Notes under the pieces: model-generated
The model's input: only the letters and a program-made list of their open reading frames with translations
The model's database searches: none
Told to the model about the DNA's origin: nothing
Made by a program: the position numbers and the translations under genes
Sequence record: MT360681
Reading direction: 5' to 3' (one strand)
Length of the DNA: 53,145 nucleotides
Source of the DNA: Shigella phage 2019SD1
Shown here: positions 1-53,145 of the stretch, piece by piece
How positions within the stretch are numbered: position 1 is the stretch's first letter
Layout: each line of letters starts with the position of its first letter

Positions 1-178
1 CGGTAACGTGTTTAAAACGGAATCACGAATCGTTAAGGCTGACGGCTATAATGAGATCTTTAAGGGCGAGAATTGCAAATCGCGAGTAGAGCAACCATTC
101 TACATGCAATCAATGCCATACAAGACTCTTGCTGACTTTTACGAAAAAGATGGCACGGCAAAAGGGTTATTGACGGCA

Positions 179-1375
179 GATGAGGCGGCATTCCGTTCCT
201 TGTGGGATGAGAAGCGACTCAATGCAAAAATTATTGATGCGCTTTGTTGGTCGCGTTTGTTTGGTGGATCTGCAATCATTGCTCTTGTTCAGGATGGGCG
301 AGCGCTCAAATCACCTGTAAAGCCCGGTGCCATGCTGGAAGATGTGCGCGTTTATGATCGTTATCAGATTCGCGTTGAAGCGCGCGAAACTAATCCCCGC
401 AAGGTTCGCTATGGTGAGCCAGTGCTTTACACTGTAACGCCGGTGGAGACTTGCCGGAATACCGGTACACTACACGCGAGTTTGCATTATCGATGGGCAA
501 CGCAATTATTGCGGCGGAAGCAGCAGGCAGTATGGAAAGCTAAAGGACTCGCTGACTTGTGCGATGATGAGGAAGGTGTTAGCGCGGCACGCCTGAGACT
601 TGCGCAGGTTGACGATGAGGGTGGAGTAGGCAAGGCTATTGGTATTGATGCTGAGGATGAGGAATATGATGTTCTTAACTCCGACATTAGCGGAGTTGAT
701 TCTTTCTTGAAAAGAAAATGGATCGCATTGTTTCCCTTTCAGGTATTCATGAAATCATCCAGTAAATCACGAATCGTTAAGGCTGACGGCTATAATGAGA
801 TCTTTAAGGGCGAGAATTGCAAATCGCGAGTAGAGCAACCATTCTACATGCAATCAATGCCATACAAGACTCTTGCTGACTTTTACGAAAAAGATGGCAC
901 GGCAAAAGGGTTATTGACGGATCGCATTGTTTCCCTTTCAGGTATTCATGAAATCATCCTGAAAAATAAAAACGTTGGCGGCGTTAGCGCAAGCCAAAAC
1001 ACGGCGCTTGAAACATTCTATAAACTTATTGAGCGAAAACGCGTTGAGGATTACAAGCCTATTCTTGAATTTCTATTACCGTTCATCATTAGTGAGCAGG
1101 AGTGGAGCATTGAGTTTTCACCTTTGAGCGTGCCTAGCGATAAAGATCAGGCTGAAATTCTGAATAAGAATATCGACTCAATCAGCAAGGCTATTGATGG
1201 TCAGTTCCTTGATGTTGAAGAAGCGCGAGACACGTTGCGAGCAATCGCCCCAAGCGTTAAACTAAAGGACACTAATAAAATCAAGCTGCCGGAGCCAGCG
1301 GAGCCGGAGCCGAGCACACAGGGAATGAGTAGACGCTTTACGGTCAATGGCACGGCCTTGCAGAGTCATCGCTAA
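179..1375 (+). CDS. Portal protein (probable); 5' end wraps to about 53035 at window end; carries a 156-bp displaced duplicate insert at 765-920
   Basis: Long ORF directly downstream of large terminase and upstream of MuF-like head gene; acidic C-terminal tail typical of portals; window positions 1-178 are mosaic copies of other regions. Confidence 0.45.
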   Translation, partial: DEAAFRSLWDEKRLNAKIIDALCWSRLFGGSAIIALVQDGRALKSPVKPGAMLEDVRVYDRYQIRVEARETNPRKVRYGEPVLYTVTPVETCRNTGTLHASLHYRWATQLLRRKQQAVWKAKGLADLCDDEEGVSAARLRLAQVDDEGGVGKAIGIDAEDEEYDVLNSDISGVDSFLKRKWIALFPFQVFMKSSSKSRIVKADGYNEIFKGENCKSRVEQPFYMQSMPYKTLADFYEKDGTAKGLLTDRIVSLSGIHEIILKNKNVGGVSASQNTALETFYKLIERKRVEDYKPILEFLLPFIISEQEWSIEFSPLSVPSDKDQAEILNKNIDSISKAIDGQFLDVEEARDTLRAIAPSVKLKDTNKIKLPEPAEPEPSTQGMSRRFTVNGTALQSHR

Positions 1376-1395
1376 GGAAGTTATTCACAAATATT

Positions 1396-2103
1396 GTGAA
1401 AGTGAAGGGCGTTGTTAAACAATGGCGCTTTCCTGAAGCAAGCGAGCGGCAACTTAGCCGCTCAATTCAGGAGGCAATCAGAGATCTTGTAATTCTCATG
1501 CGCAAGCGAACAAAAGCGATGAAGTTTGACGCAACAGATAATGAGATCAACAGCGCAGAAGATGAAATTAACAGCGGCAACAAATTAACAGCGGCAACTG
1601 ACCTTATAGCTGGCATTGTTTCCACTCTTCCTGCAATCGCGTTGACCATTTATAAATTCAATGCGAAGCAGTTTATCAATGTTGCCAAGTCAACAGGCGG
1701 AAAGGATAACACGGCGGTAATTGTTTTGATCGCGATTGGCGCTAACGCTAACGAGGTGGTATCTGACTGGTCAACAAACATTCGCAATGCAAACTTTCGC
1801 GGAAGCAATGATAAACAGGTTAATGATCTTGCAGAAAAGAGATTTGCTGTTTATAGCTCTTGGGGTAAAACGAGATCAGAAAACATTATCGGCGCGTGGA
1901 ATAGTCGCCTGATGCGCCAGCGCCTTTATGATGCTAAGGTGACTCATTATTTCTGGCATGGAATGTTAGATGATAGAGAGCGCTTGCAGCATGTGTTATG
2001 GGAAGGAAAAAGAATATCGCTTGATGCAATTCATGATTTCCACGGTGAGCCGTGGGGTTGCCGTTGCTGGGCGATTCCAGATTGGAATAATAAAGGAGAG
2101 TAA
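1396..2103 (+). CDS. Head morphogenesis protein (Mu F / SPP1 gp7-like minor head protein)
   Basis: Position after portal; C-terminal region with conserved Cys pair (..GEPWGCRCWAIPDW..) as in MuF-like proteins. Confidence 0.4.
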   Translation: MKVKGVVKQWRFPEASERQLSRSIQEAIRDLVILMRKRTKAMKFDATDNEINSAEDEINSGNKLTAATDLIAGIVSTLPAIALTIYKFNAKQFINVAKSTGGKDNTAVIVLIAIGANANEVVSDWSTNIRNANFRGSNDKQVNDLAEKRFAVYSSWGKTRSENIIGAWNSRLMRQRLYDAKVTHYFWHGMLDDRERLQHVLWEGKRISLDAIHDFHGEPWGCRCWAIPDWNNKGE

Positions 2104-2118
2104 TTAAAACTAAAGTCG

Positions 2119-3384
2119 ATGGCATTCCGGCGCAGATTGCAGAAGCTGTTAAGAAGGCAAAGACTGACGCAGAAGAACATGCCAAGCTGGTTGCAGATGC
2201 AACAGAAATTGGCATCAAGTGTGACGGCTAGCGTCGGGTTAAGGCGCATTTTGATGGACGCTAAAGCGATCAAGGTTACTTACGTCAAAGAAGTCACTGG
2301 CGCTGATATTTCAGAAAAAGCCGATGCATATATTGAAACAGCTTTTGACCTTGCGAAGCAGTCTGATAAAATGGCGGCGCAGCGTAAATCTGTTAAGGGC
2401 GATTCTTTCGAATCTGGCAAGAGTGAAAAACCGACTCCCTTGATCCGACTGCTCGTTATAATGGTTTTAGTGGATCGCCCAATTGTGGCGCGAATTGGTT
2501 TGCAGGAGTACCGCACACCGTATGGAATCAGACGAGAGTTCCGACCAGCCTCAGAGGTGTTTAAGGCTGATTCGCTTGCTACGTTCGCAGGCAAGCCGAT
2601 CACTATTGGTCACGTCACTGTGACGCCAGATAATGCGGATCAAGTTGTCGTTGGTTCATGCGCTGGCGCTGGTGTTCCAAATGGGATTGGCGTTGAAGTT
2701 CCGTTAAGCATTTACTCAAAGCGAGCAATTGAGAGCGCAAAAAGAAAGACACGGCGGAAATTTCAGTTGGTTACACATCGGTTGATATTGACAAGCGGCT
2801 GGGGTAATAATAAAACTGGTGATTACTTGTTTGAGGAAGACCTCAAGGAAGACTGGAAGCCTGATTCTCCTGATTGGGTTAAATTTGACGCCATTCAGAC
2901 GAATATCCGCGTTAATCACATTGCGCTTGTCTTTCGTGGTCGTGCTGGCATTGCCAAATTAAATCTTGATAGCGAACAGGATTTTCCGTATAGTGACGAG
3001 GTTCCAAATGACAAAGGAGATGAGGAAATGACAGTAAAAATCAAACTTGATGGCGCGGTAGAATTTGATGTTCCAAAGGCCGTTGCTGATCATATTGAGG
3101 CGTTAAAGGCAGATGCAAAAGCTGCAACCGAAAAGCTGATGGCCTTGAGGCCGAGCGCGACGCCCGACGCTAAAGCGATCAAGGTTACTTACGTCAAAGA
3201 AGTCACTGGCGCTGATATTTCAGAAAAAGCCGATGCATATATTGAAACAGCTTTTGACCTTGCGAAGCAGTCTGATAAAATGGCGGCGCAGCGTAAATCT
3301 GTTAAGGGCGATTCTTTCGAATCTGGCAAGAGTGAAAAACCGACTCCCTTGATCCGACTGCTCGTTCTATGGGCAATAAGCTAA
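2119..3384 (+). CDS. Head scaffold / prohead protease-like protein; contains displaced ~200-bp duplicate (2262-2460 = 3170-3368)
   Basis: Position between MuF-like gene and capsid genes; charged coiled-coil-like C-terminus; N-terminal 50 aa of this frame look out of frame relative to a better-reading alternative frame. Confidence 0.3.
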   Translation: MAFRRRLQKLLRRQRLTQKNMPSWLQMQQKLASSVTASVGLRRILMDAKAIKVTYVKEVTGADISEKADAYIETAFDLAKQSDKMAAQRKSVKGDSFESGKSEKPTPLIRLLVIMVLVDRPIVARIGLQEYRTPYGIRREFRPASEVFKADSLATFAGKPITIGHVTVTPDNADQVVVGSCAGAGVPNGIGVEVPLSIYSKRAIESAKRKTRRKFQLVTHRLILTSGWGNNKTGDYLFEEDLKEDWKPDSPDWVKFDAIQTNIRVNHIALVFRGRAGIAKLNLDSEQDFPYSDEVPNDKGDEEMTVKIKLDGAVEFDVPKAVADHIEALKADAKAATEKLMALRPSATPDAKAIKVTYVKEVTGADISEKADAYIETAFDLAKQSDKMAAQRKSVKGDSFESGKSEKPTPLIRLLVLWAIS

Positions 3385-4069
3385 TTAAGCCGATGGCGGC
3401 AAGCGGCAAGGCTTACGGTGTTGCAATTCGATCCCACTTCCAGACGACTTCGGCTGACGGTCGAATGATTTATGAATCTGGCAGCGGAATCAACGTAATG
3501 ACTGAGGGCGTGTTTGGATGCGTTACGGTCAGGTTTCTGACACTTCAGCTTATAATATTGATGGCGCTTGTGTTCTTGAGAATGCAGCAGGCAACCAGAA
3601 CAAAAACATTTTTGTTGGTGTTGCAGTCCAGCATGGCGGCGTTGATGAAGGCAAAACAAAGATTTTGGCTAAAGACGCTTCCGCGCCAGCGTTCGGCGCT
3701 ACAATCAAACTTTCTGATGATGGTCAGGTTGATACCGCGTCTGGCACTATCGAAACCAACTGGATCGCGACTGGTGATTTCACCGAGTTTCAAGACTTGA
3801 AGCTGGTAGAGGTTCAGGTGCAAAAGTTCCGGCAGTTTCAGCAGGTTAATAAATATGGCGCTCACTTGGCTAAAGACGCTTCCGCGCCAGCGTTCGGCGC
3901 TACAATCAAACTTTCTGATGATGGTCAGGTTGATACCGCGTCTGGCACTATCGAAACCAACTGGATCGCGACTGGTGATTTCACCGAGTTTCAAGACTTG
4001 AAGCTGGTAGAGGTTCAGGTGCAAAAGTTCCGGCAGTTTCAGCAGGTTAATAAATATGGCGCTCACTGA
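3369..4069 (+). CDS. Head-associated protein (hypothetical; possibly decoration protein); frame change near 3515 and tandem ~214-bp duplication at C-terminus
   Basis: Two overlapping ORFs 3369-3800 and 3518-4069 that read as one protein if a 1-bp indel is assumed; 3662-3876 repeated at 3877-4069. Confidence 0.3.
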
Positions 4070-4094
4070 GCGCCTTTTATATTTGGAGTTTCTC

Positions 4095-4707
4095 ATGAGT
4101 GATTATTCAGTCATTGTTGGCGTTGAGTCGCGGGTGCATGGTCGATTCTTCAATAATGGTGATTAACGGATCTTTCGTGGACTCGTGCATATATGAGGAT
4201 GGTGATCCCGTTAATGTGGTTAGTATAGGTAATGTGTGGTGCTTAACTTCTGAGAGCGAAGCGCCAGAATACGGGGATAAAGTATTTGTTACGCCGGATG
4301 GCGACGCGTCTTACAGCGAAGGTGATTTGCTGAGCGGGTGGTTTTTCACTGGCGATCATTGCGGAGATGAATTTATTGCGCCGGGTAAGATTGTTCGGCT
4401 ATCACATATAACAAATGGATACAAAATAGCCAGTGTTAATGGTGGTCTTGTTATTGGCGTGGCAGTAAGACCGCCGGACTCGTGCATATATGAGGATGGT
4501 GATCCCGTTAATGTGGTTAGTATAGGTAATGTGTGGTGCTTAACTTCTGAGAGCGAAGCGCCAGAATACGGGGATAAAGTATTTGTTACGCCGGATGGCG
4601 ACGCGTCTTACAGCGAAGGTGATTTGCTGAGCGGGTGGTTTTTCACTGGCGATCATATAAAGACTGGCCCCGACTCATACATCGTTGGAGTAAGCTTTAG
4701 CGCATAA
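4095..4707 (+). CDS. Hypothetical structural protein; ~180-bp segment duplicated (4183-4362 = 4480-4660)
   Basis: ATG at 4095 after GGAG-like RBS; frame break after ~23 codons; repeated peptide DSCIYEDGDPVNVVSIGNVW..FFTGDH. Confidence 0.25.
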
Positions 4708-4725
4708 CACAAAATTATGTTGCAC

Positions 4726-4743
4726 GTTTAACAAAAATGCTAT
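4726..4743 (-). promoter_or_regulatory. Conserved promoter-like motif copy (variant), leftward orientation
   Basis: GTTTAACAAAAATGCTAT. Confidence 0.35.
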
Positions 4744-4776
4744 CATTGGGGCGTTACATACTAACAGCCTTTATAT

Positions 4777-5724
4777 ATGGAGGAAGAAATTCCGCCGTCT
4801 ATGGAAAAAGAAAAATTTGATCAGCTAGATGCGGATATTGTTTCCAGCTATCTGGCTACTCGCGGCGTTAAGGGTGATGCTTCTGATATGGGTATCTGGA
4901 CTGCGCAAGAGCTTCACAAGATCCGCTCAGCTGCTTACGAGAAAGAGTATCCGGCAGGTTCTGCGCTTCGTGTATTCCCAGTAACTAATGAGCTTTCTGA
5001 TACTGATAAGACTTTTGAATATCAGATGTTTGACAAGGTTGGTTACGCAAAAATTATCGCTGATTACACCGATGACCTGCCTACCGTTGACGCGCTGATG
5101 TCTAGCGAATTCGGTAAAGTGTTCCGCTTGGGTAACGCGTTCTTGATCTCAATTGACGAAATCAAGGCTGGTCAGCGCACTGGTAAGAGCCTTTCCACTC
5201 GCAAGGCAAACGCAGCGCAAAACGCTCATGATCAGGAAGTTAACCGCACGGTGTTTAAGGGTTCAAAGCCGCACAAGATTATTTCAGTTTTCGATCATCC
5301 TAACTTAACCAAGATTCCATCAACTGGATGGTTGAGCAACGATGAGAACACCAAGTTCCTGAAACGGCTTCGGGCGATCTTGAAAAGGCTATTGAAACTA
5401 TCGAGAAGATCACTAATGGTCAGCACCGCGCAACAAATATCCCGCAAGGTTCTTTCCGTTCGAATGGAAAACACCACTGAAAGTTATCTGGAATACTTCC
5501 AGAAACAAAACAGCGGAATCACCATTGACTCAATCGCAGAGCTTGAGGATATTGATGGCACTGGAACGAAAGGTTGCACGGTATATGAGAAAGACCCGAT
5601 GAACATGTCTATCGAAATTCCAGAAGCATTTAACATGCTTCCGGCGCAACCAAAAGATCTGCATTTCAAAGTTCCGTGCACTTCAAAATGTACTGGTCTG
5701 ACGATTTATCGTCCTTTACGCTAG
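4777..5724 (+). CDS. Major capsid protein (probable), with an internal frame disruption near 5360-5450
   Basis: 315-aa ORF in head module; sequence character of phage major head proteins; an alternative frame reads ..SGDLEKAIETIEKITNGQHRATNIP.. through the region where the main frame looks scrambled. Confidence 0.45.
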   Translation: MEEEIPPSMEKEKFDQLDADIVSSYLATRGVKGDASDMGIWTAQELHKIRSAAYEKEYPAGSALRVFPVTNELSDTDKTFEYQMFDKVGYAKIIADYTDDLPTVDALMSSEFGKVFRLGNAFLISIDEIKAGQRTGKSLSTRKANAAQNAHDQEVNRTVFKGSKPHKIISVFDHPNLTKIPSTGWLSNDENTKFLKRLRAILKRLLKLSRRSLMVSTAQQISRKVLSVRMENTTESYLEYFQKQNSGITIDSIAELEDIDGTGTKGCTVYEKDPMNMSIEIPEAFNMLPAQPKDLHFKVPCTSKCTGLTIYRPLR

Positions 5725-6125
5725 TGCTTATTACTGGCTTGAAAAATCTGATTAATCGTATAACATTTGGGAATCCTTAACTGGATTCCCTTTTTATGGA
5801 GGTTATGAAATGGCTAAAGAAAAACTGTAACGCTAAAGGTTTCCGGCGTGTGTCTTATCATTGTTGATGGTGAGCATCATCATCCGTAAAGAGTTTGACG
5901 TAGAAGAATCAAAATTGAAAACAAGCGCGTTTGAATATCTAATTGCAAAAGGCGATCTGGAGGTTAAAGACAACTCCGCATTGAATGAAGAAATCAAACA
6001 GAAAGCAGCAAGCAAACGTAAAAAGACCCGCGAGAGGGCAAGAGCAAAGCCGAACTTGAAGACGGCGGCATCTATTAATAAAGAGGGCGCTATAAGCGCC
6101 CTTTGTCATATCTGGAGGAAACACA

Positions 6126-6569
6126 ATGGTTGATGAATTTTTCACTGACGCAGAAATCACGCAGCAAATCGTGAAATTGGCGCCACCGATGAAGCAGATT
6201 GATCCAGATTTAATGGAGGCATGGATTGATCTTGCAAAGGAATTTGTTTGCAAGAAGCGGTTTAAAGAATCATATCCCAAAGCGGTTGCTCTTTATACGT
6301 TGCACCTTATGACGCTTGACGGAGCGATGAAGCAAGAAGGGAAAGCGGTTGATGAATTTTTCACTGACGCAGAAATCACGCAGCAAATCGTGAAATTGGC
6401 GCCACCGATGAAGCAGATTGATCCAGATTTAATGGAGGCATGGATTGATCTTGCAAAGGAATTTGTTTGCAAGAAGCGGTTTAAAGAATCATATCCCAAA
6501 GCGGTTGCTCTTTATACGTTGCACCTTATGACGCTTGACGGAGCGATGAAGCAAGAAGGGAAAGCGTAG
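6126..6569 (+). CDS. Hypothetical head-tail connector-like protein; exact tandem 219-bp duplication (6129-6347 and 6348-6566)
   Basis: ORF with 73-aa unit repeated twice in frame. Confidence 0.3.
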
Positions 6570-6633
6570 AGAGTTACTCTCGGCGCGTGGCATCATTTTC
6601 CTGACTGGTGAATTTAGTCAGACTTTTGATCGA

Positions 6634-7130
6634 GTGTCAGGCGAATCTAGCGGAAAAGAGATCAGGCAAACTCCGTGGGGTAAAATGTATGAAACGTTAA
6701 ATCGCAAAAAGGCGGCGGATTTGGCCTTTTACTGGATTTCGGAGGCGCTGCAAATGAACTATAACGAGATCGCAAGAATGGCAACTGAAGGAATAAACTT
6801 CTTCAGTGATGGCAACGGTGAGTTTAAGTGCATAACGCAGCGTGGAAGCGTTGAAATCATCGGAGGCGAAGAAGTAGAAAAGCCAGAGATCAGTGTAATG
6901 ATTAAAGGTTTAATTCGTTCCCCAAAATTCCGCGAGGTTGACGGAGAGACAATACGAGTAACCGATAAGTTGGGAGTTTTAACAACAAGTTTGAAATTAA
7001 GAACGGGTATCATATTGATGTTGATGGTGAATTATATGTTGTAGTTGAAGCAAGGCCAATCAGACAAACAAATGTCACTGTTGCTTATCGGCCTATTTTG
7101 AGAAGGATTTCCGTACATGGCTAAAAACTA
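6634..7130 (+). CDS. Hypothetical head-tail adaptor-like protein (frame disrupted near 7000)
   Basis: ORF 6634-7044 plus better-reading continuation in another frame to about 7130. Confidence 0.25.
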
Positions 7131-7816
7131 CACGATAAGGAATTTCACGGCAACATTGATGCGTGGATAAACGCCGTTGATAATGGCCTGAAAGATTGCG
7201 TGGAGTTGTTCGCCGAAAAGTACACACAGATTTGGTTAAGCGTTCTCCGGTTGATACTGGTCGTTACCGTGCAAACTGGCAGGTAACAGCAAACAAGCCG
7301 CCATTGTATGCGCTTAACCAGTACGATAAGCACGGCGACAAAACTATCGCGGAAGGAAAGCGCGCCATATACGCGATTTTACGAGTTAAGCGTTCTCCGG
7401 TTGATACTGGTCGTTACCGTGCAAACTGGCAGGTAACAGCAAACAAGCCGCCATTGTATGCGCTTAACCAGTACGATAAGCACGGCGACAAAACTATCGC
7501 GGAAGGAAAGCGCGCCATATACGCGATTTTACGAGGTGGTGGCGCAGTAAGAGCCATTTATTTTTCTAACATGCTTATTTATGCTAACGCGCTTGAGTAC
7601 GGTCATTCAAAACAAGCGCCAGCGGGTGTACTTGGGATTGTAGCGGTTAAGTTGAGATCTTATATGGCTGAAGCAATAAAAGAGTCGAGGGCTAAAATGC
7701 ACTATGAATTAATGCTATCGGCGCGTAAAGCGCTGGCGACTGAATACGAAAGCAGATTCATGATCGCTTATGAGAACGTAGAGTTTACGCCACCGGTGAC
7801 GGTTCGCCGTGGTTGA
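7090..7816 (+). CDS. HK97 gp10-like tail/neck component; exact tandem 150-bp duplication (7235-7384, 7385-7534)
   Basis: Motif ..VDTGRYRANW.. and ..IYANALEYGH.. resembling HK97 gp10 family; N-terminus in a different frame suggests indels. Confidence 0.4.
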
Positions 7817-8268
7817 AGTTTGACTATGCCGAAGTTGACACAGAATACTTGTCATTGGATCGCAAATGCGTTTCTTATATTGGAATGATTCAGGTTGGCA
7901 TTGTGTTTCCACCGGTTACGGAACTGACAGGCCGCGCGTTCTCGCTAAAGAGATTGCGCAATTCTTTTACGATGGTAAAATGCTGGAGCATGGTTATATA
8001 TATGAGGGTGCAAGAGTTCACAAGCCGCTCAAGAGTGAAAGCGGTTGGCTTCTCCTGCGTTTCTTATATTGGAATGATTCAGGTTGGCATTGTGTTTCCA
8101 CCGGTTACGGAACTGACAGGCCGCGCGTTCTCGCTAAAGAGATTGCGCAATTCTTTTACGATGGTAAAATGCTGGAGCATGGTTATATATATGAGGGTGC
8201 AAGAGTTCACAAGCCGCTCAAGAGTGAAAGCGGTTGGCTTCTCCTGTAAGATTTTATGTTCGAATTGA
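7813..8268 (+). CDS. Hypothetical tail completion / terminator-like protein; tandem ~189-bp duplication (7866-8054, 8055-8243); reading frame ambiguous
   Basis: Two overlapping ORFs in different frames both span the duplicated unit. Confidence 0.2.
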   Translation: MKFDYAEVDTEYLSLDRKCVSYIGMIQVGIVFPPVTELTGRAFSLKRLRNSFTMVKCWSMVIYMRVQEFTSRSRVKAVGFSCVSYIGMIQVGIVFPPVTELTGRAFSLKRLRNSFTMVKCWSMVIYMRVQEFTSRSRVKAVGFSCKILCSN

Positions 8269-8286
8269 AACAAAGGAGTAAAAATT

Positions 8287-8910
8287 ATGCATTTACCAAA
8301 TGGATCGCAAATTTTCGTTGAGAGCAATCGCGGCAGCGAAATCCAAGCAACGGCAGTGTCAAACGCTAAAGATCCTGTATTCACCGTTGCATCTGGCGGC
8401 ACTACGTACAAGAAAGGTGATTATGTGATCATCACCGCTTCATCTTGGGGTAAGATGATTGATCGTGTTATGCGTGTGAAGGCTGACGGTGAAGAAACAA
8501 GCGTAACTCTTGAAGGTGTAGACACTACTGATCAGAACGTGTTTCCGCACGGCGGTACTGCATCTTTTGCCAAGATTGATGCATGGACGGAGATCCCTTG
8601 CGTTCAGGATTTGTCGCAGGACGGTGGTGAACAGCAATACTACACTTATCAGTGTTTGTCAGATGACCGGGAACAGCAGTTACCTACATATAAGAGCGCC
8701 GTTTCTCTGACATATACTTTTGCTCACGAATACGATAACCCGATCTATCCGCTATTACGTTCAGCAGATGAATCAGGCGAAGTAACCGCTCTTCGCATGT
8801 ATGTACCAAAAGCAAAAGAGATGCGTTGCTGGGCTGGTGTGCTTTCGTTTAACGAGATCCCGCAAACGACCGTTAACGAAATGGAAACTGTTTCCTTTCT
8901 GTATCACTGA
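8287..8910 (+). CDS. Major tail protein (probable)
   Basis: GAGT-like RBS plus ATG at 8287; position immediately upstream of chaperone and tape measure genes; followed by strong terminator. Confidence 0.4.
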   Translation: MHLPNGSQIFVESNRGSEIQATAVSNAKDPVFTVASGGTTYKKGDYVIITASSWGKMIDRVMRVKADGEETSVTLEGVDTTDQNVFPHGGTASFAKIDAWTEIPCVQDLSQDGGEQQYYTYQCLSDDREQQLPTYKSAVSLTYTFAHEYDNPIYPLLRSADESGEVTALRMYVPKAKEMRCWAGVLSFNEIPQTTVNEMETVSFLYH

Positions 8911-8952
8911 AAGGTCGATTCACCTTCCTACCTTCTCAAGTAGAGTAATAAC

Positions 8953-8976
8953 AAGGGGCGTTGCGCCCTTTTTGTT
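8953..8976 (+). terminator. Rho-independent terminator after major tail gene
   Basis: GGGGCG-TTG-CGCCC stem-loop followed by TTTTTGTT. Confidence 0.6.
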
Positions 8977-9011
8977 ACTGTACAATCAAGATACACGATT
9001 CATAATCAATT

Positions 9012-9032
9012 CTTTTAACAAAAAGTGCTATC
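9012..9032 (-). promoter_or_regulatory. Conserved promoter-like motif copy, leftward orientation
   Basis: CTTTTAACAAAAAGTGCTATC. Confidence 0.35.
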
Positions 9033-9043
9033 AAGGGAAAGAA

Positions 9044-9412
9044 ATGTCAAAAATGAAATTGACGATTGGGCCGCTTCCTGACTTTAAGTTACCAGTGAAA
9101 TTTGCAATGCCTAACGGAGAAGATCAAACAATTATCTTCACAGTTCGCCACCGCAAAACAAGTGAGATTCACGAGCGATACACGTCAGATACTCCAATGA
9201 GCGATGTTGAAATGATCACCTTCCTTGCTTCTGGTTGGAATCTTGATGATGAATTTAACGAAGAAAATATTAAACAGCTTCTTGATTACTACCCAGCAAC
9301 AGCAATCGGGTTAACTAGCGCATACATGAAAGCGCTTGCGGGGCAGCGAGTAAAAACTAAAAAGGGCGGTTTACCTGTTTTATCAGAAACCGCCGACAGA
9401 TGCAGAGCTTGA
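9044..9412 (+). CDS. Tail assembly chaperone (lambda G-like)
   Basis: ATG after AAGGGAAAG RBS; ~120-aa acidic protein immediately upstream of tape measure gene; A-AAA-AAG heptamer near 3' end. Confidence 0.5.
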   Translation: MSKMKLTIGPLPDFKLPVKFAMPNGEDQTIIFTVRHRKTSEIHERYTSDTPMSDVEMITFLASGWNLDDEFNEENIKQLLDYYPATAIGLTSAYMKALAGQRVKTKKGGLPVLSETADRCRA

Positions 9413-9632
9413 GGCTGTTGGCCTTACAAGGGCAGACTATGAAGGAGAAGATCCGCCAGAGGTTATATTTGATGAAAGCATGATGCAATCATGGGATATA
9501 TTTTGCGCAATGCAAACGCAATGGAGATGTTCAGGCGGTGGCGCTTACGGATTTGATTATAATGTCTTGCCTATGCTTTTGAGATTTACAAGGTTGAGGA
9601 TCGCGAGATGTCAGAACAATACGCAGGCTTGA
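9375..9632 (+). CDS. Tail assembly chaperone T-domain-like extension (frameshift product, GT-like)
   Basis: Alternative frame reads ..PTDAELEAVGLTRADYEGEDPPEVIFDESMMQSWDIFCAMQTQWRCSGGGAYGFDYNVLPMLLRF.. resembling lambda gpT-type domains; overlaps end of G-like gene and start of tape measure. Confidence 0.35.
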   Translation: MFYQKPPTDAELEAVGLTRADYEGEDPPEVIFDESMMQSWDIFCAMQTQWRCSGGGAYGFDYNVLPMLLRFTRLRIARCQNNTQA

Positions 9633-12286
9633 CGCTTGGGGTTGATGTATCTCAACTCAACAATGCTGTAAAGTCTTTGCAGCAATTCAAAAAGGCAAAC
9701 GACGACGCAAAGGGAAGCGTTGAGAACTTTGTTGATTCAGAGGTTGTTGCAAGGCAAAGAGCTAAACAATTGGCTGAGGAATTGGCGAAGCAGAAACAGG
9801 AATTTAAAGCAATTCAGTCTGCAATAGATCCAACAGCCAGCAAGATGGATAAGTTGCGTCAGGCTGCGACACAGCTTGATGCACTATGGAAAAAGGAATT
9901 GTGCCGGATGATACATTCTTTGAATCCGGATGATACATTCTTTGAATTAGGTTCAATTCTTGAGACACAGCAAAACAAGCTGATCGCAACGAAAAAGGCG
10001 CTAACAGAAGAAGGCCGAGCGGCGATTGAGGAAGCAAAGAATAAAGCGGGGCAGAGGCTGAGGCCAGAAAGTTCATTGCGGCATTACAGGCACAAGCAGA
10101 CGCAGCGGAAAAACAAAATCAGAGCTTGTAGAAATGAGAGCCGCACAACTTGGAGTAGAGCCGCACAACTTGGAGTTAGTGCTGAGGCAGCGCCATTTAT
10201 TGCAAAAATGAAGGAGCAGGAAAAACAAGCCTCAAAACTTGGCGTTTCTATGGGGCAGTACAAGCAAGCAATGGCGCAATTACCAATGCAGATCACTGAC
10301 GTTGTTACTTCTCTTGCTTCAGGAATGCCAGTATGGATGGTCGCAATCCAGCAGGGTGGACAGATCAAGGACTCATTCGGTGGTGTTGCGAATACGTTCA
10401 AAGCACTAATGACATTTGTCACGCCGTTAAGTGTAGGAATGACGGCGCTGACTGGTGCTCTTGGTTATGCTGCATATAATGCATACAAAACAAATGCACA
10501 ACTGAAGGAGATCACAAAACCGTTCAGGGGTAACTGGTCTTTCTGGTCAGAACAATACGCAGGCTTGACGCTTGGGGTTGATGTATCTCAACTCAACAAT
10601 GCTGTAAAGTCTTTGCAGCAATTCAAAAAGGCAAACGACGACGCAAAGGGAAGCGTTGAGAACTTTGTTGATTCAGAGGTTGTTGCAAGGCAAAGAGCTA
10701 AACAATTGGCTGAGGAATTGGCGAAGCAGAAACAGGAATTTAAAGCAATTCAGTCTGCAATAGATCCAACAGCCAGCAAGATGGATAAGTTGCGTCAGGC
10801 TGCGACACAGCTTGATGCACTATGGAAAAAGGAATTGTGCCGGATGATACATTCTTTGAATCTGCAATTTGCGAAGAACACCTATGAGGATATAGGAAAG
10901 ATCGTAAAAGATGCGAATAAGGATATGGCGGAACGAGCAGCACGCATCGACAGAGAAAACCTTTCCTTAAACAGAGTTCGAGCGGCGCAAGAGGCTTTAA
11001 ACAAAGCCATAGAGGATCAGAAGAACGTAGCAAGGACAGCAGACGAAGAGTTGAAAAACGAGCGGCTGAGAACGTTGAGTTCAGGCGAAAAGAGCTTGAA
11101 GAGGCGAAGAAGGCGCAGCAGCAAAGGAGAAAGTTGGCGGAGTTGTAAAAGCACCAACAGAGCAGCTGCAAAAGAAAAGGCCGAGATAGGCGATCAGATT
11201 GTTTTGCAACAGAGAAAGAACAAGCAATACCGGACGGGCTTAAATTCATTCAGCAAACTTCAGATGCCATTGATGCTAAACTTGCGACAGTCTGGAGCTA
11301 CAGATATGCAAATCAAGCGAGAGCTTGAGTTGAAGAAGTTGCGAACTGATTATGTTGCTGGCGGGGTAGTATCGACGATGAAATTTATCAGCAGATGGAA
11401 GCAAAGCGATATGTACGGCAACGTGCAAGATATTGCAAGCGAGGCGCTCAACGGTCTAACCAACCAAATGGCTACATTCCTTGCAACAGGCAAGGCGAAC
11501 TTTAAGAGCTTCGCAACGTCAATCATCCAAATGATTATCCAGATGATCACGAAGATGGTTATCTTTAATGCCATATCTGGTGCGATTGGCGGTGACACTT
11601 GGACGATTGGAAGCCTTCTTAAAATGTTGGATTTGCAACTGGTGGATACACTGGCGACGGCGGGAAGTATGAGCCAGCAGGTGTTGTCCATAAAGGCGAG
11701 TTTGTCAACGAAGGAGGCCACGAAGCGGATCGGAGTTGGAAATCTTTACAAAATGATGCGCGGTTATGCAAATGGCGGCGTTGTTGGTGGCACTTCATAC
11801 ACTGGCGGCGGAATTTCATCAGGAGCAACAAACCTTAATATTGGTGGGATTAGCGTTGATATTAACAACGGAAACGATCCAAAAGGGTTGGAGACTGGCG
11901 TAAAAATGATTTTCACTGATATGATTAAGCGTTCCTGTACGCAGGGTGGGGAAGTTTACGAATTTGTTATGTCTAAGCGGGGTGATAGTGAAACTACGAA
12001 GGAGGCCACGAAGCGGATCGGAGTTGGAAATCTTTACAAAATGATGCGCGGTTATGCAAATGGCGGCGTTGTTGGTGGCACTTCATACACTGGCGGCGGA
12101 ATTTCATCAGGAGCAACAAACCTTAATATTGGTGGGATTAGCGTTGATATTAACAACGGAAACGATCCAAAAGGGTTGGAGACTGGCGTAAAAATGATTT
12201 TCACTGATATGATTAAGCGTTCCTGTACGCAGGGTGGGGAAGTTTACGAATTTGTTATGTCTAAGCGGGGTGATAGTGAAACTTGA
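9608..12286 (+). CDS. Tail tape measure protein; contains displaced duplicate (9612-9925 = 10548-10862), tandem 288-bp C-terminal duplication (11708-11995, 11996-12283) and short tandem repeats near 9900 and 10140
   Basis: 892-aa ORF with hydrophobic segment ..[21 protein letters not shown].. typical of tape measure proteins; position after chaperone genes. Confidence 0.7.
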
Positions 12287-12930
12287 GCAATTCAAATGGT
12301 GCACGCAAACGCAAGGAGGCGGCGGCACTATGACCACATCAAATAACGACAGGAAATCTCATTTGGTAATGGTTACACGCAGGTTGCTTCAGGAGGGTTT
12401 AACACGGTACGCAGGGAGTTTTCCATTGTCTATGTTGGCAAGGATTACAGAGACGTTGTTGACTTCCAAACTTGAGCAATTCAAATGGTGCACGCAAACG
12501 CAAGGAGGCGGCGGCACTATGACCACATCAAATAACGACAGGAAATCTCATTTGGTAATGGTTACACGCAGGTTGCTTCAGGAGGGTTTAACACGGTACG
12601 CAGGGAGTTTTCCATTGTCTATGTTGGCAAGGATTACAGAGACGTTGTTGACTTCCTGAATGGACACAGGCTGAAGCCGTTTTATGGTTTATGCCTGACG
12701 GTCAACCCGGTCTATTCAGGGTAAAATCTGGTAGCGTTGGATTAACTCCAATATCAGCAACCGTTCAGGAAGTGAAAGCAACATTTACTGAGCAATTTAC
12801 ATCAATGCAACCTGACGGTCAACCCGGTCTATTCAGGGTAAAATCTGGTAGCGTTGGATTAACTCCAATATCAGCAACCGTTCAGGAAGTGAAAGCAACA
12901 TTTACTGAGCAATTTACATCAATGCAATAA
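12234..12930 (+). CDS. Minor tail protein (lambda M-like, tentative); two tandem duplications (12282-12470/12471-12659 and 12694-12810/12811-12927)
   Basis: Position between tape measure and L-like gene; split into two ORFs each made of an exactly repeated unit. Confidence 0.3.
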
Positions 12931-12933
12931 TTA

Positions 12934-12959
12934 AAGCCGCCTTTGTGCGGCTTTTTATT
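12934..12959 (+). terminator. Rho-independent terminator-like hairpin
   Basis: GCCGC-CTTTGT-GCGGC followed by TTTTTATT. Confidence 0.45.
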
Positions 12960-12990
12960 GATGGTACAATGTACGAAAGGAGGTGCAATT

Positions 12991-13752
12991 ATGGCTAATG
13001 AAACAACAGGTCGCGCAGACCTTGAAAATTGTCTGCAAAGCCTTTACCCCGGCGAGATTATCACGCTAATTGAGATTGACGGCACAAAGTTTGGCGCAAA
13101 CATTTACCGCATACACAATGAGAACATCTCATACACTGCGGAAGAATTATTGCAGGCGCGAGAAACTGGAGTTCTTCCGCCGAAAGAGATTACATTCCGT
13201 GGCGAGGTTTACGGCGCGCGCCCGTTCGGAATATCTGGAATCAACTTCACAAGCAACGGAAAGGCTGATAAGCCACAATTGATACTATCAAACCTTGATA
13301 GCCAAGTGAGCGCGATGATTCGCAACTTTAACGGCATGATGCAAGCTAAGGTTACAATCTGGATCACGCCAGCGGAATTAATGGGGAAAGATGGCAGCAT
13401 TAAAGATGGAGCCTCAAGAAAGCTGGTTTACTACATTGAGCGCCCAAGCCATTACAATAGAATGATGGCGAAATTTGACCTGACATCGCCTTATGATATG
13501 GATGGAATAATGATTCCTCCGCGAATAACTCAAAGCGTTTGTTATTGGGCGCAGCGTGGATGGTATCGAAGCGGAAAGGGTTGCGGATACAATGGATCGC
13601 GAATGTTTGACAAAGACAACAATCCTGTAACCGATCCATCTCAAGACTTTTGCGCCGGAACTGTAACAGCGTGCAAACTTCGTTTTGGTGCAGATCAGCA
13701 GCTTGATTTTGGCGGTGCACCAGTAGCAAGCCTGTTAAGGAGAAATCAGTGA
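12991..13752 (+). CDS. Minor tail protein L
   Basis: AAGGAGGTG RBS plus ATG at 12991; C-terminal Cys-rich segment CGYNGSRMF..CAGTVTACKLRFG resembles lambda gpL. Confidence 0.65.
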   Translation: MANETTGRADLENCLQSLYPGEIITLIEIDGTKFGANIYRIHNENISYTAEELLQARETGVLPPKEITFRGEVYGARPFGISGINFTSNGKADKPQLILSNLDSQVSAMIRNFNGMMQAKVTIWITPAELMGKDGSIKDGASRKLVYYIERPSHYNRMMAKFDLTSPYDMDGIMIPPRITQSVCYWAQRGWYRSGKGCGYNGSRMFDKDNNPVTDPSQDFCAGTVTACKLRFGADQQLDFGGAPVASLLRRNQ

Positions 13753-13795
13753 AGAGGGTTTTGTTGAAACAGGAGAGCCGCCAAAACACGGTGAC

Positions 13796-14464
13796 ATGAT
13801 TAGTGCAAAAATAAAACTTGAAATAATGCAGCACGTAAAGATGAATACCCGCGCGAGGCGTGCGGTGTTATCACTCAAAAATCACGCGTGCAAAAATACC
13901 ACCGCACATGATGATCCTGAAAACCATTTCGAGATGGACGCAATTGAATACGTTGAGGCGTGTGAAAGTGGCGAGCTTATTGCTGTTGTACATAGCCACA
14001 CTGGAGACGGTGCAAGTACAATCCCAAGCGCCCATGATACATGCATGTGTGATGAAATGGGTGTTTCATGGGTTATTGTGTCATGGCCAGAAGGTGATAT
14101 GAGAATCATTGAGCCTGAATCTCGTCCACTGATTGGTCGCCCGTGGTCGCTTGGTGCTTATGATTGCTGGGGGCTTATTATGGCATGGCACAAGCAACAT
14201 GGCGTTATCCTAAATGATTTCAGGAAACCATATGAATGGTGGAAGCCTGAGCACGGTGAAAATCTTTACCGGAAAATTATCGTTATCTTTCAGCTTTCCG
14301 CGCCAGTGTGGAATCATGCAGGCATTTATCTTGGCAACAATCAATTGCTTCATCATGCCTCTGGCAAGTTGTCAAGGGTTGATTTGTATTCTGGATGGTA
14401 TCAGGAACATGCAAAAATGGTTTGTAGACATAAGGATCTGAAATATGACTTTGAAGGTAATTAA
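13796..14464 (+). CDS. Tail assembly protein K (JAB/MPN plus NlpC/P60-like)
   Basis: ..AVVHSHTGDGAS..SAHD.. JAMM-like motif and downstream Cys/His residues; position between L and I. Confidence 0.65.
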   Translation: MISAKIKLEIMQHVKMNTRARRAVLSLKNHACKNTTAHDDPENHFEMDAIEYVEACESGELIAVVHSHTGDGASTIPSAHDTCMCDEMGVSWVIVSWPEGDMRIIEPESRPLIGRPWSLGAYDCWGLIMAWHKQHGVILNDFRKPYEWWKPEHGENLYRKIIVIFQLSAPVWNHAGIYLGNNQLLHHASGKLSRVDLYSGWYQEHAKMVCRHKDLKYDFEGN

Positions 14465-15041
14465 ATTATCTGGATCTTTAGGCCGAAGATTTGGAGTGTT
14501 TCATAAGCTGGCTGTTGATTCATACCCCGAAGCAATACGCGCACTATCTTCACAGGTGGAAGGATTCAAGGACTACATGCAAAGCGAAGTAGGATCGCGA
14601 ATGCGTTACGCTGTATTTGTTGACGGTAAGAATGTAGGACAGCACGATGAAAAAGCGTGGCAATGCGCAAAGGAAGTGAGGATTATTCCAATCCCAACAG
14701 GTTCAAAGTCTGGCGGGTTGTTTCAGGTTGTTCTTGGTGCGGTTATTATGGCGACTGCATTTTTCACTGGAGGCTCTTCACTTGCGTTGATGGGTGCTTT
14801 TGCATCGTCTGCTTTCATGATGGGTGGTGCTATGGTGCTGGGTGGCGTAATGCAAATGATTTCACCACAGCAAGGCGGGTCGCGGTTATCATCCCAATCA
14901 GCAGAGAATAAGCCGTCTTACGCTTTTGGCGGTGCAGTTAACACAACGGCGGCAGGATACCCAATACCATTGCCATACGGTCAAAGGACCGTCGGCGGAG
15001 CTATCTGGTCGGCTGGGAGTTATGCAGAAGATAAGGCTTAA
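14445..15041 (+). CDS. Tail assembly protein I
   Basis: Small protein with Gly/Ala-rich hydrophobic C-terminal half, positioned between K and J as in lambda. Confidence 0.55.
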   Translation: MTLKVIKLSGSLGRRFGVFHKLAVDSYPEAIRALSSQVEGFKDYMQSEVGSRMRYAVFVDGKNVGQHDEKAWQCAKEVRIIPIPTGSKSGGLFQVVLGAVIMATAFFTGGSSLALMGAFASSAFMMGGAMVLGGVMQMISPQQGGSRLSSQSAENKPSYAFGGAVNTTAAGYPIPLPYGQRTVGGAIWSAGSYAEDKA

Positions 15042-15048
15042 TATAAAA

Positions 15049-15074
15049 GAGTCGCGCGTTGCGCGGCTTTTTGC
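15049..15074 (+). terminator. GC-rich hairpin with T-run after I-like gene
   Basis: CGCGCG-TTG-CGCGG stem followed by CTTTTT. Confidence 0.4.
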
Positions 15075-15150
15075 CCGTATAATTCAACAAATCAAATAGC
15101 ACAAAAGGTGAAAAGCCGAGTTCTACTGGAGGGACGTATACATTGCCTTT

Positions 15151-18100
15151 GTGGCTGAAAATATGATAACGGGCAGTAAGGGTGGATCATCAAAACCTTA
15201 TGTTCCGAAAGAGATGGAAGATAACCTGATCTCAATCAACAAAATCAAAATCCTTCTTGCCGTTTCCGATGGCGAGTGCGATCCAAATTTTACACTTCGC
15301 GATCTGTATCTTGATGATGTTCCGGTAATTGCAGACGACGGAACTGTTAACTACCGTGGTGTGAAAGCTGAATTTCGACACGGAACACAAACGCAAGATT
15401 ACATCCGGGGTTTACTGACACATCAAGCGAAGACGCTGGCGCGTGACATTACGACGACAAATCCTTATGTAATTTCTGTAACCAACAAAACATTATCGGC
15501 TATCAGAATAAAAATTCTAATGCCAACAGGCATTAAGCAAGAGGATAACGGCGATCTTGTAGGTGTTAAGGTCACTTATGCTGTTGATATGGCTGTTGAC
15601 GGAGACTCTTACAAAGAAGTATTGATAGACACCATCGAAGGTAAAACGCGTTCCGGTTACGACAGAAGTCGAAGGATTGACCTTCCGGCATTTAATGATC
15701 GCGTATTGCTTAGGGTTAGAAGGGTTACGGCAGACAGCACATCATCTCGCGTTACTGATCTGATTAAGCTACAAAGTTACGCTGAGGTTATTGATGCAAA
15801 ATTCCGTTACCCTCTGACTGGTCTTGTATACGTTGAATTTGACAGTGAGTTGTTCCTAACCAGATCCACGCTGGCGCGTGACATTACGACGACAAATCCT
15901 TATGTAATTTCTGTAACCAACAAAACATTATCGGCTATCAGAATAAAAATTCTAATGCCAACAGGCATTAAGCAAGAGGATAACGGCGATCTTGTAGGTG
16001 TTAAGGTCACTTATGCTGTTGATATGGCTGTTGACGGAGACTCTTACAAAGAAGTATTGATAGACACCATCGAAGGTAAAACGCGTTCCGGTTACGACAG
16101 AAGTCGAAGGATTGACCTTCCGGCATTTAATGATCGCGTATTGCTTAGGGTTAGAAGGGTTACGGCAGACAGCACATCATCTCGCGTTACTGATCTGATT
16201 AAGCTACAAAGTTACGCTGAGGTTATTGATGCAAAATTCCGTTACCCTCTGACTGGTCTTGTATACGTTGAATTTGACAGTGAGTTGTTCCTAACCAGAT
16301 CCCGAGAGTATCACGGTTCATGGGATGGTACTTTCAAGAAAGCGTGGTCGAACAATCCGGCGTGGGTTCTTTATGACATTATCACAAACCAGCGATACGG
16401 ATTAGATCAGCGAGAACTTGGCGTGCAGGTTGACAAATGGAGTCTTTACGAAGCGGCGCAATACTGCGATCAGAAAGTGCCTGACGGAAAAGGCGGCACA
16501 GAGCCGCGTTATCTATGCGACGTTGTTATTCAAAGCCAGATTGAGGCTTATCAGCTTATTCGTGATATTTGCTCAATCTTCCGAGGCATGAGCTTTTGGA
16601 ATGGGGAGAGCCTGTCAATCGTCATTGATAAGCCGCGCGATCCGTCGTACATCTTCACCAATGACAACGTTGTTGATGGCGATTTTCAGTACACAACAGC
16701 AAGCGAAAAGAGCATGTACACGCAGTGCAACGTGACGTTCGACGACGAACAAAACATGTATCAACAGGACGTGGAGGGCGTATTCGACACTGAGGCAGCA
16801 TTGCGCTTTGGATACAATCCAACAAGCATAACAGCTATCGGATGTACACGCAGGAGTGAGGCTAATCGGCGCGGTAGATGGATACTAAAACCAACTTGCG
16901 CAGCACTACGGGATACTAAAACCAACTTGCGCAGCACTACGGTAAACTTTGCTACTGGACTGGAAGGCATGATCCCATCAATAGGTGATGTTATCGCGGT
17001 GTCAGATAACTTTTACAGCAGCAACCTGAAATTAAACCTTTCAGGGCGCGTGATGGAAGTTTCCGGCTTGCAGGTGTTCGTCCCGTTTAAGATTGACGCG
17101 CGACCGGTGATTTCATTATCATCAACAAGCCTGACGGAAAGCCAGTTAAGCGCACAATCTCAAAGGGTTGTGTCGTGGGATAAAGTACCTTACGCATCGC
17201 TGTATGAAATGCAATGGCGAAAAGGTGATGGCAACTGGCTGAATACACCACAGACCGCAAACAAAGAAATTGAGGTTGAAGGTATTTATTCAGGCAACTA
17301 CCGGCCAAACACTTCATTGTCGGATGCGGTTAAGTTAACTGGCGCGCCGGGCTCCCCACCTTACCAGTCAGCGAAGCTGTCACAATTCTTGACCGGGCGA
17401 TGTAGAACCGGAAGCGGAAACAGATCTCACCCTTACCGGCCAAACACTTCATTGTCGGATGCGGTTAAGTTAACTGGCGCGCCGGGCTCCCCACCTTACC
17501 AGTCAGCGAAGCTGTCACAATTCTTGACCGGGCGATGTAGAACCGGAAGCGGAAACAGATCTCACCCTTACCGGTTTGGCATTCGTGTTAAGTGGGGTAT
17601 GCCAGAAGGGAGCGGAGACACGGCATACATTGAGCTTCACCAGTCGCCAGATGGAACAGCGGAAAACTCAAGCCTGTTAACGCTGATACCATACCCACAA
17701 TATGAATATTGGCACGGTACGCTTCCGGCTGGTCATGTTGTATGGTATCGAATCAGAAGCGTGGACAGGATCGGCAATGTTTCCGGTTGGACGGATTTTG
17801 TTCGCGGCATGGCTTCAGATGATGTTGAGGCTGTTTTAGGCAATATTCTTGATAAGATTTTTGATACAGAAGCAGGAAAGGATCTGAAAGAGAATGCCAT
17901 TGATAGCGCAAACAAAATCAAGGATCAGGCGCAAAGCATCATTCAAAACGCATTGGCGAATGATGCAGACGTTAGGATCATGAGGAAGGAAAACGGAAAA
18001 CGCAAAGCCGAGTTTAGGCAATCAATCCAATTGATCGCAAGTGAAACTGAGGCGCGCGTTACCGCAATGACGCAACTCAAGGCTGAATTTGACGAGGAAA

Positions 18101-18771
18101 TAACCAGCGAAGTAACAAGGCTTGATCAGGCAATTGCAACAGAATCGGAAACGCGAGCAACAGCCATTGAGGAATTGAAATCACAGATTGGTGATGATAT
18201 TCAGGGGCAATTAACGCGGGTTGAGGAAGCGATTGCAAGCGAAACAGAGGCGCGCGTTTCTGCTGATACAGCATTAACAGCGAAGTTTGGAGATGTTGAA
18301 TCAGCGCTGACAGAAAAACTTGATTCATGGGCTGGCGTTAATGGAGTTGGCGCACAGTACGCAATGAAACTTGGATTGACATACAACGGGCAGAAGTACA
18401 GCGCCGGAATGGTCATGCAGTTATCAAACAGCGCTCAAGGGTTGATTTCACAAATACTTTTGATGCTGGAAGATTTGCGATCAGTCGAAAATAACCAAGT
18501 TTTCATCAATAGCTTGTTAGTTAAGGATGGTTCAATAAACAATGCGAAGATTGGAAACTTTATTCAGTCAAATAATTGGGATGGTAACAATGGTTGGCAC
18601 ATAAATAAAAATGGCGATGCGTATCTAATGAATGCAACAGTTAGAGGTTCACTTTACGCATCAAACGGAAATTTTTCTTTTAATGGTACTAACAATACAG
18701 TTGTTATAAATAACAATGGTATAACTGTAAACCTTCCTAATGGCGGTCGCGTTGTTGTTGGTGTTTGGTAA
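15151..18771 (+). CDS. Tail tip / host specificity protein J (central tail fibre); tandem 435-bp duplication (15433-15867, 15868-16302), 135-bp tandem duplication (17301-17435, 17436-17570), 30-bp tandem repeat near 16890
   Basis: Clear similarity by eye to lambda gpJ, e.g. ..WDGTFKKAWSNNPAWVLYDIITNQRYGL..VDKWSLYEAAQYCDQKVPDGKGGTEPRY.. Confidence 0.85.
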   Translation: MAENMITGSKGGSSKPYVPKEMEDNLISINKIKILLAVSDGECDPNFTLRDLYLDDVPVIADDGTVNYRGVKAEFRHGTQTQDYIRGLLTHQAKTLARDITTTNPYVISVTNKTLSAIRIKILMPTGIKQEDNGDLVGVKVTYAVDMAVDGDSYKEVLIDTIEGKTRSGYDRSRRIDLPAFNDRVLLRVRRVTADSTSSRVTDLIKLQSYAEVIDAKFRYPLTGLVYVEFDSELFLTRSTLARDITTTNPYVISVTNKTLSAIRIKILMPTGIKQEDNGDLVGVKVTYAVDMAVDGDSYKEVLIDTIEGKTRSGYDRSRRIDLPAFNDRVLLRVRRVTADSTSSRVTDLIKLQSYAEVIDAKFRYPLTGLVYVEFDSELFLTRSREYHGSWDGTFKKAWSNNPAWVLYDIITNQRYGLDQRELGVQVDKWSLYEAAQYCDQKVPDGKGGTEPRYLCDVVIQSQIEAYQLIRDICSIFRGMSFWNGESLSIVIDKPRDPSYIFTNDNVVDGDFQYTTASEKSMYTQCNVTFDDEQNMYQQDVEGVFDTEAALRFGYNPTSITAIGCTRRSEANRRGRWILKPTCAALRDTKTNLRSTTVNFATGLEGMIPSIGDVIAVSDNFYSSNLKLNLSGRVMEVSGLQVFVPFKIDARPVISLSSTSLTESQLSAQSQRVVSWDKVPYASLYEMQWRKGDGNWLNTPQTANKEIEVEGIYSGNYRPNTSLSDAVKLTGAPGSPPYQSAKLSQFLTGRCRTGSGNRSHPYRPNTSLSDAVKLTGAPGSPPYQSAKLSQFLTGRCRTGSGNRSHPYRFGIRVKWGMPEGSGDTAYIELHQSPDGTAENSSLLTLIPYPQYEYWHGTLPAGHVVWYRIRSVDRIGNVSGWTDFVRGMASDDVEAVLGNILDKIFDTEAGKDLKENAIDSANKIKDQAQSIIQNALANDADVRIMRKENGKRKAEFRQSIQLIASETEARVTAMTQLKAEFDEEITSEVTRLDQAIATESETRATAIEELKSQIGDDIQGQLTRVEEAIASETEARVSADTALTAKFGDVESALTEKLDSWAGVNGVGAQYAMKLGLTYNGQKYSAGMVMQLSNSAQGLISQILLMLEDLRSVENNQVFINSLLVKDGSINNAKIGNFIQSNNWDGNNGWHINKNGDAYLMNATVRGSLYASNGNFSFNGTNNTVVINNNGITVNLPNGGRVVVGVW

Positions 18772-18775
18772 TGCA

Positions 18776-18797
18776 AAGGGGCTTTTGCCCCTTTTTA
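18776..18797 (+). terminator. Rho-independent terminator after J
   Basis: GGGGC-TTTT-GCCCC followed by TTTTT. Confidence 0.6.
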
Positions 18798-18880
18798 ATA
18801 CATATTTGGAGTGAATGGTATAGGCATTGAAATATTTATATTAAATGGAAATTGAGCGCCACTCTGAGTAGAATAGTTAC

Positions 18881-19291
18881 CTACCCTTGTTCCCGGGCAC
18901 TTCTTACGTTGCCACCACTCATGCATACGCCCTTGTATCGAATGTTATTATATCCACCCGTAACTCTACATATCGTACCTGTTCTCAGTATTGGGAAAAA
19001 TCCACCGCACCACTGCCAACCATCATTTATCGCCATAATCCCACCAAGAACAAAAGGACGTCTAACGCTTGAGAAAACTATCTGACCAGCAGGATTGCTC
19101 ATAGTGATTCCCGGCTCTGGGATGTAATCCATGTCGTCTATGTAGATAGCCTGAGATGGAAGGCAAAAGCGGTAGATCCCGGACAATGGGATAACCCAAA
19201 CGTAACTCTGGAATCTGACGGCAACACTATATGGTGCAGAGATGCAAACTATAACGGCATTGATGACGTTGGCGCGAGCGTATACGTGCAA
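18881..19291 (-). CDS. Hypothetical protein (frame uncertain)
   Basis: 136-aa minus-strand ORF in region between J and lipoprotein gene; overlapping ORFs in other frames. Confidence 0.2.
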   Translation of the reverse strand: MHVYARANVINAVIVCISAPYSVAVRFQSYVWVIPLSGIYRFCLPSQAIYIDDMDYIPEPGITMSNPAGQIVFSSVRRPFVLGGIMAINDGWQWCGGFFPILRTGTICRVTGGYNNIRYKGVCMSGGNVRSAREQG

Positions 19292-19563
19292 CTCGTAATA
19301 TTTAATAACACTCCACCACCTCCGTATTATTTAACCAGCTTCCAGAAGGTTAATGATTCAACTGGACGGATAACGGTAGGTAATTTTAACGGGCACGGTG
19401 GAAGGAGGATGAGATTTTATGGCAACTGTTACGAGATACTACCCGCTCAGGCTGGAAATCAGGGGATACTTGTTAACGATTCAACCAACTTTGCAGCGAT
19501 ACCGAATAACGCAAGGTTGATGAGCGCTGCATTTGTTGGAGGCATCCGTGTTAACGGTCAGGC

Positions 19564-19828
19564 TCAGTTGCCAGTCCGGTGTTCCTTTCGGAATGTGGGA
19601 TTACCACTCTTTGGTTTTGATTGATACCTTGCCGCTAAAGTTGCCCGGTCGTCATCGGATGAAAGACCTTTGAATCGCATATCGATTTCTCCAGCCGGAA
19701 CCTTCTTACCATCAACGAATAGCATCATACAAGATCCGTAAGTGTAAGTAACACAGTCGCCATTTTAAGATTCTGAGCACAACCAGTCATGGCAATGGCT
19801 GCAATCAAAACGGGGATTAACTTTTTCA
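19564..19828 (-). CDS. Small lipoprotein, candidate superinfection-exclusion protein (Cor/Llp-like); one internal frame change
   Basis: TAAGGAGA RBS, ATG at 19828 (minus), N-terminus MKKLIPVLIAAIAMTGC with lipobox; promoter motif copy 19886-19904 upstream; located next to tail tip gene. Confidence 0.45.
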
Positions 19829-19885
19829 TGTTGGTGTCTCCTTAGTTGTTGTTAGTTGTAACTATACATGATCTTACGGTAGGCG

Positions 19886-19904
19886 TTTAGCAAAAGTGCT
19901 ATTC
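19886..19904 (-). promoter_or_regulatory. Conserved promoter-like motif copy upstream of lipoprotein gene
   Basis: Minus-strand reading AATAGCACTTTTGCTAAAC followed ~20 nt later by TATAGT and RBS. Confidence 0.5.
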
Positions 19905-19929
19905 TGTTCTTTTGTTCCCCAGTGTTCTC

Positions 19930-20130
19930 AAATCTGCGGAGGCTTAAATTTAGCTCAAAAAGTGAACAGCAATAGAGCGCTATACATACATATAAATATA
20001 TATACATACATATAAATCAATAAGTTAGTAGTATATATATTTATATTTGTTTTTCTTGTTATCTATGTTTTGTGTGATTTTATGTGTCTGGTAATTTTTA
20101 TGTGGTTGTGTATTCGAGGCTAAAGATTAC
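19930..20130. promoter_or_regulatory. AT-rich repetitive intergenic region at strand switch (candidate promoter cluster or origin-like region)
   Basis: Repeats ATACATACATATAAATA and TTATGTG/GTGGTTGTGT units; no ORF. Confidence 0.3.
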
Positions 20131-20135
20131 GATGC

Positions 20136-21314
20136 GTGTCAGTGTTTGTGTTAACTAGCCAAACGGCGCTTGCTGCAAAACTGAACTCATTTGGCCTGAA
20201 AGGTACAACCGGAAAGACTTATCCAGATCTTATCAAAATGATGGTTGATTGCGGAGAAGACCTTAACGTTATGTGGTTGATTGAGATGATCGCAGAAAGT
20301 CAAGCGGGGCCGATGGGGTTAAGTTCTATATATCTATATCCGGCGCAAATAGAGGAACAAGAGAACAAAAAGACAACACTGATATTTATCAATCACTTAC
20401 ACGTAAGTTTTGTTATCCAAGTTGGTGAGAACGTTGTTGGAACAGAAAAACAAAATAACTATAATAAGTTTATGGCGTACACCAGCGAAGAAATGAGCAA
20501 CGAGCTTTATCACGATCCAGAAGCGTGGACGGCTGATTATGTTAGCGGCTCAAGCCCGGCAGAGATTTACAGCACATGCCCGGCAGCGTGGAAGTTCAAG
20601 CCGCGCGACGATAAGAGCAAAGCGCTAGTTTTCGGTACGCAGTCGCATACCAACTTTGAAAGCAAGGAGCTTTTCGAAAAACCTATCGACGTGCGCCAGC
20701 GACAGAAGACTTTAAGGATCCGTGGCAATGCGCCGGTTCTTGAATCCATACCTGAACATAACGCATGTATGAATAGCAAGACAGCACAACGTGAATTATC
20801 GCTATTCGGTGAAATTAACGGCGTAAAAGTCAAAGTTCGATGCGATCACGTTGACGTAACAAAGAACGTCAACGCAACGCTGATTGATGGTTACGATGAA
20901 AAAGGCCAGCCGATTTGCAGAGATATTATTTATCCAGAGGCCATTGTGATCACAGACTACAAAACCACAATGAGCGCTAATCCGGCTGAGTTTATGCGCC
21001 CGGCTTACAATCACGGCTATTATTTAAAAATGGCGTTGCAATGTGATTTATTCAGGAAAGCATATCCAGAAGAAAAGCGACCTATAGTTGTGCGCCTGTT
21101 AGCGCAAGAGAAGAAAGAGCCTTATTTGCCGTTGGCTTTCCGCATGAACAACGAGCAATTGAAGATCGGGCGCATTCAGTACATGAGCGTGATTAACCAG
21201 TTTGCCATGTGCCAGCAACATGACGTTTGGCCTTCTTATTCAAACGGTGAGCCGGAGGTTTGCCTTGACACTCCTGATTGGGTGCGCCGCCAGTTTAAGC
21301 AATATCTTATTTAA
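20136..21314 (+). CDS. PD-(D/E)xK family nuclease, putative recombination exonuclease (start uncertain, possibly near 20460)
   Basis: Motifs ..VRCDHVDV.. and ..IVITDYKTT.. suggest a PD-(D/E)xK catalytic core; adjacent to Erf-like and SSB genes. Confidence 0.3.
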   Translation: MSVFVLTSQTALAAKLNSFGLKGTTGKTYPDLIKMMVDCGEDLNVMWLIEMIAESQAGPMGLSSIYLYPAQIEEQENKKTTLIFINHLHVSFVIQVGENVVGTEKQNNYNKFMAYTSEEMSNELYHDPEAWTADYVSGSSPAEIYSTCPAAWKFKPRDDKSKALVFGTQSHTNFESKELFEKPIDVRQRQKTLRIRGNAPVLESIPEHNACMNSKTAQRELSLFGEINGVKVKVRCDHVDVTKNVNATLIDGYDEKGQPICRDIIYPEAIVITDYKTTMSANPAEFMRPAYNHGYYLKMALQCDLFRKAYPEEKRPIVVRLLAQEKKEPYLPLAFRMNNEQLKIGRIQYMSVINQFAMCQQHDVWPSYSNGEPEVCLDTPDWVRRQFKQYLI

Positions 21315-21395
21315 TCGGCACAAATAGCTAAACAAATGAAAAATGCGGTGTTATAATTCACCGCATAAGTTAACAACAAGCGTGAGGAAATAAAC

Positions 21396-21674
21396 ATGGA
21401 AAACAAACAAGTGTCAGATGTGGCAGTTCATATTAACAATTTTGCAACTGGCATGGCTATGTTGCTTCGTGACTTTGTGGCGCCACTTGATCCAACAGAA
21501 GGCGAAGAAGAAATGGAGTACATCAGAAAAGTAATGGATGCAGTCGATAATGTCGTACTTATTGCAACAATGAGCGAAGACAACGATGAAGCAATCAAGG
21601 CGGTAAAAGAAAGTTCTGATCGCATGATGGAAAATCTGATTAAATTACACACCAAAGAAGAAACAAAGCACTAA
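21396..21674 (+). CDS. Hypothetical acidic protein
   Basis: GTGAGGAAA RBS plus ATG; 92-aa ORF. Confidence 0.4.
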   Translation: MENKQVSDVAVHINNFATGMAMLLRDFVAPLDPTEGEEEMEYIRKVMDAVDNVVLIATMSEDNDEAIKAVKESSDRMMENLIKLHTKEETKH

Positions 21675-21747
21675 CAGCAATAAGGCGGCGAAAGCCGCCA
21701 TTAATCACGGGAATTAATCTGCCGTACTTGATGCAATCACTCCAGCA

Positions 21748-22338
21748 TTGAAACTATCAGAGCAATTCGACAAGGTTTTACCAGCACTGCATAAGGCGCG
21801 TAGTTTGTTTGTAAAGGTGAAAAGGATAAGCAAAACACGCACCTCAAAACCGTTACGCAACGCTAATGATAACGAGCTAATGTTGATGCAGGACATGATT
21901 GAAAGCGAACAACCAAACAGAATTAAGGTTGAGACAACAGTTCTTCATGTTTCCGGTCAGTGGGTAAAATTCTATGCTGAATTACCAATCGTTAAAAACG
22001 ATCCTCAAGGTGTAGGATCTGCATTCACATACGCGCGTCGTTATGCAGCAGCAGCAGCATTTGGCTTAAGCCGGGCAGACGATGACGCGCAGATTGCCGT
22101 TAAATCTGCGAACGACTGGAAACGTGACATTGAGAAATGCGAAAGCGTGAACGAATTACAAGAAGTGCTTAAGTCAGCATGGAAGGCAAGCGATCCGGCA
22201 AGCAAGCAGGTAATTAAAGAGCATTACGAAAAACGCAAGGCAGAGCTTGAGATCGGAAAAGCACGAGGATTTAATCCAGCGCAACCAAAGCAAAATCTTG
22301 CCTCGCCAGAAGTTGACACAAAAACGACGAGCAAGTAA
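21748..22338 (+). CDS. Single-strand annealing protein, Erf-like
   Basis: Segment ..[20 protein letters not shown].. resembles the conserved core of ERF family proteins; N-terminal part may be frame-disrupted. Confidence 0.45.
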
Positions 22339-22372
22339 AATCACAAAGTATCACTGATTTTGAATAATTGAC

Positions 22373-22395
22373 ATGGGGCGATTGCGCCCTTTTTA
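22373..22395 (+). terminator. Rho-independent terminator
   Basis: GGGGCG-ATTG-CGCCC followed by TTTTT. Confidence 0.5.
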
Positions 22396-22409
22396 CAGGA
22401 GAATGAATA

Positions 22410-22934
22410 ATGCATATCATTACTGGTGAGATCCGAAAAGAGCCGCGAGTAAAGCAAATGCCTAACGGCAGCACACTTTATGTGGTTGAACTTTCAGAGC
22501 GATACAAAGATAAAGATGGAAACTGGCAATATACAAACTACAGTTTCTTTTTAATGCGAAAACAGAAGGTCTTAAGGGTTGGTATGATGAGGCGTTCCGG
22601 TTGGCAAGGTTATTTCTGTATCTTGCATATCATTACTGGTGAGATCCGAAAAGAGCCGCGAGTAAAGCAAATGCCTAACGGCAGCACACTTTATGTGGTT
22701 GAACTTTCAGAGCGATACAAAGATAAAGATGGAAACTGGCAATATACAAACTACAGTTTCTTTTTAATGCGAAAACAGAAGGTCTTAAGGGTTGGTATGA
22801 TGAGGCGTTCCGGTTGGCAAGGTTATTTCTGTATCTTGTGACACTCTGCGCATTGAAACGCGAGAACACAACGGAAAGATGTATGACAAAGCAATCAACC
22901 TCCTATGGACTTTGACGACGATATTCCTTTCTGA
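22410..22934 (+). CDS. ssb: Single-stranded DNA-binding protein; exact tandem 213-bp duplication of N-terminal OB-fold segment and frame disruption before the C-terminal tail
   Basis: CAGGAGAATGAATA plus ATG; N-terminal ..TGEIRKEPRVKQMPNGSTLYVVELSERYKDKDGNWQYT.. OB-fold-like; a downstream frame ends ..MDFDDDIPF-stop, the hallmark SSB acidic tail. Confidence 0.55.
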
Positions 22935-22940
22935 TCAACA

Positions 22941-22963
22941 AAGGGGCATTACGCCCCTTTTTC
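22941..22963. terminator. Bidirectional hairpin terminator between convergent genes
   Basis: GGGGC-ATTAC-GCCCC with T-run on plus strand and A-run upstream. Confidence 0.5.
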
Positions 22964-23221
22964 ACTTTCAGCCATCCCAAGCACGGCAATAACCTTAACA
23001 GCAATTCGCTTTGCAAGTTCAGTTTGATGAGCGTTAAGTTTTCCAGTGGTCATTATTGACAGCATTCCGCTCATACTTCCAAGTCCGTTAAAATCTGAAA
23101 TTGCCGATTTCATAATTGATATTGGTGAATGACCTTCGTCAGCTATTGTGTGCGCTCTCTCTGACAGGTCTTTAACCACCTGATCTATTCCTTCACTTTT
23201 CGTCATTTTCTTTTCCTTCAT
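22949..23221 (-). CDS. Hypothetical protein
   Basis: 90-aa minus-strand ORF. Confidence 0.3.
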   Translation of the reverse strand: MKEKKMTKSEGIDQVVKDLSERAHTIADEGHSPISIMKSAISDFNGLGSMSGMLSIMTTGKLNAHQTELAKRIAVKVIAVLGMAESEKGA

Positions 23222-23843
23222 GAGTTGATTGCTGTTCTGGCATTACAGGCCATGGGCTAATTGATTCCCTTTCTGCTACTGGCTTTTCAGGTTCAATTCC
23301 TAAAAACTTTCCTACAAACTCACCAACAAAATTTGAGCTATCGCTTACATAAACATGCATCCTGTCCAGATCTGCAACAGTAACGCTATTTGGTGCAATC
23401 ATGATCCTCTGCTGGTGAAAACCGATATACATCACATTGGCTGGACGTTCAAGAGTCCCCATATTTGGCGCAATTACGCCCATTATCCAACAATAATGAA
23501 TATTGCCATCAAGAGGCTCACATCCGGCGTTAAGCCAGTTTACTTTCTGGTGTGGGAATGCCATTGATGAATCAGTAGCGTCACGCCGTAACGACCATTT
23601 AACGCCGCCAATCTCAATAATTTGTTTAGGCCTCATTCCGTTGAATTGAGTCACGCCAGCGCCATTTTGATTAATGTTTTGCATTACTACTCGCGGCAAA
23701 TGCACGCTCGGTAACAGGTAACGCAACGCGAGATCTGATTCGCCAACAGTTTGCTGATTCTCAGGCTGTTTTGATTTGCGATATGAAAGCTCAGTTGCAG
23801 GAAGCGCGTTTTGCTCTTTCTCAGGCAAACCAGACCGCTGCAC
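23193..23843 (-). CDS. Hypothetical protein (216 aa)
   Basis: Minus-strand ORF; upstream end runs into perfect palindrome. Confidence 0.3.
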   Translation of the reverse strand: MQRSGLPEKEQNALPATELSYRKSKQPENQQTVGESDLALRYLLPSVHLPRVVMQNINQNGAGVTQFNGMRPKQIIEIGGVKWSLRRDATDSSMAFPHQKVNWLNAGCEPLDGNIHYCWIMGVIAPNMGTLERPANVMYIGFHQQRIMIAPNSVTVADLDRMHVYVSDSSNFVGEFVGKFLGIEPEKPVAERESISPWPVMPEQQSTHEGKENDEK

Positions 23844-24003
23844 TGAATTGCAAAATCAACCGTGTCGAGCAATTGGTAAACTTCAAGTTGCCTACTCCTC
23901 AGACTCCGCCTACTGGCTGTTGCGCAACAGCCAGTAGGCGGAGTCTGAGGAGTAGGCAACTTGAAGTTTACCAATTGCTCGACACGGTTGATTTTGCAAT
24001 TCA
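23844..24003. repeat. Perfect 160-bp palindrome (two 80-bp inverted arms, centre at 23923/23924)
   Basis: Right arm is exact reverse complement of left arm. Confidence 0.85.
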
Positions 24004-24399
24004 ATATAAAACATTTGTCAGCGATATGTAAGCAACTGGCATAAAGACGAAAAAGCGCAGCCTGAGCCGCGCTTGAGTTAAAAGATTGCATCCTCTCAGA
24101 TATGATTGGAGTTGATGAAAACGGCGAGGAGTACGTTGATCATCAAATTGAAACGGATCGCACAGATGACACTCTGGCGCTCGATAGCAACGTTATGCTA
24201 ACTGATATGGCTTGCGCTATGGTTTACATGGGAGGGATGATCGAAAACCAGAAAAAGGAGATAGACGAATTAAAGGCGGCTGTTGCTGCACTGCTCAATA
24301 AAACTTTACTCCCTACTGGTGGTGGTTTTGGTGGCGAAGCTGGCGCGGCTGGTCTTGGCGGCGCTGTTGGCGGCCTGATTGGGTCATGGTTTGGTAACG

Positions 24400-24870
24400 G
24401 CTTTAATGGTCGTGGTGGTTATGGTGGTGATGGTGCGGCTGTTGCTGTCGGTGCTAACGCTGTTCTTGATGGTATTAATAACATCCAGACAGGTGTAAAC
24501 AACCCGGTCTGCAAACTCTGCAAGGCCAAAACTCCACAAACCTTGCCGTTGAGCGCTCCGCCGCATCAACCTTTAACGGCATTACCAGCCAGAATACGCA
24601 AAACCTGCTTGCATCGGTGCAAGGCTTCGCCGGACCATAACAGGAGACCGGTACAAGTTTCACATATTGGGAATCGACATTCATCATATCTTGAGCAATC
24701 AGGCCGTAACGCTGAATGTCATCTCGCTTATACTTAAACATTGTCGGAAGCCATTGCATGACGCGATCATAACTTTCTTTTCCATCCGTATAAACGATGT
24801 CTTTTTCAGATCTCTGTCAGACGTTGGATTTTTGCAAAATCGTAGTTTCCTGTTCCAAACTGGCCATTAC
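24400..24870 (-). CDS. Fragment resembling the C-terminal intramolecular chaperone (peptidase S74-like) domain of tail fibres/spikes
   Basis: Minus-strand translation ..SEKDIVYTDGKESYDRVMQWLPTMFKYKRDDIQRYGLIAQDMMNVDSQYVKLVPV..; no clear start; downstream frame breaks. Confidence 0.35.
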
Positions 24871-25104
24871 CGACGGTGGGTTTTGACGAGCAATCTCTAT
24901 GCTAGACAGATCTGAAAGGTTCGCATCTTTTCTTAGTAGATTTTCAGCATTAAGGCTTTTAGCAAATTCCTCAGCCTCATTTCGCGCCGTAACAGCGCCG
25001 TTTTTGCAGTTTCAGCGGCGTTATTTGCAGATTGAGCGCCAGTCAGACAAACGGCGTGGTCTGGTACGTATTATACAGAGTATGTTCCTTTTACGCTGAA
25101 ATCT

Positions 25105-25156
25105 GACGCTTGTCCGGTTCTGTAAATTGCGCAATTTACAGAACCGGACAAGCGTC
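25105..25156. repeat. Perfect 52-bp palindrome
   Basis: GACGCTTGTCCGGTTCTGTAAATTGC / GCAATTTACAGAACCGGACAAGCGTC. Confidence 0.8.
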
Positions 25157-25337
25157 AAAACAACGACGCAGGATGGTCGCCAATCGTTTGTGGAGGTAGT
25201 CAGTCGCAATGGGGTTATGCTCTAAAATCAGCTTTCGGAACTATTGCTAATAACCAAGCTTGGCCTGATACAGCTATACACCACTCATTCGCCCCGGTGC
25301 AACAATCTTTTTCATTGATGCACCGTTTCAAGCGGCT

Positions 25338-27494
25338 GTGATTGGTGATAACGCTCATAACAGGATGTTTTATTTTCTCATACCGGGACGTCGGGTTGGT
25401 CCTTTTGATAGTGTTGGTGCTAATACGATTATTTACTCGCCAGACGGATCTTATAGGTTGGTTATCAGAGATGACGGATTACTAGTTTATCAGAAAGGTG
25501 ACGGAACTGAAACCAAGCCATTTGAAATTGCGACTGGTGGGACTGGGGCAACTGATGCAGCAGGTGCTCGCAATAATCTTGGGCTTGGCAGCTATACACC
25601 ACTCATTCGCCCCGGTGCAACAATCTTTTTCATTGATGCACCGTTTCAAGCGGCTGTGATTGGTGATAACGCTCATAACAGGATGTTTTATTTTCTCATA
25701 CCGGGACGTCGGGTTGGTCCTTTTGATAGTGTTGGTGCTAATACGATTATTTACTCGCCAGACGGATCTTATAGGTTGGTTATCAGAGATGACGGATTAC
25801 TAGTTTATCAGAAAGGTGACGGAACTGAAACCAAGCCATTTGAAATTGCGACTGGTGGGACTGGGGCAACTGATGCAGCAGGTGCTCGCAATAATCTTGG
25901 GCTTGGGACTGGGCAAGACGTTCAATTTAAGAGCATTACGGCTACAGACGGCGATATTCTAGTTCCGCAAACTCACGTTGTAGGATGTAAAACTAATACT
26001 GGCGGTAACAAAAATATCTATCTGACGAACTTACCGGAGAATCAACTTCAGGTGGGTGGGACTGGCGCTCAATCTGCAAATAACGCCGCTGAAACTGCAA
26101 AAACGGCGCTGTTACGGCGCGAAATGAGGCTGAGGAATTTGCTAAAAGCCTTAATGCTGAAAATCTACCATGTATTGCTGGGCGACGCTCAAGGTTATAT
26201 CACTGGATACGATACGAAATGGCGAGAGCAATTAACACTCATTCGCCCCGGTGCAACAATCTTTTTCATTGATGCACCGTTTCAAGCGGCTGTGATCAGT
26301 GAAGTTATCAGCGATACACAAATCCGCGCTATCACAACTGGCGGCGCTGAAATTGGGCGGAGCAACTACATTATTTTGCTGCATGACTCAATCACTGTTG
26401 ATGGCCCGGCGCAAGATGTTGCGGAAACTCTGCGTTACTATCAAAGCAAAGAAACTCAGATCGAGGAAGCTATTGAATTTTTCAAAAACTTTGATCTAAA
26501 ACAGTTGCAAGATCTGGCTAATCAGGTTAAAGGTGATGCAGAGAAAACAGCCAATGATCGTGCTGCTACTGAACAACTGAAAAACGACACTCAACATATA
26601 AAGGATTCTGCTGTTGCTGAAACAAACCAGATTAAAGCAGACACTAACGCAATCAAGGCGCAAACACAACAGATTAAAGATTCTGCGATAACGGAAGTTA
26701 ATTCCGCACGCGATCAAGGTGTTTTAGCTGTAAACCAGACTAAAGATCAGGCTGTTTCAGAAATGAATCAGATAAAGGGTGATGTTTCGAATCTGAAAAC
26801 GAAGCTATTTCAGCAAGGGATTCAGCCCAGCAATACATGGCAATGGACGCTCAAGGTTATATCACTGGATACGATACGAAATGGCGAGAGCAATATCAGT
26901 GAAGTTATCAGCGATACACAAATCCGCGCTATCACAACTGGCGGCGCTGAAATTGGGCGGAGCAACTACATTATTTTGCTGCATGACTCAATCACTGTTG
27001 ATGGCCCGGCGCAAGATGTTGCGGAAACTCTGCGTTACTATCAAAGCAAAGAAACTCAGATCGAGGAAGCTATTGAATTTTTCAAAAACTTTGATCTAAA
27101 ACAGTTGCAAGATCTGGCTAATCAGGTTAAAGGTGATGCAGAGAAAACAGCCAATGATCGTGCTGCTACTGAACAACTGAAAAACGACACTCAACATATA
27201 AAGGATTCTGCTGTTGCTGAAACAAACCAGATTAAAGCAGACACTAACGCAATCAAGGCGCAAACACAACAGATTAAAGATTCTGCGATAACGGAAGTTA
27301 ATTCCGCACGCGATCAAGGTGTTTTAGCTGTAAACCAGACTAAAGATCAGGCTGTTTCAGAAATGAATCAGATAAAGGGTGATGTTTCGAATCTGAAAAC
27401 GAAGCTATTTCAGCAAGGGATTCAGCCCAGCAATACACATGCGTTTTCTCCCGTGTTGCATGTTAATGTCAATGCAGATAATAGCATTTGCTAA
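25338..27494 (+). CDS. Long tail fibre protein; 318-bp tandem duplication (25271-25588, 25589-25906), 600-bp tandem duplication (26297-26838 and 26897-27438) and frame disruption near 26100
   Basis: N-terminal ..GGTGATDAAGARNNLGLG.. motif common to phage tail fibres; long coiled-coil-like repeats rich in A/T/N/Q/K. Confidence 0.6.
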   Translation: MIGDNAHNRMFYFLIPGRRVGPFDSVGANTIIYSPDGSYRLVIRDDGLLVYQKGDGTETKPFEIATGGTGATDAAGARNNLGLGSYTPLIRPGATIFFIDAPFQAAVIGDNAHNRMFYFLIPGRRVGPFDSVGANTIIYSPDGSYRLVIRDDGLLVYQKGDGTETKPFEIATGGTGATDAAGARNNLGLGTGQDVQFKSITATDGDILVPQTHVVGCKTNTGGNKNIYLTNLPENQLQVGGTGAQSANNAAETAKTALLRREMRLRNLLKALMLKIYHVLLGDAQGYITGYDTKWREQLTLIRPGATIFFIDAPFQAAVISEVISDTQIRAITTGGAEIGRSNYIILLHDSITVDGPAQDVAETLRYYQSKETQIEEAIEFFKNFDLKQLQDLANQVKGDAEKTANDRAATEQLKNDTQHIKDSAVAETNQIKADTNAIKAQTQQIKDSAITEVNSARDQGVLAVNQTKDQAVSEMNQIKGDVSNLKTKLFQQGIQPSNTWQWTLKVISLDTIRNGESNISEVISDTQIRAITTGGAEIGRSNYIILLHDSITVDGPAQDVAETLRYYQSKETQIEEAIEFFKNFDLKQLQDLANQVKGDAEKTANDRAATEQLKNDTQHIKDSAVAETNQIKADTNAIKAQTQQIKDSAITEVNSARDQGVLAVNQTKDQAVSEMNQIKGDVSNLKTKLFQQGIQPSNTHAFSPVLHVNVNADNSIC

Positions 27495-27495
27495 G

Positions 27496-27516
27496 TCAAA
27501 AAACCCGCAATGCGGG
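27496..27516 (-). terminator. Hairpin with T-run on minus strand
   Basis: CCCGC-AAT-GCGGG preceded by AAAAAA on plus strand. Confidence 0.35.
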
Positions 27517-27535
27517 GCGAAAGTAGCAGTGACAT

Positions 27536-28470
27536 GATCCAACCAACTCCGGTATCATTACCGCACACGTTGCAGATCGCACCGCCATCGCCTTTTTATC
27601 GCCAAGTTTATCCGTCCATCTGAAGCGATCCTTTCCGCCGCAGTGGGGCTTTTCATTGATGAAGAAGGTAAACAGTCTTTTCTAGCAAAGGACTACACGC
27701 GCGGGTCGGTTGTGAGAACAGGAAACACCGATAAGACTATCTATCTTTGCGTTGACTGGATTGATGCGCAACATATTCACCTTGCAACTGGTCAAGAGGT
27801 TTGGGCCTGCTTCGATGCAACTAATATTGAGATTGTAGCTTACAGGTATAAAGGCAACAGAAGAATGCGAGTTGTCTGTAAGAGTACAGACCGTGACGCT
27901 ATCATAGCTGCCGAGGAAAGAGGTCTTGAAATTATGATGCCGATTAATGATAATTACAGGCAAGGGATAGACAGGAAGGTTTACAAACCTGAATCTCTTC
28001 TCAAGCTAACCGGAGAACCTTACAGCGAAGTGATCAATATTTTGGGCCGTTTTCTTGGGAAAGTTCCACAGGACTATAGAATCAAGGCAAATAAGCGAGT
28101 ATCTCGTGATTCTGGTTATTCGTTTGGGAAACAGGCAAGTCATGAATGCTGCGAGCGCGTTATGTCAAAAACATTAAAATTTGATCGCACGCCGTTAAGC
28201 ACATATGAAGGAATATACCCGCCTGAAGATGGTTATTATGAATGCGGCGTAAAAGATGGTCGATACATTCACGCGTTACCATGTTACCGGTGCATTCAGA
28301 TGAAATTGATGATGAAATGTGCAATGTGCTTTTCATTGATGAAGAAGGTAAACAGTCTTTTCCCCCACTGCGGCGGAAAGGATCGCTTCAGATGGACGGA
28401 TAAACTTGGCGATAAAAAGGCGATGGCGGTGCGATCTGCAACGTGTGCGGTAATGATACCGGAGTTGGTT
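27536..28470. repeat. Segment bounded by ~115-bp perfect inverted repeats (27536-27650 and 28354-28470) plus 34-bp direct repeats (27648-27682, 28320-28353)
   Basis: Exact reverse-complement identity of the two outer arms. Confidence 0.8.
27643..28319 (+). CDS. Hypothetical protein encoded inside the inverted-repeat-flanked segment
   Basis: Open frame across the internal segment; GTG start; no recognisable motifs. Confidence 0.25.
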
Positions 28471-28622
28471 GGATCACAAGATTGATGCTTGCCGTTAAAA
28501 ACTTCATTTGGAAGACCGCAAATACTTTGTAGCGCCTCACGCCACAATCCTTGCATATATGGGAGTACATCTTCCTTTTGATAAACCATAAAGTTTTCGT
28601 TATTCATATACACCTCAAACAA
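28354..28622 (-). CDS. Hypothetical protein, N-terminal part only (frame ends inside inverted repeat)
   Basis: Minus-strand start at 28622; protein-like N-terminus MFEVYMNNENFMVYQKEDVLPYMQGLWREALQ.. Confidence 0.25.
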
Positions 28623-28645
28623 AAAGCCTGACAGATGATAACATC

Positions 28646-29158
28646 ATGCCGGGCATTGTTTTTCTTATTGAGTATTACGGCAGCGTGTCAGCAATGTCAA
28701 GCCGTGCTTTTAGTCCAGCGCGAAAGAACAGCGAATCGCGGTATCAACTGGCAAGATTGACAAACGCACAATCAATGGCAATAACGGAACTCGACGGGGT
28801 AAAGATAAGAAAAGCGCAAGCGCCCTACAGGATACTATGTTTTAAAAGAGCAAAGCGTCTTAACGTTAGCCAGCAAACTGTAAATCAGTGGCGTGTTCGC
28901 GGTATGATTTCAGCCGCTGGCGCTCAAAAGGTGCATAACGATTACAAGAAATATGGTTGTCAAGGCTATCGCGCGTCATTCTGCCGTCCAGACCTGCGAT
29001 TTGATTCCAATGGAAAACCGCTCACAAAGAGATGTGATAAGCGTGAAATGTTGCGAGTAGTAAGAATGTCAGATTATGAACCCGGCGGATTCCTGTATAA
29101 ACCTGAAAGCACTAATTGCCATTATTCATTCTCCAATAGCATTTTTGTTAAACAATGA
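28646..29158 (+). CDS. Hypothetical DNA-binding protein (HTH-like)
   Basis: Segment ..RLNVSQQTVNQWRVRGMIS.. resembles a helix-turn-helix. Confidence 0.3.
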   Translation: MPGIVFLIEYYGSVSAMSSRAFSPARKNSESRYQLARLTNAQSMAITELDGVKIRKAQAPYRILCFKRAKRLNVSQQTVNQWRVRGMISAAGAQKVHNDYKKYGCQGYRASFCRPDLRFDSNGKPLTKRCDKREMLRVVRMSDYEPGGFLYKPESTNCHYSFSNSIFVKQ

Positions 29159-29241
29159 TTTAATGATTGTGTATTATACACGCCAAATGGCATTACTCAA
29201 AGGTTTTAGATATTGCGGCAAGGGTATGCAGACATTGCGAC

Positions 29242-30568
29242 ATGATTCCAAACATTGAAAAGCAAATATCAGCACTTGGTGAAGCGGTAATTAAATCCAT
29301 TCAGGAGCGATTCACTGTTGGCGAGGTTGTGCCTTACCCTTACCAGTGCGTTGCATACGCTGAGATCGCAAAGCGTATGAAAAATTATAAGCATCCATTC
29401 TTTGTTAAAGCGTCCGTATCGGCTGGCAAAACATTGATGTTTGCAATGGTTGCTCACCAGTGCCGGAAAATGGGATTAAAACGCAGGACTGAAGACAAAA
29501 GCGCATACTTTCCGATTGTTGTTGGTGCTGAGGGTACTGTAGTTAATGGACTGTTTAAAGCGCTTGGCGACTATGTTCCGCACGTTATCGGGATTGACGA
29601 GTGTCACCGGTGGATTGGGAAGACCTTGCCGACGCAAACAACGAAGAAAGGCGAAAAAGTACCAAATCCAGATTATGACATAACAAAGGGAAGCAGGAAC
29701 AGAAATACAGAGTTCCTGATTGGCGAGGATGGCTTGCCAATGGAGGGAACAGGCCGCACACAATACACTGTCATTATCATGGAAATGATGCGCCGCTGCC
29801 GGAAAGCATATGGTCATGAACTGCGCATCTTTGGTATGACTGGATCGGAGTTTCGCGGCGTAGTCCCGATCCCGGTAGAAGACAAAAGCAGAAAGGATTC
29901 TGGCGTGAACAGGTTACTAATATTGATACCAACTACCCCAACAAATTTTGGCGACGTTGGCGATCTAGGGTATGACCTTTCAGAGTTTGAGGCATCCAGT
30001 GAGGATGGAGTTGCAGACTTTGACGCTAAAACGCTTCGCAGGATGGAACAAAAATTCATGAAGAAGCGACCATGCAGGAGAAAGGCACTGCAAAGAGGCA
30101 GCGGCAGCATTGCCACCGGAACGACTTACAGGATCATTACTGGTAAAACTGGCGACAACCAGCGCAAGGAGTGGCTGAGGGAAGCATACGAAGGGAAGGT
30201 AAAATACATCTTCCGTGTTCAGGCGCTAACAACTGGCGTTAACGTGCCGTTTTGGGATACGTCTGTTATTCTGCGCAAGATTGGATCGCTAACTTTGCTG
30301 ATTCAGCTTTTAGGTCGCGGAATGCGACTACTTAAGAAGTGGCATAAGGAGCAAGGATTCAAGAAAGATGATCACCTCGTCATGGATTTTTCAGGAACGA
30401 TGGACGAGTTAGGGAGCTTTATTTTGATCCGATACTGGAGCAGGCGCAGCACCAGAAGCGATTCAGGAACGGTAAAGATCCGAAGCCGTGCCCTATTTGC
30501 GGAACTCTTAATAGCTATTATGCTCGCCGTTGTATGCACGCACGTAGACGAAAACGACAACAGATGTG
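29242..30568 (+). CDS. SF2 helicase (DEAH-type) with C-terminal zinc ribbon; frame disruption near 30420
   Basis: Walker A-like ASVSAGKT, DECH box (..IGIDECHRW..), motif VI-like ..LIQLLGRGMRL..; alternative frame ends ..KPCPICGTLNSYYARRCMHARRRKRQQM-stop. Confidence 0.6.
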
Positions 30569-30724
30569 AGTGGTTCTTTAAATTCAGGACATGTGATGAT
30601 CAGATTGACCCGCGCACTAAAAGATTATTCAGCGCGGCTGTGGAACTAAAATCATTGATTGACCCAAACGAGAAGTTAAGCGGAAAGCACTATACAAAAA
30701 CGACTGGTTCGGTGCAATCTTTCT

Positions 30725-31206
30725 CTGTTGACATGACGAAAAACCAGAAAGGGATAATATTTAATTATGAGCTTTCCGATGGCATAGACACTTTCAGGGC
30801 GAGAGAGATATTTTCCCTGAATCTGAAAGCCAAATTTGCCGCGCAAAATGGCGAAGCGTTGCTCTTAAGCACATACCAGATCGCCGTGTTGCTGGCATGG
30901 TGGCGAGCTATCGTAATGCAAGAAAAATCATTGATTGACCCAAACGAGAAGTTAAGCGGAAAGCACTATACAAAAACGACTGGTTCGGTGCAATCTTTCT
31001 CTGTTGACATGACGAAAAACCAGAAAGGGATAATATTTAATTATGAGCTTTCCGATGGCATAGACACTTTCAGGGCGAGAGAGATATTTTCCCTGAATCT
31101 GAAAGCCAAATTTGCCGCGCAAAATGGCGAAGCGTTGCTCTTAAGCACATACCAGATCGCCGTGTTGCTGGCATGGTGGCGAGCTATCGTAATGCAAGAA
31201 AAATAA
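30725..31206 (+). CDS. Small hypothetical protein with hydrophobic C-terminus, present as two exact tandem copies (276-bp unit)
   Basis: Repeated peptide MTKNQKGIIFNYELSDGIDTFRAREIFSLNLKAKFAAQNGEALLLSTYQIAVLLAWWRAIVMQEK. Confidence 0.25.
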
Positions 31207-31303
31207 TGCAATATGTGAATCACATCATGCCACCATCGCGTGTGACTCACCGCAAGACTAGCAAGGAGAAGATAATTTGTACAAGAAGGAGTTTAATTAT
31301 GGC

Positions 31304-31808
31304 AATGACTGATAAAGGCGATTATCTGGAGTTTTACGAAAGAGATCCGACGGATACGCTAAAGGAGGAATCACACCAGATCGGGGCGTTTCAATGGTTA
31401 ACTTATGCTCATCCTGAATTTCTTGCCGGCATACGAAAACGAGGGCGACAAGGGATCGCCACCGCAATGATGGATCAGCAAGCAGGACTCGTTAAGGGAG
31501 TAAGTGATTTCATCATCCTGATTGGATTAAAGGCCGTTATCCGTTCGCGGCAAGCAATGACTGATAAAGGCGATTATCTGGAGTTTTACGAAAGAGATCC
31601 GACGGATACGCTAAAGGAGGAATCACACCAGATCGGGGCGTTTCAATGGTTAACTTATGCTCATCCTGAATTTCTTGCCGGCATACGAAAACGAGGGCGA
31701 CAAGGGATCGCCACCGCAATGATGGATCAGCAAGCAGGACTCGTTAAGGGAGTAAGTGATTTCATCATCCTGATTGGATTAAAGGCCGTTATCCGTTCGC
31801 GGCAATAG
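31304..31808 (+). CDS. Hypothetical nuclease-like protein (VRR-NUC-like, tentative); exact tandem 252-bp duplication (31303-31554, 31555-31806)
   Basis: AGGAG RBS plus ATG at 31304; ..GLVKGVSDFIILIG.. loosely resembles VRR-NUC motif. Confidence 0.3.
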
Positions 31809-31900
31809 AGATGAAGCGCGTCAATAAGTCCGGCAAGGGAAAGGCTTCACCAGTCAGCAAGGAAATAACACCAGTTCAACAAGCAGCAGGTAATTAAGAA

Positions 31901-32653
31901 ATGGCGCAATCCTTCGCGCCTGTTTTAACAAAAGTGCTATTTCATCATGTATTCTACAGCGATCATGAATTGCTTATATCCGTATGTTACGGCAGCGAAT
32001 CCGCCAAGCTCACGCACGCGGCGCAAGAAGGCTTTAGTAAAGAAACTGAAGTGACATTTGAACAAATAGAACGAGAAACATTCATTGGCAATGCTCTTGC
32101 TACTGGAGGCCATTACCGTGCCGTTAAACCAAATCAATATTATAAAGTCACTGGCAACCGCTATAACGGCAGCAACACGCCTGACATTGTGCGCGATTTG
32201 TGGTCCACGCCGTCAGAGGTTGTCGAATGGATGGAAAGCGAATACGGTGATTATGACATCGACGCGGCGGCAAGCAAAGAAAACGCTGTATGTGAAAAAT
32301 TCTACAGCAAGGAAACAAATTGCTTAAAGCGTTGGTGGGGTAGTAATAAGCATATCTGGCTGAATCCACCGTACAGCAATATAACGCCTTTCGTTAAGAA
32401 AGCGATTGAGCAAATGGAGCACAATAACCAGATCGACATTCTGTTGCCTTGCGACACATCGACAGGATGGTTTTATGAGGCACAACAGAAAGCAGCGGAA
32501 ATCATCTGGATCACTGGCGAAGTTTACCGGAGGACGGAACAGAATATTCCCGCACAGGACGCCTTGCTTTCACTTCAGCGCTTACAGGTAAACCAGTGCA
32601 GGAAACAACAAAGGAAGCGTTATTTTCATCATGCGCGAACTGAAAGAAGGTGA
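31901..32653 (+). CDS. dam: DNA N6-adenine methyltransferase (phage Dam family); C-terminus probably frame-disrupted
   Basis: ..WSTPSEV..DIDAAAS..HIWLNPPYS.. motifs (NPPY catalytic motif) as in phage Dam-type methyltransferases. Confidence 0.6.
   Translation: MAQSFAPVLTKVLFHHVFYSDHELLISVCYGSESAKLTHAAQEGFSKETEVTFEQIERETFIGNALATGGHYRAVKPNQYYKVTGNRYNGSNTPDIVRDLWSTPSEVVEWMESEYGDYDIDAAASKENAVCEKFYSKETNCLKRWWGSNKHIWLNPPYSNITPFVKKAIEQMEHNNQIDILLPCDTSTGWFYEAQQKAAEIIWITGEVYRRTEQNIPAQDALLSLQRLQVNQCRKQQRKRYFHHARTERR
31921..31942 (-). promoter_or_regulatory. Conserved promoter-like motif copy, leftward orientation, inside start of Dam ORF
   Basis: TGTTTTAACAAAAGTGCTATTT. Confidence 0.3.
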
Positions 32654-32968
32654 GCAGCAGAAAACGCGATACGTTAAGATCAGCGACATTTGCCCGTCTG
32701 TGGCAGAGCGTCGAGCAAGAAAGCGGAGTTAATATCATGCAGAAAGAAAGAAGCGTTTATTTAAATGAAACTGGCGAGTGGTTGCTATTTCGCGCTATGG
32801 TTTGCGAAGCGCTTGATAAAACGATTTCATAAAACCGCTATTAGGTTGCGATCCGTGGGAGTTTACAAGCGCGCTTGACATGAGCTTTGAGGAAACAAGA
32901 AAACTACCGCTTGAAAATGGCATGAGCAGATCGGTAAAGACTTGCAAGAGTTTTACGAATCCGCGTCA

Positions 32969-32990
32969 AAATAGCACTTTTGTTAAAACG
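32969..32990 (+). promoter_or_regulatory. Conserved promoter-like motif copy
   Basis: AAATAGCACTTTTGTTAAAACG followed by hairpin GCCCGG..CGGGC and CATAAT. Confidence 0.5.
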
Positions 32991-33043
32991 CCCGGCCTTG
33001 TGTCGGGCATAATTATTTCATCAAAACGAACAAGAGGAAAACA

Positions 33044-33223
33044 AAATGGTTGTTTACGATCCACGCGCTTTTAAAATTGCCCAAGAAGTTTCACGCGAAT
33101 CTGTTGCTGGCGGTTCTGCTAACGGCTATCAGTTTGATTGGTCGGCAGCAATGACCTTGCTTAAGGTTGCATATGGTCACGCGCCAATTAAAACAGCGGA
33201 GGAATATTATAAGCATGAAGGTT
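33044..33223 (+). CDS. Small hypothetical protein
   Basis: AGAGGAAAACAAA plus ATG, downstream of promoter motif copy at 32969-32990. Confidence 0.3.
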
Positions 33224-33457
33224 GAACAAGGTAGGCAGGCCGTATGGGATCACGCAAAGGAATGTGGGATCTCTGAAGACATAGCCGGGATAGCAAAATA
33301 TTTTGATATTGCTGACATAAGCATTATAAGCGGCGACAAAATGACTTTTCTCAATGAACGACCGCGCAAAATGCATCGCGTCCCAGCAATACCAACAAAG
33401 ATTGATTTCAAAGAGGCTATGGCGAAAATTCGCGAGCCGCGCAAATACTACAAATGA
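33215..33457 (+). CDS. Small hypothetical protein
   Basis: ORF with GGAGGA upstream. Confidence 0.3.
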   Translation: MKVEQGRQAVWDHAKECGISEDIAGIAKYFDIADISIISGDKMTFLNERPRKMHRVPAIPTKIDFKEAMAKIREPRKYYK

Positions 33458-33555
33458 GGATTATTATCATGTGGCGTTTGTTACTTTTGCCCTTACCTGT
33501 TATGATGGCGATCTCTATTGTGTATGTTGTCATAATGAGATAAGGAGAATTTTTG

Positions 33556-33733
33556 ATGAAGCAAATCAAAATCACAGATGAACAATTTATCAATGAGCGC
33601 AAGCAGGAAAGACATATAAGCAGATCGCTAATGAGTATGGCATGAACGTTCGAAGCATTGAGCGCCGCGCGGCACGATTAGCAAAGAAGGAGAGATTGAC
33701 ACAAAAGGTGCGCCGGATTTGGGATTGCTCGTG
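33556..33733 (+). CDS. Small HTH-like DNA-binding protein (one frame disruption)
   Basis: AAGGAGAA RBS plus ATG; alternative frame reads ..GKTYKQIANEYGMNVRSIERRAARLAKKE.. Confidence 0.3.
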
Positions 33734-33806
33734 AATCTGTTTTACGACGCGCCAACGGTGAAGAAGTAAGATTCAGATAATTGAAGGCAACCACGACCAA
33801 AGCGGC

Positions 33807-34997
33807 ATGAGATGGACAATCACCACTCGCGACAAAGAACAGCTAGAAGCATTAATGCAGGCCGCTATGGATGCATTTAGCGAAGAAGTTCCGCGACTTG
33901 ATCCGCAACCGGAATCACAAAAGGATTATAGCGAGACGTTATCACTGTATCCGATCTTTGATATGCACCGGGCGCAATGGCGCATAAGCATGAATGCGGC
34001 GAGAACTGGGATACAGCAACAGCAGAGCGCGAATAATTTCATTGATTATTCCATCCAGTGCGCGCCGGATAGCGAAAAGGCTGTTTTGCTGATTGGTGGT
34101 GACATGCTGCATAGTGACGGCACGGAAGCGGTGACACCTGCAAGCGGTCACGTATTGGATCAAGATAGTCGATACGCAAAACTTGTTTATGTTGCCATCC
34201 GGTCAGTGCGTCGAGCAATAGCAAAGCTGTTATCAAAACATAAAACGAGATGGACAATCACCACTCGCGACAAAGAACAGCTAGAAGCATTAATGCAGGC
34301 CGCTATGGATGCATTTAGCGAAGAAGTTCCGCGACTTGATCCGCAACCGGAATCACAAAAGGATTATAGCGAGACGTTATCACTGTATCCGATCTTTGAT
34401 ATGCACCGGGCGCAATGGCGCATAAGCATGAATGCGGCGAGAACTGGGATACAGCAACAGCAGAGCGCGAATAATTTCATTGATTATTCCATCCAGTGCG
34501 CGCCGGATAGCGAAAAGGCTGTTTTGCTGATTGGTGGTGACATGCTGCATAGTGACGGCACGGAAGCGGTGACACCTGCAAGCGGTCACGTATTGGATCA
34601 AGATAGTCGATACGCAAAACTTGTTTATGTTGCCATCCGGTCAGTGCGTCGAGCAATAGCAAAGCTGTTATCAAAACATAAAACGATCTGGTTGCGCGCA
34701 GCAATGGCGGCAGCATATGAGAATGAGCCGCGAGTGCATGTTGATGTTTCTCCGCGAGTAGTTCATCACACGCAATATGGCAAAACATTCCCGCATACCA
34801 TCATCTGGTTGCGCGCAGCAATGGCGGCAGCATATGAGAATGAGCCGCGAGTGCATGTTGATGTTTCTCCGCGAGTAGTTCATCACACGCAATATGGCAA
34901 AACATTCCCGCATACCATCATGGGCACACTATCCGCAAACCTGAAACATTGGCGGCAAAGATGCATACGCTGCGCGCGAGTACATAGCACTATATAA
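33807..34997 (+). CDS. Hypothetical protein; exact tandem 438-bp duplication (33810-34247, 34248-34685) and 117-bp tandem duplication (34686-34802, 34803-34919)
   Basis: 396-aa ORF composed largely of repeated units. Confidence 0.3.
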   Translation: MRWTITTRDKEQLEALMQAAMDAFSEEVPRLDPQPESQKDYSETLSLYPIFDMHRAQWRISMNAARTGIQQQQSANNFIDYSIQCAPDSEKAVLLIGGDMLHSDGTEAVTPASGHVLDQDSRYAKLVYVAIRSVRRAIAKLLSKHKTRWTITTRDKEQLEALMQAAMDAFSEEVPRLDPQPESQKDYSETLSLYPIFDMHRAQWRISMNAARTGIQQQQSANNFIDYSIQCAPDSEKAVLLIGGDMLHSDGTEAVTPASGHVLDQDSRYAKLVYVAIRSVRRAIAKLLSKHKTIWLRAAMAAAYENEPRVHVDVSPRVVHHTQYGKTFPHTIIWLRAAMAAAYENEPRVHVDVSPRVVHHTQYGKTFPHTIMGTLSANLKHWRQRCIRCARVHSTI

Positions 34998-35012
34998 ATC
35001 ATCAATTTAATT

Positions 35013-35040
35013 GGGCGAGGCATTTTGCTTCGCCCTTTTT
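35013..35040 (+). terminator. Hairpin terminator upstream of lysis genes
   Basis: GGGCGAG-GCATTTTGC-TTCGCCC followed by TTTTTATT. Confidence 0.4.
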
Positions 35041-35112
35041 ATTCCTTTTGTGCGTTCAATGGTTAGGATACAGTCAATTAATTGTTGACTTTTATCTACA
35101 GGAGATCTAATC

Positions 35113-35327
35113 ATGAAAGATTTTTAAACGCTGTAACTTCAGGCACTGGCGGCGCGTCAATCACTGGCGCTGTAACTGGTCAAACAACTATTGCAATAGC
35201 CAGCTTGGTTTTGATGGCTGCATTTGGTATGTGGGGCGCTTATCTTCGTTGGCGTGATAGTAAGGCGCTACGTGACGCTCTTGAATGCGGTGATATTAAG
35301 AAAGCTATTGAGATCAGAGGTAAATAA
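35113..35327 (+). CDS. Holin (start codon present but frame interrupted after 4 codons)
   Basis: CAGGAGATCTAATC plus ATG; translation ..GGASITGAVTGQTTIAIASLVLMAAFGMWGAYLRWRDSK.. with transmembrane segment and charged C-terminus. Confidence 0.45.
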
Positions 35328-35935
35328 TGAGTATAAAACAAAGAAACGTACACACAGAGAGAGTGCGATGCGCTACTGGCAAAGCATATCAAGATCGCAA
35401 AGGATGAAGTTGATAAACGTGTAAAGGTTGATATCCCTGATACAATGACCGCTGCGGCTTTTGGCGTTGCTCTTGCTCTTACTTCTCCATTACTGGAGGA
35501 AATAGAAGGAGTAAAACATAAACCGTACAAAGATATTGCTGGAATATGGACGGTTTGCGCCGGAATAACTGGACCTGACGTAATGCCGACCGCTGCGGCT
35601 TTTGGCGTTGCTCTTGCTCTTACTTCTCCATTACTGGAGGAAATAGAAGGAGTAAAACATAAACCGTACAAAGATATTGCTGGAATATGGACGGTTTGCG
35701 CCGGACGCGCAGCGATGTATTCATTCACATACAATGCTGGCACTGGTGCTTTTAGAAATTCAACCATGCTTAAGCTGATTAATAACGGTCGTTATATGGA
35801 AGCGTGCAATCAGTTATGGCGATGGACAAAATACACCAATCCAAAACAGGAAAGAAAGAAACGTCTAAAGGACTGCGCAACCGCCGCGCGGTGGAATTTA
35901 AATATTGCATTAAGGATCTGTAATCATGAGAAAGT
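35327..35935 (+). CDS. Endolysin, GH24 lysozyme-like; tandem ~141-bp duplication (35447-35587, 35588-35710) and frame disruption near N-terminus
   Basis: ..LEEIEGVKHKPYKDIAGIWTVCAG.. matches the E-G..Y.D..G..T.G.G lysozyme catalytic region; C-terminal ..FTYNAGTGAFRNSTMLKLINNGRYMEACNQLWRW.. Confidence 0.55.
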
Positions 35936-36026
35936 TATCAGCAATCGCGATCGCTGTTATTTAATATGCGTGGTTGTGTTAATTGTGCTGATTTGTCTTT
36001 ACTGGAGAGAAGAAAAGGAGGCTTAA
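35927..36026 (+). CDS. Small membrane protein (possible spanin fragment)
   Basis: ATG at 35927 overlapping end of endolysin; hydrophobic stretch; frame interrupted. Confidence 0.2.
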
Positions 36027-36040
36027 CGCCTCCTTTGTTA
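36015..36040. terminator. Bidirectional rho-independent terminator between endolysin region and convergent minus-strand gene
   Basis: GGAGGC-TTAAC-GCCTCC followed by TTTGTTA. Confidence 0.55.
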
Positions 36041-36280
36041 TTCAATTCTCTTTACAGTAACCAACAAAACGCCGTCATCATCACACAAATTATGCTCTGA
36101 TATGTTAAACGCTCGCATGTCAGAATGAATGAGCGTTAACATTGCGTGCATGAAGTCTTCATGTGAGATTTGAGAAGTAGCGCAAAACTTAAGAATTTCA
36201 TCTATCAGTTTACTTTCCATGATTTTCATGATAACCAAGTTTAGCCTCTGCTTGTTCTCTTGCCATAATTGCATCATCAA
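36038..36280 (-). CDS. Hypothetical protein (80 aa)
   Basis: Minus-strand ORF ending at the bidirectional terminator. Confidence 0.4.
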   Translation of the reverse strand: MMMQLWQENKQRLNLVIMKIMESKLIDEILKFCATSQISHEDFMHAMLTLIHSDMRAFNISEHNLCDDDGVLLVTVKRIE

Positions 36281-36324
36281 TGCTTGAAAATAATCCTAAA
36301 TGAACACTCTTACCTTTATCATAT

Positions 36325-36978
36325 ATGGTTGCATGCCATTTTTTCTTTCTTCCTCCAGCACACCCCTATTCCATTGTCATATATAAATATTTTATTCCAA
36401 TCGATTGGAATAAAATATTTATATATGACAATGGAATATTGTGGGAAATGCACAATGGAAAAATACCAGAAGGAATGGAGATAGATCATATATGGCACAA
36501 TAGGTGGGATAACAGGATTGAAAATTTAAGGCTTGCATCAAGATTAGAGAACAGCAAAAACGTATCTCTACTAAAAAGAAATAAATCTGGTAGGGTTGGG
36601 GTGTGCTGGAGGAAGAAAGAAAGGTGGAGAAACAGAAGGGGAAAAGCAAAGCACGGAAGCGTTGCTGGATGTGTAGATAAAAATGGCTATGTAAGAATAA
36701 GGTATAATGGTGTATTGCTTTTGGCACATAGGATAATATGGGAAATGCACAATGGAAAAATACCAGAAGGAATGGAGATAGATCATATATGGCACAATAG
36801 GTGGGATAACAGGATTGAAAATTTAAGGCTTGCATCAAGATTAGAGAACAGCAAAAACGTATCTCTACTAAAAAGAAATAAATCTGGTAGGGTTGGGGTG
36901 TGCTGGAGGAAGAAAGAAAAAATGGCATGCAACCATATACATATCTTTTCCTTAGAGCTTTTATTTGTTGTCTATTAA
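36325..36978 (+). CDS. HNH homing endonuclease with AP2-like DNA-binding domain; internal ~180-297-bp duplication (36442-36620 approx = 36739-36917)
   Basis: ..NGYVRIRYNGVLLLAHRIIWEMHNGKIPEGMEIDHIWHNRWDNRIENLRLASRLENSKN.. classic HNH motif; ..KSGRVGVCWRKK.. AP2-like. Confidence 0.65.
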   Translation: MVACHFFFLPPAHPYSIVIYKYFIPIDWNKIFIYDNGILWEMHNGKIPEGMEIDHIWHNRWDNRIENLRLASRLENSKNVSLLKRNKSGRVGVCWRKKERWRNRRGKAKHGSVAGCVDKNGYVRIRYNGVLLLAHRIIWEMHNGKIPEGMEIDHIWHNRWDNRIENLRLASRLENSKNVSLLKRNKSGRVGVCWRKKEKMACNHIHIFSLELLFVVY

Positions 36979-36996
36979 CATTTGACGTAAACAGTT

Positions 36997-37500
36997 CTTC
37001 ATCGCTCATTTCTCCGATCCGTAAAACATCCCTAACCCATTCGTTTTGCATACCTTCCGGGCTGTAAAGTTCAAACGAGAAAGGTCGATTTGCGGATCCT
37101 TTCTTACACCAGAACTTTCCATCAACTCCATCTGCTGCATTCAGGAACTGAACTGAGCGAGCAATGTTGCGCGCCAACTTTCCAACAACATCAACATCAT
37201 TGCCAAGAGAAATTACAGGGTAGCGATCATTTCCGTTATTAACATCATTAACCTCACCCCAAAAGCTGGACGATTGACGGTATCCGTTTGCCTGAATGGA
37301 CACGCGCACCGGAGACAATCCTTGTGCATCAGCTAATTCGATAATTTGTTTTGGTGTTAGTTTGTTGGTTTCAAACGAAAAATTCGAGTTGATGGAAAGT
37401 TCTGGTGTAAGAAAGGATCCGCAAATCGACCTTTCTCGTTTGAACTTTACAGCCCGGAAGGTATGCAAAACGAATGGGTTAGGGATGTTTTACGGATCGG
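36997..37500. repeat. Fold-back structure: ~95-bp perfect inverted repeats (36997-37090 and 37405-37500) flanking a ~315-bp segment that codes on the minus strand
   Basis: 37405-37500 is the exact reverse complement of 36997-37090; best reading frame of the enclosed segment is on the minus strand whereas the continuing gene is on the plus strand. Confidence 0.8.
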
Positions 37501-38747
37501 AGAAACTTGGACGCTTCACGGTTGAGTATCACGGAACGGATCAGCCGACCGCTCTTTATGTTGTCACAAGCCAGCCTCCTTCAACTGGTAAATCTGCCGT
37601 TAACAGCCCGGCACTTGCTCCAATGGTTGCAGAAGTAGAAAGAATTAACGATCAGCGAAAGAAGGAAAGAAAAAGATTCAGGCAAAGTTGGCAGGTCTTG
37701 CAAAAGAGACTTGGACGCTTCACGGTTGAGTATCACGGAACGGATCAGCCGACCGCTCTTTATGTTGTCACAAGCCAGCCTCCTTCAACTGGTAAATCTG
37801 CCGTTAACAGCCCGGCACTTGCTCCAATGGTTGCAGAAGTAGAAAGAATTAACGATCAGCGAAAGAAGGAAAGAAAAAGATTCAGGCAAAGTTGGCAGGT
37901 CTTGCAAAAGAGAAGCAAAACATACATTAGCGCCGCCAACGCTTCTGGCTATGCTGGTGATGATGCTGAAATGGGTAAACTAATCGAGATCATCACTCGA
38001 CACGGCAAGGCTAATAAGGGGATCTTGAATGTGCGCGCCATATATGAGGCTGCACGAAAAGTTAAGCCGTTTGTTGGTCAGGCTGGCGTAATGAAGCGTA
38101 TGGAAACGCAACTGCTGCCGATGCTTGAAGAAAGAAATTATATTTGTGTGATTAATGGCGTTGTTTTTGTAAATCCAACATTGCTGGGGAGTGAATCAAA
38201 CATCCAGCTTAAGATCAGCAAATCAGCAATGCGAGTTCTTAACATGGCTCGTCAGGAGATGGAACCGCACCTTGCTGATGGAGGAAAGTATTCGCATACA
38301 ATGCTGCGCGGCGCGCTTGGCAAAATGGATAAGCAGGTGATCAGGATTGCTTCAGTTTTGCACACTATCCGCAACTGGTTTAATCGGCGGATACCCTCAA
38401 AAGTCGAAAGAGATCTGAAAGCATGGGATCACGGTCATGTTTCTATAGCTCGTGCAAACGCTGACAACAATATGAGTTTTAAAGCTCTTGGCTGTATGGC
38501 GGTAATTGCCCGTGATGAAACAATCAATGCCATCATGGATGCAGGATCGCGCGGTATCGGTGTGAGTGAGCGTTATTTGCTTGTGCGTGAGGAATCATTT
38601 TGTGACATCGTTTTCCCTGTGTCCGACACCACGCCGGAAGGACTTGCAAGAATCAACAATCGCCGGGGTAACTTTGCTGTGATTTCAGACGAGGCAACGA
38701 GTATTAACAGCCTTATTGATGATAACTCCTTTTTGATGCGGCAATAA
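37500..38747 (+). CDS. Putative replication protein with P-loop-like motif (primase/helicase-type, tentative); tandem 204-bp duplication (37506-37709, 37710-37913); native N-terminus probably lies in the inverted segment upstream
   Basis: ..VVTSQPPSTGKSAV.. Walker A-like; long ORF in replication region. Confidence 0.3.
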   Translation, partial: EKLGRFTVEYHGTDQPTALYVVTSQPPSTGKSAVNSPALAPMVAEVERINDQRKKERKRFRQSWQVLQKRLGRFTVEYHGTDQPTALYVVTSQPPSTGKSAVNSPALAPMVAEVERINDQRKKERKRFRQSWQVLQKRSKTYISAANASGYAGDDAEMGKLIEIITRHGKANKGILNVRAIYEAARKVKPFVGQAGVMKRMETQLLPMLEERNYICVINGVVFVNPTLLGSESNIQLKISKSAMRVLNMARQEMEPHLADGGKYSHTMLRGALGKMDKQVIRIASVLHTIRNWFNRRIPSKVERDLKAWDHGHVSIARANADNNMSFKALGCMAVIARDETINAIMDAGSRGIGVSERYLLVREESFCDIVFPVSDTTPEGLARINNRRGNFAVISDEATSINSLIDDNSFLMRQ

Positions 38748-38769
38748 TACCGCACCAATGCTACCCGCA

Positions 38770-38788
38770 TTTAACAAAAATGCTATTT
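38770..38788 (-). promoter_or_regulatory. Conserved promoter-like motif copy (variant), leftward orientation
   Basis: Minus-strand reading AAATAGCATTTTTGTTAAA followed by stem-loop TGCGG-TATTATT-CCGCA. Confidence 0.4.
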
Positions 38789-39128
38789 GATCCGCTCTAT
38801 GCTAACTAAGATTTTTCTGGTTCCCTTGCGCTATGGCAATGCGCGGTTACGGAATCAGCAAAATCAAAATAAAGTGATTTGTGGTAAGAAAGACCAATCA
38901 GCCACCCAACCATCGTTTTCTTTATTGGCCTGACTATATCGCCGTGATTGAAGGTTTTGTTGCCGAATGAGTCACCTTATAGCGATATTCTGGTAACGCT
39001 TTCCTTCTTTGAAATGCTTTTTGCACGGGATCTTGTGATCTACAAAGGTGCATTTAATTGTTTTGTTTTGATATGACGATAGTCAGACTCAACAGCGTTT
39101 TGCCACTTACTACCCTTTGTAATGTTCT

Positions 39129-39239
39129 TTACCCGAATTGTTCCAACTCGATCACATCATCGCTACCAGAAATTTTTTCGTATACGGTTTTATAGCGCCC
39201 GCTCATCAAAACGTTGGTTTTATTGCAGATAACTTTCAT
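39129..39239 (-). CDS. Small hypothetical protein (36 aa) or N-terminal remnant of a disrupted gene
   Basis: GGAGAAATAAACG plus ATG (minus strand) 50 bp downstream of promoter motif copy at 39293-39314. Confidence 0.25.
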   Translation of the reverse strand: MKVICNKTNVLMSGRYKTVYEKISGSDDVIELEQFG

Positions 39240-39292
39240 CGTTTATTTCTCCTTTCGTTTCGGTGAAGTGATTATGCCGTGCTTTTACACCG

Positions 39293-39314
39293 CTTTTAAC
39301 AAAAGTGCTATTTT
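39293..39314 (-). promoter_or_regulatory. Conserved promoter-like motif copy
   Basis: Minus-strand reading AAATAGCACTTTTGTTAAAAG then stem CGGTG..CACCG enclosing CATAAT, RBS and ATG. Confidence 0.55.
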
Positions 39315-39386
39315 GCGTTTGCTTCAAATACTGCGCGAGCAAAACCGCGCGGAGTGAGGGAGCGTAATTGTTTTGTTCTGGCAGAC

Positions 39387-39845
39387 TTACCGCATACTGC
39401 GCGAGGCCCTCATCATTGGATAACGGCTTGCGTTCCGGTTCGATAAATCCGTTGCCGCACCAGATAGCCGTCCTTTTGTGTAGCCATCCTTTAGCGGCAT
39501 CTTGTGGTGAAAAGATCCATCGGATTCGTCAAGGTAGTTACCAAAGTCGCGCGGATTGAAATAAAAATCAGGCTTGCGCCATAGCGTTGATAGTCGGCCT
39601 ACAGGATTCTCAGCCATCCATGGAACACCGAAATGATTCCCGACAGTTTCAACCATGATTGCATTTTTGAGAGCAACCTTAATATCATCATCGCTTCGCG
39701 CGTGCTTGATTCCTGATTGGGCAAACATGGTGCAGTCTGGAAACCCAAATACAATATCTGGTTTTGGAATATCCATATTACTGATTCTTTCAATGAAATT
39801 TTCATCAATCCACATATTCACATAATGCAGATTTTCATGCCTCAT
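39387..39845 (-). CDS. Hypothetical protein with loose resemblance to C5-cytosine methyltransferase motifs IV and VI (tentative)
   Basis: ..DIVFGFPDCTMFAQSG.. about 40 aa before ..WMAENPVGRL..; no motif I found. Confidence 0.2.
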   Translation of the reverse strand: MRHENLHYVNMWIDENFIERISNMDIPKPDIVFGFPDCTMFAQSGIKHARSDDDIKVALKNAIMVETVGNHFGVPWMAENPVGRLSTLWRKPDFYFNPRDFGNYLDESDGSFHHKMPLKDGYTKGRLSGAATDLSNRNASRYPMMRASRSMR

Positions 39846-39978
39846 CTTAATGAAATATTCGCCGTGATTGCCTTCATCAGAAAACTTCCAACCCCAAAGA
39901 ACATTACTTGCAGATAACTTTCATCGTTTATTTCTCCTTTCGTTTCGGTGAAGTGATTATGCCGTGCTTTTACACCGC

Positions 39979-40000
39979 TTTTAACAAAAGTGCTATTTTG
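39979..40000 (-). promoter_or_regulatory. Conserved promoter-like motif copy inside 102-bp displaced duplicate (39225-39326 = 39911-40012)
   Basis: Identical to copy at 39293-39314. Confidence 0.4.
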
Positions 40001-40377
40001 CGTTTGCTTCATTAAAGCAATAGCATTGATAGCCAGCCTTCGCATATTCAAGCAGCATGATTCCAGATCCATCAAACATTGAGTAAGCAACTTAACAATC
40101 ATCGTTGATCTGCAAATGCAGCGCCGCGTAAAGTAATCGTGCCAATTCATTTCATCACCTTAAAACGGAAAGCATCGCGGGCAGTTAGGATCGAAGTTGC
40201 ATCCGCAATCATTAACAATCATCGTTGATCTGCAAATGCAGCGCCGCATTCATTATCCATATCCATTTCACCAAGCGCATCATCAAGCGTCCTGATTTTA
40301 TATGCTACTTCAAGCGCGGCCTCTTTATTCAGCCCAGCATCTTCCGCTTTTGCAGTCGCTCAAAAATCCATCCCGCT

Positions 40378-40487
40378 CATTTCATAAACTCCTTGATAAC
40401 AATCATAATAATAGCAAGACCAGCAGTGACAACTAAAAGACCAGCAAGGCCAATCATCACGCCAAATAAAATATCAAGAAATTTCAT
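40378..40487 (-). CDS. Small hydrophobic membrane protein (36 aa)
   Basis: Minus-strand ATG after AGGTGA-like RBS; translation MKFLDILFGVMIGLAGLLVVTAGLAIIMIVIKEFMK. Confidence 0.3.
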
Positions 40488-40536
40488 CATTATTATCACC
40501 TTTATTTAAAGGGAGGCTAAACCTCCCGTTTATTAA

Positions 40537-40763
40537 TTAGATAGCCTTCCAGCTTTCAATAAACATGCTGTTTTCTTCCAGCAGTTTAATCAATTCTTCG
40601 CGTGTATATTTGCGGATTTTACTACCGGATGTGAGCCAACAACAAATACACCTTTACCGCTCGTGATTGTTAACTGATTGATTCCGCAAGATTTATCCAT
40701 CTTAATGGCGACGCGGTGATGTGCATCAACAGTGTGCATGATGTTAGTTACTTTAGCTTTCAT
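40537..40763 (-). CDS. Hypothetical protein (frame disruption near 3' end)
   Basis: Minus-strand ATG preceded by promoter motif variant at 40818-40837 and TATAGT hexamer. Confidence 0.3.
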
Positions 40764-40817
40764 TATGCAATCCTCATTATATTTGGTGTGTTAACTATAC
40801 CGTGTTTTAGAAATATT

Positions 40818-40837
40818 GTTTAGCAATTCGTGCTATC
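40818..40837 (-). promoter_or_regulatory. Conserved promoter-like motif copy (CGAATTG variant)
   Basis: Minus-strand reading GATAGCACGAATTGCTAAAC followed by TATAGT. Confidence 0.45.
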
Positions 40838-40937
40838 AGTTGAAATAGCCGTGGCGCTTTGCTCGCTTGCCGTCTCCGCCATAATGATCATTTGCAACGG
40901 CTACCATCCGTGCATTATGGAATATTATTAGCTTCAT

Positions 40938-41219
40938 CTAATTAATGCCAACAACGTTAAAACTTACAACTTTTGTTCCGCTAAACACATACGCTTCAAC
41001 AGATCCACCAAATAAACTGATTTTTCCCTTGCCGTACTGCGCATTCATATTGCGCCAAACCGTAATGTTAGAACATGACGCGTTACCATTCTTGATAAGA
41101 TTATCAATCTTTTTCCTTAGATCATGATAATCAAGCCAGAATCTATAAGCGCGTTGTTTAATTCGCGCCGCCTTGATTGTTTCGGCTGAGTTTTTAAAAT
41201 CGCTGTTTTTGTAGGCCAT
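40938..41219 (-). CDS. Hypothetical protein (93 aa)
   Basis: Minus-strand ORF. Confidence 0.4.
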   Translation of the reverse strand: MAYKNSDFKNSAETIKAARIKQRAYRFWLDYHDLRKKIDNLIKNGNASCSNITVWRNMNAQYGKGKISLFGGSVEAYVFSGTKVVSFNVVGIN

Positions 41220-41412
41220 TACACAACCTCCATAATAGTATTGAATCCACGCAGTTTGAAAGCATTGCCATGTTTAACAACGTTCCATGTCAGGCCGGAG
41301 TGATACGCAACCATATCATCAAGATCAATGGTGATGATAGCTCCTTTCTTAAAGATTCCTTTCTCGTGAGTGGTGTCACGATGTACAACTTTAACATCAA
41401 CTTGATTTTCCA
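41219..41412 (-). CDS. Hypothetical protein (64 aa)
   Basis: AGGATTTAAAG plus ATG (minus) downstream of promoter motif 41468-41489 and stem-loop with TATATT. Confidence 0.4.
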
Positions 41413-41551
41413 TCTTTAAATCCTCGTTCGTTGTCGATGCGCTTAATATACCAATCAGAGGCGCATCGGTTTTAACAAAAGTGCTATTAGTCCAGAATTC
41501 GATTTCGCGCTCGCCAGTTAACGGATCTTTAATCCAGAATCCGAGCGGCAT
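41413..41551 (-). CDS. Small hypothetical ORF reading through the promoter motif (stop not resolved)
   Basis: Strong GAAGGAGAAATAAAG RBS plus ATG at 41551 (minus). Confidence 0.2.
41468..41489 (-). promoter_or_regulatory. Conserved promoter-like motif copy
   Basis: Minus-strand reading TAATAGCACTTTTGTTAAAACC then 7-bp stem GATGCGC..GCGCATC enclosing TATATT. Confidence 0.55.
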
Positions 41552-41564
41552 CTTTATTTCTCCT

Positions 41565-41808
41565 TCATTGCTGATCGCGTTTAACTGCCCACAGAACATC
41601 GCAGGACTCGTTAATGAATTTTGCCATGCGTTTATCATCACCAGCAGGAATTAGCGCGTTAAACTCGCGTTTGCTACTGAACACAGTCACTTTATGGAAT
41701 GATGCGAACGGCATCGACGGGAACTCTACTGTTTGCGTCAAGATCCGCAATCCCATCTTTTGGCCCCACCGGCCTCTGCAACTTCAAAATCCACTTCATT
41801 AATCATTT
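41565..41808 (-). CDS. Hypothetical protein (frame disruption near start)
   Basis: Minus-strand ORF 41565-41756 with in-context ATG at about 41808 in a neighbouring frame. Confidence 0.25.
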
Positions 41809-42075
41809 CTTGATCTCCTCAGCAATAAACTTCAGTACTTTGCGCAAAAACACTTCGTTATTGATGGTCGCTGGCAATTCCTCTTTCACTTCTTGCGGCA
41901 GGTAAACGTTGTTATGCCGTGTTAAGCAATCGTAGTTGATACGATAAGAGCAAAGCCACTCGCAATCGTTATCCGCTTCCCAAATGCAGAGTTGCAGAAC
42001 ATCACCGAAATCCTCAACAGTCAGATCCAGACCGTGACGTTTTGCAAAGTTGAAAGTGGTTTTGCTGATGTTCAT
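41803..42075 (-). CDS. Hypothetical protein (90 aa), first gene of minus-strand early block
   Basis: AGGAGATAGCA plus ATG (minus) downstream of promoter motif 42137-42157. Confidence 0.45.
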   Translation of the reverse strand: MNISKTTFNFAKRHGLDLTVEDFGDVLQLCIWEADNDCEWLCSYRINYDCLTRHNNVYLPQEVKEELPATINNEVFLRKVLKFIAEEIKK

Positions 42076-42136
42076 TGCTATCTCCTGATGGGTATCTCGT
42101 TTCGATGTGTCTAATGTACCCGATCAGGGCAATTCA

Positions 42137-42157
42137 GTTTTAACAAAAGTGCTATTT
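42137..42157 (-). promoter_or_regulatory. Conserved promoter-like motif copy
   Basis: Minus-strand reading AAATAGCACTTTTGTTAAAAC then imperfect stem enclosing TACATT, RBS AGGAGA, ATG. Confidence 0.55.
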
Positions 42158-42229
42158 GCTGACTGGTCATTATTCCAACTATTCCATTAATCAGGAATAA
42201 CAGGAATAAATCATTCGCGATCACCGGAT

Positions 42230-42740
42230 TGTGAGAACTTGAGTTTGATCAATTTTAATCAAGTGATTAACTTTTTGTGTGGAGGGATAGAGAAATGCGG
42301 TCCTCTTGCGCCCTTTCCGGCAATCCCGGCGCGCACATCTGTTATCTTCTGTTATCGCTGTTATGCGTGTTATTCCGGCGTGGAATCGCATAACAAAAAT
42401 AACAAGATAAATCCATATAACATACTAAAAATAAGGATTATTTATTTATATGTATCTATAAATTACTATCTGTTATGTGTGTTGTGTGGTCATATTGATG
42501 TCTGATGTATTCTTGGTGATTGTGTGTGGTTGTGTGTTGGCAGGTATGTATATATGGGGTGGGGGCGAATCCGCGCATTTTTAGATAACACGCCAAAATA
42601 ACATTGATTTATAAGGAGAAAAACGAGAATCTTGTTGTGTTCTGAAAAGGCAACATTGAAAAACTGCCAATAACAATAAAAACATTTGACGCGCCAGAAT
42701 GGTAAATGATAATGCAGCCACTGAATCACGAGAGGGTATA
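42230..42740. promoter_or_regulatory. Divergent intergenic control region between minus-strand and plus-strand early gene blocks; AT-rich with GTGT-rich repeats
   Basis: No ORFs; repeats similar in style to 19930-20130 (TTATGTGTG, GTGGTTGTGTGTTGG). Confidence 0.4.
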
Positions 42741-42744
42741 AAGC

Positions 42745-43085
42745 ATGAGTGAATCTGTATTTACAAATGAGCTTCGCAAGGTTGCGACTGCGCTCGCATC
42801 TGGAACACATGAATCTATTCAGATACCTGAAAGATGGGTAAGGCAGCACCGGAGGGTAAGAAGTCAGCCAGCAATGCCGGATCATATCTGCGTCAGATTA
42901 TGGGGCGCGTTCCAGAAGTGGCGGAGAAGGGTAGAGTTTCAGTATCAAAGAAACCTTACGGCCCTGATAGCGAATATTTCGGCGAAAATTACTTTGATGT
43001 GGCGATTGTTAGTGCGCCTAATCGCAGGGTGTACAACAAGGCGGCGCTTGAGAAGGCTGTAGCGAAAGCAAAACGCCGTTGCTGA
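42745..43085 (+). CDS. Hypothetical early protein (frame change near 42835)
   Basis: GAGAGGGTATAAAGC plus ATG; two overlapping ORFs that join into one with a 1-bp correction. Confidence 0.35.
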
Positions 43086-43223
43086 GTCAATGCTTAAAGT
43101 TTCACCAAGCCCGGCGAACTACTCGCCAGATGAATATGAAACACTTGCTAAGGCGATTGCAGACTTTCACGCGATCATTAAAGAAACATATCTTAACGAT
43201 GAGGAGAATTTGACTCTGACCGG

Positions 43224-43244
43224 AAATAGCACTTTTGTTAAAAC
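43224..43244 (+). promoter_or_regulatory. Conserved promoter-like motif copy
   Basis: AAATAGCACTTTTGTTAAAAC followed by CATAAT and hairpin, then RBS and ATG at 43323. Confidence 0.55.
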
Positions 43245-43322
43245 TCAAAAACGATAACCAAGCATAATAAATCACATAGGGCGGCACGGCGTCGCCCACA
43301 AAACCAATCAGGAGAAATCACC

Positions 43323-43607
43323 ATGTTAAAACTTGCTGACATCAAATTCCCAATCACCTTCGAATCTCGCGGAGTTGGTCATTTCATTTTACCGATGAGA
43401 AAACATGCCATAAGGTTTGGTCGCATAGCGACAAGTCAGAGCCATCAACTATGGAAATTGATCACTTCATTGATAAGCATAATCAGCACTACATCTCATA
43501 TAAAGACTACGGCTACGCAATGCCGCTACACCTGTTTGCACTATAAGCCATACAAAGGCCGTGTTACCAGTGCGCTCACCGGAACGCGCAGAGATTCCGA
43601 TTGTTGA
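43323..43607 (+). CDS. Hypothetical early protein, paralogous N-terminus to next gene
   Basis: AGGAGAAATCACC plus ATG; ..IKFPITFESRGVGHF.. vs ..IKYPITFHTVGNS.. in next gene. Confidence 0.3.
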   Translation: MLKLADIKFPITFESRGVGHFILPMRKHAIRFGRIATSQSHQLWKLITSLISIISTTSHIKTTATQCRYTCLHYKPYKGRVTSALTGTRRDSDC

Positions 43608-43631
43608 GATGAAAACCTGCGACTATAAAAA

Positions 43632-44774
43632 TTGTGGTGCTTAAGCGTGGATAACATCAAGTATCCGATCACGTTCCACACGGTTGGTAACTCAACTATT
43701 CGATTCACATCTCGCGACAATGGCGTTTATAGCGACGGTCAGAAATCAGAGTTGAAAGTTGATTTCTTTGTCAATGGTCACAACAAATTCAATCCGCACA
43801 ACGAAAAAGATAAGGTGTACTACGTGGAAGATATTACAAAACACTTGTTTGGCGAAACTCCATTCGGCGGCGGGAAGACGTCAATTCAACAAATCATTGA
43901 CGATCAGATCCGCAAGGCAGCCGTTGAAATGAAAGCGCCCGGAGGCTGGCGTATTGATAAGGGCGCCTTTACCATTCAAGAAATCGTAACGCAGGGCGCG
44001 ATTGAAGACATGCCGCTTGGCGCTTCAATCATCGGCATCAAAGACGACAACGGCGACTGGCAGGATGTTTCATTCCTGTTAAGCAGATCGAAGTACACGA
44101 CGACCTGTTTTGCCTCCCGGCGCATCATGGCAGCTACAAGGGCAAAGCCTTTGCCGCAGAGCTTGACATCAAGCGCGGAACGATTGTTAAGTGGAAGGCA
44201 AAAGTGTAAAGATAACATCAAGTATCCGATCACGTTCCACACGGTTGGTAACTCAACTATTCGATTCACATCTCGCGACAATGGCGTTTATAGCGACGGT
44301 CAGAAATCAGAGTTGAAAGTTGATTTCTTTGTCAATGGTCACAACAAATTCAATCCGCACAACGAAAAAGATAAGGTGTACTACGTGGAAGATATTACAA
44401 AACACTTGTTTGGCGAAACTCCATTCGGCGGCGGGAAGACGTCAATTCAACAAATCATTGACGATCAGATCCGCAAGGCAGCCGTTGAAATGAAAGCGCC
44501 CGGAGGCTGGCGTATTGATAAGGGCGCCTTTACCATTCAAGAAATCGTAACGCAGGGCGCGATTGAAGACATGCCGCTTGGCGCTTCAATCATCGGCATC
44601 AAAGACGACAACGGCGACTGGCAGGATGTTTCATTCCTGTTAAGCAGATCGAAGTACACGACGACCTGTTTTGCCTCCCGGCGCATCATGGCAGCTACAA
44701 GGGCAAAGCCTTTGCCGCAGAGCTTGACATCAAGCGCGGAACGATTGTTAAGTGGAAGGCAAAAGTGTAAATAG
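43632..44774 (+). CDS. Hypothetical early protein; exact tandem ~561-bp duplication (43650-44210, 44211-44771); C-terminus frame-disrupted
   Basis: 380-aa ORF consisting of two identical 187-aa units. Confidence 0.35.
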   Translation: MWCLSVDNIKYPITFHTVGNSTIRFTSRDNGVYSDGQKSELKVDFFVNGHNKFNPHNEKDKVYYVEDITKHLFGETPFGGGKTSIQQIIDDQIRKAAVEMKAPGGWRIDKGAFTIQEIVTQGAIEDMPLGASIIGIKDDNGDWQDVSFLLSRSKYTTTCFASRRIMAATRAKPLPQSLTSSAERLLSGRQKCKDNIKYPITFHTVGNSTIRFTSRDNGVYSDGQKSELKVDFFVNGHNKFNPHNEKDKVYYVEDITKHLFGETPFGGGKTSIQQIIDDQIRKAAVEMKAPGGWRIDKGAFTIQEIVTQGAIEDMPLGASIIGIKDDNGDWQDVSFLLSRSKYTTTCFASRRIMAATRAKPLPQSLTSSAERLLSGRQKCK

Positions 44775-44790
44775 CACGAATTGTTAAAAC
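44769..44790 (+). promoter_or_regulatory. Conserved promoter-like motif copy (CGAATTG variant)
   Basis: AAATAGCACGAATTGTTAAAAC followed by GGCC-GTATAAT-GGCC. Confidence 0.55.
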
Positions 44791-44841
44791 TCAAATGTGG
44801 GGCCGTATAATGGCCTCACTTTCAACGAAGGGGATAAAACG

Positions 44842-45062
44842 ATGTACATTAACAAGAATATGAAATGCGTTTCCGTTAACTATGGTTGTGCTGGAATGTT
44901 CAAGCCCGGCGAAATCTATACGGCGCAGAAACTGAAATCATCAACCTGATCCTTTTACGTAAGCAACAGTAAGGGACATCGCATGTTCCTGAACGGCGGA
45001 GAAGGCACTAAGGTTATGGCGCACGCCATGGTGATTGCTGAATTTGAGGAAGTGAAGAAATG
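44842..45062 (+). CDS. Small hypothetical protein (frame disruption)
   Basis: AAGGGGATAAAACG plus ATG downstream of promoter motif 44769-44790. Confidence 0.3.
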
Positions 45063-45063
45063 A

Positions 45064-45609
45064 TTGTCTACGTTAAAATACGAATTTGAACTTTGGGGCA
45101 GCAAATACCATTTTTCCACGAGCAAGCCGATTGTTATCGTTGATCTGGACGGCACTTTATCCGATGGAGCGCATCGCTTGCACCTGCTTCCGACAGAAGA
45201 TTTGCACCTTACAGAAAGCTGGTCTGAGTTCAACAAAGCGGCTGTTGGAGATTCGCCGATCAAGAGTACGGTTGCAGTGGTTAACGGTTTGTGGATGTCA
45301 GGATTTGCCATTGTTATCCTGACCGGACGCAGCGACGAAGTTATGGCGGATACCTGCAAGTGGCTTAGTGAAAGCGGCGTCAAGTACGATGCGTTAATCA
45401 TGCGCCGCAAGAAAGACAACCGCAAAGATACGATCATCAAAGAAGAAGTATTGCGCGCTATCGGACTGGAAAACATTGTGTGCGCTTTTGATGATTCGCC
45501 GAACGTGGTTAAGCACTTCCGCAGCCCGGGAATCACAACCTATCAGGTGACGGAATACGACAAGCCACATAGTCACATCCAATCGCACGGCGTGGAGGAA
45601 TTAAAATGA
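45064..45609 (+). CDS. HAD-superfamily phosphatase-like protein (possible nucleotide or polynucleotide 3'-phosphatase)
   Basis: ..IVIVDLDGTLSDG.. DxDGT motif I of HAD hydrolases. Confidence 0.4.
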   Translation: MSTLKYEFELWGSKYHFSTSKPIVIVDLDGTLSDGAHRLHLLPTEDLHLTESWSEFNKAAVGDSPIKSTVAVVNGLWMSGFAIVILTGRSDEVMADTCKWLSESGVKYDALIMRRKKDNRKDTIIKEEVLRAIGLENIVCAFDDSPNVVKHFRSPGITTYQVTEYDKPHSHIQSHGVEELK

Positions 45610-45767
45610 CACGGATTCTATTTGTGATTATCACAAGCTACAATTCAGCCGCCATTGAGTCTCGCGAGTTCCACGGTGAATCAAGATGTCAGGCCGCGAG
45701 AGAGCAAGTGATTTTGCATATGTCAGATAACGATAAAGAAGTTGAAGCATTCTGCGTTCGTAAATAG
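45606..45767 (+). CDS. Small hypothetical protein
   Basis: ATG overlapping previous stop; stop codon embedded in promoter motif 45763-45782. Confidence 0.3.
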   Translation: MTRILFVIITSYNSAAIESREFHGESRCQAAREQVILHMSDNDKEVEAFCVRK

Positions 45768-45782
45768 CACTTTTGCAAAACA
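45763..45782 (+). promoter_or_regulatory. Conserved promoter-like motif copy
   Basis: AAATAGCACTTTTGCAAAAC followed by GGGCTT-GCGGTATAGT-AAGCCC. Confidence 0.55.
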
Positions 45783-45836
45783 GATTATCGGGCTTGCGGT
45801 ATAGTAAGCCCATCGACAACAAACGAGGATTGAATC

Positions 45837-46133
45837 GTGGTTAATAAAGTTGAGTTTTTCAAAGCGGTAGAAAAGATTGACGGCGCGCCAAGTTTCTTTG
45901 CTATCCATTCCATTGACGGCGAAGACGTTGCATACAACGTGATTAGTCGAGACGGTATATCAAAACTTAGCGACCGGTGGGTTATATTGTGGCGAACGGT
46001 AAATGTGCATGGCGGTTATATTGTGGCGAACGGTAAATGTGCATGGCTAGATTCGCAACTAGAGCCGCGCCGCCGCGACATGCAAAATCCAGTTCTGCTT
46101 TACACGCTGGTAATTGAAGGAGTCAACAAATGA
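45837..46133 (+). CDS. Hypothetical protein; 41-bp tandem repeat at about 45968-46049
   Basis: GTG start after ACGAGGA RBS. Confidence 0.35.
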   Translation: MVNKVEFFKAVEKIDGAPSFFAIHSIDGEDVAYNVISRDGISKLSDRWVILWRTVNVHGGYIVANGKCAWLDSQLEPRRRDMQNPVLLYTLVIEGVNK

Positions 46134-46315
46134 TTTGGTTACTTGTATTTTTATTGGTTTTCTTTTATATTTCAGGATTATTCATATTCCGCGCATTGGT
46201 TAAAGTGTGTGATTGCACTGATAAAGATCAGCCTCTTGTTCTGATGTTCTGGTTTGTGTGGTTTTGGGTGGCGCTTTACCAGATTGTGCGGGATGAAAGC
46301 GGCTTTAAGTGGTGA
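46130..46315 (+). CDS. Small membrane protein
   Basis: Hydrophobic N-terminal half MIWLLVFLLVFFYISGLFIF. Confidence 0.35.
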   Translation: MIWLLVFLLVFFYISGLFIFRALVKVCDCTDKDQPLVLMFWFVWFWVALYQIVRDESGFKW

Positions 46316-46397
46316 TTCTTACTATAGCGCATTCATGCAGTGAAGAAGAAGCGCTACAGCTACGACGAGCACCGCGAGAGCGTCGTTTAAACAGCCT

Positions 46398-46946
46398 ATG
46401 TTTGATATTGCATTCTCAATGCTTGGCGTTTACCGATATGACGAGTTCATTGATCTGTATTTTGATATTGCATTCTCAATGCTTGGCGTTTACCGATATG
46501 ACGAGTTCATTGATCTGTATAACGACCGCGAGCAGAAAGAAAAGCCTCAAGCAATCTTGCAAGGAAAGTCGCCGCGCCAGTTCATGATCTGGATTAGCGA
46601 AGAAGTCATGAAGCCAGCTTTTGGCGAGCAGTATTTCGGAAATCGCATGGTTGAGCAAGTGCACGAGATGTACAGAGATTTGGCTGTTGTAATTAGTGAT
46701 GGCGGATTCACTGAAGAAATCAAGCCGCTCATTAAGGCAGGCCATGAAGTTCACATTTGCAGACTGCATCGCGAAGGTTTTACGTTTGATGGCGATTCGC
46801 GAAACTATATTGACCTGAGCGGATACCATCACCGAGTAAAACATTACGACTTCACAATGATTGATGGCGATCCAGAAAAACTGTTGACGAGATCATCAAA
46901 ACTATCCAGTGGAAACACATTAAGATCAAATAGCACGAATTGCTAA
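46398..46946 (+). CDS. Hypothetical protein; 63-bp tandem duplication at N-terminus (46398-46460, 46461-46523)
   Basis: ORF; stop embedded in promoter motif 46928-46949. Confidence 0.3.
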   Translation: MFDIAFSMLGVYRYDEFIDLYFDIAFSMLGVYRYDEFIDLYNDREQKEKPQAILQGKSPRQFMIWISEEVMKPAFGEQYFGNRMVEQVHEMYRDLAVVISDGGFTEEIKPLIKAGHEVHICRLHREGFTFDGDSRNYIDLSGYHHRVKHYDFTMIDGDPEKLLTRSSKLSSGNTLRSNSTNC

Positions 46947-46949
46947 AAC
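46928..46949 (+). promoter_or_regulatory. Conserved promoter-like motif copy (CGAATTG variant)
   Basis: AAATAGCACGAATTGCTAAAAC followed by GGTT-GCGGTATAGT-AACC. Confidence 0.55.
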
Positions 46950-47005
46950 AGATTAAAGGGGTTGCGGTATAGTAACCACACACCAAGCAACGAAAGGAAA
47001 TGACA

Positions 47006-47299
47006 ATGCGAGTTTTAATTGTTTACGAAACAAATCCAGACGGCGTCAATTTCTATGATATCGAAATGACAAGCGAACAATATGAGATCGTGAAAACCGC
47101 GCAAGGTAAGTTTATTAATTGCCACGAGGACACGCCGGGGACTGAATACCTCAACATTGCGCTATGTTCAAATCTTGAATATCTGGACGAATGCGATCAG
47201 TCTCTTCCTCATGCGTGCGCATGGAAAGATAAAACAATCATTGATCTGGAAAACCCAGCCAAGTTTGATGCAATCATTTACACTGGGATTATGTGCTAA
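47006..47299 (+). CDS. Hypothetical protein
   Basis: AAAGGAAATGACA plus ATG; downstream of promoter motif. Confidence 0.45.
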   Translation: MRVLIVYETNPDGVNFYDIEMTSEQYEIVKTAQGKFINCHEDTPGTEYLNIALCSNLEYLDECDQSLPHACAWKDKTIIDLENPAKFDAIIYTGIMC

Positions 47300-47319
47300 A
47301 TAGCACGAATTGCCAAAAG
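47298..47319 (+). promoter_or_regulatory. Conserved promoter-like motif copy (CGAATTG variant)
   Basis: AAATAGCACGAATTGCCAAAAG followed by TATAAT. Confidence 0.5.
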
Positions 47320-47373
47320 CGGGGTGCAATGCCTCGCTATAATGCAAACACCAATCAACGAGAGGGCTTGAAC

Positions 47374-47778
47374 ATGTTAGAACTTCACAAAATCCGCGTA
47401 GGCACAAAATTTGTTGTAACACGGGTATGTGGTGAGATGTGCGGTATTCGTAAAGGCGAGATTGTAACGGCTTCAGATCGCTATATCGGATCGACCAAAG
47501 AGTTTAACAGACCACGCATCAAGAATGGCTATATCATAACTCGCCGTTTGGGATTTGATCATTATTGCGTAGTGGCAACTCAAGGCGTTTTGATTGAGCT
47601 TAAGCGAATCAGCGATCATCGCGGCTGCCATATTAAGACAATGAAAACACCATTTCAGCGAGCGCGATACGATGCGCGACGGATGCGCCGACTTGCTCGA
47701 AATGCGATCAAGTTCAAAAAGCACGGCAGTAATTTTTACAGAACGTACAAAGGGATTGCGCGAAATGATGGGAAATAA
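47374..47778 (+). CDS. Hypothetical basic protein
   Basis: GAGAGGG RBS plus ATG; downstream of promoter motif 47298-47319. Confidence 0.45.
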   Translation: MLELHKIRVGTKFVVTRVCGEMCGIRKGEIVTASDRYIGSTKEFNRPRIKNGYIITRRLGFDHYCVVATQGVLIELKRISDHRGCHIKTMKTPFQRARYDARRMRRLARNAIKFKKHGSNFYRTYKGIARNDGK

Positions 47779-47908
47779 CAACAACGCAACCAATCCTAAG
47801 CCGCCATTTGATTTTCATGAAATCATGATTGTGTTATTCTTGATTCTCTTAGTTTTTATTCAGTGAGGGCAGCACTATGGTTTTAATGCACTAAAACGAA
47901 TCTTCACT

Positions 47909-48265
47909 ATGGAGTTCAATAGCTACAGTGAGGCGCGTGAATACGCTAAAAATTGCACAAGTTCATACCTTACAAGCTGCGTTTGCTGGTTGTCAAAAGT
48001 GCGACGTATGGGATCACGTATGAAAAGAGTAATTATCACTTTTATTGCCCTTATCGCTGGTTCCCATTTGGCTTATGGGTATAGCGGCATTGTTGAGTCA
48101 GTCGGCGGAATGATTATCTTCTGGCTGGCGCATATTACGGCTACGGCGATGGATTTAAAATGGCAAGCGTTACATCCTGACCGGGAAGAAATAATGTTTA
48201 ACCGCGCCGCTTCGGTGGCGCTAAAAGGAGGAAACAAATGGCTAAAAGCAATCGTAAGATGTTGA
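47909..48265 (+). CDS. Hypothetical membrane protein (start uncertain, possibly 48020)
   Basis: Hydrophobic segments ..VIITFIALIAGSHLAYGYSGIVESVGGMIIFWLAHI.. Confidence 0.3.
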   Translation: MEFNSYSEAREYAKNCTSSYLTSCVCWLSKVRRMGSRMKRVIITFIALIAGSHLAYGYSGIVESVGGMIIFWLAHITATAMDLKWQALHPDREEIMFNRAASVALKGGNKWLKAIVRC

Positions 48266-48525
48266 TTAACGCATTCGAAAAGGCAGCGCTTGAGCGTGGT
48301 TGGAATGACTCATTCCACACAGCAAATTGCATCCGACGTTACGGATTCAAGAATTGCCGCTCTTGGGCGCGTCAAATGGCTTCATGGTATGATCTTGATG
48401 CGCATTACCTTGATATGGATTGCGCCCTTGTTGAAATGATTGAGCAGGCCGCACTAGAGGATCGACCATTAACGCAATCTGATTTTGACGATTTTGTGCG
48501 CGATGAAATCTATTACATGAGCTAA
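48238..48525 (+). CDS. Hypothetical protein
   Basis: AAAGGAGGAAACAA plus ATG; stop overlaps promoter motif 48523-48543. Confidence 0.45.
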   Translation: MAKSNRKMLINAFEKAALERGWNDSFHTANCIRRYGFKNCRSWARQMASWYDLDAHYLDMDCALVEMIEQAALEDRPLTQSDFDDFVRDEIYYMS

Positions 48526-48543
48526 TAGCACTTTTGTTAAAAC
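48523..48543 (+). promoter_or_regulatory. Conserved promoter-like motif copy
   Basis: TAATAGCACTTTTGTTAAAAC followed by stem-loop GAGG..CCTC. Confidence 0.5.
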
Positions 48544-48599
48544 TTCCGCGAGGGCATTTGTTAAAGTGTCCTCATTGAAGCGAAACAGAGGAAATCAAA

Positions 48600-48812
48600 A
48601 TGAAAATTCGAATCACCGGGGTTGACATTGACCGCAACGACGGAAGCATTACCCTTGAGCAATGCGGGTTCAAAGTTGGTGACATTGTAGATGTTGACGG
48701 ATTCTTTCGCGATGGTTCTTACTGCGTGTTGGCAATCCGCAACACGGAAGAAATTCGAATCGGTGATAACATCGGCGTAAACCATGACGAATGCGAGGTA
48801 GTAGAAGAATGA
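48600..48812 (+). CDS. Hypothetical protein
   Basis: AGAGGAAATCAAA plus ATG downstream of promoter motif. Confidence 0.45.
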   Translation: MKIRITGVDIDRNDGSITLEQCGFKVGDIVDVDGFFRDGSYCVLAIRNTEEIRIGDNIGVNHDECEVVEE

Positions 48813-49110
48813 TCACGATTAACCTTTCAGAAGAGCAAGCAAAGAAACTCCTGCACGCTGTAGGTTCTCGTGCACTTTGCGGATCAACTGATGAAATGAT
48901 TATTGATCATGAGGTTGCAAGAGAGCTTTTACTCAGCTTGATCAAAAATTCTCACCACGTCCGACTGACGCGGCAGAAACTGCAAAATGGCTTGCTGAGA
49001 ATGGATACACGGCTTTAAAAGTTCATAACTGGAAGCGAAAGCGCAAAAGACTGCTGATCGTGTATCTGGTGTTGTTTCTCGCTGCATTATGGTTGATGTG
49101 GAGAAATTAA
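48809..49110 (+). CDS. Hypothetical protein with C-terminal transmembrane segment (frame disruption)
   Basis: Alternative frame ends ..KRKRLLIVYLVLFLAALWLMWRN. Confidence 0.3.
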
Positions 49111-49111
49111 A

Positions 49112-49360
49112 ATGATTTACATTCACACTTACGGGATCGGGAAGTTTGCCAACAAGCAGATCCGAAATATTTACGACGCGCTCGACGATGCGAAAGAACA
49201 GCAACGCGTTTTAGGTGGTGTCATTCAGGCTTTTGAGTCGGTGGAAAATATTGATGACGATCTTGCCGAGCGAGAGTACATAAAGGAGCTTGTCGTTGAT
49301 GAAGTGTCTTGCATTATCGACGAGTTGAGCACTGACGCGCCGATTCGCAAGAAACCTTGA
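49112..49360 (+). CDS. Hypothetical acidic protein
   Basis: 82-aa ORF. Confidence 0.4.
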   Translation: MIYIHTYGIGKFANKQIRNIYDALDDAKEQQRVLGGVIQAFESVENIDDDLAEREYIKELVVDEVSCIIDELSTDAPIRKKP

Positions 49361-49634
49361 GCACGGTTCGTCGGAATGGGATTGCTGGAAGGTTAAGACG
49401 CTAAACAATCTCCGCAATATCCTTTATGGAAAATTTAACGAAAGCGAATAGCTCTTAGGGAGCCTCAATAGCACTTTGACGAGGCATTTTTAGGTAAGGT
49501 GATTCAATGGATAACTACATAAAGCCGTCGCAGTGGTGCGCACAGAAGTAAGAGGAAGCATTAGAGCGCGGCGATACTGAAACAGCAATGCACTATTTCG
49601 AAATGTACAACTTGTGGAAGGGTAGAGGTCTGTA

Positions 49635-49868
49635 ATGTTTGGAATGAACGAGGCACAATTCAACGCTGCAAAACGCCGGGCTAAGAAGTGCGGCGAGGCA
49701 ATGAAGGCGGATGTGGAAAAGCGCGGGAAGTATGTTGATGAAGTTATGAAGGGCATTATTGCCGAACATTATCAGCCAGTTGCGCCAATGCTGACAATCA
49801 CCCAATTCATCTGGTTGTGTGGTTATCTTCGTGGGAGATGGGGAACGCATTTGACCGCGAATGATTGA
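49635..49868 (+). CDS. Hypothetical protein
   Basis: 77-aa ORF. Confidence 0.4.
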   Translation: MFGMNEAQFNAAKRRAKKCGEAMKADVEKRGKYVDEVMKGIIAEHYQPVAPMLTITQFIWLCGYLRGRWGTHLTAND

Positions 49869-50008
49869 CAAATATTTCCTGATTGGTTAACATCTTCGGC
49901 GTTTACATAAGAGCGGCGTTAGTGCCGAACGGGTGGCGCGGTTGCCACGCAACAACGGCGATATGCAGGTTTTACCGTAAGACGTATCGCCTTTTTATAG
50001 GTGAATAT

Positions 50009-50242
50009 ATGGAAAAGTACAAATTAACTTTCATGTTTAACAGTATGGTGATGAATCCATTAAATGGTTACGCTTGCAATAGCTTTTCTGTTACCGTTAA
50101 TGAGGATGAAATTGATGATGATGGTAAATTTATTCGAATAGGTGATTACATTTATCCTATTCACAATATCAATTGCATCAAGCGCGAGATTGTTAAAGAT
50201 GAAGTACAAAGTAAAGCTGACAATCAGGCGAATGGGGCGTAA
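50009..50242 (+). CDS. Hypothetical protein
   Basis: AGGTGAATAT plus ATG. Confidence 0.35.
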   Translation: MEKYKLTFMFNSMVMNPLNGYACNSFSVTVNEDEIDDDGKFIRIGDYIYPIHNINCIKREIVKDEVQSKADNQANGA

Positions 50243-50381
50243 TTGCTCGTCATGCAGACAAAGTTTTGAATGTGAGGTTGAAGCGCGCGGAGAGCTTGAG
50301 GCGGCAGCAAGAGCAAAAGAGTTGTCCGGCGCTAATCAAGACACTCACCAGTTTTCAATAGATCTTGTAAGGAAAATATCA

Positions 50382-50492
50382 TGAGTTCTGTAATTATTGG
50401 TTTGGTTGCTTTAATCGTTGGTGTTCTAATCGGCTTTGTTGCTGTATCTTTCGTGGTGGCTGTTGGCGTTCGCTATAAGTCAAAAAGGTGAA
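50382..50492 (+). CDS. Small membrane protein (36 aa)
   Basis: AAGGAAAATATC plus ATG; translation MSSVIIGLVALIVGVLIGFVAVSFVVAVGVRYKSKR. Confidence 0.3.
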
Positions 50493-50623
50493 TTTGCTTT
50501 AGCGTTTTGGGATGAAGAGCAGAAAGTTTGGCAGGTTCGCGGTCACTATTTATCAATCGGTGGCAGGATTCACAGCACTATGAAAACAAATCCAGAGAAA
50601 GTAAAATACAAGTATTGACCAAC

Positions 50624-50649
50624 TACCCGCCAAATGGCGGGTTTTTATT
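50624..50649 (+). terminator. Rho-independent terminator closing the early gene block
   Basis: CCCGCC-AAATG-GCGGG followed by TTTTTATT. Confidence 0.6.
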
Positions 50650-50809
50650 GCCTGCAATTTGTCTATAATGATGCTTTGTTATAAAGGAGGGCGCATTATG
50701 GCTAAAACGTTAAGCCAGTAGTAAAGGCTTGCAATTTTAAAAACTATATAATAAGCAATATGGCGATATAGCAAAAGGGAAGTATTTAAATTAATGGCAG
50801 TTCAGGAGT

Positions 50810-51250
50810 ATGACAAAGGCGCACAAGTACACGCCGGAACAGGTATTTGATCTGGCTGTGCGTTACTTTACGTGGGCCGAGGAAAACCATATAGAGGCTG
50901 CGGAAACTGCATCCTTTCAGGGTGACGTATACGAAAGCAAGATTCACAAGCCGCGCGTGTTCACCTTAAATGGATTCCGCTTATTCGCTGGCCTTTCTGC
51001 TTCCGTACTTGAAAAATGGCGACGTGAGCGAGGATTCAGCGAGGTTATGGACTTTATTGACGGCGTTGTTTATGAGCAAAAATTCCAGCTTGCCGCAAAC
51101 AATATTGTTAACGCCGGATTCATTGGTAAGGAGATCGGCATTGAAAAGCCAGCTACCGTTACCATTGAGAATAACACAAGCGCCAGCGTTGACGCTGTAA
51201 CGGCGGATGAAGTCAAAGAGGCGGTAATTGACATTCTGGAGAAGATATAA
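50810..51250 (+). CDS. Terminase small subunit (probable)
   Basis: 146-aa ORF immediately upstream of large terminase; N-terminal ..YTPEQVFDLAVRYFTWAEEN.. typical of small terminase DNA-binding regions. Confidence 0.5.
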   Translation: MTKAHKYTPEQVFDLAVRYFTWAEENHIEAAETASFQGDVYESKIHKPRVFTLNGFRLFAGLSASVLEKWRRERGFSEVMDFIDGVVYEQKFQLAANNIVNAGFIGKEIGIEKPATVTIENNTSASVDAVTADEVKEAVIDILEKI

Positions 51251-51257
51251 TGCTGAT

Positions 51258-51520
51258 ATGATCAAGATCAATCCCGTTCAGCGAGATAAAGATAAGGTTA
51301 CGCGAGCAATGGACGCAGCGCCAGTAATGCGCGCCGGACGCGTGGCACTTCCAGAATATCATCCTATGCTGGCTGAGATACTCGCTGAAGTTGCGGCGTT
51401 CACATTCGATGATTCGCATCCTCATGATGATATTGTTGATAACATCATTGATGCTGTTAACATTGAAATGAACATGGCAGATGATCCGGTAGGAAGAATG
51501 AAAAATTGGCAGGTTTGCGG
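51258..51520 (+). repeat. Displaced copy of the large-terminase C-terminal coding segment (more complete than the copy at 52796-52980), fused to a promoter-motif copy
   Basis: 51258-51520 matches 52796-52980 except that the downstream copy lacks ~75 bp; occupies the position where the terminase N-terminus would be expected. Confidence 0.75.
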
Positions 51521-51523
51521 AAC

Positions 51524-51545
51524 AAATAGCACGAATCGACAAACC
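51524..51545 (+). promoter_or_regulatory. Conserved promoter-like motif copy (variant) upstream of large terminase reading frame
   Basis: AAATAGCACGAATCGACAAACC. Confidence 0.3.
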
Positions 51546-51589
51546 AATATAGGAAGACTTAACAGCGGCGCAAAACGCGCCGTTAAGGA

Positions 51590-52982
51590 AATGAGCGAAT
51601 ATTCATTCGAAAAGATGATCCGCATTTGGTTTCAACTTCTCGGGGCAAAGGTTCTTAGGAAACTGGCATTTCAGTTACCTATGCAGCGAAGTGCAGGAGC
51701 TATGGCCGGAAAGCTGGCAAAGGCGAGCGCAAAGGACTTGATTGTAACCGATGTCGGCAAGGTTAAATTGCAAGTTAACTCGCGTTCTATCGGTGGTCAG
51801 GTTACTGGTCTGCGTGGCGGCTACATGGATGATGGATTTACTGGTATGCTGGTTCTTGATGATCCAGACAAGCCGGATGACATGCTTTCTAAGGTGAAGC
51901 GCGAAGCCGGACACATGCGCCTAAAGAACACGGTGCGATCACGTCGAATGAAGGACACAACGCCAATCGTAATGGTCCAGCAACGGCTACACGTCAATGA
52001 TTCAACATGGTTCATGACAAACGGCGGCATGGGCGGCATCCAGTTTAAGGTGGTCAGTATTCCGGCGCTCGTTACTAAGGAATATCGCGAAACGCTTCCT
52101 GATTGGTTAAAGCCTGAGTTTGATCGCGATGTTTTATCCAGTAAGCCAGTAATGATTGATGGTGTTGCTCATTATTCATTCTGGCCTGCTAAGAAAGCGC
52201 GGAGGAATTACTTGCACTTCGAAATGCTGATCCGTACACGTTCGCCAGTCAGTATCAGCAACAGCCTGTTGCGCTTGGCGGTAACGTGTTTAAAACGGAG
52301 TGGTTTCAGTATTACGGCAGCAGCGAGAAATGCACGCTACCAAAACCGGATCGCTTTGAGTATACATTTATCACGGTTGATACCGCGCAGAAAACGGGTG
52401 AGCTTAACGACTACTCCGTATAAAGATCGCGTTTACTTCATTGATGGTGTTCGCGGAAAATGGGAAGCACCAGACCTTGAAACTAATTTTGTTGCGTTCG
52501 TTAATCAGTGCTGGAAGCGTAATAAAGAATGCGGAACGTTGCGAAGGATTCATGTTGAAGATAAGTCATCTGGCACTGGCTTGATTCAGAGCGCAGCGAA
52601 AAAATTATATAAAGATCGCGTTTACTTCATTGATGGTGTTCGCGGAAAATGGGAAGCACCAGACGAAACTAATTTTGTTGCGTTCGTTAATCAGTGCTGG
52701 AAGCGTAATAAAGAATGCGGAACGTTGCGAAGGATTCATGTTGAAGATAAGTCATCTGGCACTGGCTTGATTCAGAGCGCAGCGAAAAATTATGATCAAG
52801 ATCAATCCCGTTCAGCGAGACTGGCTGAGATACTCGCTGAAGTTGCGGCGTTCACATTCGATGATTCGCATCCTCATGATGATATTGTTGATAACATCAT
52901 TGATGCTGTTAACATTGAAATGAACATGGCAGATGATCCGGTAGGAAGAATGAAAAAATTGGCAGGTTTGCGGAACAAATAA
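51590..52982 (+). CDS. Terminase large subunit (N-terminal region uncertain; internal frame change near 52195; 180-bp tandem duplication 52425-52610 approx)
   Basis: ..ADPYTFASQYQQQPVALGGNVFKTEWFQYYG.. and C-terminal ..FTFDDSHPHDDIVDNIIDAVN.. typical of terminase nuclease domain; Walker A-like ..SRGKGS.. only visible in a shifted frame near 51600. Confidence 0.55.
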
Positions 52983-52985
52983 TCA

Positions 52986-53012
52986 AAGGCTGGTAAATCC
53001 AGCCTTTTTATT
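52986..53012 (+). terminator. Rho-independent terminator after large terminase
   Basis: AGGCTGG-TAAAT-CCAGCCT followed by TTTTATT. Confidence 0.6.
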
Positions 53013-53034
53013 GAGGAAAGATATACCAGAGGAA

Positions 53035-53145
53035 ATGGTTTCCCGGCTTTACTGTTGACGGCGTGGCAGATGAGGCGGCATTCCGTTCCTTGTGGGATGA
53101 GAAGCGACTCAATGCAAAATTATTGATGCGCTTTGTTGGTCGCGT
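53035..53145 (+). CDS. Portal protein N-terminal segment (continues at position 179 after wrap)
   Basis: ATG at 53035 after AGGAAAG-like RBS and terminase terminator; downstream sequence identical to 179-255 apart from one A-run length difference; the frame needs a 1-bp correction. Confidence 0.35.

Follow-up and report, generated by a model that had tools for sequence, protein, structure and literature searches.

I-HmuI of Bacillus phage SPO1 is encoded by an intron and carries a helix-turn-helix at its C-terminus, without an AP2 domain. Proteins of the free-standing HNN/HNH-AP2 class are harbored by the Xanthomonas phages Xp10, OP1, and Xop411, by T1, Rtp, and T5, and by the T4-related phages RB16, RB43, and RB49 (PMC2248197, PMC2993671); this class is inserted at multiple sites, and AP2-truncated forms arise in it by decay (PMC2248197; PMC2993671).

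The DNA analyzed in the present work (hereafter, the window) comprises all 53,145 bp of the Shigella phage 2019SD1 record (MT360681), in which the original prediction had placed a recently inserted AP2-HNH homing endonuclease at positions 36325-36978. According to our data, the gene underlying this region is very likely a free-standing HNH(HNN)-AP2 homing endonuclease (predicted) of the Hanrivervirus/Warwickvirus phages (T1-like, Drexlerviridae), whose sequence is garbled in this record. The gene itself is already known, being annotated in GenBank, RefSeq, UniRef, and the supplement of the 2019SD1 paper, and tonnikala and Fulano1 have intact, annotated orthologues. Table S1 of that paper lists it as ORF44 (36448...36978, plus strand, 176 aa, HNH endonuclease) (PMC8590004); the corresponding CDS, SD1_44 (36448..36978, plus strand), codes for the last 176 aa of a 217-aa ORF.

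This ORF, which runs from ATG to stop on the plus strand (36325-36978) and contains the peptide quoted in the original prediction, is a mosaic of codon-phased blocks of the HNH gene. The HNH endonuclease core proposed for the region was recovered by profile search: the ORF matched Pfam HNH_3 (PF13392) with E=1.2e-39 (134.1 bits, cut-off 24.8) in two stretches, the better one at aa 133-176, and phrog_99, "HNH endonuclease", with E=8.7e-67, again in two stretches. The AP2 elements that had been assigned to the same interval were not retrieved, as Pfam AP2 (PF00847) gave no match to the 217-aa ORF at E<=1 and only the first ~14 residues of an AP2-like domain (SGRVGVCWRKKEK) are embedded in it, present twice. 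No second HNH_3 paralogue was found elsewhere in the window. Moreover, exact look-ups of the 217-aa ORF, of 120-aa and 63-aa reconstructions, and of two unrearranged proteins of the window yielded no recorded match.

The ORF is built entirely of pieces that comprise whole codons, and its codons 1-26 are antisense copies of other parts of its own gene. The segment 36322-36366 carries, on the minus strand and in native orientation, codons 106-120 (GVCWRKKEKMACNHI) and abuts the stop codon at 36319-36321 (reverse complement TGA). It forms a 45-nt perfect inverted repeat with 36895-36939, of which it is the left arm (36325-36366, within this repeat, being the reverse complement of 36898-36939), and, when read on the plus strand, it gives the junk N-terminus MVACHFFFLPPAHP. 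A 72-nt perfect palindrome follows (36367-36438), consisting of antisense codons 2-13 (36367-36402) and their sense copy (36403-36438). The native codons 2-14 (DWNKIFIYDNGIL) are found flipped to the plus strand at 36403-36441, and an extra copy of codons 54-113 (WEMHNG...CWRKKE; 180 nt, plus strand), with a partial HNH_3 core, is placed at 36442-36621, exactly between the codons for L14 and R15; these 60 codons are 100% identical to positions 36739-36918. Native codons 15-120, also flipped to the plus strand, occupy 36622-36939 and embed the complete HNH_3 core (36721-36852) and a frameshifted tail, KMACNHI. The end of this last block coincides with the last sense codon. The triplet that comes next, CAT (36940-36942), corresponds to the native ATG in reverse complement and opens the plus-strand tail of the ORF (36940-36978), which is antisense to the 3' end of ydbL. 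The rest of the AP2-like domain (KWHATIYDKGKSVHLGLFSSIDDAIMAREQAEAKLGYHENHGK, 43 residues) lies on the minus strand at 36213-36341, in native orientation and adjoining the copy of codons 106-120; the A-run, with 6 A (36917-36922) against the 8 A of Fulano1, puts it in a different frame from the HNH part.

The Rfam search of the window locus returned only miRNA-precursor matches below threshold, plus a weak match to sraA (E=0.96). The plant-miRNA matches (36354-36451), all far below their gathering scores, were discarded, since they stem from the 72-nt perfect palindrome.

Concerning the neighborhood, the native downstream neighbor is a small, unrearranged phrog_9539 gene on the minus strand (36038-36280, 80 aa, E=3.7e-23; the published ORF43, 36277...36038). 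The native upstream neighbor is the 3' part of ydbL (phrog_2794 family; 36940-37135, minus strand, native orientation), whose last codons overlap the native HNH start. The helicase gene (37139-38990) is scrambled, with blocks flipped singly and one of them duplicated (37505-37913, period 204), and its region also holds a 120-nt inverted copy of ydbL (37386-37505). The ORF thus lies, as had been described, between a minus-strand ORF (the 80-aa one) and a broken replication gene (the helicase); the latter, however, is just one of many scrambled genes, and the argument for a recent insertion drawn from it does not hold.

Megablast and blastn assigned the window to Hanrivervirus (Drexlerviridae, Tempevirinae). 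BEK7, Fulano1, and tonnikala carry one copy of the HNH gene, located after the helicase and ydbL genes on the same strand and before a small gene, all of them converging on the lysis cassette. The natural gene codes for 157 aa in Fulano1 and tonnikala, and in the BEK phages a frameshift shortens its product to 128 aa. The native order was rebuilt from the window by joining the reverse complement of 36940-37135, the segments 36403-36441 and 36622-36894, and the reverse complement of 36030-36366 (845 nt). The rebuilt locus aligned in one piece and with 100% coverage, with an identity of 97.0% to Fulano1 and of 96.7% to the BEK phages. Once the A-run (6 A in 2019SD1, 8 A and in frame in Fulano1, AAAGAAA in BEK7) was corrected, the locus gave a 157-aa protein with 99% identity to one present in ENA assemblies, the latter sharing a 90% protein cluster with those of tonnikala (QHR71284.1) and of the BEK phages (QGH76971.1).

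The reconstructed protein matched HNH_3 with E=8.5e-22 (77 bits) and phrog_99 with E=1.7e-65 over residues 1-157. It possesses the catalytic boxes D-H ... N ... N of the "HNN" subset (DNR, ENLRL, EN), in the form EIDHIWHNRWDNRIENLRLASRLEN, and boxes matching those of the 2019SD1 gene are carried by HNN-AP2 proteins (PMC2248197). The alignment of 55 sequences revealed that D68, H69, N77, I79, L82, R83, and N93 are invariant. A search of the PDB with the single sequence retrieved only noise; the profile of the 55-sequence family matched I-HmuI (1U3E) with E=8.2e-7 over positions 1-110 and AP2 domains over positions 86-150, namely that of WRI1 (7WQ5, E=1.9e-5) and also that of TEM1 (7ET4). The AlphaFold2 model of the intact protein (pLDDT 90.3) found its best PDB folds in I-HmuI and in the AP2 domains of AtERF1, TEM1, and WRI1, the predicted fold superimposing on the AtERF1 domain (1GCC) with an rmsd of 1.3 A over 48 columns. 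As for Pfam AP2, the reconstructed 157-aa protein scored 21.6 bits (E=2.7e-4) against a gathering cut-off of 33.3 bits, and 26 of the 55 homologues matched the profile (E<=1e-3). On the basis of the profiles and the model, the C-terminal domain of the intact protein is taken as a divergent AP2 domain. The family originally assigned, an HNH protein (HNN-type, HNH_3) with a C-terminal AP2-like domain, was the right one for the underlying gene.

To evaluate the mobility of the gene, the reconstructed locus was used as a megablast query, and 68 phage records matched. The site was occupied in 10 records, where the whole 845-nt locus aligned, and at least 46 records matched with the flanks only; the empty sites span 324-333 bp and the occupied ones ~842 bp, with an indel of ~512 bp. 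The presence of the gene in 10 records and its absence from at least 46, in loci ~512 bp shorter, bears out the mobile insertion that had been proposed and fits a free-standing homing endonuclease. Hosting of the gene in a group I or II intron or in an intein was rejected, as no Rfam model matched at gathering score and the flanking genes are separate, complete ORFs; in the natural locus (Fulano1 and vojen), Rfam returned just one weak, unrelated L20-leader match (E=0.49). At the level of sequence comparison, therefore, the natural gene behaves as a free-standing mobile element.

The structure of the empty allele was analyzed in vojen, where an 87-aa ydbL, ending in NRQNIEVLRRKFNLT, overlaps by 53 nt and in a different frame an unannotated 57-aa ORF (MLIDKILKFCAVSSISHEDF...), a homologue of phrog_9539. 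In the occupied allele the HNH-AP2 gene parts ydbL from the phrog_9539 gene, and there are two diverged copies of the overlapped stretch. The left copy retains the ydbL reading (NRQQIKALRKRY...) and shares 14 of 35 positions with the empty allele, versus 157 of 165 just upstream. The comparison shows that the natural gene lies precisely at the point of overlap of the two genes in phages without it; it may insert there by doubling the overlapped ~45 nt, so that both neighbors stay intact. By analogy with its family, the encoded protein would use its N-terminal, I-HmuI-like His-Me finger to cleave the ydbL/phrog_9539 junction in a co-infecting relative where that junction is unoccupied, and its C-terminal AP2 domain to recognize the sequence; the gene would pass into the relative as the break is repaired off the occupied genome. 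The recoded patch of ~35 nt at the 3' end of ydbL would shield the carrier from its own nuclease. The diverged patch, the doubled overlap, and the layout of the empty allele suggest, in turn, that the putative target is the ydbL/phrog_9539 junction of relatives lacking the gene and that the recoded patch protects the carriers.

These data allow the arrangement found in the window to be evaluated. In principle, the 217-aa plus-strand ORF might be an intact and recent AP2-HNH insertion with a genuine internal duplication, lying on the opposite strand as a mobile cassette; its frame is open, with two HNH_3 matches, and the site is polymorphic in the relatives. We consider this highly improbable, since the first 26 codons are antisense to the gene itself, no AP2 domain is matched in the ORF, the remainder of that domain being on the opposite strand, and the relatives all carry a single copy of the gene, in the orientation of ydbL. 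The strand switch does not hold as an argument for insertion: the plus orientation is an artefact of the record, and in all the natural relatives the gene is co-oriented with ydbL and helicase. The internal duplication is real (180 nt) but is not a trait of the gene, as it is one among ~27 codon-phased duplications of the window. Furthermore, the record is flagged as UNVERIFIED_ASMBLY.

The rearrangements are indeed spread over the whole genome. The comparison with phage herni gave 105 alignment blocks; the gene order is retained, but inside the genes (portal, capsid, tape-measure, tail-fibre, tail-tip, primase, helicase, and terminase) the sequence is shuffled, duplicated, or inverted. The window harbors 27 exact direct repeats of at least 100 nt, with a spacing divisible by 3 in 26 cases and a length that in all 27 equals 3n plus 0-2 nt of chance extension, and perfect palindromes of 160, 54, and 72 nt. 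Seven out of the eight tandem duplications with unambiguous boundaries begin at codon phase 0, and for 10 out of 18 tandem duplications the end coincides with the last sense codon of the surrounding ORF. Several events start at codon 2, as in the case of 22410-22841, where M is followed by 71 aa, an identical second run of 71 aa, and the stop. Inverted blocks fall mostly (19 out of 22) in genes natively on the minus strand, two of them (17304-17572 and 31901-32035) sitting in natively plus-strand regions; the blocks of helicase and primase are flipped singly, retaining the ascending genomic order. A 19-nt motif is also altered, being TTTTAACAAAAGTGCTATT in 8/8 window copies versus TTTAACAAAAAGTGCTATT in 9/10 copies of herni.

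Natural breakpoints and assembler errors respect neither codon phase nor CDS ends. A codon-phased and CDS-bounded pattern points to a computational step that followed gene or protein alignment, and we are strongly inclined to regard the rearrangements as computational, the HNH locus being one case of a genome-wide scrambling of this type; this reading is based on the pattern and on the NCBI flag. A post-assembly step may have stitched together blocks of protein alignments, pasted in sense orientation. In the record, the gene interior, from codon 2 to the last sense codon, is flipped to the plus strand, with the AP2 half still on the minus strand, a 60-codon block is doubled, and two antisense copies are set in front. 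The 72-nt palindrome and the extra codons 54-113 are not accounted for if alignment blocks were simply stitched together, and the two inverted blocks of natively plus-strand regions also count against this reading. A different source of the duplications, the concatenation of overlapping, frame-shifted ORF calls, was rejected, as it would yield periods not divisible by 3. Given this computational scrambling, the 217-aa ORF does not match a real protein.

The opposite possibility is that the rearrangements are physical, i.e., that break-induced or template-switch repair generated them in a defective or hyper-recombinant sub-population, which was then faithfully assembled. The inverted-duplication junctions and the perfect palindromes do resemble the products of fold-back repair, and Nanopore reads are able to capture molecules of this kind. 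We regard such an origin as extremely improbable in the light of the multiples of 3 found for 26 of the 27 spacings, of the phase-0 starts (7/8), and of the ends at the last sense codon (10/18). Moreover, portal, terminase, capsid, tail, primase, and helicase are all scrambled, and yet 2019SD1 was propagated and plaque-assayed (PMC8590004); with so many genes disrupted, the phage could not have been propagated as reported. The related idea that the DNA of the 2019SD1 stock was a massively rearranged population of genomes, of which only frame-preserving ones survived, has in our opinion an almost negligible probability.

The provenance of the record was also considered. The phage was sequenced with Nanopore R9.4, Albacore 2.3.1, and Canu 1.8, with reads averaging 1.9 kb and Illumina not being mentioned, and a scaffold of 73.6 kb was cut down to the 53.15-kb genome (PMC8590004). 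The identities reported for the neighbors of ORF44 are oddly low (62.7% for the helicase, Table S1, and 68% for the endolysin) (PMC8590004). The NCBI protein name of the HNH gene carries the label "UNVERIFIED_ASMBLY", the deposited 176-aa protein retrieved by the protein homologue search being [quoted passage not shown] (QJT70573.1 = YP_009901434.1). The junction 36939/36940 is present in the IMG/VR contig IMGVR_UViG_2974632794_000001 (53,145 nt). The sharing of the arrangement by this contig, the deposited protein, and Table S1 indicates that the rearrangement is a property of the deposited record. An unscrambled parent was sought in IMG/VR with two native-junction patterns and one HNH-core pattern, which retrieved either nothing or the contig of 2019SD1 itself.

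A distinct question concerns the A-run that separates the HNH and AP2 parts. The real gene of 2019SD1 might be a decaying pseudogene, with a true frameshift at this run that severs the AP2 domain, and code for no active endonuclease. In the window the tract reads 6 A in either copy, the proteins of BEK7, BEK1-23, BEK12B, and BEC3 end at the same tract (128 aa) through a different change, and HNN-AP2 genes are described as decaying once inserted (PMC2248197). This scenario is possible but, in our view, rather unlikely, because the record is an unpolished R9.4 Nanopore assembly with systematic miscalls (the motif TTTTAACAAAAG in 8/8 copies versus TTTAACAAAAAG in 9/10 of herni) and because near-identical, intact 157-aa versions are common. 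The systematic homopolymer errors of the record suggest that the 6-A run is probably a Nanopore miscall of 8 A. Programmed frameshifting at the run was set aside on account of the same errors and of the different shift that would be needed by the 6 A of 2019SD1 and by the AAAGAAA of BEK7.

As a consequence for users of the record, 2019SD1 proteins such as the 176-aa "HNH endonuclease", the 451-aa "helicase", and the endolysin are chimeras. The scrambled record is carried also by IMG/VR and UniRef, and chimeric proteins can contaminate databases and comparative analyses. Any odd repeat, palindrome, strand switch, or domain duplication of the window should be assumed to be an artefact until it is checked against the reads. 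The biological weight of the gene is small, since free-standing HNH-AP2 endonucleases are common in T1-like and other phages.

Compared with the known systems, the HNH genes of tonnikala (QHR71284.1) and Fulano1 (gp49, UGV22650.1) are the same gene in the same locus, ydbL > HNH > phrog_9539; they are intact and single-copy, on the native strand and with an 8-A run, whereas the version of the window is flipped, duplicated in part, and split at the AP2 domain. The "homing endonuclease" of BEK7, BEK1-23, BEK12B, and BEC3 (QGH76971.1, 128 aa) occupies the same locus with 96.7% nucleotide identity and is likewise cut at the A-rich HNH/AP2 tract, which reads AAAGAAA there and 6 A in 2019SD1; these records are not rearranged.

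Among solved structures, the best match is I-HmuI (PDB 1U3E, Bacillus phage SPO1), which aligns with residues 1-110 with a fold probability of 1.00. The two proteins have in common an N-terminal beta-hairpin DNA-binding region and a His-Me finger, predicted here for the intact phage protein, at an identity of 17%; unlike I-HmuI, the natural gene is free-standing. The members of the HNN/HNH-AP2 class and the 2019SD1 gene share the same architecture, DH ... DNR ... ENLRL ... EN followed by AP2 (PMC2248197), although those members belong to other phage lineages and occupy other insertion sites. Lastly, the three-strand-plus-helix fold of the plant AP2/ERF domains (1GCC, TEM1 7ET4, and WRI1 7WQ5) is found in the C-terminal 50 residues of the model, with an rmsd of 1.2-1.6 A for 1GCC and most TEM1 chains and of up to 3.7 A (<=3.7 A) for one TEM1 chain and WRI1; in the phage protein, the AP2 domain is fused to a nuclease, whereas in plants it is part of a transcription factor.

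About 27 exact duplications, each of 100-561 nt, were found over the whole window, and the alignment of the window with phage herni is broken into 105 blocks; examples of duplicated or rearranged stretches lie at positions 3665-4067, 11708-12283, 15433-16302, 22411-22838, 33809-34686, and 43650-44771. Most of the large genes have their intragenic blocks shuffled or inverted, while the order of the genes is kept. The spacing is a multiple of three in 26 out of the 27 exact duplications, seven out of the eight unambiguous ones start in codon phase 0, and 10 out of 18 tandem duplications end at the last sense codon. This pattern fits a computational step aware of coding sequences or of protein alignments, rather than mutation or ordinary misassembly.

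Like the HNH ORF with its 72-nt palindrome, the stretch that corresponds by homology to genes 2-3 of herni (a hypothetical gene and the tail-tip gene) contains perfect palindromes of this type, one of 160 nt (23844-24003) and one of 54 nt (25104-25157). Several plant miRNA-precursor families were matched by Rfam (in 'evalue' mode) at positions 36354-36451 because of the 72-nt perfect palindrome located there; these matches were consequently rejected as spurious (MIR5185, for instance, scored 45.8 bits, its gathering score being 101.7).

The two ends of the record (1-256 and 52279-53145) are joined by short exact matches (1-21 with 52279-52299, 175-229 with 53065-53119, and 227-256 with 53116-53145), and portal and terminase sequences are present at both of them. 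These data suggest that trimming of the 73.6-kb scaffold, itself scrambled, left ends that overlap or are circularly permuted.

A 19-nt motif, TTTTAACAAAAGTGCTATT, occurs in eight copies on both strands of the window (31923, 32970, 39294, 39979, 41470, 42138, 43225, and 48524), the chance expectation being 0. Phage herni harbors 10 copies (7088, 8108, 11356, 14201, 16251, 16757, 17633, 19039, 21781, and 24429), nine with TTTAACAAAAAGTGCTATT and one (21781) with TTTTGCAAAAAGTGCTATT, mostly at the ends of genes and overlapping stop codons. In Hanriverviruses, this sequence probably serves as a natural regulatory motif between genes; the T3-to-T4 and A5-to-A4 difference between herni and the window is consistent, and appears to be a homopolymer miscall made systematically in Nanopore sequencing.

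About 20 unannotated MG0656xx records (e.g., A15a, A16a, and A143), for which Campylobacter jejuni is given as the host, contain T1-like Hanrivervirus genomes sharing 90-95% identity with the coliphage/Shigella phage group of 2019SD1; their Campylobacter host label looks doubtful.

Between its HNH and AP2 halves, the gene has an A-rich tract of variable sequence (36917-36922 and 36339-36344; about 3345 in both L003 and L002, sequences of relatives): it comprises eight A in Fulano1, whose gene is intact (157 aa), and six A in the window (120 aa), and reads AAAGAAA in the BEK phages (128 aa). This variation marks a hot spot of decay or, as far as the 2019SD1 record is concerned, a sequencing error.

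Lastly, phage vojen, which lacks the HNH-AP2 gene, harbors at positions 552-725 an unannotated ORF of 57 aa (MLIDKILKFCAVSS...VKRIE), homologous to the phrog_9539 gene. The ORF lies in a different frame from ydbL and overlaps its final 53 nt; this overlap is the exact site of the HNH-AP2 gene in the occupied genomes.

Follow-up and report, generated by a model that had tools for sequence, protein, structure and literature searches.

The locus lies in the genome deposited for Shigella phage 2019SD1 (GenBank MT360681, 53,145 bp; IMG/VR entry IMGVR_UViG_2974632794_000001), described by Kumar, Meghvansi and Kamboj (Sci Rep 2021, PMC8590004); this whole record is the window of our analysis. Its backbone is that of a Hanrivervirus (Drexlerviridae, Tempevirinae, T1-like). 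In the relatives Fulano1 (OL539459), slyngel (MT074433) and BEK12B (MN158215), the natural locus carries the holin, endolysin and spanin genes on one strand, and a small gene, the HNH gene or genes, a gp50/YdbL-like gene and a 527-aa DUF3987 helicase on the opposite one. Blocks of the 2019SD1 locus were assigned by nucleotide and translated alignment to these three genomes. The coordinates of the published Supplementary Table S1 are those of the window, with ORF44 ('HNH endonuclease') at 36448..36978 and ORF45 ('Helicase') at 37392..38747 (PMC8590004).

Layout of the locus

A remnant of the native HNH endonuclease (Fulano1 gp49-like, aa 108-158) occupies 36210..36362 on the minus strand; it was identified by tblastn and is colinear with Fulano1 35976-36328. 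Self-comparison and alignment reveal next to it a perfect, spacer-less 72-nt palindrome (36 + 36) at 36367..36438, where the start region of the native HNH gene is followed by its flipped copy. Flipped HNH gene blocks, recognized from repeats, alignment and HNH_3 matches, extend over 36436..36939 on the plus strand and are the source of the authors' ORF44. The 'HNH' ORF contains a 192-nt direct repeat (36431-36622 / 36728-36919), and a 45-nt inverted repeat pairs 36322-36366 with 36895-36939.

Next, at 36941..37132 on the minus strand, come the last 64 codons of the gp50/YdbL-like gene, in native orientation (tblastn, aa 64-127, 93.75%); they hold the left arm of a large inverted repeat. A spurious small ORF runs through them on the same strand at 37006..37131: its interior, 37009-37128, is the left arm. 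A 12-nt filler, TGCTGCATTCAG (37133-37144), separates the gp50-like remnant from the helicase N-terminus and matches neither the gp50-like gene nor the helicase of the relatives. We considered helicase codons 95-97 as its source and rejected them: the 9-nt match, found by eye, lies within a rough chance estimate. Helicase aa 2-81 (DUF3987, Fulano1 gp52-like) stands at 37145..37384 on the minus strand, in native orientation and displaced beside the gp50-like remnant (tblastn, 98.75%); it makes up the spacer of the inverted repeat.

The right arm, on the plus strand at 37386..37505, contains at 37392 the ATG from which the authors' ORF45 starts. Behind it come flipped helicase blocks, all on the plus strand: aa 99-166 at 37506..37913, doubled (2 x 204 nt) and with a 1-nt deletion inside; aa 436-527 at 37914..38189; aa 345 to ~421 at 38190..38417; aa 250-310 at 38418..38600; and aa 194-231 at 38601..38714. 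In the self-comparison, the doubling appears as an exact 204-nt tandem duplication, 37501-37704 / 37705-37908. With the 192-nt, 45-nt and 72-nt structures, this makes four more exact repeats within 1.5 kb of the large inverted repeat. From 38715 onward, the sequence is again native and colinear with the relatives.

A perfect inverted repeat with an ORF interior as its arm

The initial annotation had recognized an exact inverted repeat at this site, and one is indeed present. Its arms, 37009-37128 and 37386-37505, are 120 nt long each and 100% complementary, the spacer measures 257 nt, and pairing stops at the very next base on both sides. The limits first given for it were wrong: 37405-37500, described as the exact reverse complement of 36997-37090, agrees with it at only 27 of 94 positions, its true partner being 37014-37109. 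The enclosed segment was correctly seen to code on the minus strand, where it carries helicase aa 2-81 at 98.75% identity to Fulano1 gp52, but it is 257 nt long and not the ~315 bp supposed. A perfect inverted repeat with 120-nt arms in 53 kb cannot be attributed to chance.

On the minus strand, an ATG (37129-37131) stands before the left arm, which runs through 40 open codons up to a TGA (37006-37008). This ORF reads ELMESSGVRK...GSEK, in a frame that differs from that of the gp50/YdbL-like protein (VDGKFWCKK...). The left arm is thus the full interior of a spurious ORF, out of frame within the gp50/YdbL-like gene. The right arm is the reverse complement of this 40-codon interior, minus start and stop.

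The same ATG...TGA bracket around the left-arm sequence was found in five natural relatives, and the second (right) arm is absent from the relatives. A 40-nt probe laid over the junction 37505|37506 matched no other viral contig in IMG/VR. The junctions 37385|37386 and 37505|37506 would be absent from the real phage DNA. The inverted repeat exists in the file, yet very probably it is not part of a phage genome.

The helicase and HNH reading frames are composites

The arrangement had been read as rc(N'J)-J-C, with J taken from the replication gene and the N-terminal part of that gene exchanged for its own inverted copy. Neither element of this reading survives comparison with the orthologues. 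J is the interior of the out-of-frame ORF in the gp50/YdbL-like gene and does not come from the helicase; only aa 2-81 of the helicase keep their native orientation, and the remainder of the gene is flipped, shuffled and duplicated. Segments aa 82-98, 167-193, 232-249, 311-344 and 422-435 are lost from the window. Whichever way 37129-37385 points, the helicase is split into six pieces with five segments missing; it could not function, which would hold as well for many other essential genes of the window.

Domain matches agree with this dissection. In the 483-aa plus-strand ORF, DUF3987 is matched in three disjoint stretches, as against a single match in the native helicase that covers profile positions 3-350 of 364. 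The helicase is colinear and mostly full-length in 37 other IMG/VR Drexlerviridae loci, and fragmented only in the 2019SD1 contig.

As for the 'AP2-HNH gene' assigned to 36325-36978, HNH matches do lie there, but it is no single genuine gene: it is a composite of flipped and duplicated blocks from a natively minus-strand HNH gene. Two HNH_3 stretches and the 72-nt palindrome fall within the plus-strand HNH ORF, while the native gene lies on the minus strand with one HNH_3 domain and a weak AP2 match. No intact, plausibly functional HNH gene was found beside the rearrangement.

Inside the published endolysin ORF42 (193 aa, 35445-36026), 118 nt are duplicated (35447-35564 / 35588-35705) and blocks are swapped. 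RefSeq and UniRef carry the resulting chimera as YP_009901432.1 and A0A6M5C909.

Scars across the whole record

Self-comparison of the whole window gave 45 repeat pairs. Taking as long the repeats of 60 nt or more at 95% identity or more, we counted 31 direct and 5 inverted ones, and 30 of the 31 direct offsets are divisible by 3. The same comparison found no repeat of 60 nt or more in Fulano1, A16a or A15a. Among tandem duplications longer than 100 nt, the period is divisible by 3 in every case (18/18).

Aligned to the complete Fulano1 genome, the window falls into 123 segments of high identity, and its blocks are variously swapped, duplicated in tandem, deleted or flipped. Scrambled genes include those of the portal, head-morphogenesis, capsid-region, tape-measure, tail-fibre, exonuclease, SSB, primase, phosphoesterase, endolysin and terminase proteins, and both helicases. 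Altogether, the 53 kb bear about 40 scars of this kind from end to end, many of them remote from HNH genes. The gene order and orientation of 2019SD1 conflict with those of every relative compared; flips at 17304-17575 and 31901-32035 even put plus-strand genes antisense.

Inverted repeats occur in other regions as well. The primase (gp36-like) and gp37-like genes, which natively lie on the minus strand, appear at 27535-29119 as flipped blocks that keep the ascending native order and include a 114-nt inverted repeat (27535-27648 / 28363-28476); the authors published them as the plus-strand ORF31 'DNA primase' and ORF32. The gp34 / L-shaped tail-fibre region, published as ORF30, is mostly flipped to the plus strand. 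It contains a 160-nt spacer-less palindrome (23844-24003), a 54-nt palindrome (25104-25157) and a 109-nt inverted repeat (24936-25044 / 26060-26168).

In the distal and L-shaped tail fibres, 17966-19777 and 24075-27438 have no Fulano1 match of 85% or more. Natural divergence of host-range modules is probably the cause here, rather than editing.

A chimera of several co-assembled phages was considered and finds no support: all blocks are 94-99% identical to one set of relatives, and the substitutions resemble ordinary synonymous divergence. We also looked for sibling records with the same damage among other Hanriverviruses, and A16a and A15a proved to be free of long repeats. These two records, 'UNVERIFIED: Campylobacter phage A16a / A15a' (MG065636.1, MG065638.1), are unannotated, coliphage-like Hanriverviruses assigned to Campylobacter jejuni, an attribution that is likely the result of contamination or mislabelling.

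Many block ends follow start and stop codons

In the helicase ORF, the block boundaries 37386, 37506, 37710, 37914, 38190, 38418, 38601 and 38715 are all 0 mod 3, and the blocks from 37386 to 38715 join as one plus-strand ORF without stops. We compared the codons that flank these blocks in the relatives. The aa 99-166 block is bracketed by ATG...TGA in five relatives, its TGA existing only in the register made by the window's own 1-nt deletion. The aa 436-527 block is bracketed by TTG...TAA, again in five relatives, and this TAA is the true stop of the gene. Blocks aa 345-~421 and aa 194-231 start directly after an ATG in the relatives. There, no stop follows directly after blocks aa 345-~421, 250-310 and 194-231, and no start codon directly precedes block aa 250-310. 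The primase and gp37 blocks have the brackets GTG...TAA and ATG...TAA.

The tandem duplications were assessed in the window's own frames, with the codons flanking each unit. Seven of the 18 take the form START/unit/unit/STOP with an open unit; random units of the same size give 0.0095 per 18. These ORFs consist of a start codon, twice the same unit and a stop codon: ORF8 (6126-6569, 2 x 219 nt), ORF11 (7866-8249, 2 x 189 nt), ORF16 (12276-12659, 2 x 189 nt), ORF17 (12691-12930, 2 x 117 nt), ORF26 (22410-22841, 2 x 213 nt), ORF34 (31299-31808, 2 x 252 nt) and ORF58 (43647-44774, 2 x 561 nt). Another five of the 18 abut a start or a stop codon at one end; in the published ORF4, 10, 15, 33 and 40, the duplication is flush with one ORF end. 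The last six have no flush end.

The register of the duplicated units is that of the erroneous sequence. Twelve units map end to end on the reference, and all 12 are multiples of 3 in the window; for 10 of them the length spanned in the reference is not divisible by 3, a 1-4 nt uncorrected deletion lying inside the unit. Since the units fall into triplets only on the erroneous sequence, the register was set on the consensus and the edits are later than it.

Other approaches to the register were abandoned. A global 3-mer grid, as if the sequence had been generated or tokenised from position 1, is contradicted by unambiguous junctions in all three residues mod 3, which track the local ORF. The codon phase of the breakpoints and the preservation of frame across joins, both taken in Fulano1 coordinates, were dropped as confounded by ~200 single-base deletions inside blocks; on the second measure, frame is preserved across 18 of 56 joins, no better than chance.

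Sequencing and quality of the consensus

The genome was sequenced on an Oxford Nanopore GridION R9.4, with base calling by Albacore 2.3.1, assembly by Canu 1.8 and no other polishing (PMC8590004; reads, SRA SRS7234126). The mean read length was 1.9 kb, and a single Canu assembly was made (PMC8590004). A 73,606-bp scaffold became a 53.15-kb genome, a reduction that the paper leaves unexplained; ORFs were called with RAST, and the deposit was made via BankIt (PMC8590004). The paper counts 64 rightward and 13 leftward genes (PMC8590004), against 63 and 26 in the two directions in Fulano1.

Mismatches and indels relative to Fulano1 differ in kind. Among coding mismatches, 975 of 1,188 (82%) fall at codon position 3, a substitution pattern that reads as ordinary synonymous divergence, hence as natural. 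The 214 single-base indels comprise 190 deletions in the window and 24 insertions (examples at 7795, 7914, 12350, 17106, 32530 and 32601); homopolymers of 5 nt or more hold 69 of the 214, many in runs of 5-6 nt. These indels split genes such as gp13, gp18 and the primase over several frames. Such an indel profile is that of a nanopore consensus left unpolished. Behind the record stands a genuine Hanrivervirus, with a poor consensus in which ~200 uncorrected single-base deletions break genes up into fragments of ORFs.

The record begins mid-portal and has a terminal direct overlap of 82 nt inside the portal gene (175-256 / 53065-53145, 98.8%, one gap). It probably remained when the 73.6-kb Canu contig, assembled from a circularly permuted or concatemeric genome, was trimmed. 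The overlap could lead completeness tools to score the contig as a complete DTR genome.

NCBI labels the endolysin (QJT70571.1), HNH endonuclease (QJT70573.1) and helicase (QJT70574.1) as 'UNVERIFIED_ASMBLY'. The helicase and HNH proteins of 2019SD1 each form a singleton cluster among ~15 billion proteins. Later papers that cite 2019SD1 confine its mention to their reference lists, with no remark on the assembly.

Origin of the inverted repeat

We now propose that the inverted repeat is very probably a scar, left when an unpolished nanopore assembly was manipulated computationally, ORF by ORF, after the consensus had been made, and not a structure of phage DNA. The start and stop codons of spurious ORFs and the sequencing errors are invisible to physical processes, be it recombination, repair after endonuclease cleavage, or chimeras of ligation or amplification, so the edits would be the work of software or of a hand. 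In some step, scripted or manual, the interiors of mechanically defined ORFs, each reaching from behind a start codon to the stop that comes next, would have been copied or doubled, reverse-complemented, put into a new order or left out. Here, the 40 codons inside the minus-strand spurious ORF would have been pasted, reverse-complemented, 257 nt downstream and ahead of the flipped helicase fragments. Together, the right arm and these fragments would have yielded one stop-free plus-strand ORF, then annotated as 'Helicase' (ORF45).

A more specific scenario is that a frameshift-fragmented Canu contig was rebuilt ORF by ORF, perhaps for stop-free CDS acceptable to submission. In such rebuilding, the interiors of minus-strand ORF fragments would have been put in sense orientation and strung together, some being entered twice. 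We lean only somewhat towards this scenario, as the paper does not say how 73.6 kb became 53.15 kb. The two antisense flips at 17304-17575 and 31901-32035 are not accounted for by a simple rule that brings every ORF into sense. Still, these flips, the non-flush block ends and the 12-nt filler do not restore a biological reading.

The initial annotation also left room for an artefact, in the form of a chimeric read or an amplification fold-back. That the repeat is an artefact holds; this particular kind does not, as its ends meet ORF start and stop codons and its register depends on errors. A physical fold-back with no later editing, whether it came from a Canu misassembly or from a nanopore read that was chimeric or palindromic (through template-complement follow-on or ligation), is accordingly improbable, for all that the data are nanopore-only, with a mean read of 1.9 kb and one Canu assembly, and that spacer-less perfect palindromes typical of fold-back reads occur at 23844-24003, 25104-25157 and 36367-36438. 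Chimera breakpoints ignore frames, whereas the piece copied here is an exact ATG-to-TGA interior and neighbouring blocks are alike; lengths are divisible by 3 only on the error-containing consensus; and duplications match annotated ORFs to the base. Far less likely still is a real rearrangement promoted by an HNH homing endonuclease, in which a double-strand break and its aberrant repair would have duplicated sequence in inverted orientation where the helicase gene starts. HNH genes are native to this neighbourhood (Fulano1 gp49, gp51 and gp53; the homing endonucleases of BEK12B), and a native HNH remnant persists at 36210-36362. But the ~40 scars over 53 kb are not confined to the neighbourhood or target of an endonuclease, the HNH gene is itself scrambled, and nothing similar occurs in any relative compared. 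The broken helicase and many other essential genes could not function, and ORF-flush ends with an error-dependent triplet register have no physical mechanism. The proposal that an HNH-promoted fold-back replaced the helicase N-terminus is contradicted by the same scars genome-wide, far from HNH genes, and by the composite nature of the HNH ORF.

Bounds made of perfect inverted repeats are also the formal anatomy of a programmed invertible segment, a switch of the Gin/Cin/Min type with inverted crossover sites. The arms at this locus are 120 nt of coding-region sequence and not short crossover sites, no invertase or recombinase is annotated among ORF41-50 (holin, endolysin, HNH, helicase, methylase, hypotheticals) or in the orthologous region of relatives, the gene is intact in neither orientation, and the second arm is absent from relatives; such a switch is scarcely conceivable. 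Equally hard to credit is a deposit true to the DNA of the stock, that is, a heavily rearranged and presumably defective Hanrivervirus with dozens of real in-frame duplications and inversions, the fold-back included. Post-assembly corruption of the record, by contrast, fits the events: they follow in-silico ORF boundaries, are later than the errors and absent from relatives, and come with a curator flag and a weak assembly.

Discussion

The record resembles several known kinds of faulty or natural sequence and departs from each. As with misassembled phage deposits flagged UNVERIFIED_ASMBLY, it bears that flag, its chimeras stand alone in singleton clusters, and its genes differ in order and orientation from those of every relative compared; unlike the usual assembler error, its damage is systematic, with block ends on start and stop codons and seven ORFs that are exact interior doublings. 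It shares with unpolished Oxford Nanopore R9.4 consensus sequences the excess of deletions over insertions (190 to 24), the homopolymer bias and the genes split over frames. Exact duplications of 117-561 nt and reverse-complemented blocks set it apart from a consensus with point errors only: point errors cannot make either, so that a second, ORF-aware step is needed.

Fold-back chimeras of long-read sequencing or amplification likewise produce exact inverted duplications and spacer-less palindromes such as those at 23844-24003 and 36367-36438, but their breakpoints are frame-blind, whereas the inverted copy in 2019SD1 is a whole ORF interior in triplet register. The native Hanrivervirus lysis-to-helicase locus (Fulano1 gp45-gp52, slyngel gp50-gp55) has the same genes at 94-99% nucleotide identity. 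There, HNH, gp50/YdbL-like and helicase genes are contiguous and intact opposite the lysis strand; in 2019SD1 they are cut, flipped and shuffled.

There is no evidence here for an HNH-driven fold-back, nor for a new mechanism of rearrangement. The importance of the finding is one of data hygiene, as the record has already spread to RefSeq (YP_ accessions), UniRef and IMG/VR. The 'helicase' stitched together in it, the doubled 'endolysin' and the 'HNH endonuclease' with two domains are unique chimeras that can mislead homology searches, surveys of domain architecture, scans for repeats and inversions, and training sets. MT360681, its RefSeq copy, IMGVR_UViG_2974632794_000001 and their UniRef proteins are unfit for use. 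The case also provides a reusable diagnostic for such records: repeat offsets divisible by 3, unit ends at start and stop codons, and a register valid only on the erroneous sequence.

Follow-up and report, generated by a model that had tools for sequence, protein, structure and literature searches.

T4-type PeSLs combine a sigma70 promoter and an AT-rich upstream region with a stem-loop that includes G-T pairs and sits either between the -35 and -10 elements or over the -10, ahead of an SD and an ATG; they flank ORFans, cause termination when assayed with a reporter, and mediate indels (PMC2839356). Products of the small-gene arm of phage TLS, homologous to the arm described here, were termed “presumptive early gene products” by the TLS authors (PMC11447400). 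The motif repeated in this arm corresponds to the published 21-nt direct repeat (DR) of Drexlerviridae. No transcript 5' ends, timing, or protein-DNA binding for Drexlerviridae were found in the literature searched, and what is said of DR promoter activity, early timing, and dependence on an activator is therefore inference.

The window analyzed is the whole 53,145-nt sequence of Shigella phage 2019SD1, a Hanrivervirus (Drexlerviridae, T1-like). It matched 198 phage records, the top ones being Hanrivervirus genomes, with ESh4, pSf-1, and KarlJaspers as the best-matching genomes (91 to 93% identity). Positions 42745 to 50618 represent a conserved small-gene arm extending from the pac-proximal non-coding region to terS, with counterparts in T1 (ST77 to ST55) and TLS (gp01 to gp28) and a gene order shared with KarlJaspers, ESh4, TLS, and T1. 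Judged by sequence, this block is the well-known small accessory gene arm of a T1-like coliphage and is mostly ordinary; new here, beside the DR already published, are the spacing between the DR and the -10 and a sense-strand-biased hairpin. The overall reading, to which a probability of roughly 70% is assigned, is that of the accessory arm of a virulent Hanrivervirus siphovirus in which DR cassettes and a distinct last unit form a PeSL-like system. The repeated promoter cassette is worth testing, as is an apparently undescribed, structured leader RNA upstream of the late genes.

Organization and products of the accessory arm

Starting at a pac-proximal control region, the arm would run rightward through eight units in tandem, none with a terminator of its own, to one strong terminator before terS. 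P01 (42686 to 42713, plus strand; TTGACG-16-GATAAT; scan, 10/12), a canonical sigma70 promoter and the counterpart of TLS P01 (ttgacg...gataat; TLS Table S1), would drive a winged-helix-like DUF7174 protein in unit 1. Units 2 to 7 would each carry one composite DR cassette, and in unit 8 a near-consensus sigma70 promoter would lead into a ~110-nt structured leader (hairpins H1, H2, and H3) preceding the last three small genes and, past the terminator, the late operon. The short, co-oriented plus-strand gene run of the initial annotation was borne out, with 22 of 25 KarlJaspers block proteins matched by tblastn in identical order, as was its reference to virulent phages; the region is the accessory gene arm of one. 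Its claim of a promoter copy ahead of most ORFs was overstated, and that of individual promoters for most genes was wrong: eight promoters (six DR and two canonical sigma70) were found for ~23 genes, which form eight short operons.

Homopolymer bases were systematically missing from the record (12 deletions and 0 insertions over 3.35 kb relative to ESh4, versus 1 in a control phage pair), and segments of 561, 60, and 33 to 34 nt were perfectly duplicated in tandem within the block. About 20 genes had been proposed; ~23 were found, of which at least nine are broken by these assembly errors. Several listed ORFs are consequently artifacts; the membrane ORF of 36 aa placed at 50382 belongs with ORF 50436 to a single 79-aa gene, and ORF 47909 joins two genes in a chimera. 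Frameshifts, duplications, or premature stops affected genes at 42745, 43323, 44842, 46398, 48809, 49112, and 49507. Both the error-laden sequence and the different construction of the last unit (canonical promoter plus structured leader) had been missed previously.

All genes of the arm lie on the plus strand. The DUF7174 gene (gene 1, 42745 to 43257) is frameshifted into 42745 to 43062 and 43090 to 43257. Gene 3 (43323 to 44774), a homolog of the 296-aa bas06_0069 (phrog_7116, unknown function), contains the 561-nt duplication (43650 to 44210 and 44211 to 44771), and gene 4 (44842 to 45060; 72 aa in relatives) has an in-frame stop, across which tblastn gave 96% identity to bas06_0070. The HAD phosphatase annotated at 45064 to 45609 was confirmed (DLDGT; Pfam HAD_PNKP, 3e-21; phrog_415, 8e-65) and is predicted to be a stand-alone Pnkp-type 3'-phosphatase, aligning only with residues 202 to 298 of T4 PNK (1LTQ) and 196 to 297 of Pnkp1 (4XRP). 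Its orthologs carry the label “polynucleotide kinase” in relatives. Gene 6 (45606 to 45767; 53 aa, no assigned function) is followed by gene 7 (45837 to 46133), which contains the 33- to 34-nt duplication, gene 8 (46130 to 46315; 61 aa), with two hydrophobic segments by hydropathy, and a gene for a dNMP-kinase-like P-loop NTPase (46398 to 46946; phrog_139), which carries the 60-nt duplication and a C-terminal frameshift and for which no PDB relative was found at the sequence level. Genes 12 to 16 (47374 to 48525) comprise the 134-aa gene 12 (47374 to 47778), a gene for a small protein with a C-terminal TM segment by hydropathy (47765 to 47866), two genes garbled by frameshifts, one encoding a TM protein (47903 to 48200), and a 95-aa gene (48238 to 48525). 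Genes 17 to 20b (48600 to 49868) begin with 48600 to 48812 and end with 49635 to 49868; between these lie a frameshifted DUF7180 gene (48809 to ~49117), another frameshifted gene (49112 to ~49427), and a 42-aa gene with an internal stop (49507 to 49635). The last three are gene 21 (50009 to 50242; 77 aa), gene 22 (50199 to 50384; 61 aa, phrog_2919), and gene 23 (50381 to 50618; 79 aa, DUF7299), which has an N-terminal TM segment and is split by a frameshift.

Among the predicted block products are four small membrane proteins, a phosphatase of the Pnkp type, a kinase-like P-loop protein, and a winged-helix-like first gene product, the others being uncharacterized. For most products, matches were confined to DUF families and to PHROG families labeled “unknown function,” and matches to structural families, named as contrary evidence, were absent. 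Hydropathy bore out the small membrane proteins at 46130, ~48020, and 50381, plus 47765, and not in the form of listed ORFs 47909 and 50382.

Upstream of the arm is a divergent non-coding control region (42230 to 42740) with no conserved ORF and a GC content of 0.376, versus 0.445 overall, from which the minus-strand block (38770 to 42075) diverges as annotated. It is the counterpart of the pac-proximal genome-end region in T1 and TLS, where positions 1 to 539 and 1 to 589, respectively, are also non-coding; the terminal repeat begins there in the T1 record. A hexamer array (42340 to 42422) consists of direct TGTTAT copies at 42340, 42350, 42359, and 42368, followed by inverted ATAACA copies at 42390, 42399, and 42417; with further copies at 42471, 42585, 42598, and 42670, there are 11 in 511 nt versus 0.6 expected. 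The array, which could be a pac site, origin, or operator, was also found in ESh4 and was absent in T1, TLS, Rtp, and KP36. The leftward block (38737 to 42156, minus strand) has its own DR cassettes (DR starts at 42156, 41488, 40837, 39997/39312, and 38787), with 39997/39312 representing a duplicated copy, and contains a Dcm-like methyltransferase gene broken by a 685-nt duplication.

The last unit and its structured leader

The last unit has a near-consensus sigma70 promoter (49865 to 49893, plus strand; TTGACA-17-TAACAT), which is conserved in T1, TLS, KP36, and Rtp and in 52 distinct leaders from IMG/VR, the relatives' version having a TGn-extended -10. The leader (49900 to 50008, plus strand) opens with the conserved start CGTnnACAnAnGAG (49900 to 49913) and is predicted to fold into H1 (49914 to 49927), H2 (49933 to 49948; loop GCGGTT), and H3 (49957 to 49991; CCGTAA in the loop, then T5 at 49992 to 49996; dG -14). 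Covariation was strong: across the alignment, 93% of cells were paired, compensatory changes occurred in 7 of 9 pairs, and the covariation score was 0.76 versus 0.24 in shuffles (0/500); the H3 stems covary. A covariance model of the leader matched once in each Drexlerviridae genome and nowhere in Dhillonvirus, and no Rfam family was matched by the leader. The annotated closing terminator was confirmed as an intrinsic terminator (50625 to 50647, plus strand; stem at 50625 to 50642, dG -13.8 kcal/mol, then U5) upstream of terS (50810), conserved in T1 (8322 to 8344), TLS (T28), and KP36.

It is possible, if doubtful, that the leader is non-regulatory and acts as an mRNA/tRNA 5' stabilizer or processing substrate or is what is left of a decayed tRNA region. 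In Rtp, tRNA-Arg(UCU) directly follows it, and its length and middle hairpins differ between genera; however, compensatory changes keep H1, H2, and H3 across subfamilies, the promoter, the initially transcribed CGTnnACAnAnGAG, and the loop motifs GCGATA and CCGTAA are conserved, and the leader is retained with either a tRNA or a protein gene downstream. That the block is a specific, novel host-takeover or anti-defense system acting as a unit, rather than a set of independent accessory genes, is highly improbable. Most of its proteins lack a known function, and a Stp-like peptide in the relatives' arm (TLS gp05 and Rtp6), taken with the Pnkp phosphatase, is reminiscent of the T4 Stp/PrrC/Pnk conflict, but no Stp homolog was identified in the 2019SD1 sequence, and neither a multi-gene signature nor a defense-related family was detected in the block. 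Gene content differs cassette by cassette among close relatives, which argues for independent accessory genes. The initial annotation saw nothing pointing to a specific system, and likewise no specific anti-defense system was identified in the block; the host-takeover or anti-defense role that it suggested was not demonstrated. The two recognizable enzymes, a Pnkp phosphatase domain and the dNMP-kinase-like P-loop protein, are of nucleic-acid or nucleotide end-processing types.

DR promoter cassettes

The DR motif had 16 matches in the window versus 0.69 by chance, including copies ahead of replication, recombination, and lysis-region genes outside the block. Six Drexlerviridae of five genera contained 14 to 21 copies per genome, and Dhillonvirus contained 0. 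The promoter motif reported earlier is real; it is family-wide rather than block-specific and does not mark early genes. A -10-like hexamer was located exactly 19 nt after TAAAA in 65 of the 95 DR copies with such a hexamer nearby (baseline at random positions, ~3% per offset). Because it sits 19 nt upstream of the -10, the DR would replace the -35 element; its TTGnTA is 22 bp from the -10. Among 62 distinct DR promoters, A-11 and T-7 were invariant, CA was found at +1 in 49, and TG was found at -15/-14 in 39%; the latter, with an extended -10, would be usable by host RNA polymerase without an activator. The median distance from DR end to start codon was 56 nt, in agreement with the ~76 nt reported for TLS.

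A cassette would open with the DR (about -51 to -32), overlapped by the stop codon of the preceding gene, and continue with a GC-rich spacer of 19 nt, the -10 sequence (TGn)TAtaaT, and CA at +1; a leader rich in A and C would then precede the SD and ATG. All six cassettes of the arm are on the plus strand. Cassette 1 (43225 to 43275) has its DR at 43225 to 43243, -10 CATAAT at 43263 to 43268, and +1 at ~43275, and cassette 2 (44770 to 44818) has a G-type DR (44770 to 44789), -10 TATAAT (44806 to 44811), and a hairpin, GGGGCC/GGCCTC, around the -10. A hairpin encloses the -10 both in cassette 3 (45763 to 45812; DR, 45763 to 45782; TATAGT, 45800 to 45805; GGGCTT/AAGCCC), the ESh4 ortholog of which has a fold z of -3.0, and in cassette 6 (48524 to 48574; DR, 48524 to 48542; extended -10 TGtTAAAGT, 48559 to 48567; GAGGGCA/TGTCCTC; dG -14.2, z = -5.0). 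Cassettes 4 and 5 (DRs at 46929 to 46948 and 47299 to 47318) flank gene 11.

The probable reader of the DR is a protein (a phage activator or a host factor/alpha-CTD) and not sigma region 4 on its own. A rather unlikely alternative is that host RNA polymerase reads the DR simply as an UP-like or extended upstream element, through alpha-CTD or through sigma region 4 at TTGnTA, with no phage factor and with the cassettes as ordinary strong early promoters. The TLS authors noted a likeness to UP elements, an A/T tract (T5, A4-5, or GAATT) occupies the central DR from about -43 to -37, with TAAAA at -36 to -32, and a TGn-extended -10 needs no -35. However, TG is missing in 61% of DR promoters, the best-conserved DR part, ATAGCAC, contains G/C, unlike UP elements, the 22-bp distance lies beyond the 16- to 19-bp spacer range of sigma70, and DR promoter sites were missed by standard promoter predictors. 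Still less probable is a “stoperator”-like operator at which a phage repressor would silence the units later in infection, the DR being no positive promoter element. [quoted passage not shown] Against this, DR promoters lack a usable -35 hexamer, so that something must compensate, and the single spacing is typical of a promoter part, unlike L5 stoperators, which are roadblocks within transcription units; DRs also stand before genes of several functional classes.

Hairpins, cassette insertion, and comparison with PeSLs

The hairpin between the DR and +1 had a mean z of -2.06 in 73 distinct promoters versus -0.05 in random 32-mers. It was more stable on the sense strand than on the antisense strand in 59 promoters and less stable in 13, with 51 versus 21 G.U pairs (sense versus antisense; base composition balanced). 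Such hairpins would act in the sense RNA of read-through transcripts, as attenuators or insulators; efficient termination is doubtful, since most are not followed by a U-tract.

The unit formed by gene 11 and its flanking DRs (46929 to 47318, plus strand; gene at 47000 to 47299, 99 aa, phrog_4658) is, by alignment, an insertion bounded by two DRs, the only clean DR-bounded indel documented. A single ESh4 DR (40548 to 40528) aligns with both flanking DRs, KarlJaspers likewise has one DR, and the 350 nt between the flanking DRs are absent from both genomes; the entire DR-to-DR unit is present in Salmonella T1-like phages (72% identity). Conserved DRs would serve as recombination linkers for the gain and loss of gene cassettes, and this role, together with that proposed for the hairpin, would make the DR cassette a PeSL-like system. 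The DR cassette, as recognized from sequence, resembles the T4-type PeSL, for which termination comes from a reporter assay, in its pairing of a promoter with a stem-loop.

The left-arm gene block and the state of the record

The run of small plus-strand genes that had been proposed was recovered, at 42745-50618, and 22 of the 25 proteins of the KarlJaspers block were matched collinearly by tblastn. When its location was tested, the gene immediately after it was found to be terS at 50810 (Pfam GP3_package), a layout common to T1, TLS, KP36, and KarlJaspers. In position (from the pac-proximal noncoding region to terS), in strand, and in the pnk-phosphatase and P-loop genes held in common, the block is like the left-arm blocks of T1-like phages (T1 ST77-ST55, TLS gp01-gp28, and KarlJaspers bas06_0065-0089). 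The closing terminator of the initial annotation was likewise found (stem at 50625-50642, ΔG of -13.8 kcal/mol, followed by a U-run) and is conserved, with homologs at 8322-8344 in T1 and as T28 in TLS. Differences from the relatives were the absence of three of their genes, an additional gene at 47000-47299 bounded by copies of the 21-nt Drexlerviridae direct repeat (DR), and many genes disrupted by errors of sequencing or assembly. Such blocks are already catalogued in T1-like phages, and this one is an ordinary example in a poorly assembled record; it offers no identified new anti-defense system and is of interest for its regulatory grammar.

The region at 42230-42740 is moderately AT rich, as had been described (GC of 0.376 versus 0.445), and the minus-strand block does diverge from it. 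TGTTAT/ATAACA hexamers occur 11 times in this control region (0.6 expected), as an array at 42340-42422 with further copies at 42471, 42585, 42598, and 42670, in which four direct copies spaced at 9 to 10 nt are followed by inverted copies. The array is common to the window and Shigella phage ESh4 and absent from T1, TLS, Rtp, and KP36; it is genus specific and iteron-like, with a pac site, origin, or operator as candidate roles.

Compared to phage records by megablast, 42230-50650 matched 198 records, with Shigella phages ESh4 and pSf-1 and Escherichia phages vB_EcoP_06, KarlJaspers, and vojen at the top (89 to 93% identity). These phages belong to the genus Hanrivervirus (Drexlerviridae, Tempevirinae), to whose genomes the block is 91 to 93% identical in nucleotide sequence. 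Against ESh4, the window is a genome-wide mosaic of dozens of small blocks that are duplicated (in tandem or inverted) or swapped with their neighbors, for example, at 21-919, 17304-17571, 23716-24003, 37506-37919, 39223-40011, and 51258-53023, and the rearrangements strike the essential portal and terL genes as well as tail genes. Perfect tandem duplications of 561, 60, and 33 to 34 nt lie within the block. Across a collinear stretch of 3.35 kb, the window lacks 12 homopolymer bases present in ESh4 and has none extra, whereas the control pair KarlJaspers and ESh4 differ by 1. Nearly all T-type DR copies in the window carry T4 where all relatives carry T5, which is a homopolymer error. The mosaic structure and the systematic undercalling of homopolymers look like assembly or long-read artifacts. 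Because of the homopolymer loss, the duplications, and the T4-for-T5 repeats, frameshifts, premature stops, and duplications were taken as artifacts of assembly or sequencing and not as biology.

At least nine block genes (all on the plus strand) are broken in this way. Frameshifts interrupt the genes at 42745, 48809, 49112, and 50381, and three more fall within about 100 nt in the genes at 47903-48200; the gene at 43323 carries the 561-nt duplication, that at 46398 the 60-nt duplication and a frameshift, that at 44842 an in-frame stop, and that at 49507 a stop. Since many open reading frames (ORFs) are error-induced fragments, the record is unfit for protein mining without correction. In the leftward block, the gene for a Dcm-like C5-cytosine methyltransferase (39223-40150, minus strand; KarlJaspers bas06_0055) is split by a perfect 685-nt direct duplication that carries a DR cassette.

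Small membrane proteins, as in the initial annotation, were found: four small block proteins have strong hydrophobic segments. Two of the ORFs named are artifacts of the record, the 36-aa ORF at 50382 being the N terminus of a 79-aa DUF7299 protein and the ORF at 47909 a chimera of two genes. The HAD-family phosphatase at 45064-45609 (181 aa; DLDGT, of the DxDGT form) was confirmed as a HAD 3'-phosphatase domain (Pfam HAD_PNKP, 3e-21). It matches the C-terminal domain of T4 Pnkp (1LTQ, residues 202-298) and the Pnkp1 phosphatase domain; unlike T4 Pnkp, it has no N-terminal P-loop kinase domain, and only the phosphatase domain was matched. The name "polynucleotide kinase" given to it in relatives overstates a Pnkp-type phosphatase domain that stands alone. 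Some 0.8 kb downstream (46398-46946) is a separate gene for a P-loop kinase-like protein; this protein is dNMP-kinase-like (phrog_139; Pfam and PHROGs), and a PDB sequence search with it returned nothing significant. In KP36, the phosphatase and P-loop genes are adjacent, overlapping, and relocated together (42116-43182). Because the two genes lie close together in T1-like phages and moved together in KP36, they suggest a functional pair, possibly a "split" polynucleotide kinase/phosphatase. The other families assigned were DUF7174 (84 clusters at 50% identity), DUF7180, and DUF7299, with only families of unknown function for the remainder (Pfam and PHROGs), and no defense or anti-defense system was identified among the block proteins in these databases. 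A T4 Stp-like peptide ("activator of host PrrC anticodon nuclease") is annotated in the same arm of TLS (1865-1945) and Rtp (2432-2524), and no counterpart was identified in the window.

DR cassettes as putative promoters

The 20-nt motif AATAGCACTTTTGTTAAAAC and its variants occur in 16 copies in the window (0.69 expected at up to 3 mismatches). [quoted passage not shown] Its consensus, orientation, distance to the start codon, and T, G, and A subtypes are all as in the window. The TLS authors left its function open, suggesting a stoperator, an enhancer, or an UP element, and found only three canonical sigma70 promoters, P01, P51, and P57 (PMC11447400). New here are the fixed 19-nt spacing to a -10, the missing -35, a sense-biased hairpin, and an insertion/deletion bounded by DRs. 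A regular expression for the DR core gave 18 copies in the window, 20 in ESh4, 21 in TLS, 19 in T1, 15 in Rtp (Braunvirinae), 14 in KP36 (Webervirus), and none in Dhillonvirus HK578. The copies are co-oriented with the downstream gene, with a median of 56 nt from the DR end, and about 75 to 77 nt from the DR start, to the start codon. A literature search with the motif as a sequence string returned nothing relevant.

Several further observations concern DR placement. The stop codon of the upstream gene often overlaps the DR (TAA or TAG within aaATAG). The peptide NSTFVK(T/S) recurs in unrelated ORFs (43225-43257, 41470-41488, and 39979-39997) because naive ORF calling runs through DRs; it is a DR translated in frame and not a protein motif. 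Antisense copies lie inside the late head and tail region of the window (9032-9013 and 4744-4726, minus strand) and are kept in ESh4 (26909 and 30669), T1 (18849 and 15085), and TLS (15041). At least one of these has a -10 at the standard 19-nt spacing, and they may be antisense promoters into structural genes. Identity of the DR with the rrn/lambda boxA was rejected, as GCACUUU resembles GCUCUUU in the T-type DR only and the G and A types are unlike it.

The initial annotation had given most ORFs a promoter copy of their own; instead, six motif cassettes plus two canonical sigma70 promoters serve about 23 genes. Standard scans for sigma70 promoters and terminators were uninformative overall (31 promoter-like sites versus 31.3 expected; 16 terminator-like sites versus 15.1 expected); only individual sites backed by conservation were used. 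A -10-like hexamer was present 5 to 40 nt from the DR in 95 of 107 copies, starting exactly 19 nt after TAAAA in 65 of the 95 and at 18 to 20 nt in 77, against a flat 3% per offset at random positions. Among 62 distinct offset-19 promoters, A-11 and T-7 (-10 positions 2 and 6) are invariant, TG stands at -15/-14 in 39%, and 49 have CA at the predicted start; next come a conserved leader rich in A and C (cATCGAAAC.AA..AGGA), a Shine-Dalgarno (SD) sequence, and ATG. The same A at position 2 and T at position 6 are found in the -10 elements of P01 (the canonical promoter at 42686-42713) and of the promoter at 49865-49893. These two are the only block sites with a TTGACA-like -35 at 16 to 18 bp; in DR cassettes, TTGnTA lies 21 to 22 bp upstream of the -10, and AAAAnn occupies the canonical -35 position. 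This arrangement argues strongly that DR cassettes are promoters without a -35, and the DR would have to be either a recruiter of protein or an unusual upstream element.

Given the fixed spacing to the -10, the DR spans approximately -51 to -32. Alternative sigma factors were considered from the sequences and failed: for sigma54 (TAGCAC/TTGC resemblance), the spacing falls short by 2 nt and a -10 of the sigma70 type follows, and for sigma32, CCCCAT lies past the -10, about 30 nt from TTGnTA. Use of these promoters by the host machinery alone, with the DR serving as a UP-like element or the -10 as an extended one, is rather unlikely; the TG at -15/-14 and the A/T tracts of the DR are consistent with it, whereas the most conserved part of the DR is ATAGCAC and a UP element, located at about -59 to -38, is a tract rich in A/T that has no specific G/C positions. 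A repressor operator, in the spirit of the stoperator named for TLS, would leave the DR with a negative role at a promoter that has no -35, and is improbable. Activation at the DR by a phage factor is favored tentatively, at somewhat short of an even chance. A candidate reader is the winged-helix-like product of the first block gene: unit 1, which encodes this DUF7174 protein, is driven by the canonical P01, equivalent to P01 of TLS. No transcriptomes or maps of transcription start sites for Drexlerviridae were found in a literature search.

A G/C-rich inverted repeat, whose arms vary widely in sequence, lies within the 32 nt that separate the DR from +1. Some hairpins enclose the -10 (GGGGTA/TACCCC, AAGGCCA/TGGCCTT, and GAGGGCA/TGTCCTC), and others occupy the spacer up to the -10 (GCCCGG/CGGGC and CCAGG/CCTGG). 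Among 73 distinct promoters, the mean folding z score was -2.06, with 56% below -1.64, compared to -0.05 for random 32-mers of the same genomes. Folding is more favorable for the sense than for the antisense strand in 59 cases versus 13 (-8.7 versus -6.4 kcal/mol), with 51 G.U pairs versus 21 and a balanced base composition. This bias suggests that the structure is used in sense RNA, read through from upstream units. Formation of the hairpin in non-template single-stranded DNA is less likely, a DNA cruciform is not where the sense-strand bias points, and a terminator on the other strand (hairpin plus TTTTAAC) is disfavored by the greater stability of the hairpins on the sense strand.

The additional gene at 47000-47299 (phrog_4658) lies between DRs at 46929-46948 and 47299-47318. 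ESh4 and KarlJaspers have a single DR at this site, which aligns to both window DRs, so that the insertion covers 46949-47297; the complete DR-to-DR unit recurs in Salmonella T1-like phages at 72% identity.

A structured leader in the last unit

A near-consensus promoter (TTGACA-17-TAACAT; 49865-49893, plus strand) heads the last unit, within the gap region at 49868-50009; the TLS promoter list does not contain it (PMC11447400). The initial transcribed sequence, CGTnnACAnAnGAG (49900-49913, plus strand), is conserved and is followed by three hairpins, H1, H2, and H3. Scanning IMG/VR with a pattern yielded 52 distinct true leaders. When 18 diverse leaders were aligned, 93% of the H1 and H2 cells were paired, compared to 24 to 45% in slid controls; compensatory double changes were present in 7 of 9 pairs, and the covariation score of 0.76 (0.24 shuffled) was reached in 0 of 500 shuffles. 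H3 stems also covary (GCGGG/CCCGC, GGGGG/CCCCC, GCCGC/GCGGC, and GCCGT/ACGGC), with a conserved CCGTAA motif in the loop. A covariance model built from H1 and H2 matched exactly once, at a constant position, in each of six Drexlerviridae genomes, including Rtp and KP36, which had been excluded from the training set, and did not match in Dhillonvirus. The leader appears to be undescribed: Rfam gave no match at an E value of ≤1 over 38000-53145, and no paper on it was found. A long-range pairing of the leader 5' end with the U-run/SD region, seen in the minimum free energy fold of the window, is not conserved in T1 and TLS and was dropped.

What follows the leader differs among genera. After H3 comes a T-run in Hanrivervirus and some other genera (terminator-like, ΔG of -14) and, in T1 and TLS, an SD sequence without a T-run. 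In Rtp, the promoter and leader (4650-4969) lead into a tRNA-Arg(UCU) gene (4893-4969; ARAGORN), with no protein gene there; no tRNA was found in the window or in four other relatives. As the leader is kept whatever lies downstream, a role at the level of transcription or RNA is likelier than control of one protein, and its location at the junction of accessory and late genes makes it a candidate for late-gene control.

Across the packaging, head, and tail operon of T1, from downstream of the leader to the end of the tail genes (8322-29628), 11 co-oriented intrinsic terminators are present. Six of the 11 end 9 to 19 nt before the next start codon and leave no room for a promoter, so genes past them need read-through, and a put/nut-like antitermination role for the leader was considered for this reason. 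Under the boldest reading, to which a probability of roughly one in five is given, the leader of about 110 nt (49900-50008) would be a new family of cis-acting regulatory RNA across Drexlerviridae that works as a processive antiterminator. Transcribed from the best sigma70 promoter of the genome, its three covarying hairpins would license passage through the block terminator and about ten intrinsic terminators of the late operon, and DR promoters would depend on a factor of the phage, for example, the winged-helix-like protein of the first gene. If so, T1-like phages would have a three-tier transcription program. An attenuator, a stabilizer or processing element, and a small RNA are the alternatives. 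No report of antitermination in T1-like phages was found in a literature search.

Comparison with known regulatory systems

How T1, a classic phage, regulates its transcription is a question that is now testable: a known motif has gained a concrete architecture, in which it would replace the -35 as an upstream element at a fixed 19 nt from the -10, and a PeSL-like interpretation, in which the cassette also marks a gene-cassette insertion/deletion. The logic resembles that of the T4 middle promoters under MotA/AsiA, with a good -10, no -35, and an upstream box that possibly recruits an activator of the phage, itself expressed early under a sigma70 promoter. The MotA box, (a/t)(a/t)(a/t)TGCTTtA, is centered at -30; the DR is unlike it in sequence and ends at -32. 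No MotA or AsiA homologs were detected among the block proteins (Pfam and PHROG).

The "promoter-early stem-loops" (PeSLs) of the hyperplastic regions of T4-type myoviruses combine a sigma70 promoter and an AT-rich element upstream with a stem-loop, which is mostly between -35 and -10 or across -10 and with G-T pairs, followed by SD and ATG (Arbiol et al. 2010, PMC2839356; Comeau et al. 2014, PMC4122927). They flank ORFans, their stem-loop terminated transcription in a reporter assay, and recombination between PeSLs inserts or deletes gene cassettes (PMC2839356, PMC4122927). DR cassettes are similarly composite and intergenic, with a conserved A/T-containing upstream element, a promoter, a G/C-rich stem-loop, and SD plus ATG; their stem-loops take both PeSL placements (between upstream element and -10, or overlapping -10) and contain G-T pairs, and they flank small ORFans in a plastic region with one clean case of an indel bounded by DRs. 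They differ in that PeSLs have a canonical -35 and DR cassettes have none at canonical spacing, in that the 21-nt DR has no sequence similarity to PeSLs, and in that T1-like phages belong to another virus family, of siphoviruses. Terminator activity and mini-circles have been shown for PeSLs; by analogy and from the one indel, DR cassettes may also act in attenuation and recombination, and in our reading they are promoter/attenuator/linker modules. No connection between PeSLs and T1-like phages was found in a literature search.

The leader shares a strong sigma70 promoter with conserved stem-loops directly after it with lambda PR'-6S-tR' (Q), HK022 put RNA, and the rrn antitermination leader, and like such promoter-proximal regulatory leaders it stands upstream of an operon with many intrinsic terminators. 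No Q homolog was seen, and no boxA was present. In the window and several genera, the leader ends in a terminator-like H3 and T-run, as the leader of lambda PR'-qut-6S-tR' ends in an intrinsic terminator, but T1 and TLS, among others, have no T-run, so a lambda PR'-type model is not general. The conserved CGTnnACAnAnGAG has no conserved TAnnnT, i.e., no -10-like sigma-dependent pause element. The likeness to HK022 put lies in H1 and H2, two promoter-proximal stem-loops that are conserved in predicted structure.

Follow-up and report, generated by a model that had tools for sequence, protein, structure and literature searches.

The large terminase subunit (TerL) gene in the deposited genome of Shigella phage 2019SD1 carries a displaced copy of its own 3' end near its start and lacks the segment that encodes the P-loop of the packaging ATPase. 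We are highly confident that this architecture is artefactual: it belongs to the deposited sequence and not to the phage. The stop and start codons that flank five of the junctions within the gene point to pieces of a gene broken by frameshifts that were, most likely, joined in silico. The stretch analysed (the window; 53,145 nucleotides) is the complete 2019SD1 record, GenBank MT360681, which is also IMGVR_UViG_2974632794_000001; over the 6974 nt compared, this contig and the window are 100% identical. Its GC content of 44.51% agrees with the published description of the genome (53.15 kb, GC 44.5%; PMC8590004). The small terminase subunit (TerS, ORF76) at 50810..51250 (146 aa) and TerL at 51228..52982 (584 aa, best match only 64.5% identical) listed in Table S1 of the 2019SD1 paper (PMC8590004) have exactly the coordinates of the ORFs in the window.

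The displaced block can be delimited precisely. All terminase features lie on the plus strand. The TerS ORF ends at 51250, the natural TerL start codon occupies 51250-51252, and only 8 nt of TerL (the start codon plus 5 nt, ATGCTGAT, 51250..51257; out of frame in ORF77) stand before a block of 294 nt (98 codons, 51258..51551) that consists of TerL codons 437-522, the stop codon and 23 nt of post-stop sequence. This block matches the natural TerL 3' sequence of Salmonella phage slyngel (locus L001, 3417-3711) at 96%. An earlier reading made from the sequence alone had proposed a second TerL 3' end directly after the TerS stop, and on this point it is borne out. It had set the block at 51258-51520; the start is right, and the true end is 51551, directly before a natural in-frame TAA. 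The block reads through the natural TAG because of a 1-nt deletion in an A-run near 51500.

The likeness of the displaced and native copies is far beyond chance. They have 30 nt in common (51257-51286 and 52791-52820), and 51369-51528 agrees with 52821-52981 at 160 of 161 nt, a single difference in A-run length. The native site (52791-52982) is only partial, and the upstream copy is the more complete one, as had been noticed. The sequence missing from the native copy had been described as about 75 bp over 52796-52980; in fact there is one gap, at 52820|52821, and the 82 nt that belong there are present in the displaced copy only (51287-51368). The 23 nt that naturally follow the stop codon (51529-51551) are likewise found only in the displaced copy. 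In a genuine duplication we would expect a donor site that is intact or independent of the copy, and the TerL donor site is neither. The supposed “promoter-motif copy” behind the block turns out to be the natural post-stop sequence, which occurs once in the window; a promoter scan of 51529-51560 gave no convincing site, sigma-70-like sites included.

The annotated “terminase large subunit”, ORF77 (51228..52982, 584 aa), is an open frame made up of seven pieces of 30, 294, 141, 726, 189, 213 and 162 nt, all whole codons. Behind the displaced block comes an N-terminal fragment (51552..51692; natural codons ~5-52, 47 codons) with two frameshifting indels, which in the natural sequence is preceded by TTG and followed by TGA. 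The 294-nt block is an insertion that takes the place of a single codon (TTG). Since codons ~5-52 resume at 51552-51692, the N-terminus is interrupted and not, as had been suggested, replaced. At the next junction (51692..51693), the gene lacks 204 nt of its natural sequence (codons 52-119, with the Walker A sequence GSGKT among them); the missing segment begins with TGA and ends with ATG. The body fragment (51693..52418, natural codons ~121-374) retains in its natural frame the Walker B-like acidic motif MLVLDDPD after a hydrophobic strand (GMLVLDDPDKPDD); from ~52195 to 52418 it is read in the wrong frame, after a 1-nt deletion. A natural segment of 20 nt (TGA...ATG) is missing just before 52419. 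There follow two versions of the fragment YKDRVYF...AAKKL (TerL codons 381 to ~436), at 52419..52607 and 52608..52820, which are 97% identical; the second has a 3-nt deletion and a different A-run, runs on, frame-shifted, into codons 437-445 and breaks off directly before a natural in-frame TAA. The last piece (52821..52982) holds codons 469-522 and the stop, and the 82 nt that should precede it run from TAA to ATG. Altogether about 110 codons of ORF77 are in wrong frames.

The junctions follow a simple rule. At five of them, a natural stop codon directly follows the left piece (TAA, TGA, TGA, TGA, TAA), and a natural start codon directly precedes the right piece (TTG, ATG, ATG, ATG, ATG), so that the missing segments of 204, 20 and 82 nt each extend from a stop codon to an ATG. 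The breakpoints of a genuine duplication should be independent of reading frame and gene calls, and those of the TerL pieces are not.

The packaging ATPase N-terminus is indeed not intact in this sequence, as had been claimed, and the P-loop is lost through the separate 204-nt gap at 51692|51693. The Walker A-like segment reported in a shifted frame around 51600 does not exist: the forward frames of 51200-53000 contain no A/GxxxxGK[ST] motif, and GRLNSGAK at 51552 is a frameshifted reading of the natural WEDLTAAQK. Nowhere does the window match the natural 204-nt segment in which Walker A (ITPGSGKTE, residues 67-75) is encoded. We also considered a relocated, degenerate Walker A copy at 23738-23854 (tblastn E = 0.003) and rejected it; it has no DNA similarity to the natural segment and is natural gene g39 sequence.

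Natural terminases do not share this arrangement. Had homologues shown the same architecture, the proposal of an abnormal TerL would have fallen; none was found, and all 19 close TerL homologues sequenced (522-526 aa) have an intact P-loop (ITPGSGKTE or VAPGSSKTE). A further 119 homologues among the matches listed (1140 hits) are 351-585 aa long, most of them 514-558 aa. In 51 phage genomes at least 80% of the region is covered, in natural order, and the TerS-TerL-portal layout is intact in a metagenomic relative (L006). A search of IMG/VR with a junction-specific 22-mer found IMGVR_UViG_2974632794_000001 alone, and neither this search nor the homologues among the matches listed yielded a relative that shares any 2019SD1 TerL junction. 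We infer that the TerL junctions of the record are absent from real phage DNA.

The pieces themselves correspond to parts of a TerL of the Hanrivervirus/T1-like kind (slyngel QIN98152.1, Escherichia phage grams; 522 aa; PF17289), to which they are 95-99% identical at the DNA level. Most of the nuclease-domain sequence is present in ORF77, as is the Walker B-like motif. In contrast to the natural gene, the pieces are out of order, one of them comes in two versions, and 204, 82 and 20 nt, including the P-loop, are absent. A tblastn comparison of ORF77 with the natural TerL gives three out-of-order segments (433-514, 5-55 and 126-522), and ORF77 thus has no full-length colinear alignment to its homologues; BLASTP coverage against 522-aa homologues is at best 51-73% among the matches listed. 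The Pfam domain Terminase_6C (PF17289) is matched in the natural TerL at profile positions 1-152 (residues 347-499), and in ORF77 only at positions 74-152 of 155 (residues 8-77), so a contiguous C-terminal Terminase_6C nuclease domain is lacking. Terminase genes can be naturally interrupted by inteins, introns and homing-endonuclease genes, and ORF77 resembles these cases in having extra sequence inside a terminase gene. Unlike them, its insert is the gene's own 3' end, without splicing or endonuclease features, and the missing P-loop could not be restored by the splicing of an intein or intron.

Is the terminase the only gene affected? It had been presented as a local, one-gene peculiarity, a view that we do not share, as it is one of more than 100 like breakpoints in the record. 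By BLAST, the window breaks into 124-132 blocks against slyngel (the comparison took in a 50-kb portion of slyngel), compared with 11 for herni against slyngel, both of them natural Hanriverviruses. Only 23 of the 77 slyngel proteins align to the window as one segment with at least 97% coverage. The portal, primase, helicase, tape measure and tail fibre genes are disrupted like TerL. The same anomaly is thus found in unrelated genes of the record and in none of the relatives.

Within the window we count 45 internal repeat pairs, the majority of them 100% identical; several perfect palindromes and 18 tandem duplications are among them. The tandem duplications span 117-561 nt, with 100% identity in nearly every case, and the period is a multiple of 3 in all 18. 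They are located at 3665-4066, 6128-6565, 7235-7534, 7867-8244, 11708-12283, 12279-12656, 12694-12927, 15433-16302, 17299-17574, 22411-22838, 25271-25906, 30648-31204, 31302-31805, 33809-34686, 34686-34921, 37501-37913, 43650-44771 and, in TerL, 52419-52803. By our own reading of the flanks, a start codon precedes about 11 of the 18 duplicated units and none precedes the other seven or so; many units end just before a stop. Where a junction can be placed unambiguously, it falls at phase 0 of the open frame around it in nine of the ten cases. Of the 22 deletions in the genome whose position is exact, about 8 run from stop to start, for which the chance is about 0.2% each. Several other placeable deletions run from start to stop, and here a whole fragment has been relocated elsewhere. 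At least seven other genes (head morphogenesis, minor tail, tail fibre, helicase, endolysin, g13 and prohead-protease) have a later piece at their own start, as TerL does; these pieces are at or adjoin the start codon at 1331-1398, 2106-2448, 3367-3520, 13752-13802, 15119-15163, 29209-29244 and 35344-35447.

Strand flips show a further regularity. Among the blocks in minus-strand genes 21 of 34 are flipped, versus 3 of 86 in plus-strand genes. Genes on the minus strand of natural relatives (tail-tip-like g40, primase, transcriptional regulator, helicase) have been flipped piecewise to sense (25269-27494, 27533-28663, 28722-29119 and 37296-38747). The flipped genes form long plus-strand open frames in which the pieces stand in genome order and not in protein order. 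The helicase pieces (q99-167, 99-175, 421-527, 345-409, 249-310 and 191-232), for example, share one reading frame, all in sense orientation, and run backwards relative to the protein; the region around them is a single open frame of 484 codons. Sense-oriented pieces in one frame that keep genome order are not producible by DNA inversion.

Inside the flipped-piece regions we also observed perfect palindromes without spacer (23844-24003, 25104-25157 and 36367-36438) and 100% inverted repeats (24936-25044/26060-26168, 27535-27648/28363-28476 and 37009-37128/37386-37505), 45-120 nt in length; they probably result from one fragment being kept in both orientations. Three other regions, 18620-19770, 42353-43224 and 46857-48157, have little or no DNA similarity to slyngel and could be natural variable regions; the last corresponds in part to slyngel sequence beyond the 50-kb portion compared.

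The origin of the data is in keeping with an artefact: error-prone reads and an external quality flag are both on record. The genome was sequenced on the GridION with Oxford Nanopore R9.4 only, with Albacore basecalling and assembly in Canu 1.8, and received no short-read polishing; the mean read length was 1.9 kb (reads: SRA SRS7234126). Canu produced a scaffold of 73,606 bp (73.6 kb), 1.4 times the genome length, which was reduced to the 53.15-kb record by a procedure that is undescribed (PMC8590004). The window has 6.25 small indels per kb versus 1.44 per kb in a natural Hanrivervirus pair (about fourfold), and 43% of them are in homopolymers versus 15% in this control pair. An excess of 1-2-nt indels, many in homopolymers, is the usual error profile of a nanopore consensus, and the excess in the window is consistent with unpolished nanopore consensus errors. 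NCBI has tagged the proteins of MT360681 UNVERIFIED_ASMBLY, and that of ORF77 (QJT70605.1 / YP_009901466.1, a singleton) carries the title [quoted passage not shown]. The tag denotes an assembly that NCBI staff could not verify; MT360681 is one such GenBank record and differs from the others in no point.

How might such a sequence have come about? The procedure, reverse-engineered from the sequence, would be the following. Nanopore indels would have frameshifted the genes, so that each gene appeared as several short ORF fragments, each from an internal ATG, TTG or GTG to a spurious stop. The fragments would then have been joined in silico to continuous coding sequences, with their start and stop codons trimmed, in sense orientation and in roughly coordinate order. 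Sequence between the stop of one fragment and the start of the next would have been dropped, and the Walker A segment with it. Overlapping or alternative fragments may have been kept twice, giving in-frame duplications, and some may have been misplaced to a gene start, such as the 294-nt fragment of the TerL 3' end. The paired copies in the terminase region differ in homopolymer lengths and by a 3-nt indel; they probably stem from two independent noisy versions of this region within the over-length scaffold, which begins and ends in the neighbouring portal gene. The 2019SD1 paper does not describe an ORF-stitching step (PMC8590004), and stitching does not account for every event: about 7 of the 18 duplicated units have no start codon before them, and a 33-nt piece in TerS (50777-50809) stems from outside the known Hanrivervirus sequence.

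Genes fragmented by frameshifts from homopolymer indels are a well-known class of artefact in unpolished nanopore assemblies. The 2019SD1 record resembles this class in its excess of 1-2-nt indels, 43% of them in homopolymers, and in the breakage of TerS and TerL at A-runs. It differs in that the fragments have been rejoined to long open frames rather than left separate, and in the added duplications, deletions, relocations and strand flips.

Two further accounts of the pieces were considered. Duplications arising from nested gene calls that share a stop are only partly consistent with the data, as the copies are not separated by a stop and no start codon precedes about 7 of the 18 units. Stitching guided by BLASTX or TBLASTN matches is out, since the pieces include long stretches in non-homologous frames.

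The first rival to stitching is a plain assembler error, in which Canu mis-joined noisy or chimeric reads and the 73.6-kb scaffold was badly trimmed, with no editing guided by annotation. Nanopore-only data, a mean read length of 1.9 kb and a scaffold well above genome length would all favour it, and homopolymer lengths differ between the TerL copies, as would be expected of two noisy consensus sequences made independently. However, an assembler is blind to codons and strands, yet every duplication period is a multiple of 3, the junctions are at phase 0, start and stop codons delimit the pieces, and the flips, which are restricted to minus-strand genes, yield a single long sense ORF. We therefore regard this explanation as improbable.

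A real rearrangement is more improbable still. It would place the TerL 3' duplicate at the 5' end, together with internal deletions, in the 2019SD1 genome itself or in a defective sub-population of the lysate. The sequence is that of a public isolate genome, and segmental duplications are known in phage genomes. Against this, the donor site is not intact and no junction is common to any relative; flips made gene by gene with gene order kept are impossible by DNA inversion, and the assembly has been flagged by NCBI. Moreover, 2019SD1 plaques, and its burst size is reported as 151 (PMC8590004); terminase and portal must therefore function in it, yet Walker A is gone genome-wide and the other disrupted genes named above, the portal gene included, are equally scrambled. 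The more specific notion that long reads caught a packaging-defective sub-population of the lysate, in which the TerL 3' segment had been copied to the 5' end, and carried it into the consensus seems to us hardly credible. A synthetic or language-model-generated genome, a thought prompted by the perfect in-frame repeats, is out, since the record is the public 2019SD1 isolate genome.

The oddity of TerL has no biological significance, and its value is one of data hygiene. The placement of 2019SD1 in a “distinct clade” rests on a concatenated phylogeny of four markers, TerL, portal, helicase and primase (PMC8590004). These four are among the most damaged genes of the record (portal 8-1375, primase 27533-28663, helicase 29242-31206, TerL 51228-52982), and the distinct-clade status is probably an artefact as well. 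The scrambled MT360681 has spread to IMG/VR, UniRef and RefSeq protein accessions (e.g., YP_009901466.1). Users in comparative genomics, terminase-based packaging prediction and model training would take over its spurious duplications, deletions and strand flips. Codon-aligned pieces with start and stop codons at their junctions offer a fingerprint by which similarly “repaired” nanopore genomes might be recognized.

The neighbours of TerL are affected too. A natural TerS has 173 aa, as seen by comparison with L006 and slyngel, and the annotated ORF76 starts at its natural Met28. A 5' remnant of TerS with the natural ATG at 50700 (50700..50776) is broken by an A-run deletion and a premature stop; in the block map, 50400-50776 corresponds to slyngel L001 1299-1680. 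Between the remnant and ORF76 lies a foreign piece of 33 nt (11 codons, 50777..50809) with an in-frame TAA. An internal segment of ECH1_55, a hypothetical gene of Escherichia virus ECH1 (Guelphvirus, India), matches it at 100%; the piece occurs once in the window and is absent from slyngel and herni. This piece may be the remnant of a lost gene or a carry-over from another phage of the barcoded run.

Downstream of TerL, at 52985..53007, there is a hairpin with a T-run. The scan gave the stem on the minus strand (53007-52985), and we read it on the plus strand because the T-run follows the stem; it looks like a natural intrinsic terminator. About 23 nt that normally lie upstream of it are missing. 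At the junction 53023..53024 the portal gene lacks its first 166 nt (natural ATG...TAG), and this first portal ORF fragment is present twice elsewhere, at 21-175 and 761-919. There is also a scrambled overlap between the two ends of the record (1-256, 761-919 and 53024-53145), with 175-256 matching 53065-53145 at 98.8%.

Follow-up and report, generated by a model that had tools for sequence, protein, structure and literature searches.

The last 81 nt of GenBank record MT360681 occur a second time close to the beginning of the record, which raises the question of whether its matching ends stem from circular closure of a contig, from a terminal repeat of virion DNA or from the way in which the record was put together. 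The window analyzed here, 53,145 nt in length, is this complete record, deposited for Shigella phage 2019SD1. The matching ends are real, but they are most probably (at roughly 85%) an artefact of record construction rather than a feature of the virus. NCBI assigns the phage to Hanrivervirus hv2019SD1 (Drexlerviridae, T1-like), with the record as the exemplar of that ICTV species, and membership in the genus agrees with a block-wise nucleotide identity of 94–96% to slyngel, herni, grams and PGN590 as well as with shared gene content.

The provenance of the record can be followed in databases and in the original publication. Eight ORFs of the window, and then six more, matched proteins of 2019SD1 exactly (QJT705xx and YP_0099013xx-14xx, out of a deposited range of QJT70530–QJT70605); the GenBank names of these proteins now carry the prefix UNVERIFIED_ASMBLY, an NCBI flag. 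The coordinates in Table S1 of the publication are those of the window, and the GC content is 44.5% in both (PMC8590004). That table lists a portal gene as ORF1 (8..1375, 69.12% to slyngel) and the large terminase gene, TerL, as ORF77 (51228..52982), with 64 ORFs directed rightward and 13 leftward (PMC8590004). The portal figure was reproduced by tblastn (338/489), and an exact look-up gave no match for the 892-aa ORF15, although it is present in Table S1. 2019SD1 was sequenced by ONT only, on a GridION R9.4 with Albacore 2.3.1 and Canu 1.8 and without short-read polishing, from a blunt/TA ligation library with a mean read length of 1.9 kb; the assembly was described as a “single scaffold of 73,606 bp”, and the result as a “53.15 Kb genome” (PMC8590004). 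IMG/VR carries the record as a complete viral genome, and a 36-mer specific to one of the rearranged junctions was found there only in IMGVR_UViG_2974632794_000001. A search of IMG/VR with the rebuilt native junction, aimed at an unscrambled copy of 2019SD1, returned only PGN590, and the record was not found in an INPHARED-based phage collection. Scrambling by a processing pipeline, a simulator or a generative model was considered and rejected: the junction was already in IMG/VR, the chimeric proteins stand in GenBank, RefSeq and UniProt, and the coordinates equal those of the table in the 2021 paper.

By local alignment and self-BLAST, positions 175–256 (82 nt) match 53065–53145 (81 nt) with 81 of 82 positions identical, the sole difference being A5 at 226–230 against A4 at 53116–53119. 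The initial annotation had read the overlap as 53069–53145 against 179–255 with one difference in A-run length, a span that lies inside this alignment, and the comparison it proposed of the last with the first bases is thus confirmed. The match of 175 with 53065 is a 1-nt coincidence, so the meaningful unit begins at 176 and 53066. Two further identities lie at the left end. Positions 1–21 are an exact copy of 52279–52299, a plus-strand piece internal to TerL; the copy had been noticed earlier, with its extent off by one base (1–20 from 52280–52299). Positions 21–176 equal 765–920 exactly (156/156), just as had been reported. The 21-mer has two matches in the window against zero expected from 100 shuffles, and none of the three end identities is due to chance. 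Only one of the two overlap copies reaches an end of the contig: the right copy runs to 53145, while the left one starts at 175, behind 174 nt that form a mosaic of TerL and portal sequence. The opening of about 175 nt had rightly been called mosaic. Removal of 1–174 and of one overlap copy leaves 52,890 nt, in keeping with the previous estimate of about 52.9 kb. The suspicion that even this length is inflated by artefactual duplications holds as well, given that later copies of earlier window sequence amount to 7,320 nt, with a unique remainder of 45.8 kb.

In slyngel (MT074433) and grams (MN850567), the TerL stop is followed by a hairpin terminator, an RBS and the portal ATG. The same native tail is kept on the plus strand at 52980–53023, with the TerL stop at 52980–52982, a terminator-like hairpin at about 52985–53009 and the portal RBS GAGGAAAGATA at 53013–53023. 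The stretch 52979–53023 matches the TerL–portal intergenic sequence of relatives up to the base before the ATG, and thus ends exactly where the portal ATG should come next. What comes instead is a deletion scar (53023..53024, plus strand), at which an ATG, a 159-nt body and a TAG are absent (slyngel 4695–4860). The absent piece is exactly the frameshift-truncated portal ORF, whose premature TAG is the product of a 1-nt deletion in an A5 run, and with it the true first 55 portal codons (the start codon and the next 54) were cut out. The excised N-terminal body is now found at 761–919 and, 4 nt shorter, at 21–175. Beyond the scar, 53024–53145 matches portal codons about 56–97 and continues colinearly into 257 onward. 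Within it, 53024–53065 (plus strand) holds native codons about 56–69, together with an ATG at 53035–53037, a TGA at 53056–53058 and a GTG at 53063–53065 that starts the next portal ORF fragment. The right overlap copy (53066–53145, plus strand) covers the initial 80 nt of this second fragment's body, in native position and truncated by the record end; its A4 at 53116–53119 is a 1-nt deletion relative both to relatives and to the left copy. The whole tail of 163 nt past the TerL stop is without annotation, and it is still native sequence.

When the pieces are put back in the order 52940–53023, ATG, 761–919, TAG, 53024–53064 and 175–492, the rebuilt sequence is colinear with slyngel 4590–5230, and indels relative to slyngel are confined to a T run, a GG, the A5 run and three CCWGG sites. 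Joining the record ends therefore restores the gene order of slyngel and grams. Because the large terminase gene directly precedes the portal gene in relatives, the end overlap is best read, on gene order, as reflecting the true TerL-to-portal adjacency in a record that wraps around. The earlier description of the contig as circularly closed captured this adjacency, which is real, but was overstated for an overlap that lies off the left extreme of a patchwork record.

The portal gene itself does not begin at 53035 and continue at 179, as had been thought most likely. The ATG at 53035–53037 aligns to an internal methionine, Met60, of the portal protein (PEEMVSPGF within ...VVPEEMVSPGF...), and its frame stops at the TGA at 53056–53058 because 2 nt of a CCTGG site have been lost between 53044 and 53045 (CCCCTGGC read as CCC--GGC). 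The frame that encodes PGFTVDGVADE is in turn closed by a TGA at 53012–53014, with no start codon between that stop and the homologous part. The annotated portal is instead a chimeric ORF at 8..1375 (QJT70530.1, window 8–1372), composed of five bodies: N-terminal (to 175), second (176–492), third (to 760), N-terminal again (761–919) and last (920–1372). Its start codon, GTG at 8–10, is supplied by the 21-nt TerL piece at 1–21, and the record begins 7 nt before it. The first copy of the N-terminal body (21–175, plus strand, codons 3–54) is identical to 765–919 and carries, near 167, the A5-to-A4 deletion that lies behind the premature TAG in the native sequence. The second body (176–492, plus strand) starts from portal codon 70, with a GTG before and a TGA after it in slyngel; its first 81 nt (176–256) are the left overlap copy, with the correct A5 at 226–230. 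A 40-nt plus-strand stretch at 721–760, present again at 920–959, is the overlap zone of two ORF fragments of the frameshifted portal (ATG 718–720 ... TGA 960–962) and flanks the inserted N-terminal fragment. This second copy of the N-terminal body (761–919, plus strand) comprises 53 codons (AGT...ACG), without its ATG and without its TAG, and is inserted in frame within the portal gene.

The fragments that were moved around in this way owe their edges to sequencing errors. Against slyngel, 285 indel events were counted in 45.5 kb, 277 of them not multiples of 3, which bears out the earlier view that indel errors break the frames of conserved genes. One-nt deletions far outnumber one-nt insertions (203 vs 25), and 85 of these 228 fall in runs of 5–6. 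The gap count stays at about 190 per 17.5 kb against each relative covering the full stretch (13 loci), while mismatches range from 3.1 to 6.3%; a constant gap count under varying mismatches indicates that the indels are specific to the window. Homopolymer runs of at least 6 number 6 in the window and 66 in slyngel. Depletion is complete for CCWGG sites, of which the window has 0 and slyngel 123 (relatives about 2 per kb). All 100 of the 100 aligned slyngel CCWGG sites are altered, 37 by deletion and 63 by recurrent substitution (CCTGG to CCCGG; CCAGG to CCGTG or CCGGG), and the patterns are strand-symmetric. CCGG is doubled in the window, and the density of GATC is normal. In Albacore-era consensus sequences, errors concentrate first in Dcm motifs and second in homopolymers (Wick et al. 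2019, PMC6591954). The profile of unpolished ONT R9.4/Albacore data, namely deletion bias, loss of long homopolymers and miscalled CCWGG, is shared by 2019SD1, which differs from the published profile in nothing material and represents an extreme case, with 0 of about 120 expected CCWGG sites left. This confirms the indel errors and their ONT signature. Typical examples of ONT error are the CCTGG deletion beside 53045 and the A4/A5 difference. For the latter, the portal frame is kept by A5, the run length of relatives, and the earlier reading of this difference as an indel-type sequencing error is upheld. The loss of all CCWGG sites implies full Dcm methylation of the virion DNA, through either the host or a cytosine methylase of the phage itself.

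Rearrangement of the record extends far beyond its ends. Natural Hanrivervirus genomes (slyngel, grams, herni, PGN590 and pSf-1) have the same gene content and overall order as 2019SD1, which departs from them in its roughly 130 rearranged blocks, in 7.3 kb of internally duplicated sequence and in the mostly frameshift-type indels counted above. Relative to slyngel, 131 blocks are duplicated, moved, inverted or deleted, in the form of exact tandem duplications of 100–560 nt, absent segments, swapped neighbors and, for genes encoded on the minus strand of relatives, inversion piece by piece; some 10 kb of slyngel has no counterpart in the window. The block edges follow codons. Blocks start directly after a start codon (ATG/GTG/TTG) in 32% of cases against a null of 6%, and end directly before a stop codon in 24% against 5%. 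Direct-repeat offsets are multiples of 3 in 29 of 36 instances (p = 8e-9), and 9 of the 21 tandem duplications sit between a start codon and a stop codon (null 0.8%, p = 2e-14). Seven published ORFs consist exactly of a start codon, twice the same unit and a stop codon, i.e., ORF8, 11, 16, 17, 26, 34 and 58 (6126–6569, 7866–8249, 12276–12659, 12691–12930, 22410–22841, 31299–31808 and 43647–44774). A few codons at most after each frameshift, a junction brings the sequence back into the homologous frame, and long ORFs consequently stay open across the junctions. The units of the patchwork are thus ORFs that exist only through sequencing errors, and the essential genes for portal, TerL, primase, helicases and tape measure are chimeric or lack segments. 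Some block edges lie off start and stop codons; the 21-nt TerL piece at position 1 has no obvious ORF edge as its boundary. Since some native intergenic DNA is kept, the record is more than ORFs strung together.

Two observations on individual regions may be added here. The C-terminal end of TerL, with 22 nt of downstream intergenic sequence, is present again directly after TerS (51258–51551 vs 52791–52981), so that the published 584-aa TerL begins with its own C-terminus. Genes on the minus strand of relatives appear as fragments that are each reverse-complemented in place, and thus plus-strand, at 17304–17575, 23716–29119, 31901–32035 and 37386–38714; the flipped genes are the tail-fibre-like gp40, the primase, a regulator, the second helicase and YdbL.

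Among the explanations other than record construction, two share the better, though still small, chances. Canu is known to leave overlapping ends, and the overlap could accordingly be an ordinary circularization overlap of a faithful contig, with only the first 175 nt or so derived from one chimeric read. Ends that are 81/82 identical and colinear across the junction, and a scaffold reported to be longer than the genome (PMC8590004), are what such a dovetail would leave behind. Overlaps of contig ends in headful/pac phages such as T1 and TLS likewise show the same sequence at both ends after assembly past one genome length, restore the TerL-to-portal order and place the break point arbitrarily with respect to the physical ends. 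Unlike a typical headful overlap, that of 2019SD1 has a left copy that begins only after 174 nt of pasted mosaic; the overlap edge is the edge of an ORF fragment, and the sequence between the ends is no faithful genome. A dovetail would start at position 1 rather than at 175/176, and its left edge would hardly coincide with the first base after the start codon GTG 53063–65. It would also leave unexplained that the piece lost at 53023|53024 is exactly ATG...TAG and that about 130 rearranged blocks with breakpoints at ORF edges lie elsewhere in the record, and we consider an ordinary overlap improbable.

Mis-assembly by Canu alone, without any annotation-aware editing, from short, noisy and possibly ligation-chimeric reads at very high coverage, is no more and no less probable. 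The methods documented for this genome do include short reads (mean 1.9 kb), blunt/TA ligation and Canu 1.8. Most junctions are blunt; microhomology, considered as a possible trace of template switching or de Bruijn mis-joins, amounts to 0–2 nt in most tandem junctions and to 5–6 nt in three, and a search of junctions for adapter, vector or barcode remnants (ONT, Illumina, Nextera, 454, Ion, PacBio, M13) gave only short matches at chance level. Breakpoints that directly follow start codons and directly precede stop codons are, however, beyond a sequence-agnostic assembler, as are in-frame offsets in 29 of 36 cases, seven ORFs of the form start, doubled body and stop, and systematic restoration of frames. 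A protein-guided assembler (PLASS/PenguiN-like) was considered for the frame restoration and rejected, given that Canu is the assembler named in the paper and that start codons are not part of the units.

The remaining alternatives take the sequence at face value. There is a very slight chance that a minority of the in-frame duplications are genuine, with a longer genome and an end repeat that is a real short terminal redundancy; candidates would be the duplications within the tape-measure gene or within tail-fibre genes (9608–12286, 15163–18771 and 25338–27494). That all duplications, inversions and translocations are real, through recombination, in-frame gene duplication or a defective variant, would suit the mostly in-frame duplications and open long ORFs, but is next to impossible with essential genes chimeric or incomplete, normal order in eight metagenomic and about 190 GenBank relatives, breakpoints that depend on ORFs made by sequencing errors and an assembly flagged as unverified by NCBI. 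Equally negligible is a genuine direct terminal repeat with fixed physical ends, for which one could cite the direct repeat found close to either end of a “complete genome” record: the repeat lies inside the portal CDS, 174 nt off the left end, its segment is single-copy in slyngel, grams and PGN590, its copies differ by a frameshifting homopolymer error, and the redundancy of T1-like pac/headful phages is kilobase-scale and variable (PMC11447400).

The origin of the matching ends in record construction can be pictured as follows. The packaging mode of T1-like phages is pac/headful, which leaves DNA that is terminally redundant and partly circularly permuted, as known for T1 and TLS (PMC11447400). 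From such terminally redundant, partly permuted virion DNA, a long-read assembly would be expected to run past one genome length, and the reported Canu scaffold of 73.6 kb compares with a genome of about 51 kb. In the unpolished ONT consensus, 1–2-nt homopolymer deletions and Dcm miscalls would then have broken the genes into short overlapping ORF fragments. After assembly, an annotation-aware step of cutting and pasting, by script or by hand and perhaps meant to obtain continuous CDSs, may have acted on the bodies of these fragments, with start and stop codons left off: it would have copied, relocated or removed them or turned them onto the sense strand, which let long ORFs read through. The deposited 53,145-nt sequence would then not be a contiguous part of such an assembly. 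To our knowledge, start and stop codons are not recognized by any assembler or biological process; together with the breakpoints at ORF edges, this leads us to infer annotation-aware editing. The inference draws solely on the statistics of the sequence, and the description in PMC8590004 holds no such step. The composite “portal” ORF1 would have been chosen as the beginning of the record, and a point 163 nt past the TerL stop as its end, and the 81-nt overlap would be the second portal ORF fragment, present once in native position and once pasted (176–492). The A4 and A5 copies could come from two separately called instances, which is plausible for a scaffold of 1.45 genome lengths. In any event, the end overlap carries no information on the physical ends of the phage.

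The overlap is biologically unimportant, and its value lies only in the warning that it gives about data quality. RefSeq and UniProt have been seeded with chimeric 2019SD1 proteins, as singleton clusters. They include the portal QJT70530.1/YP_009901391.1 (8–1375) and TerL QJT70605.1/YP_009901466.1 (51228–52982). The 455-aa “portal” has terminase codons first and contains its own N-terminus twice; the 584-aa TerL is scrambled, and the seven exactly doubled ORFs are also among the deposited entries. Phylogeny, protein-family building or model training that draws on these entries inherits the artefacts, and the ICTV species Hanrivervirus hv2019SD1 itself rests on the flawed record MT360681.

Three further observations concern 2019SD1 and its surroundings. 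Stretches at 18578–19776, 36171–36967, 42354–43223 and 46186–48156 are without a slyngel counterpart, and some such stretches match other Tempevirinae, e.g., a tonnikala-like HNH endonuclease at 36448–36978 (PMC8590004, table); they are probably ordinary mosaic variation rather than artefact. In GenBank, 21 unannotated “Campylobacter phage” records (49,946 bp, host Campylobacter jejuni; MG065649, MG065657 and MG065680 among them) are about 90% identical to 2019SD1, and their host assignment looks doubtful, possibly owing to contamination or mislabeling. Lastly, a conserved motif of about 20 nt, AAATAGCACTTTTGTTAAAA (given as the reverse complement of the strand searched), occurs nine times in the window, at 31921–31942, 32969–32990(-), 38767–38788, 39292–39313, 39977–39998, 41468–41489, 42136–42157, 43224–43245(-) and 48523–48544(-). 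It matches aaATAGCACnnnTTGnTAAAA, an intergenic repeat on record for TLS, T1 and Rtp, and is a real, already known element of T1-like phages.
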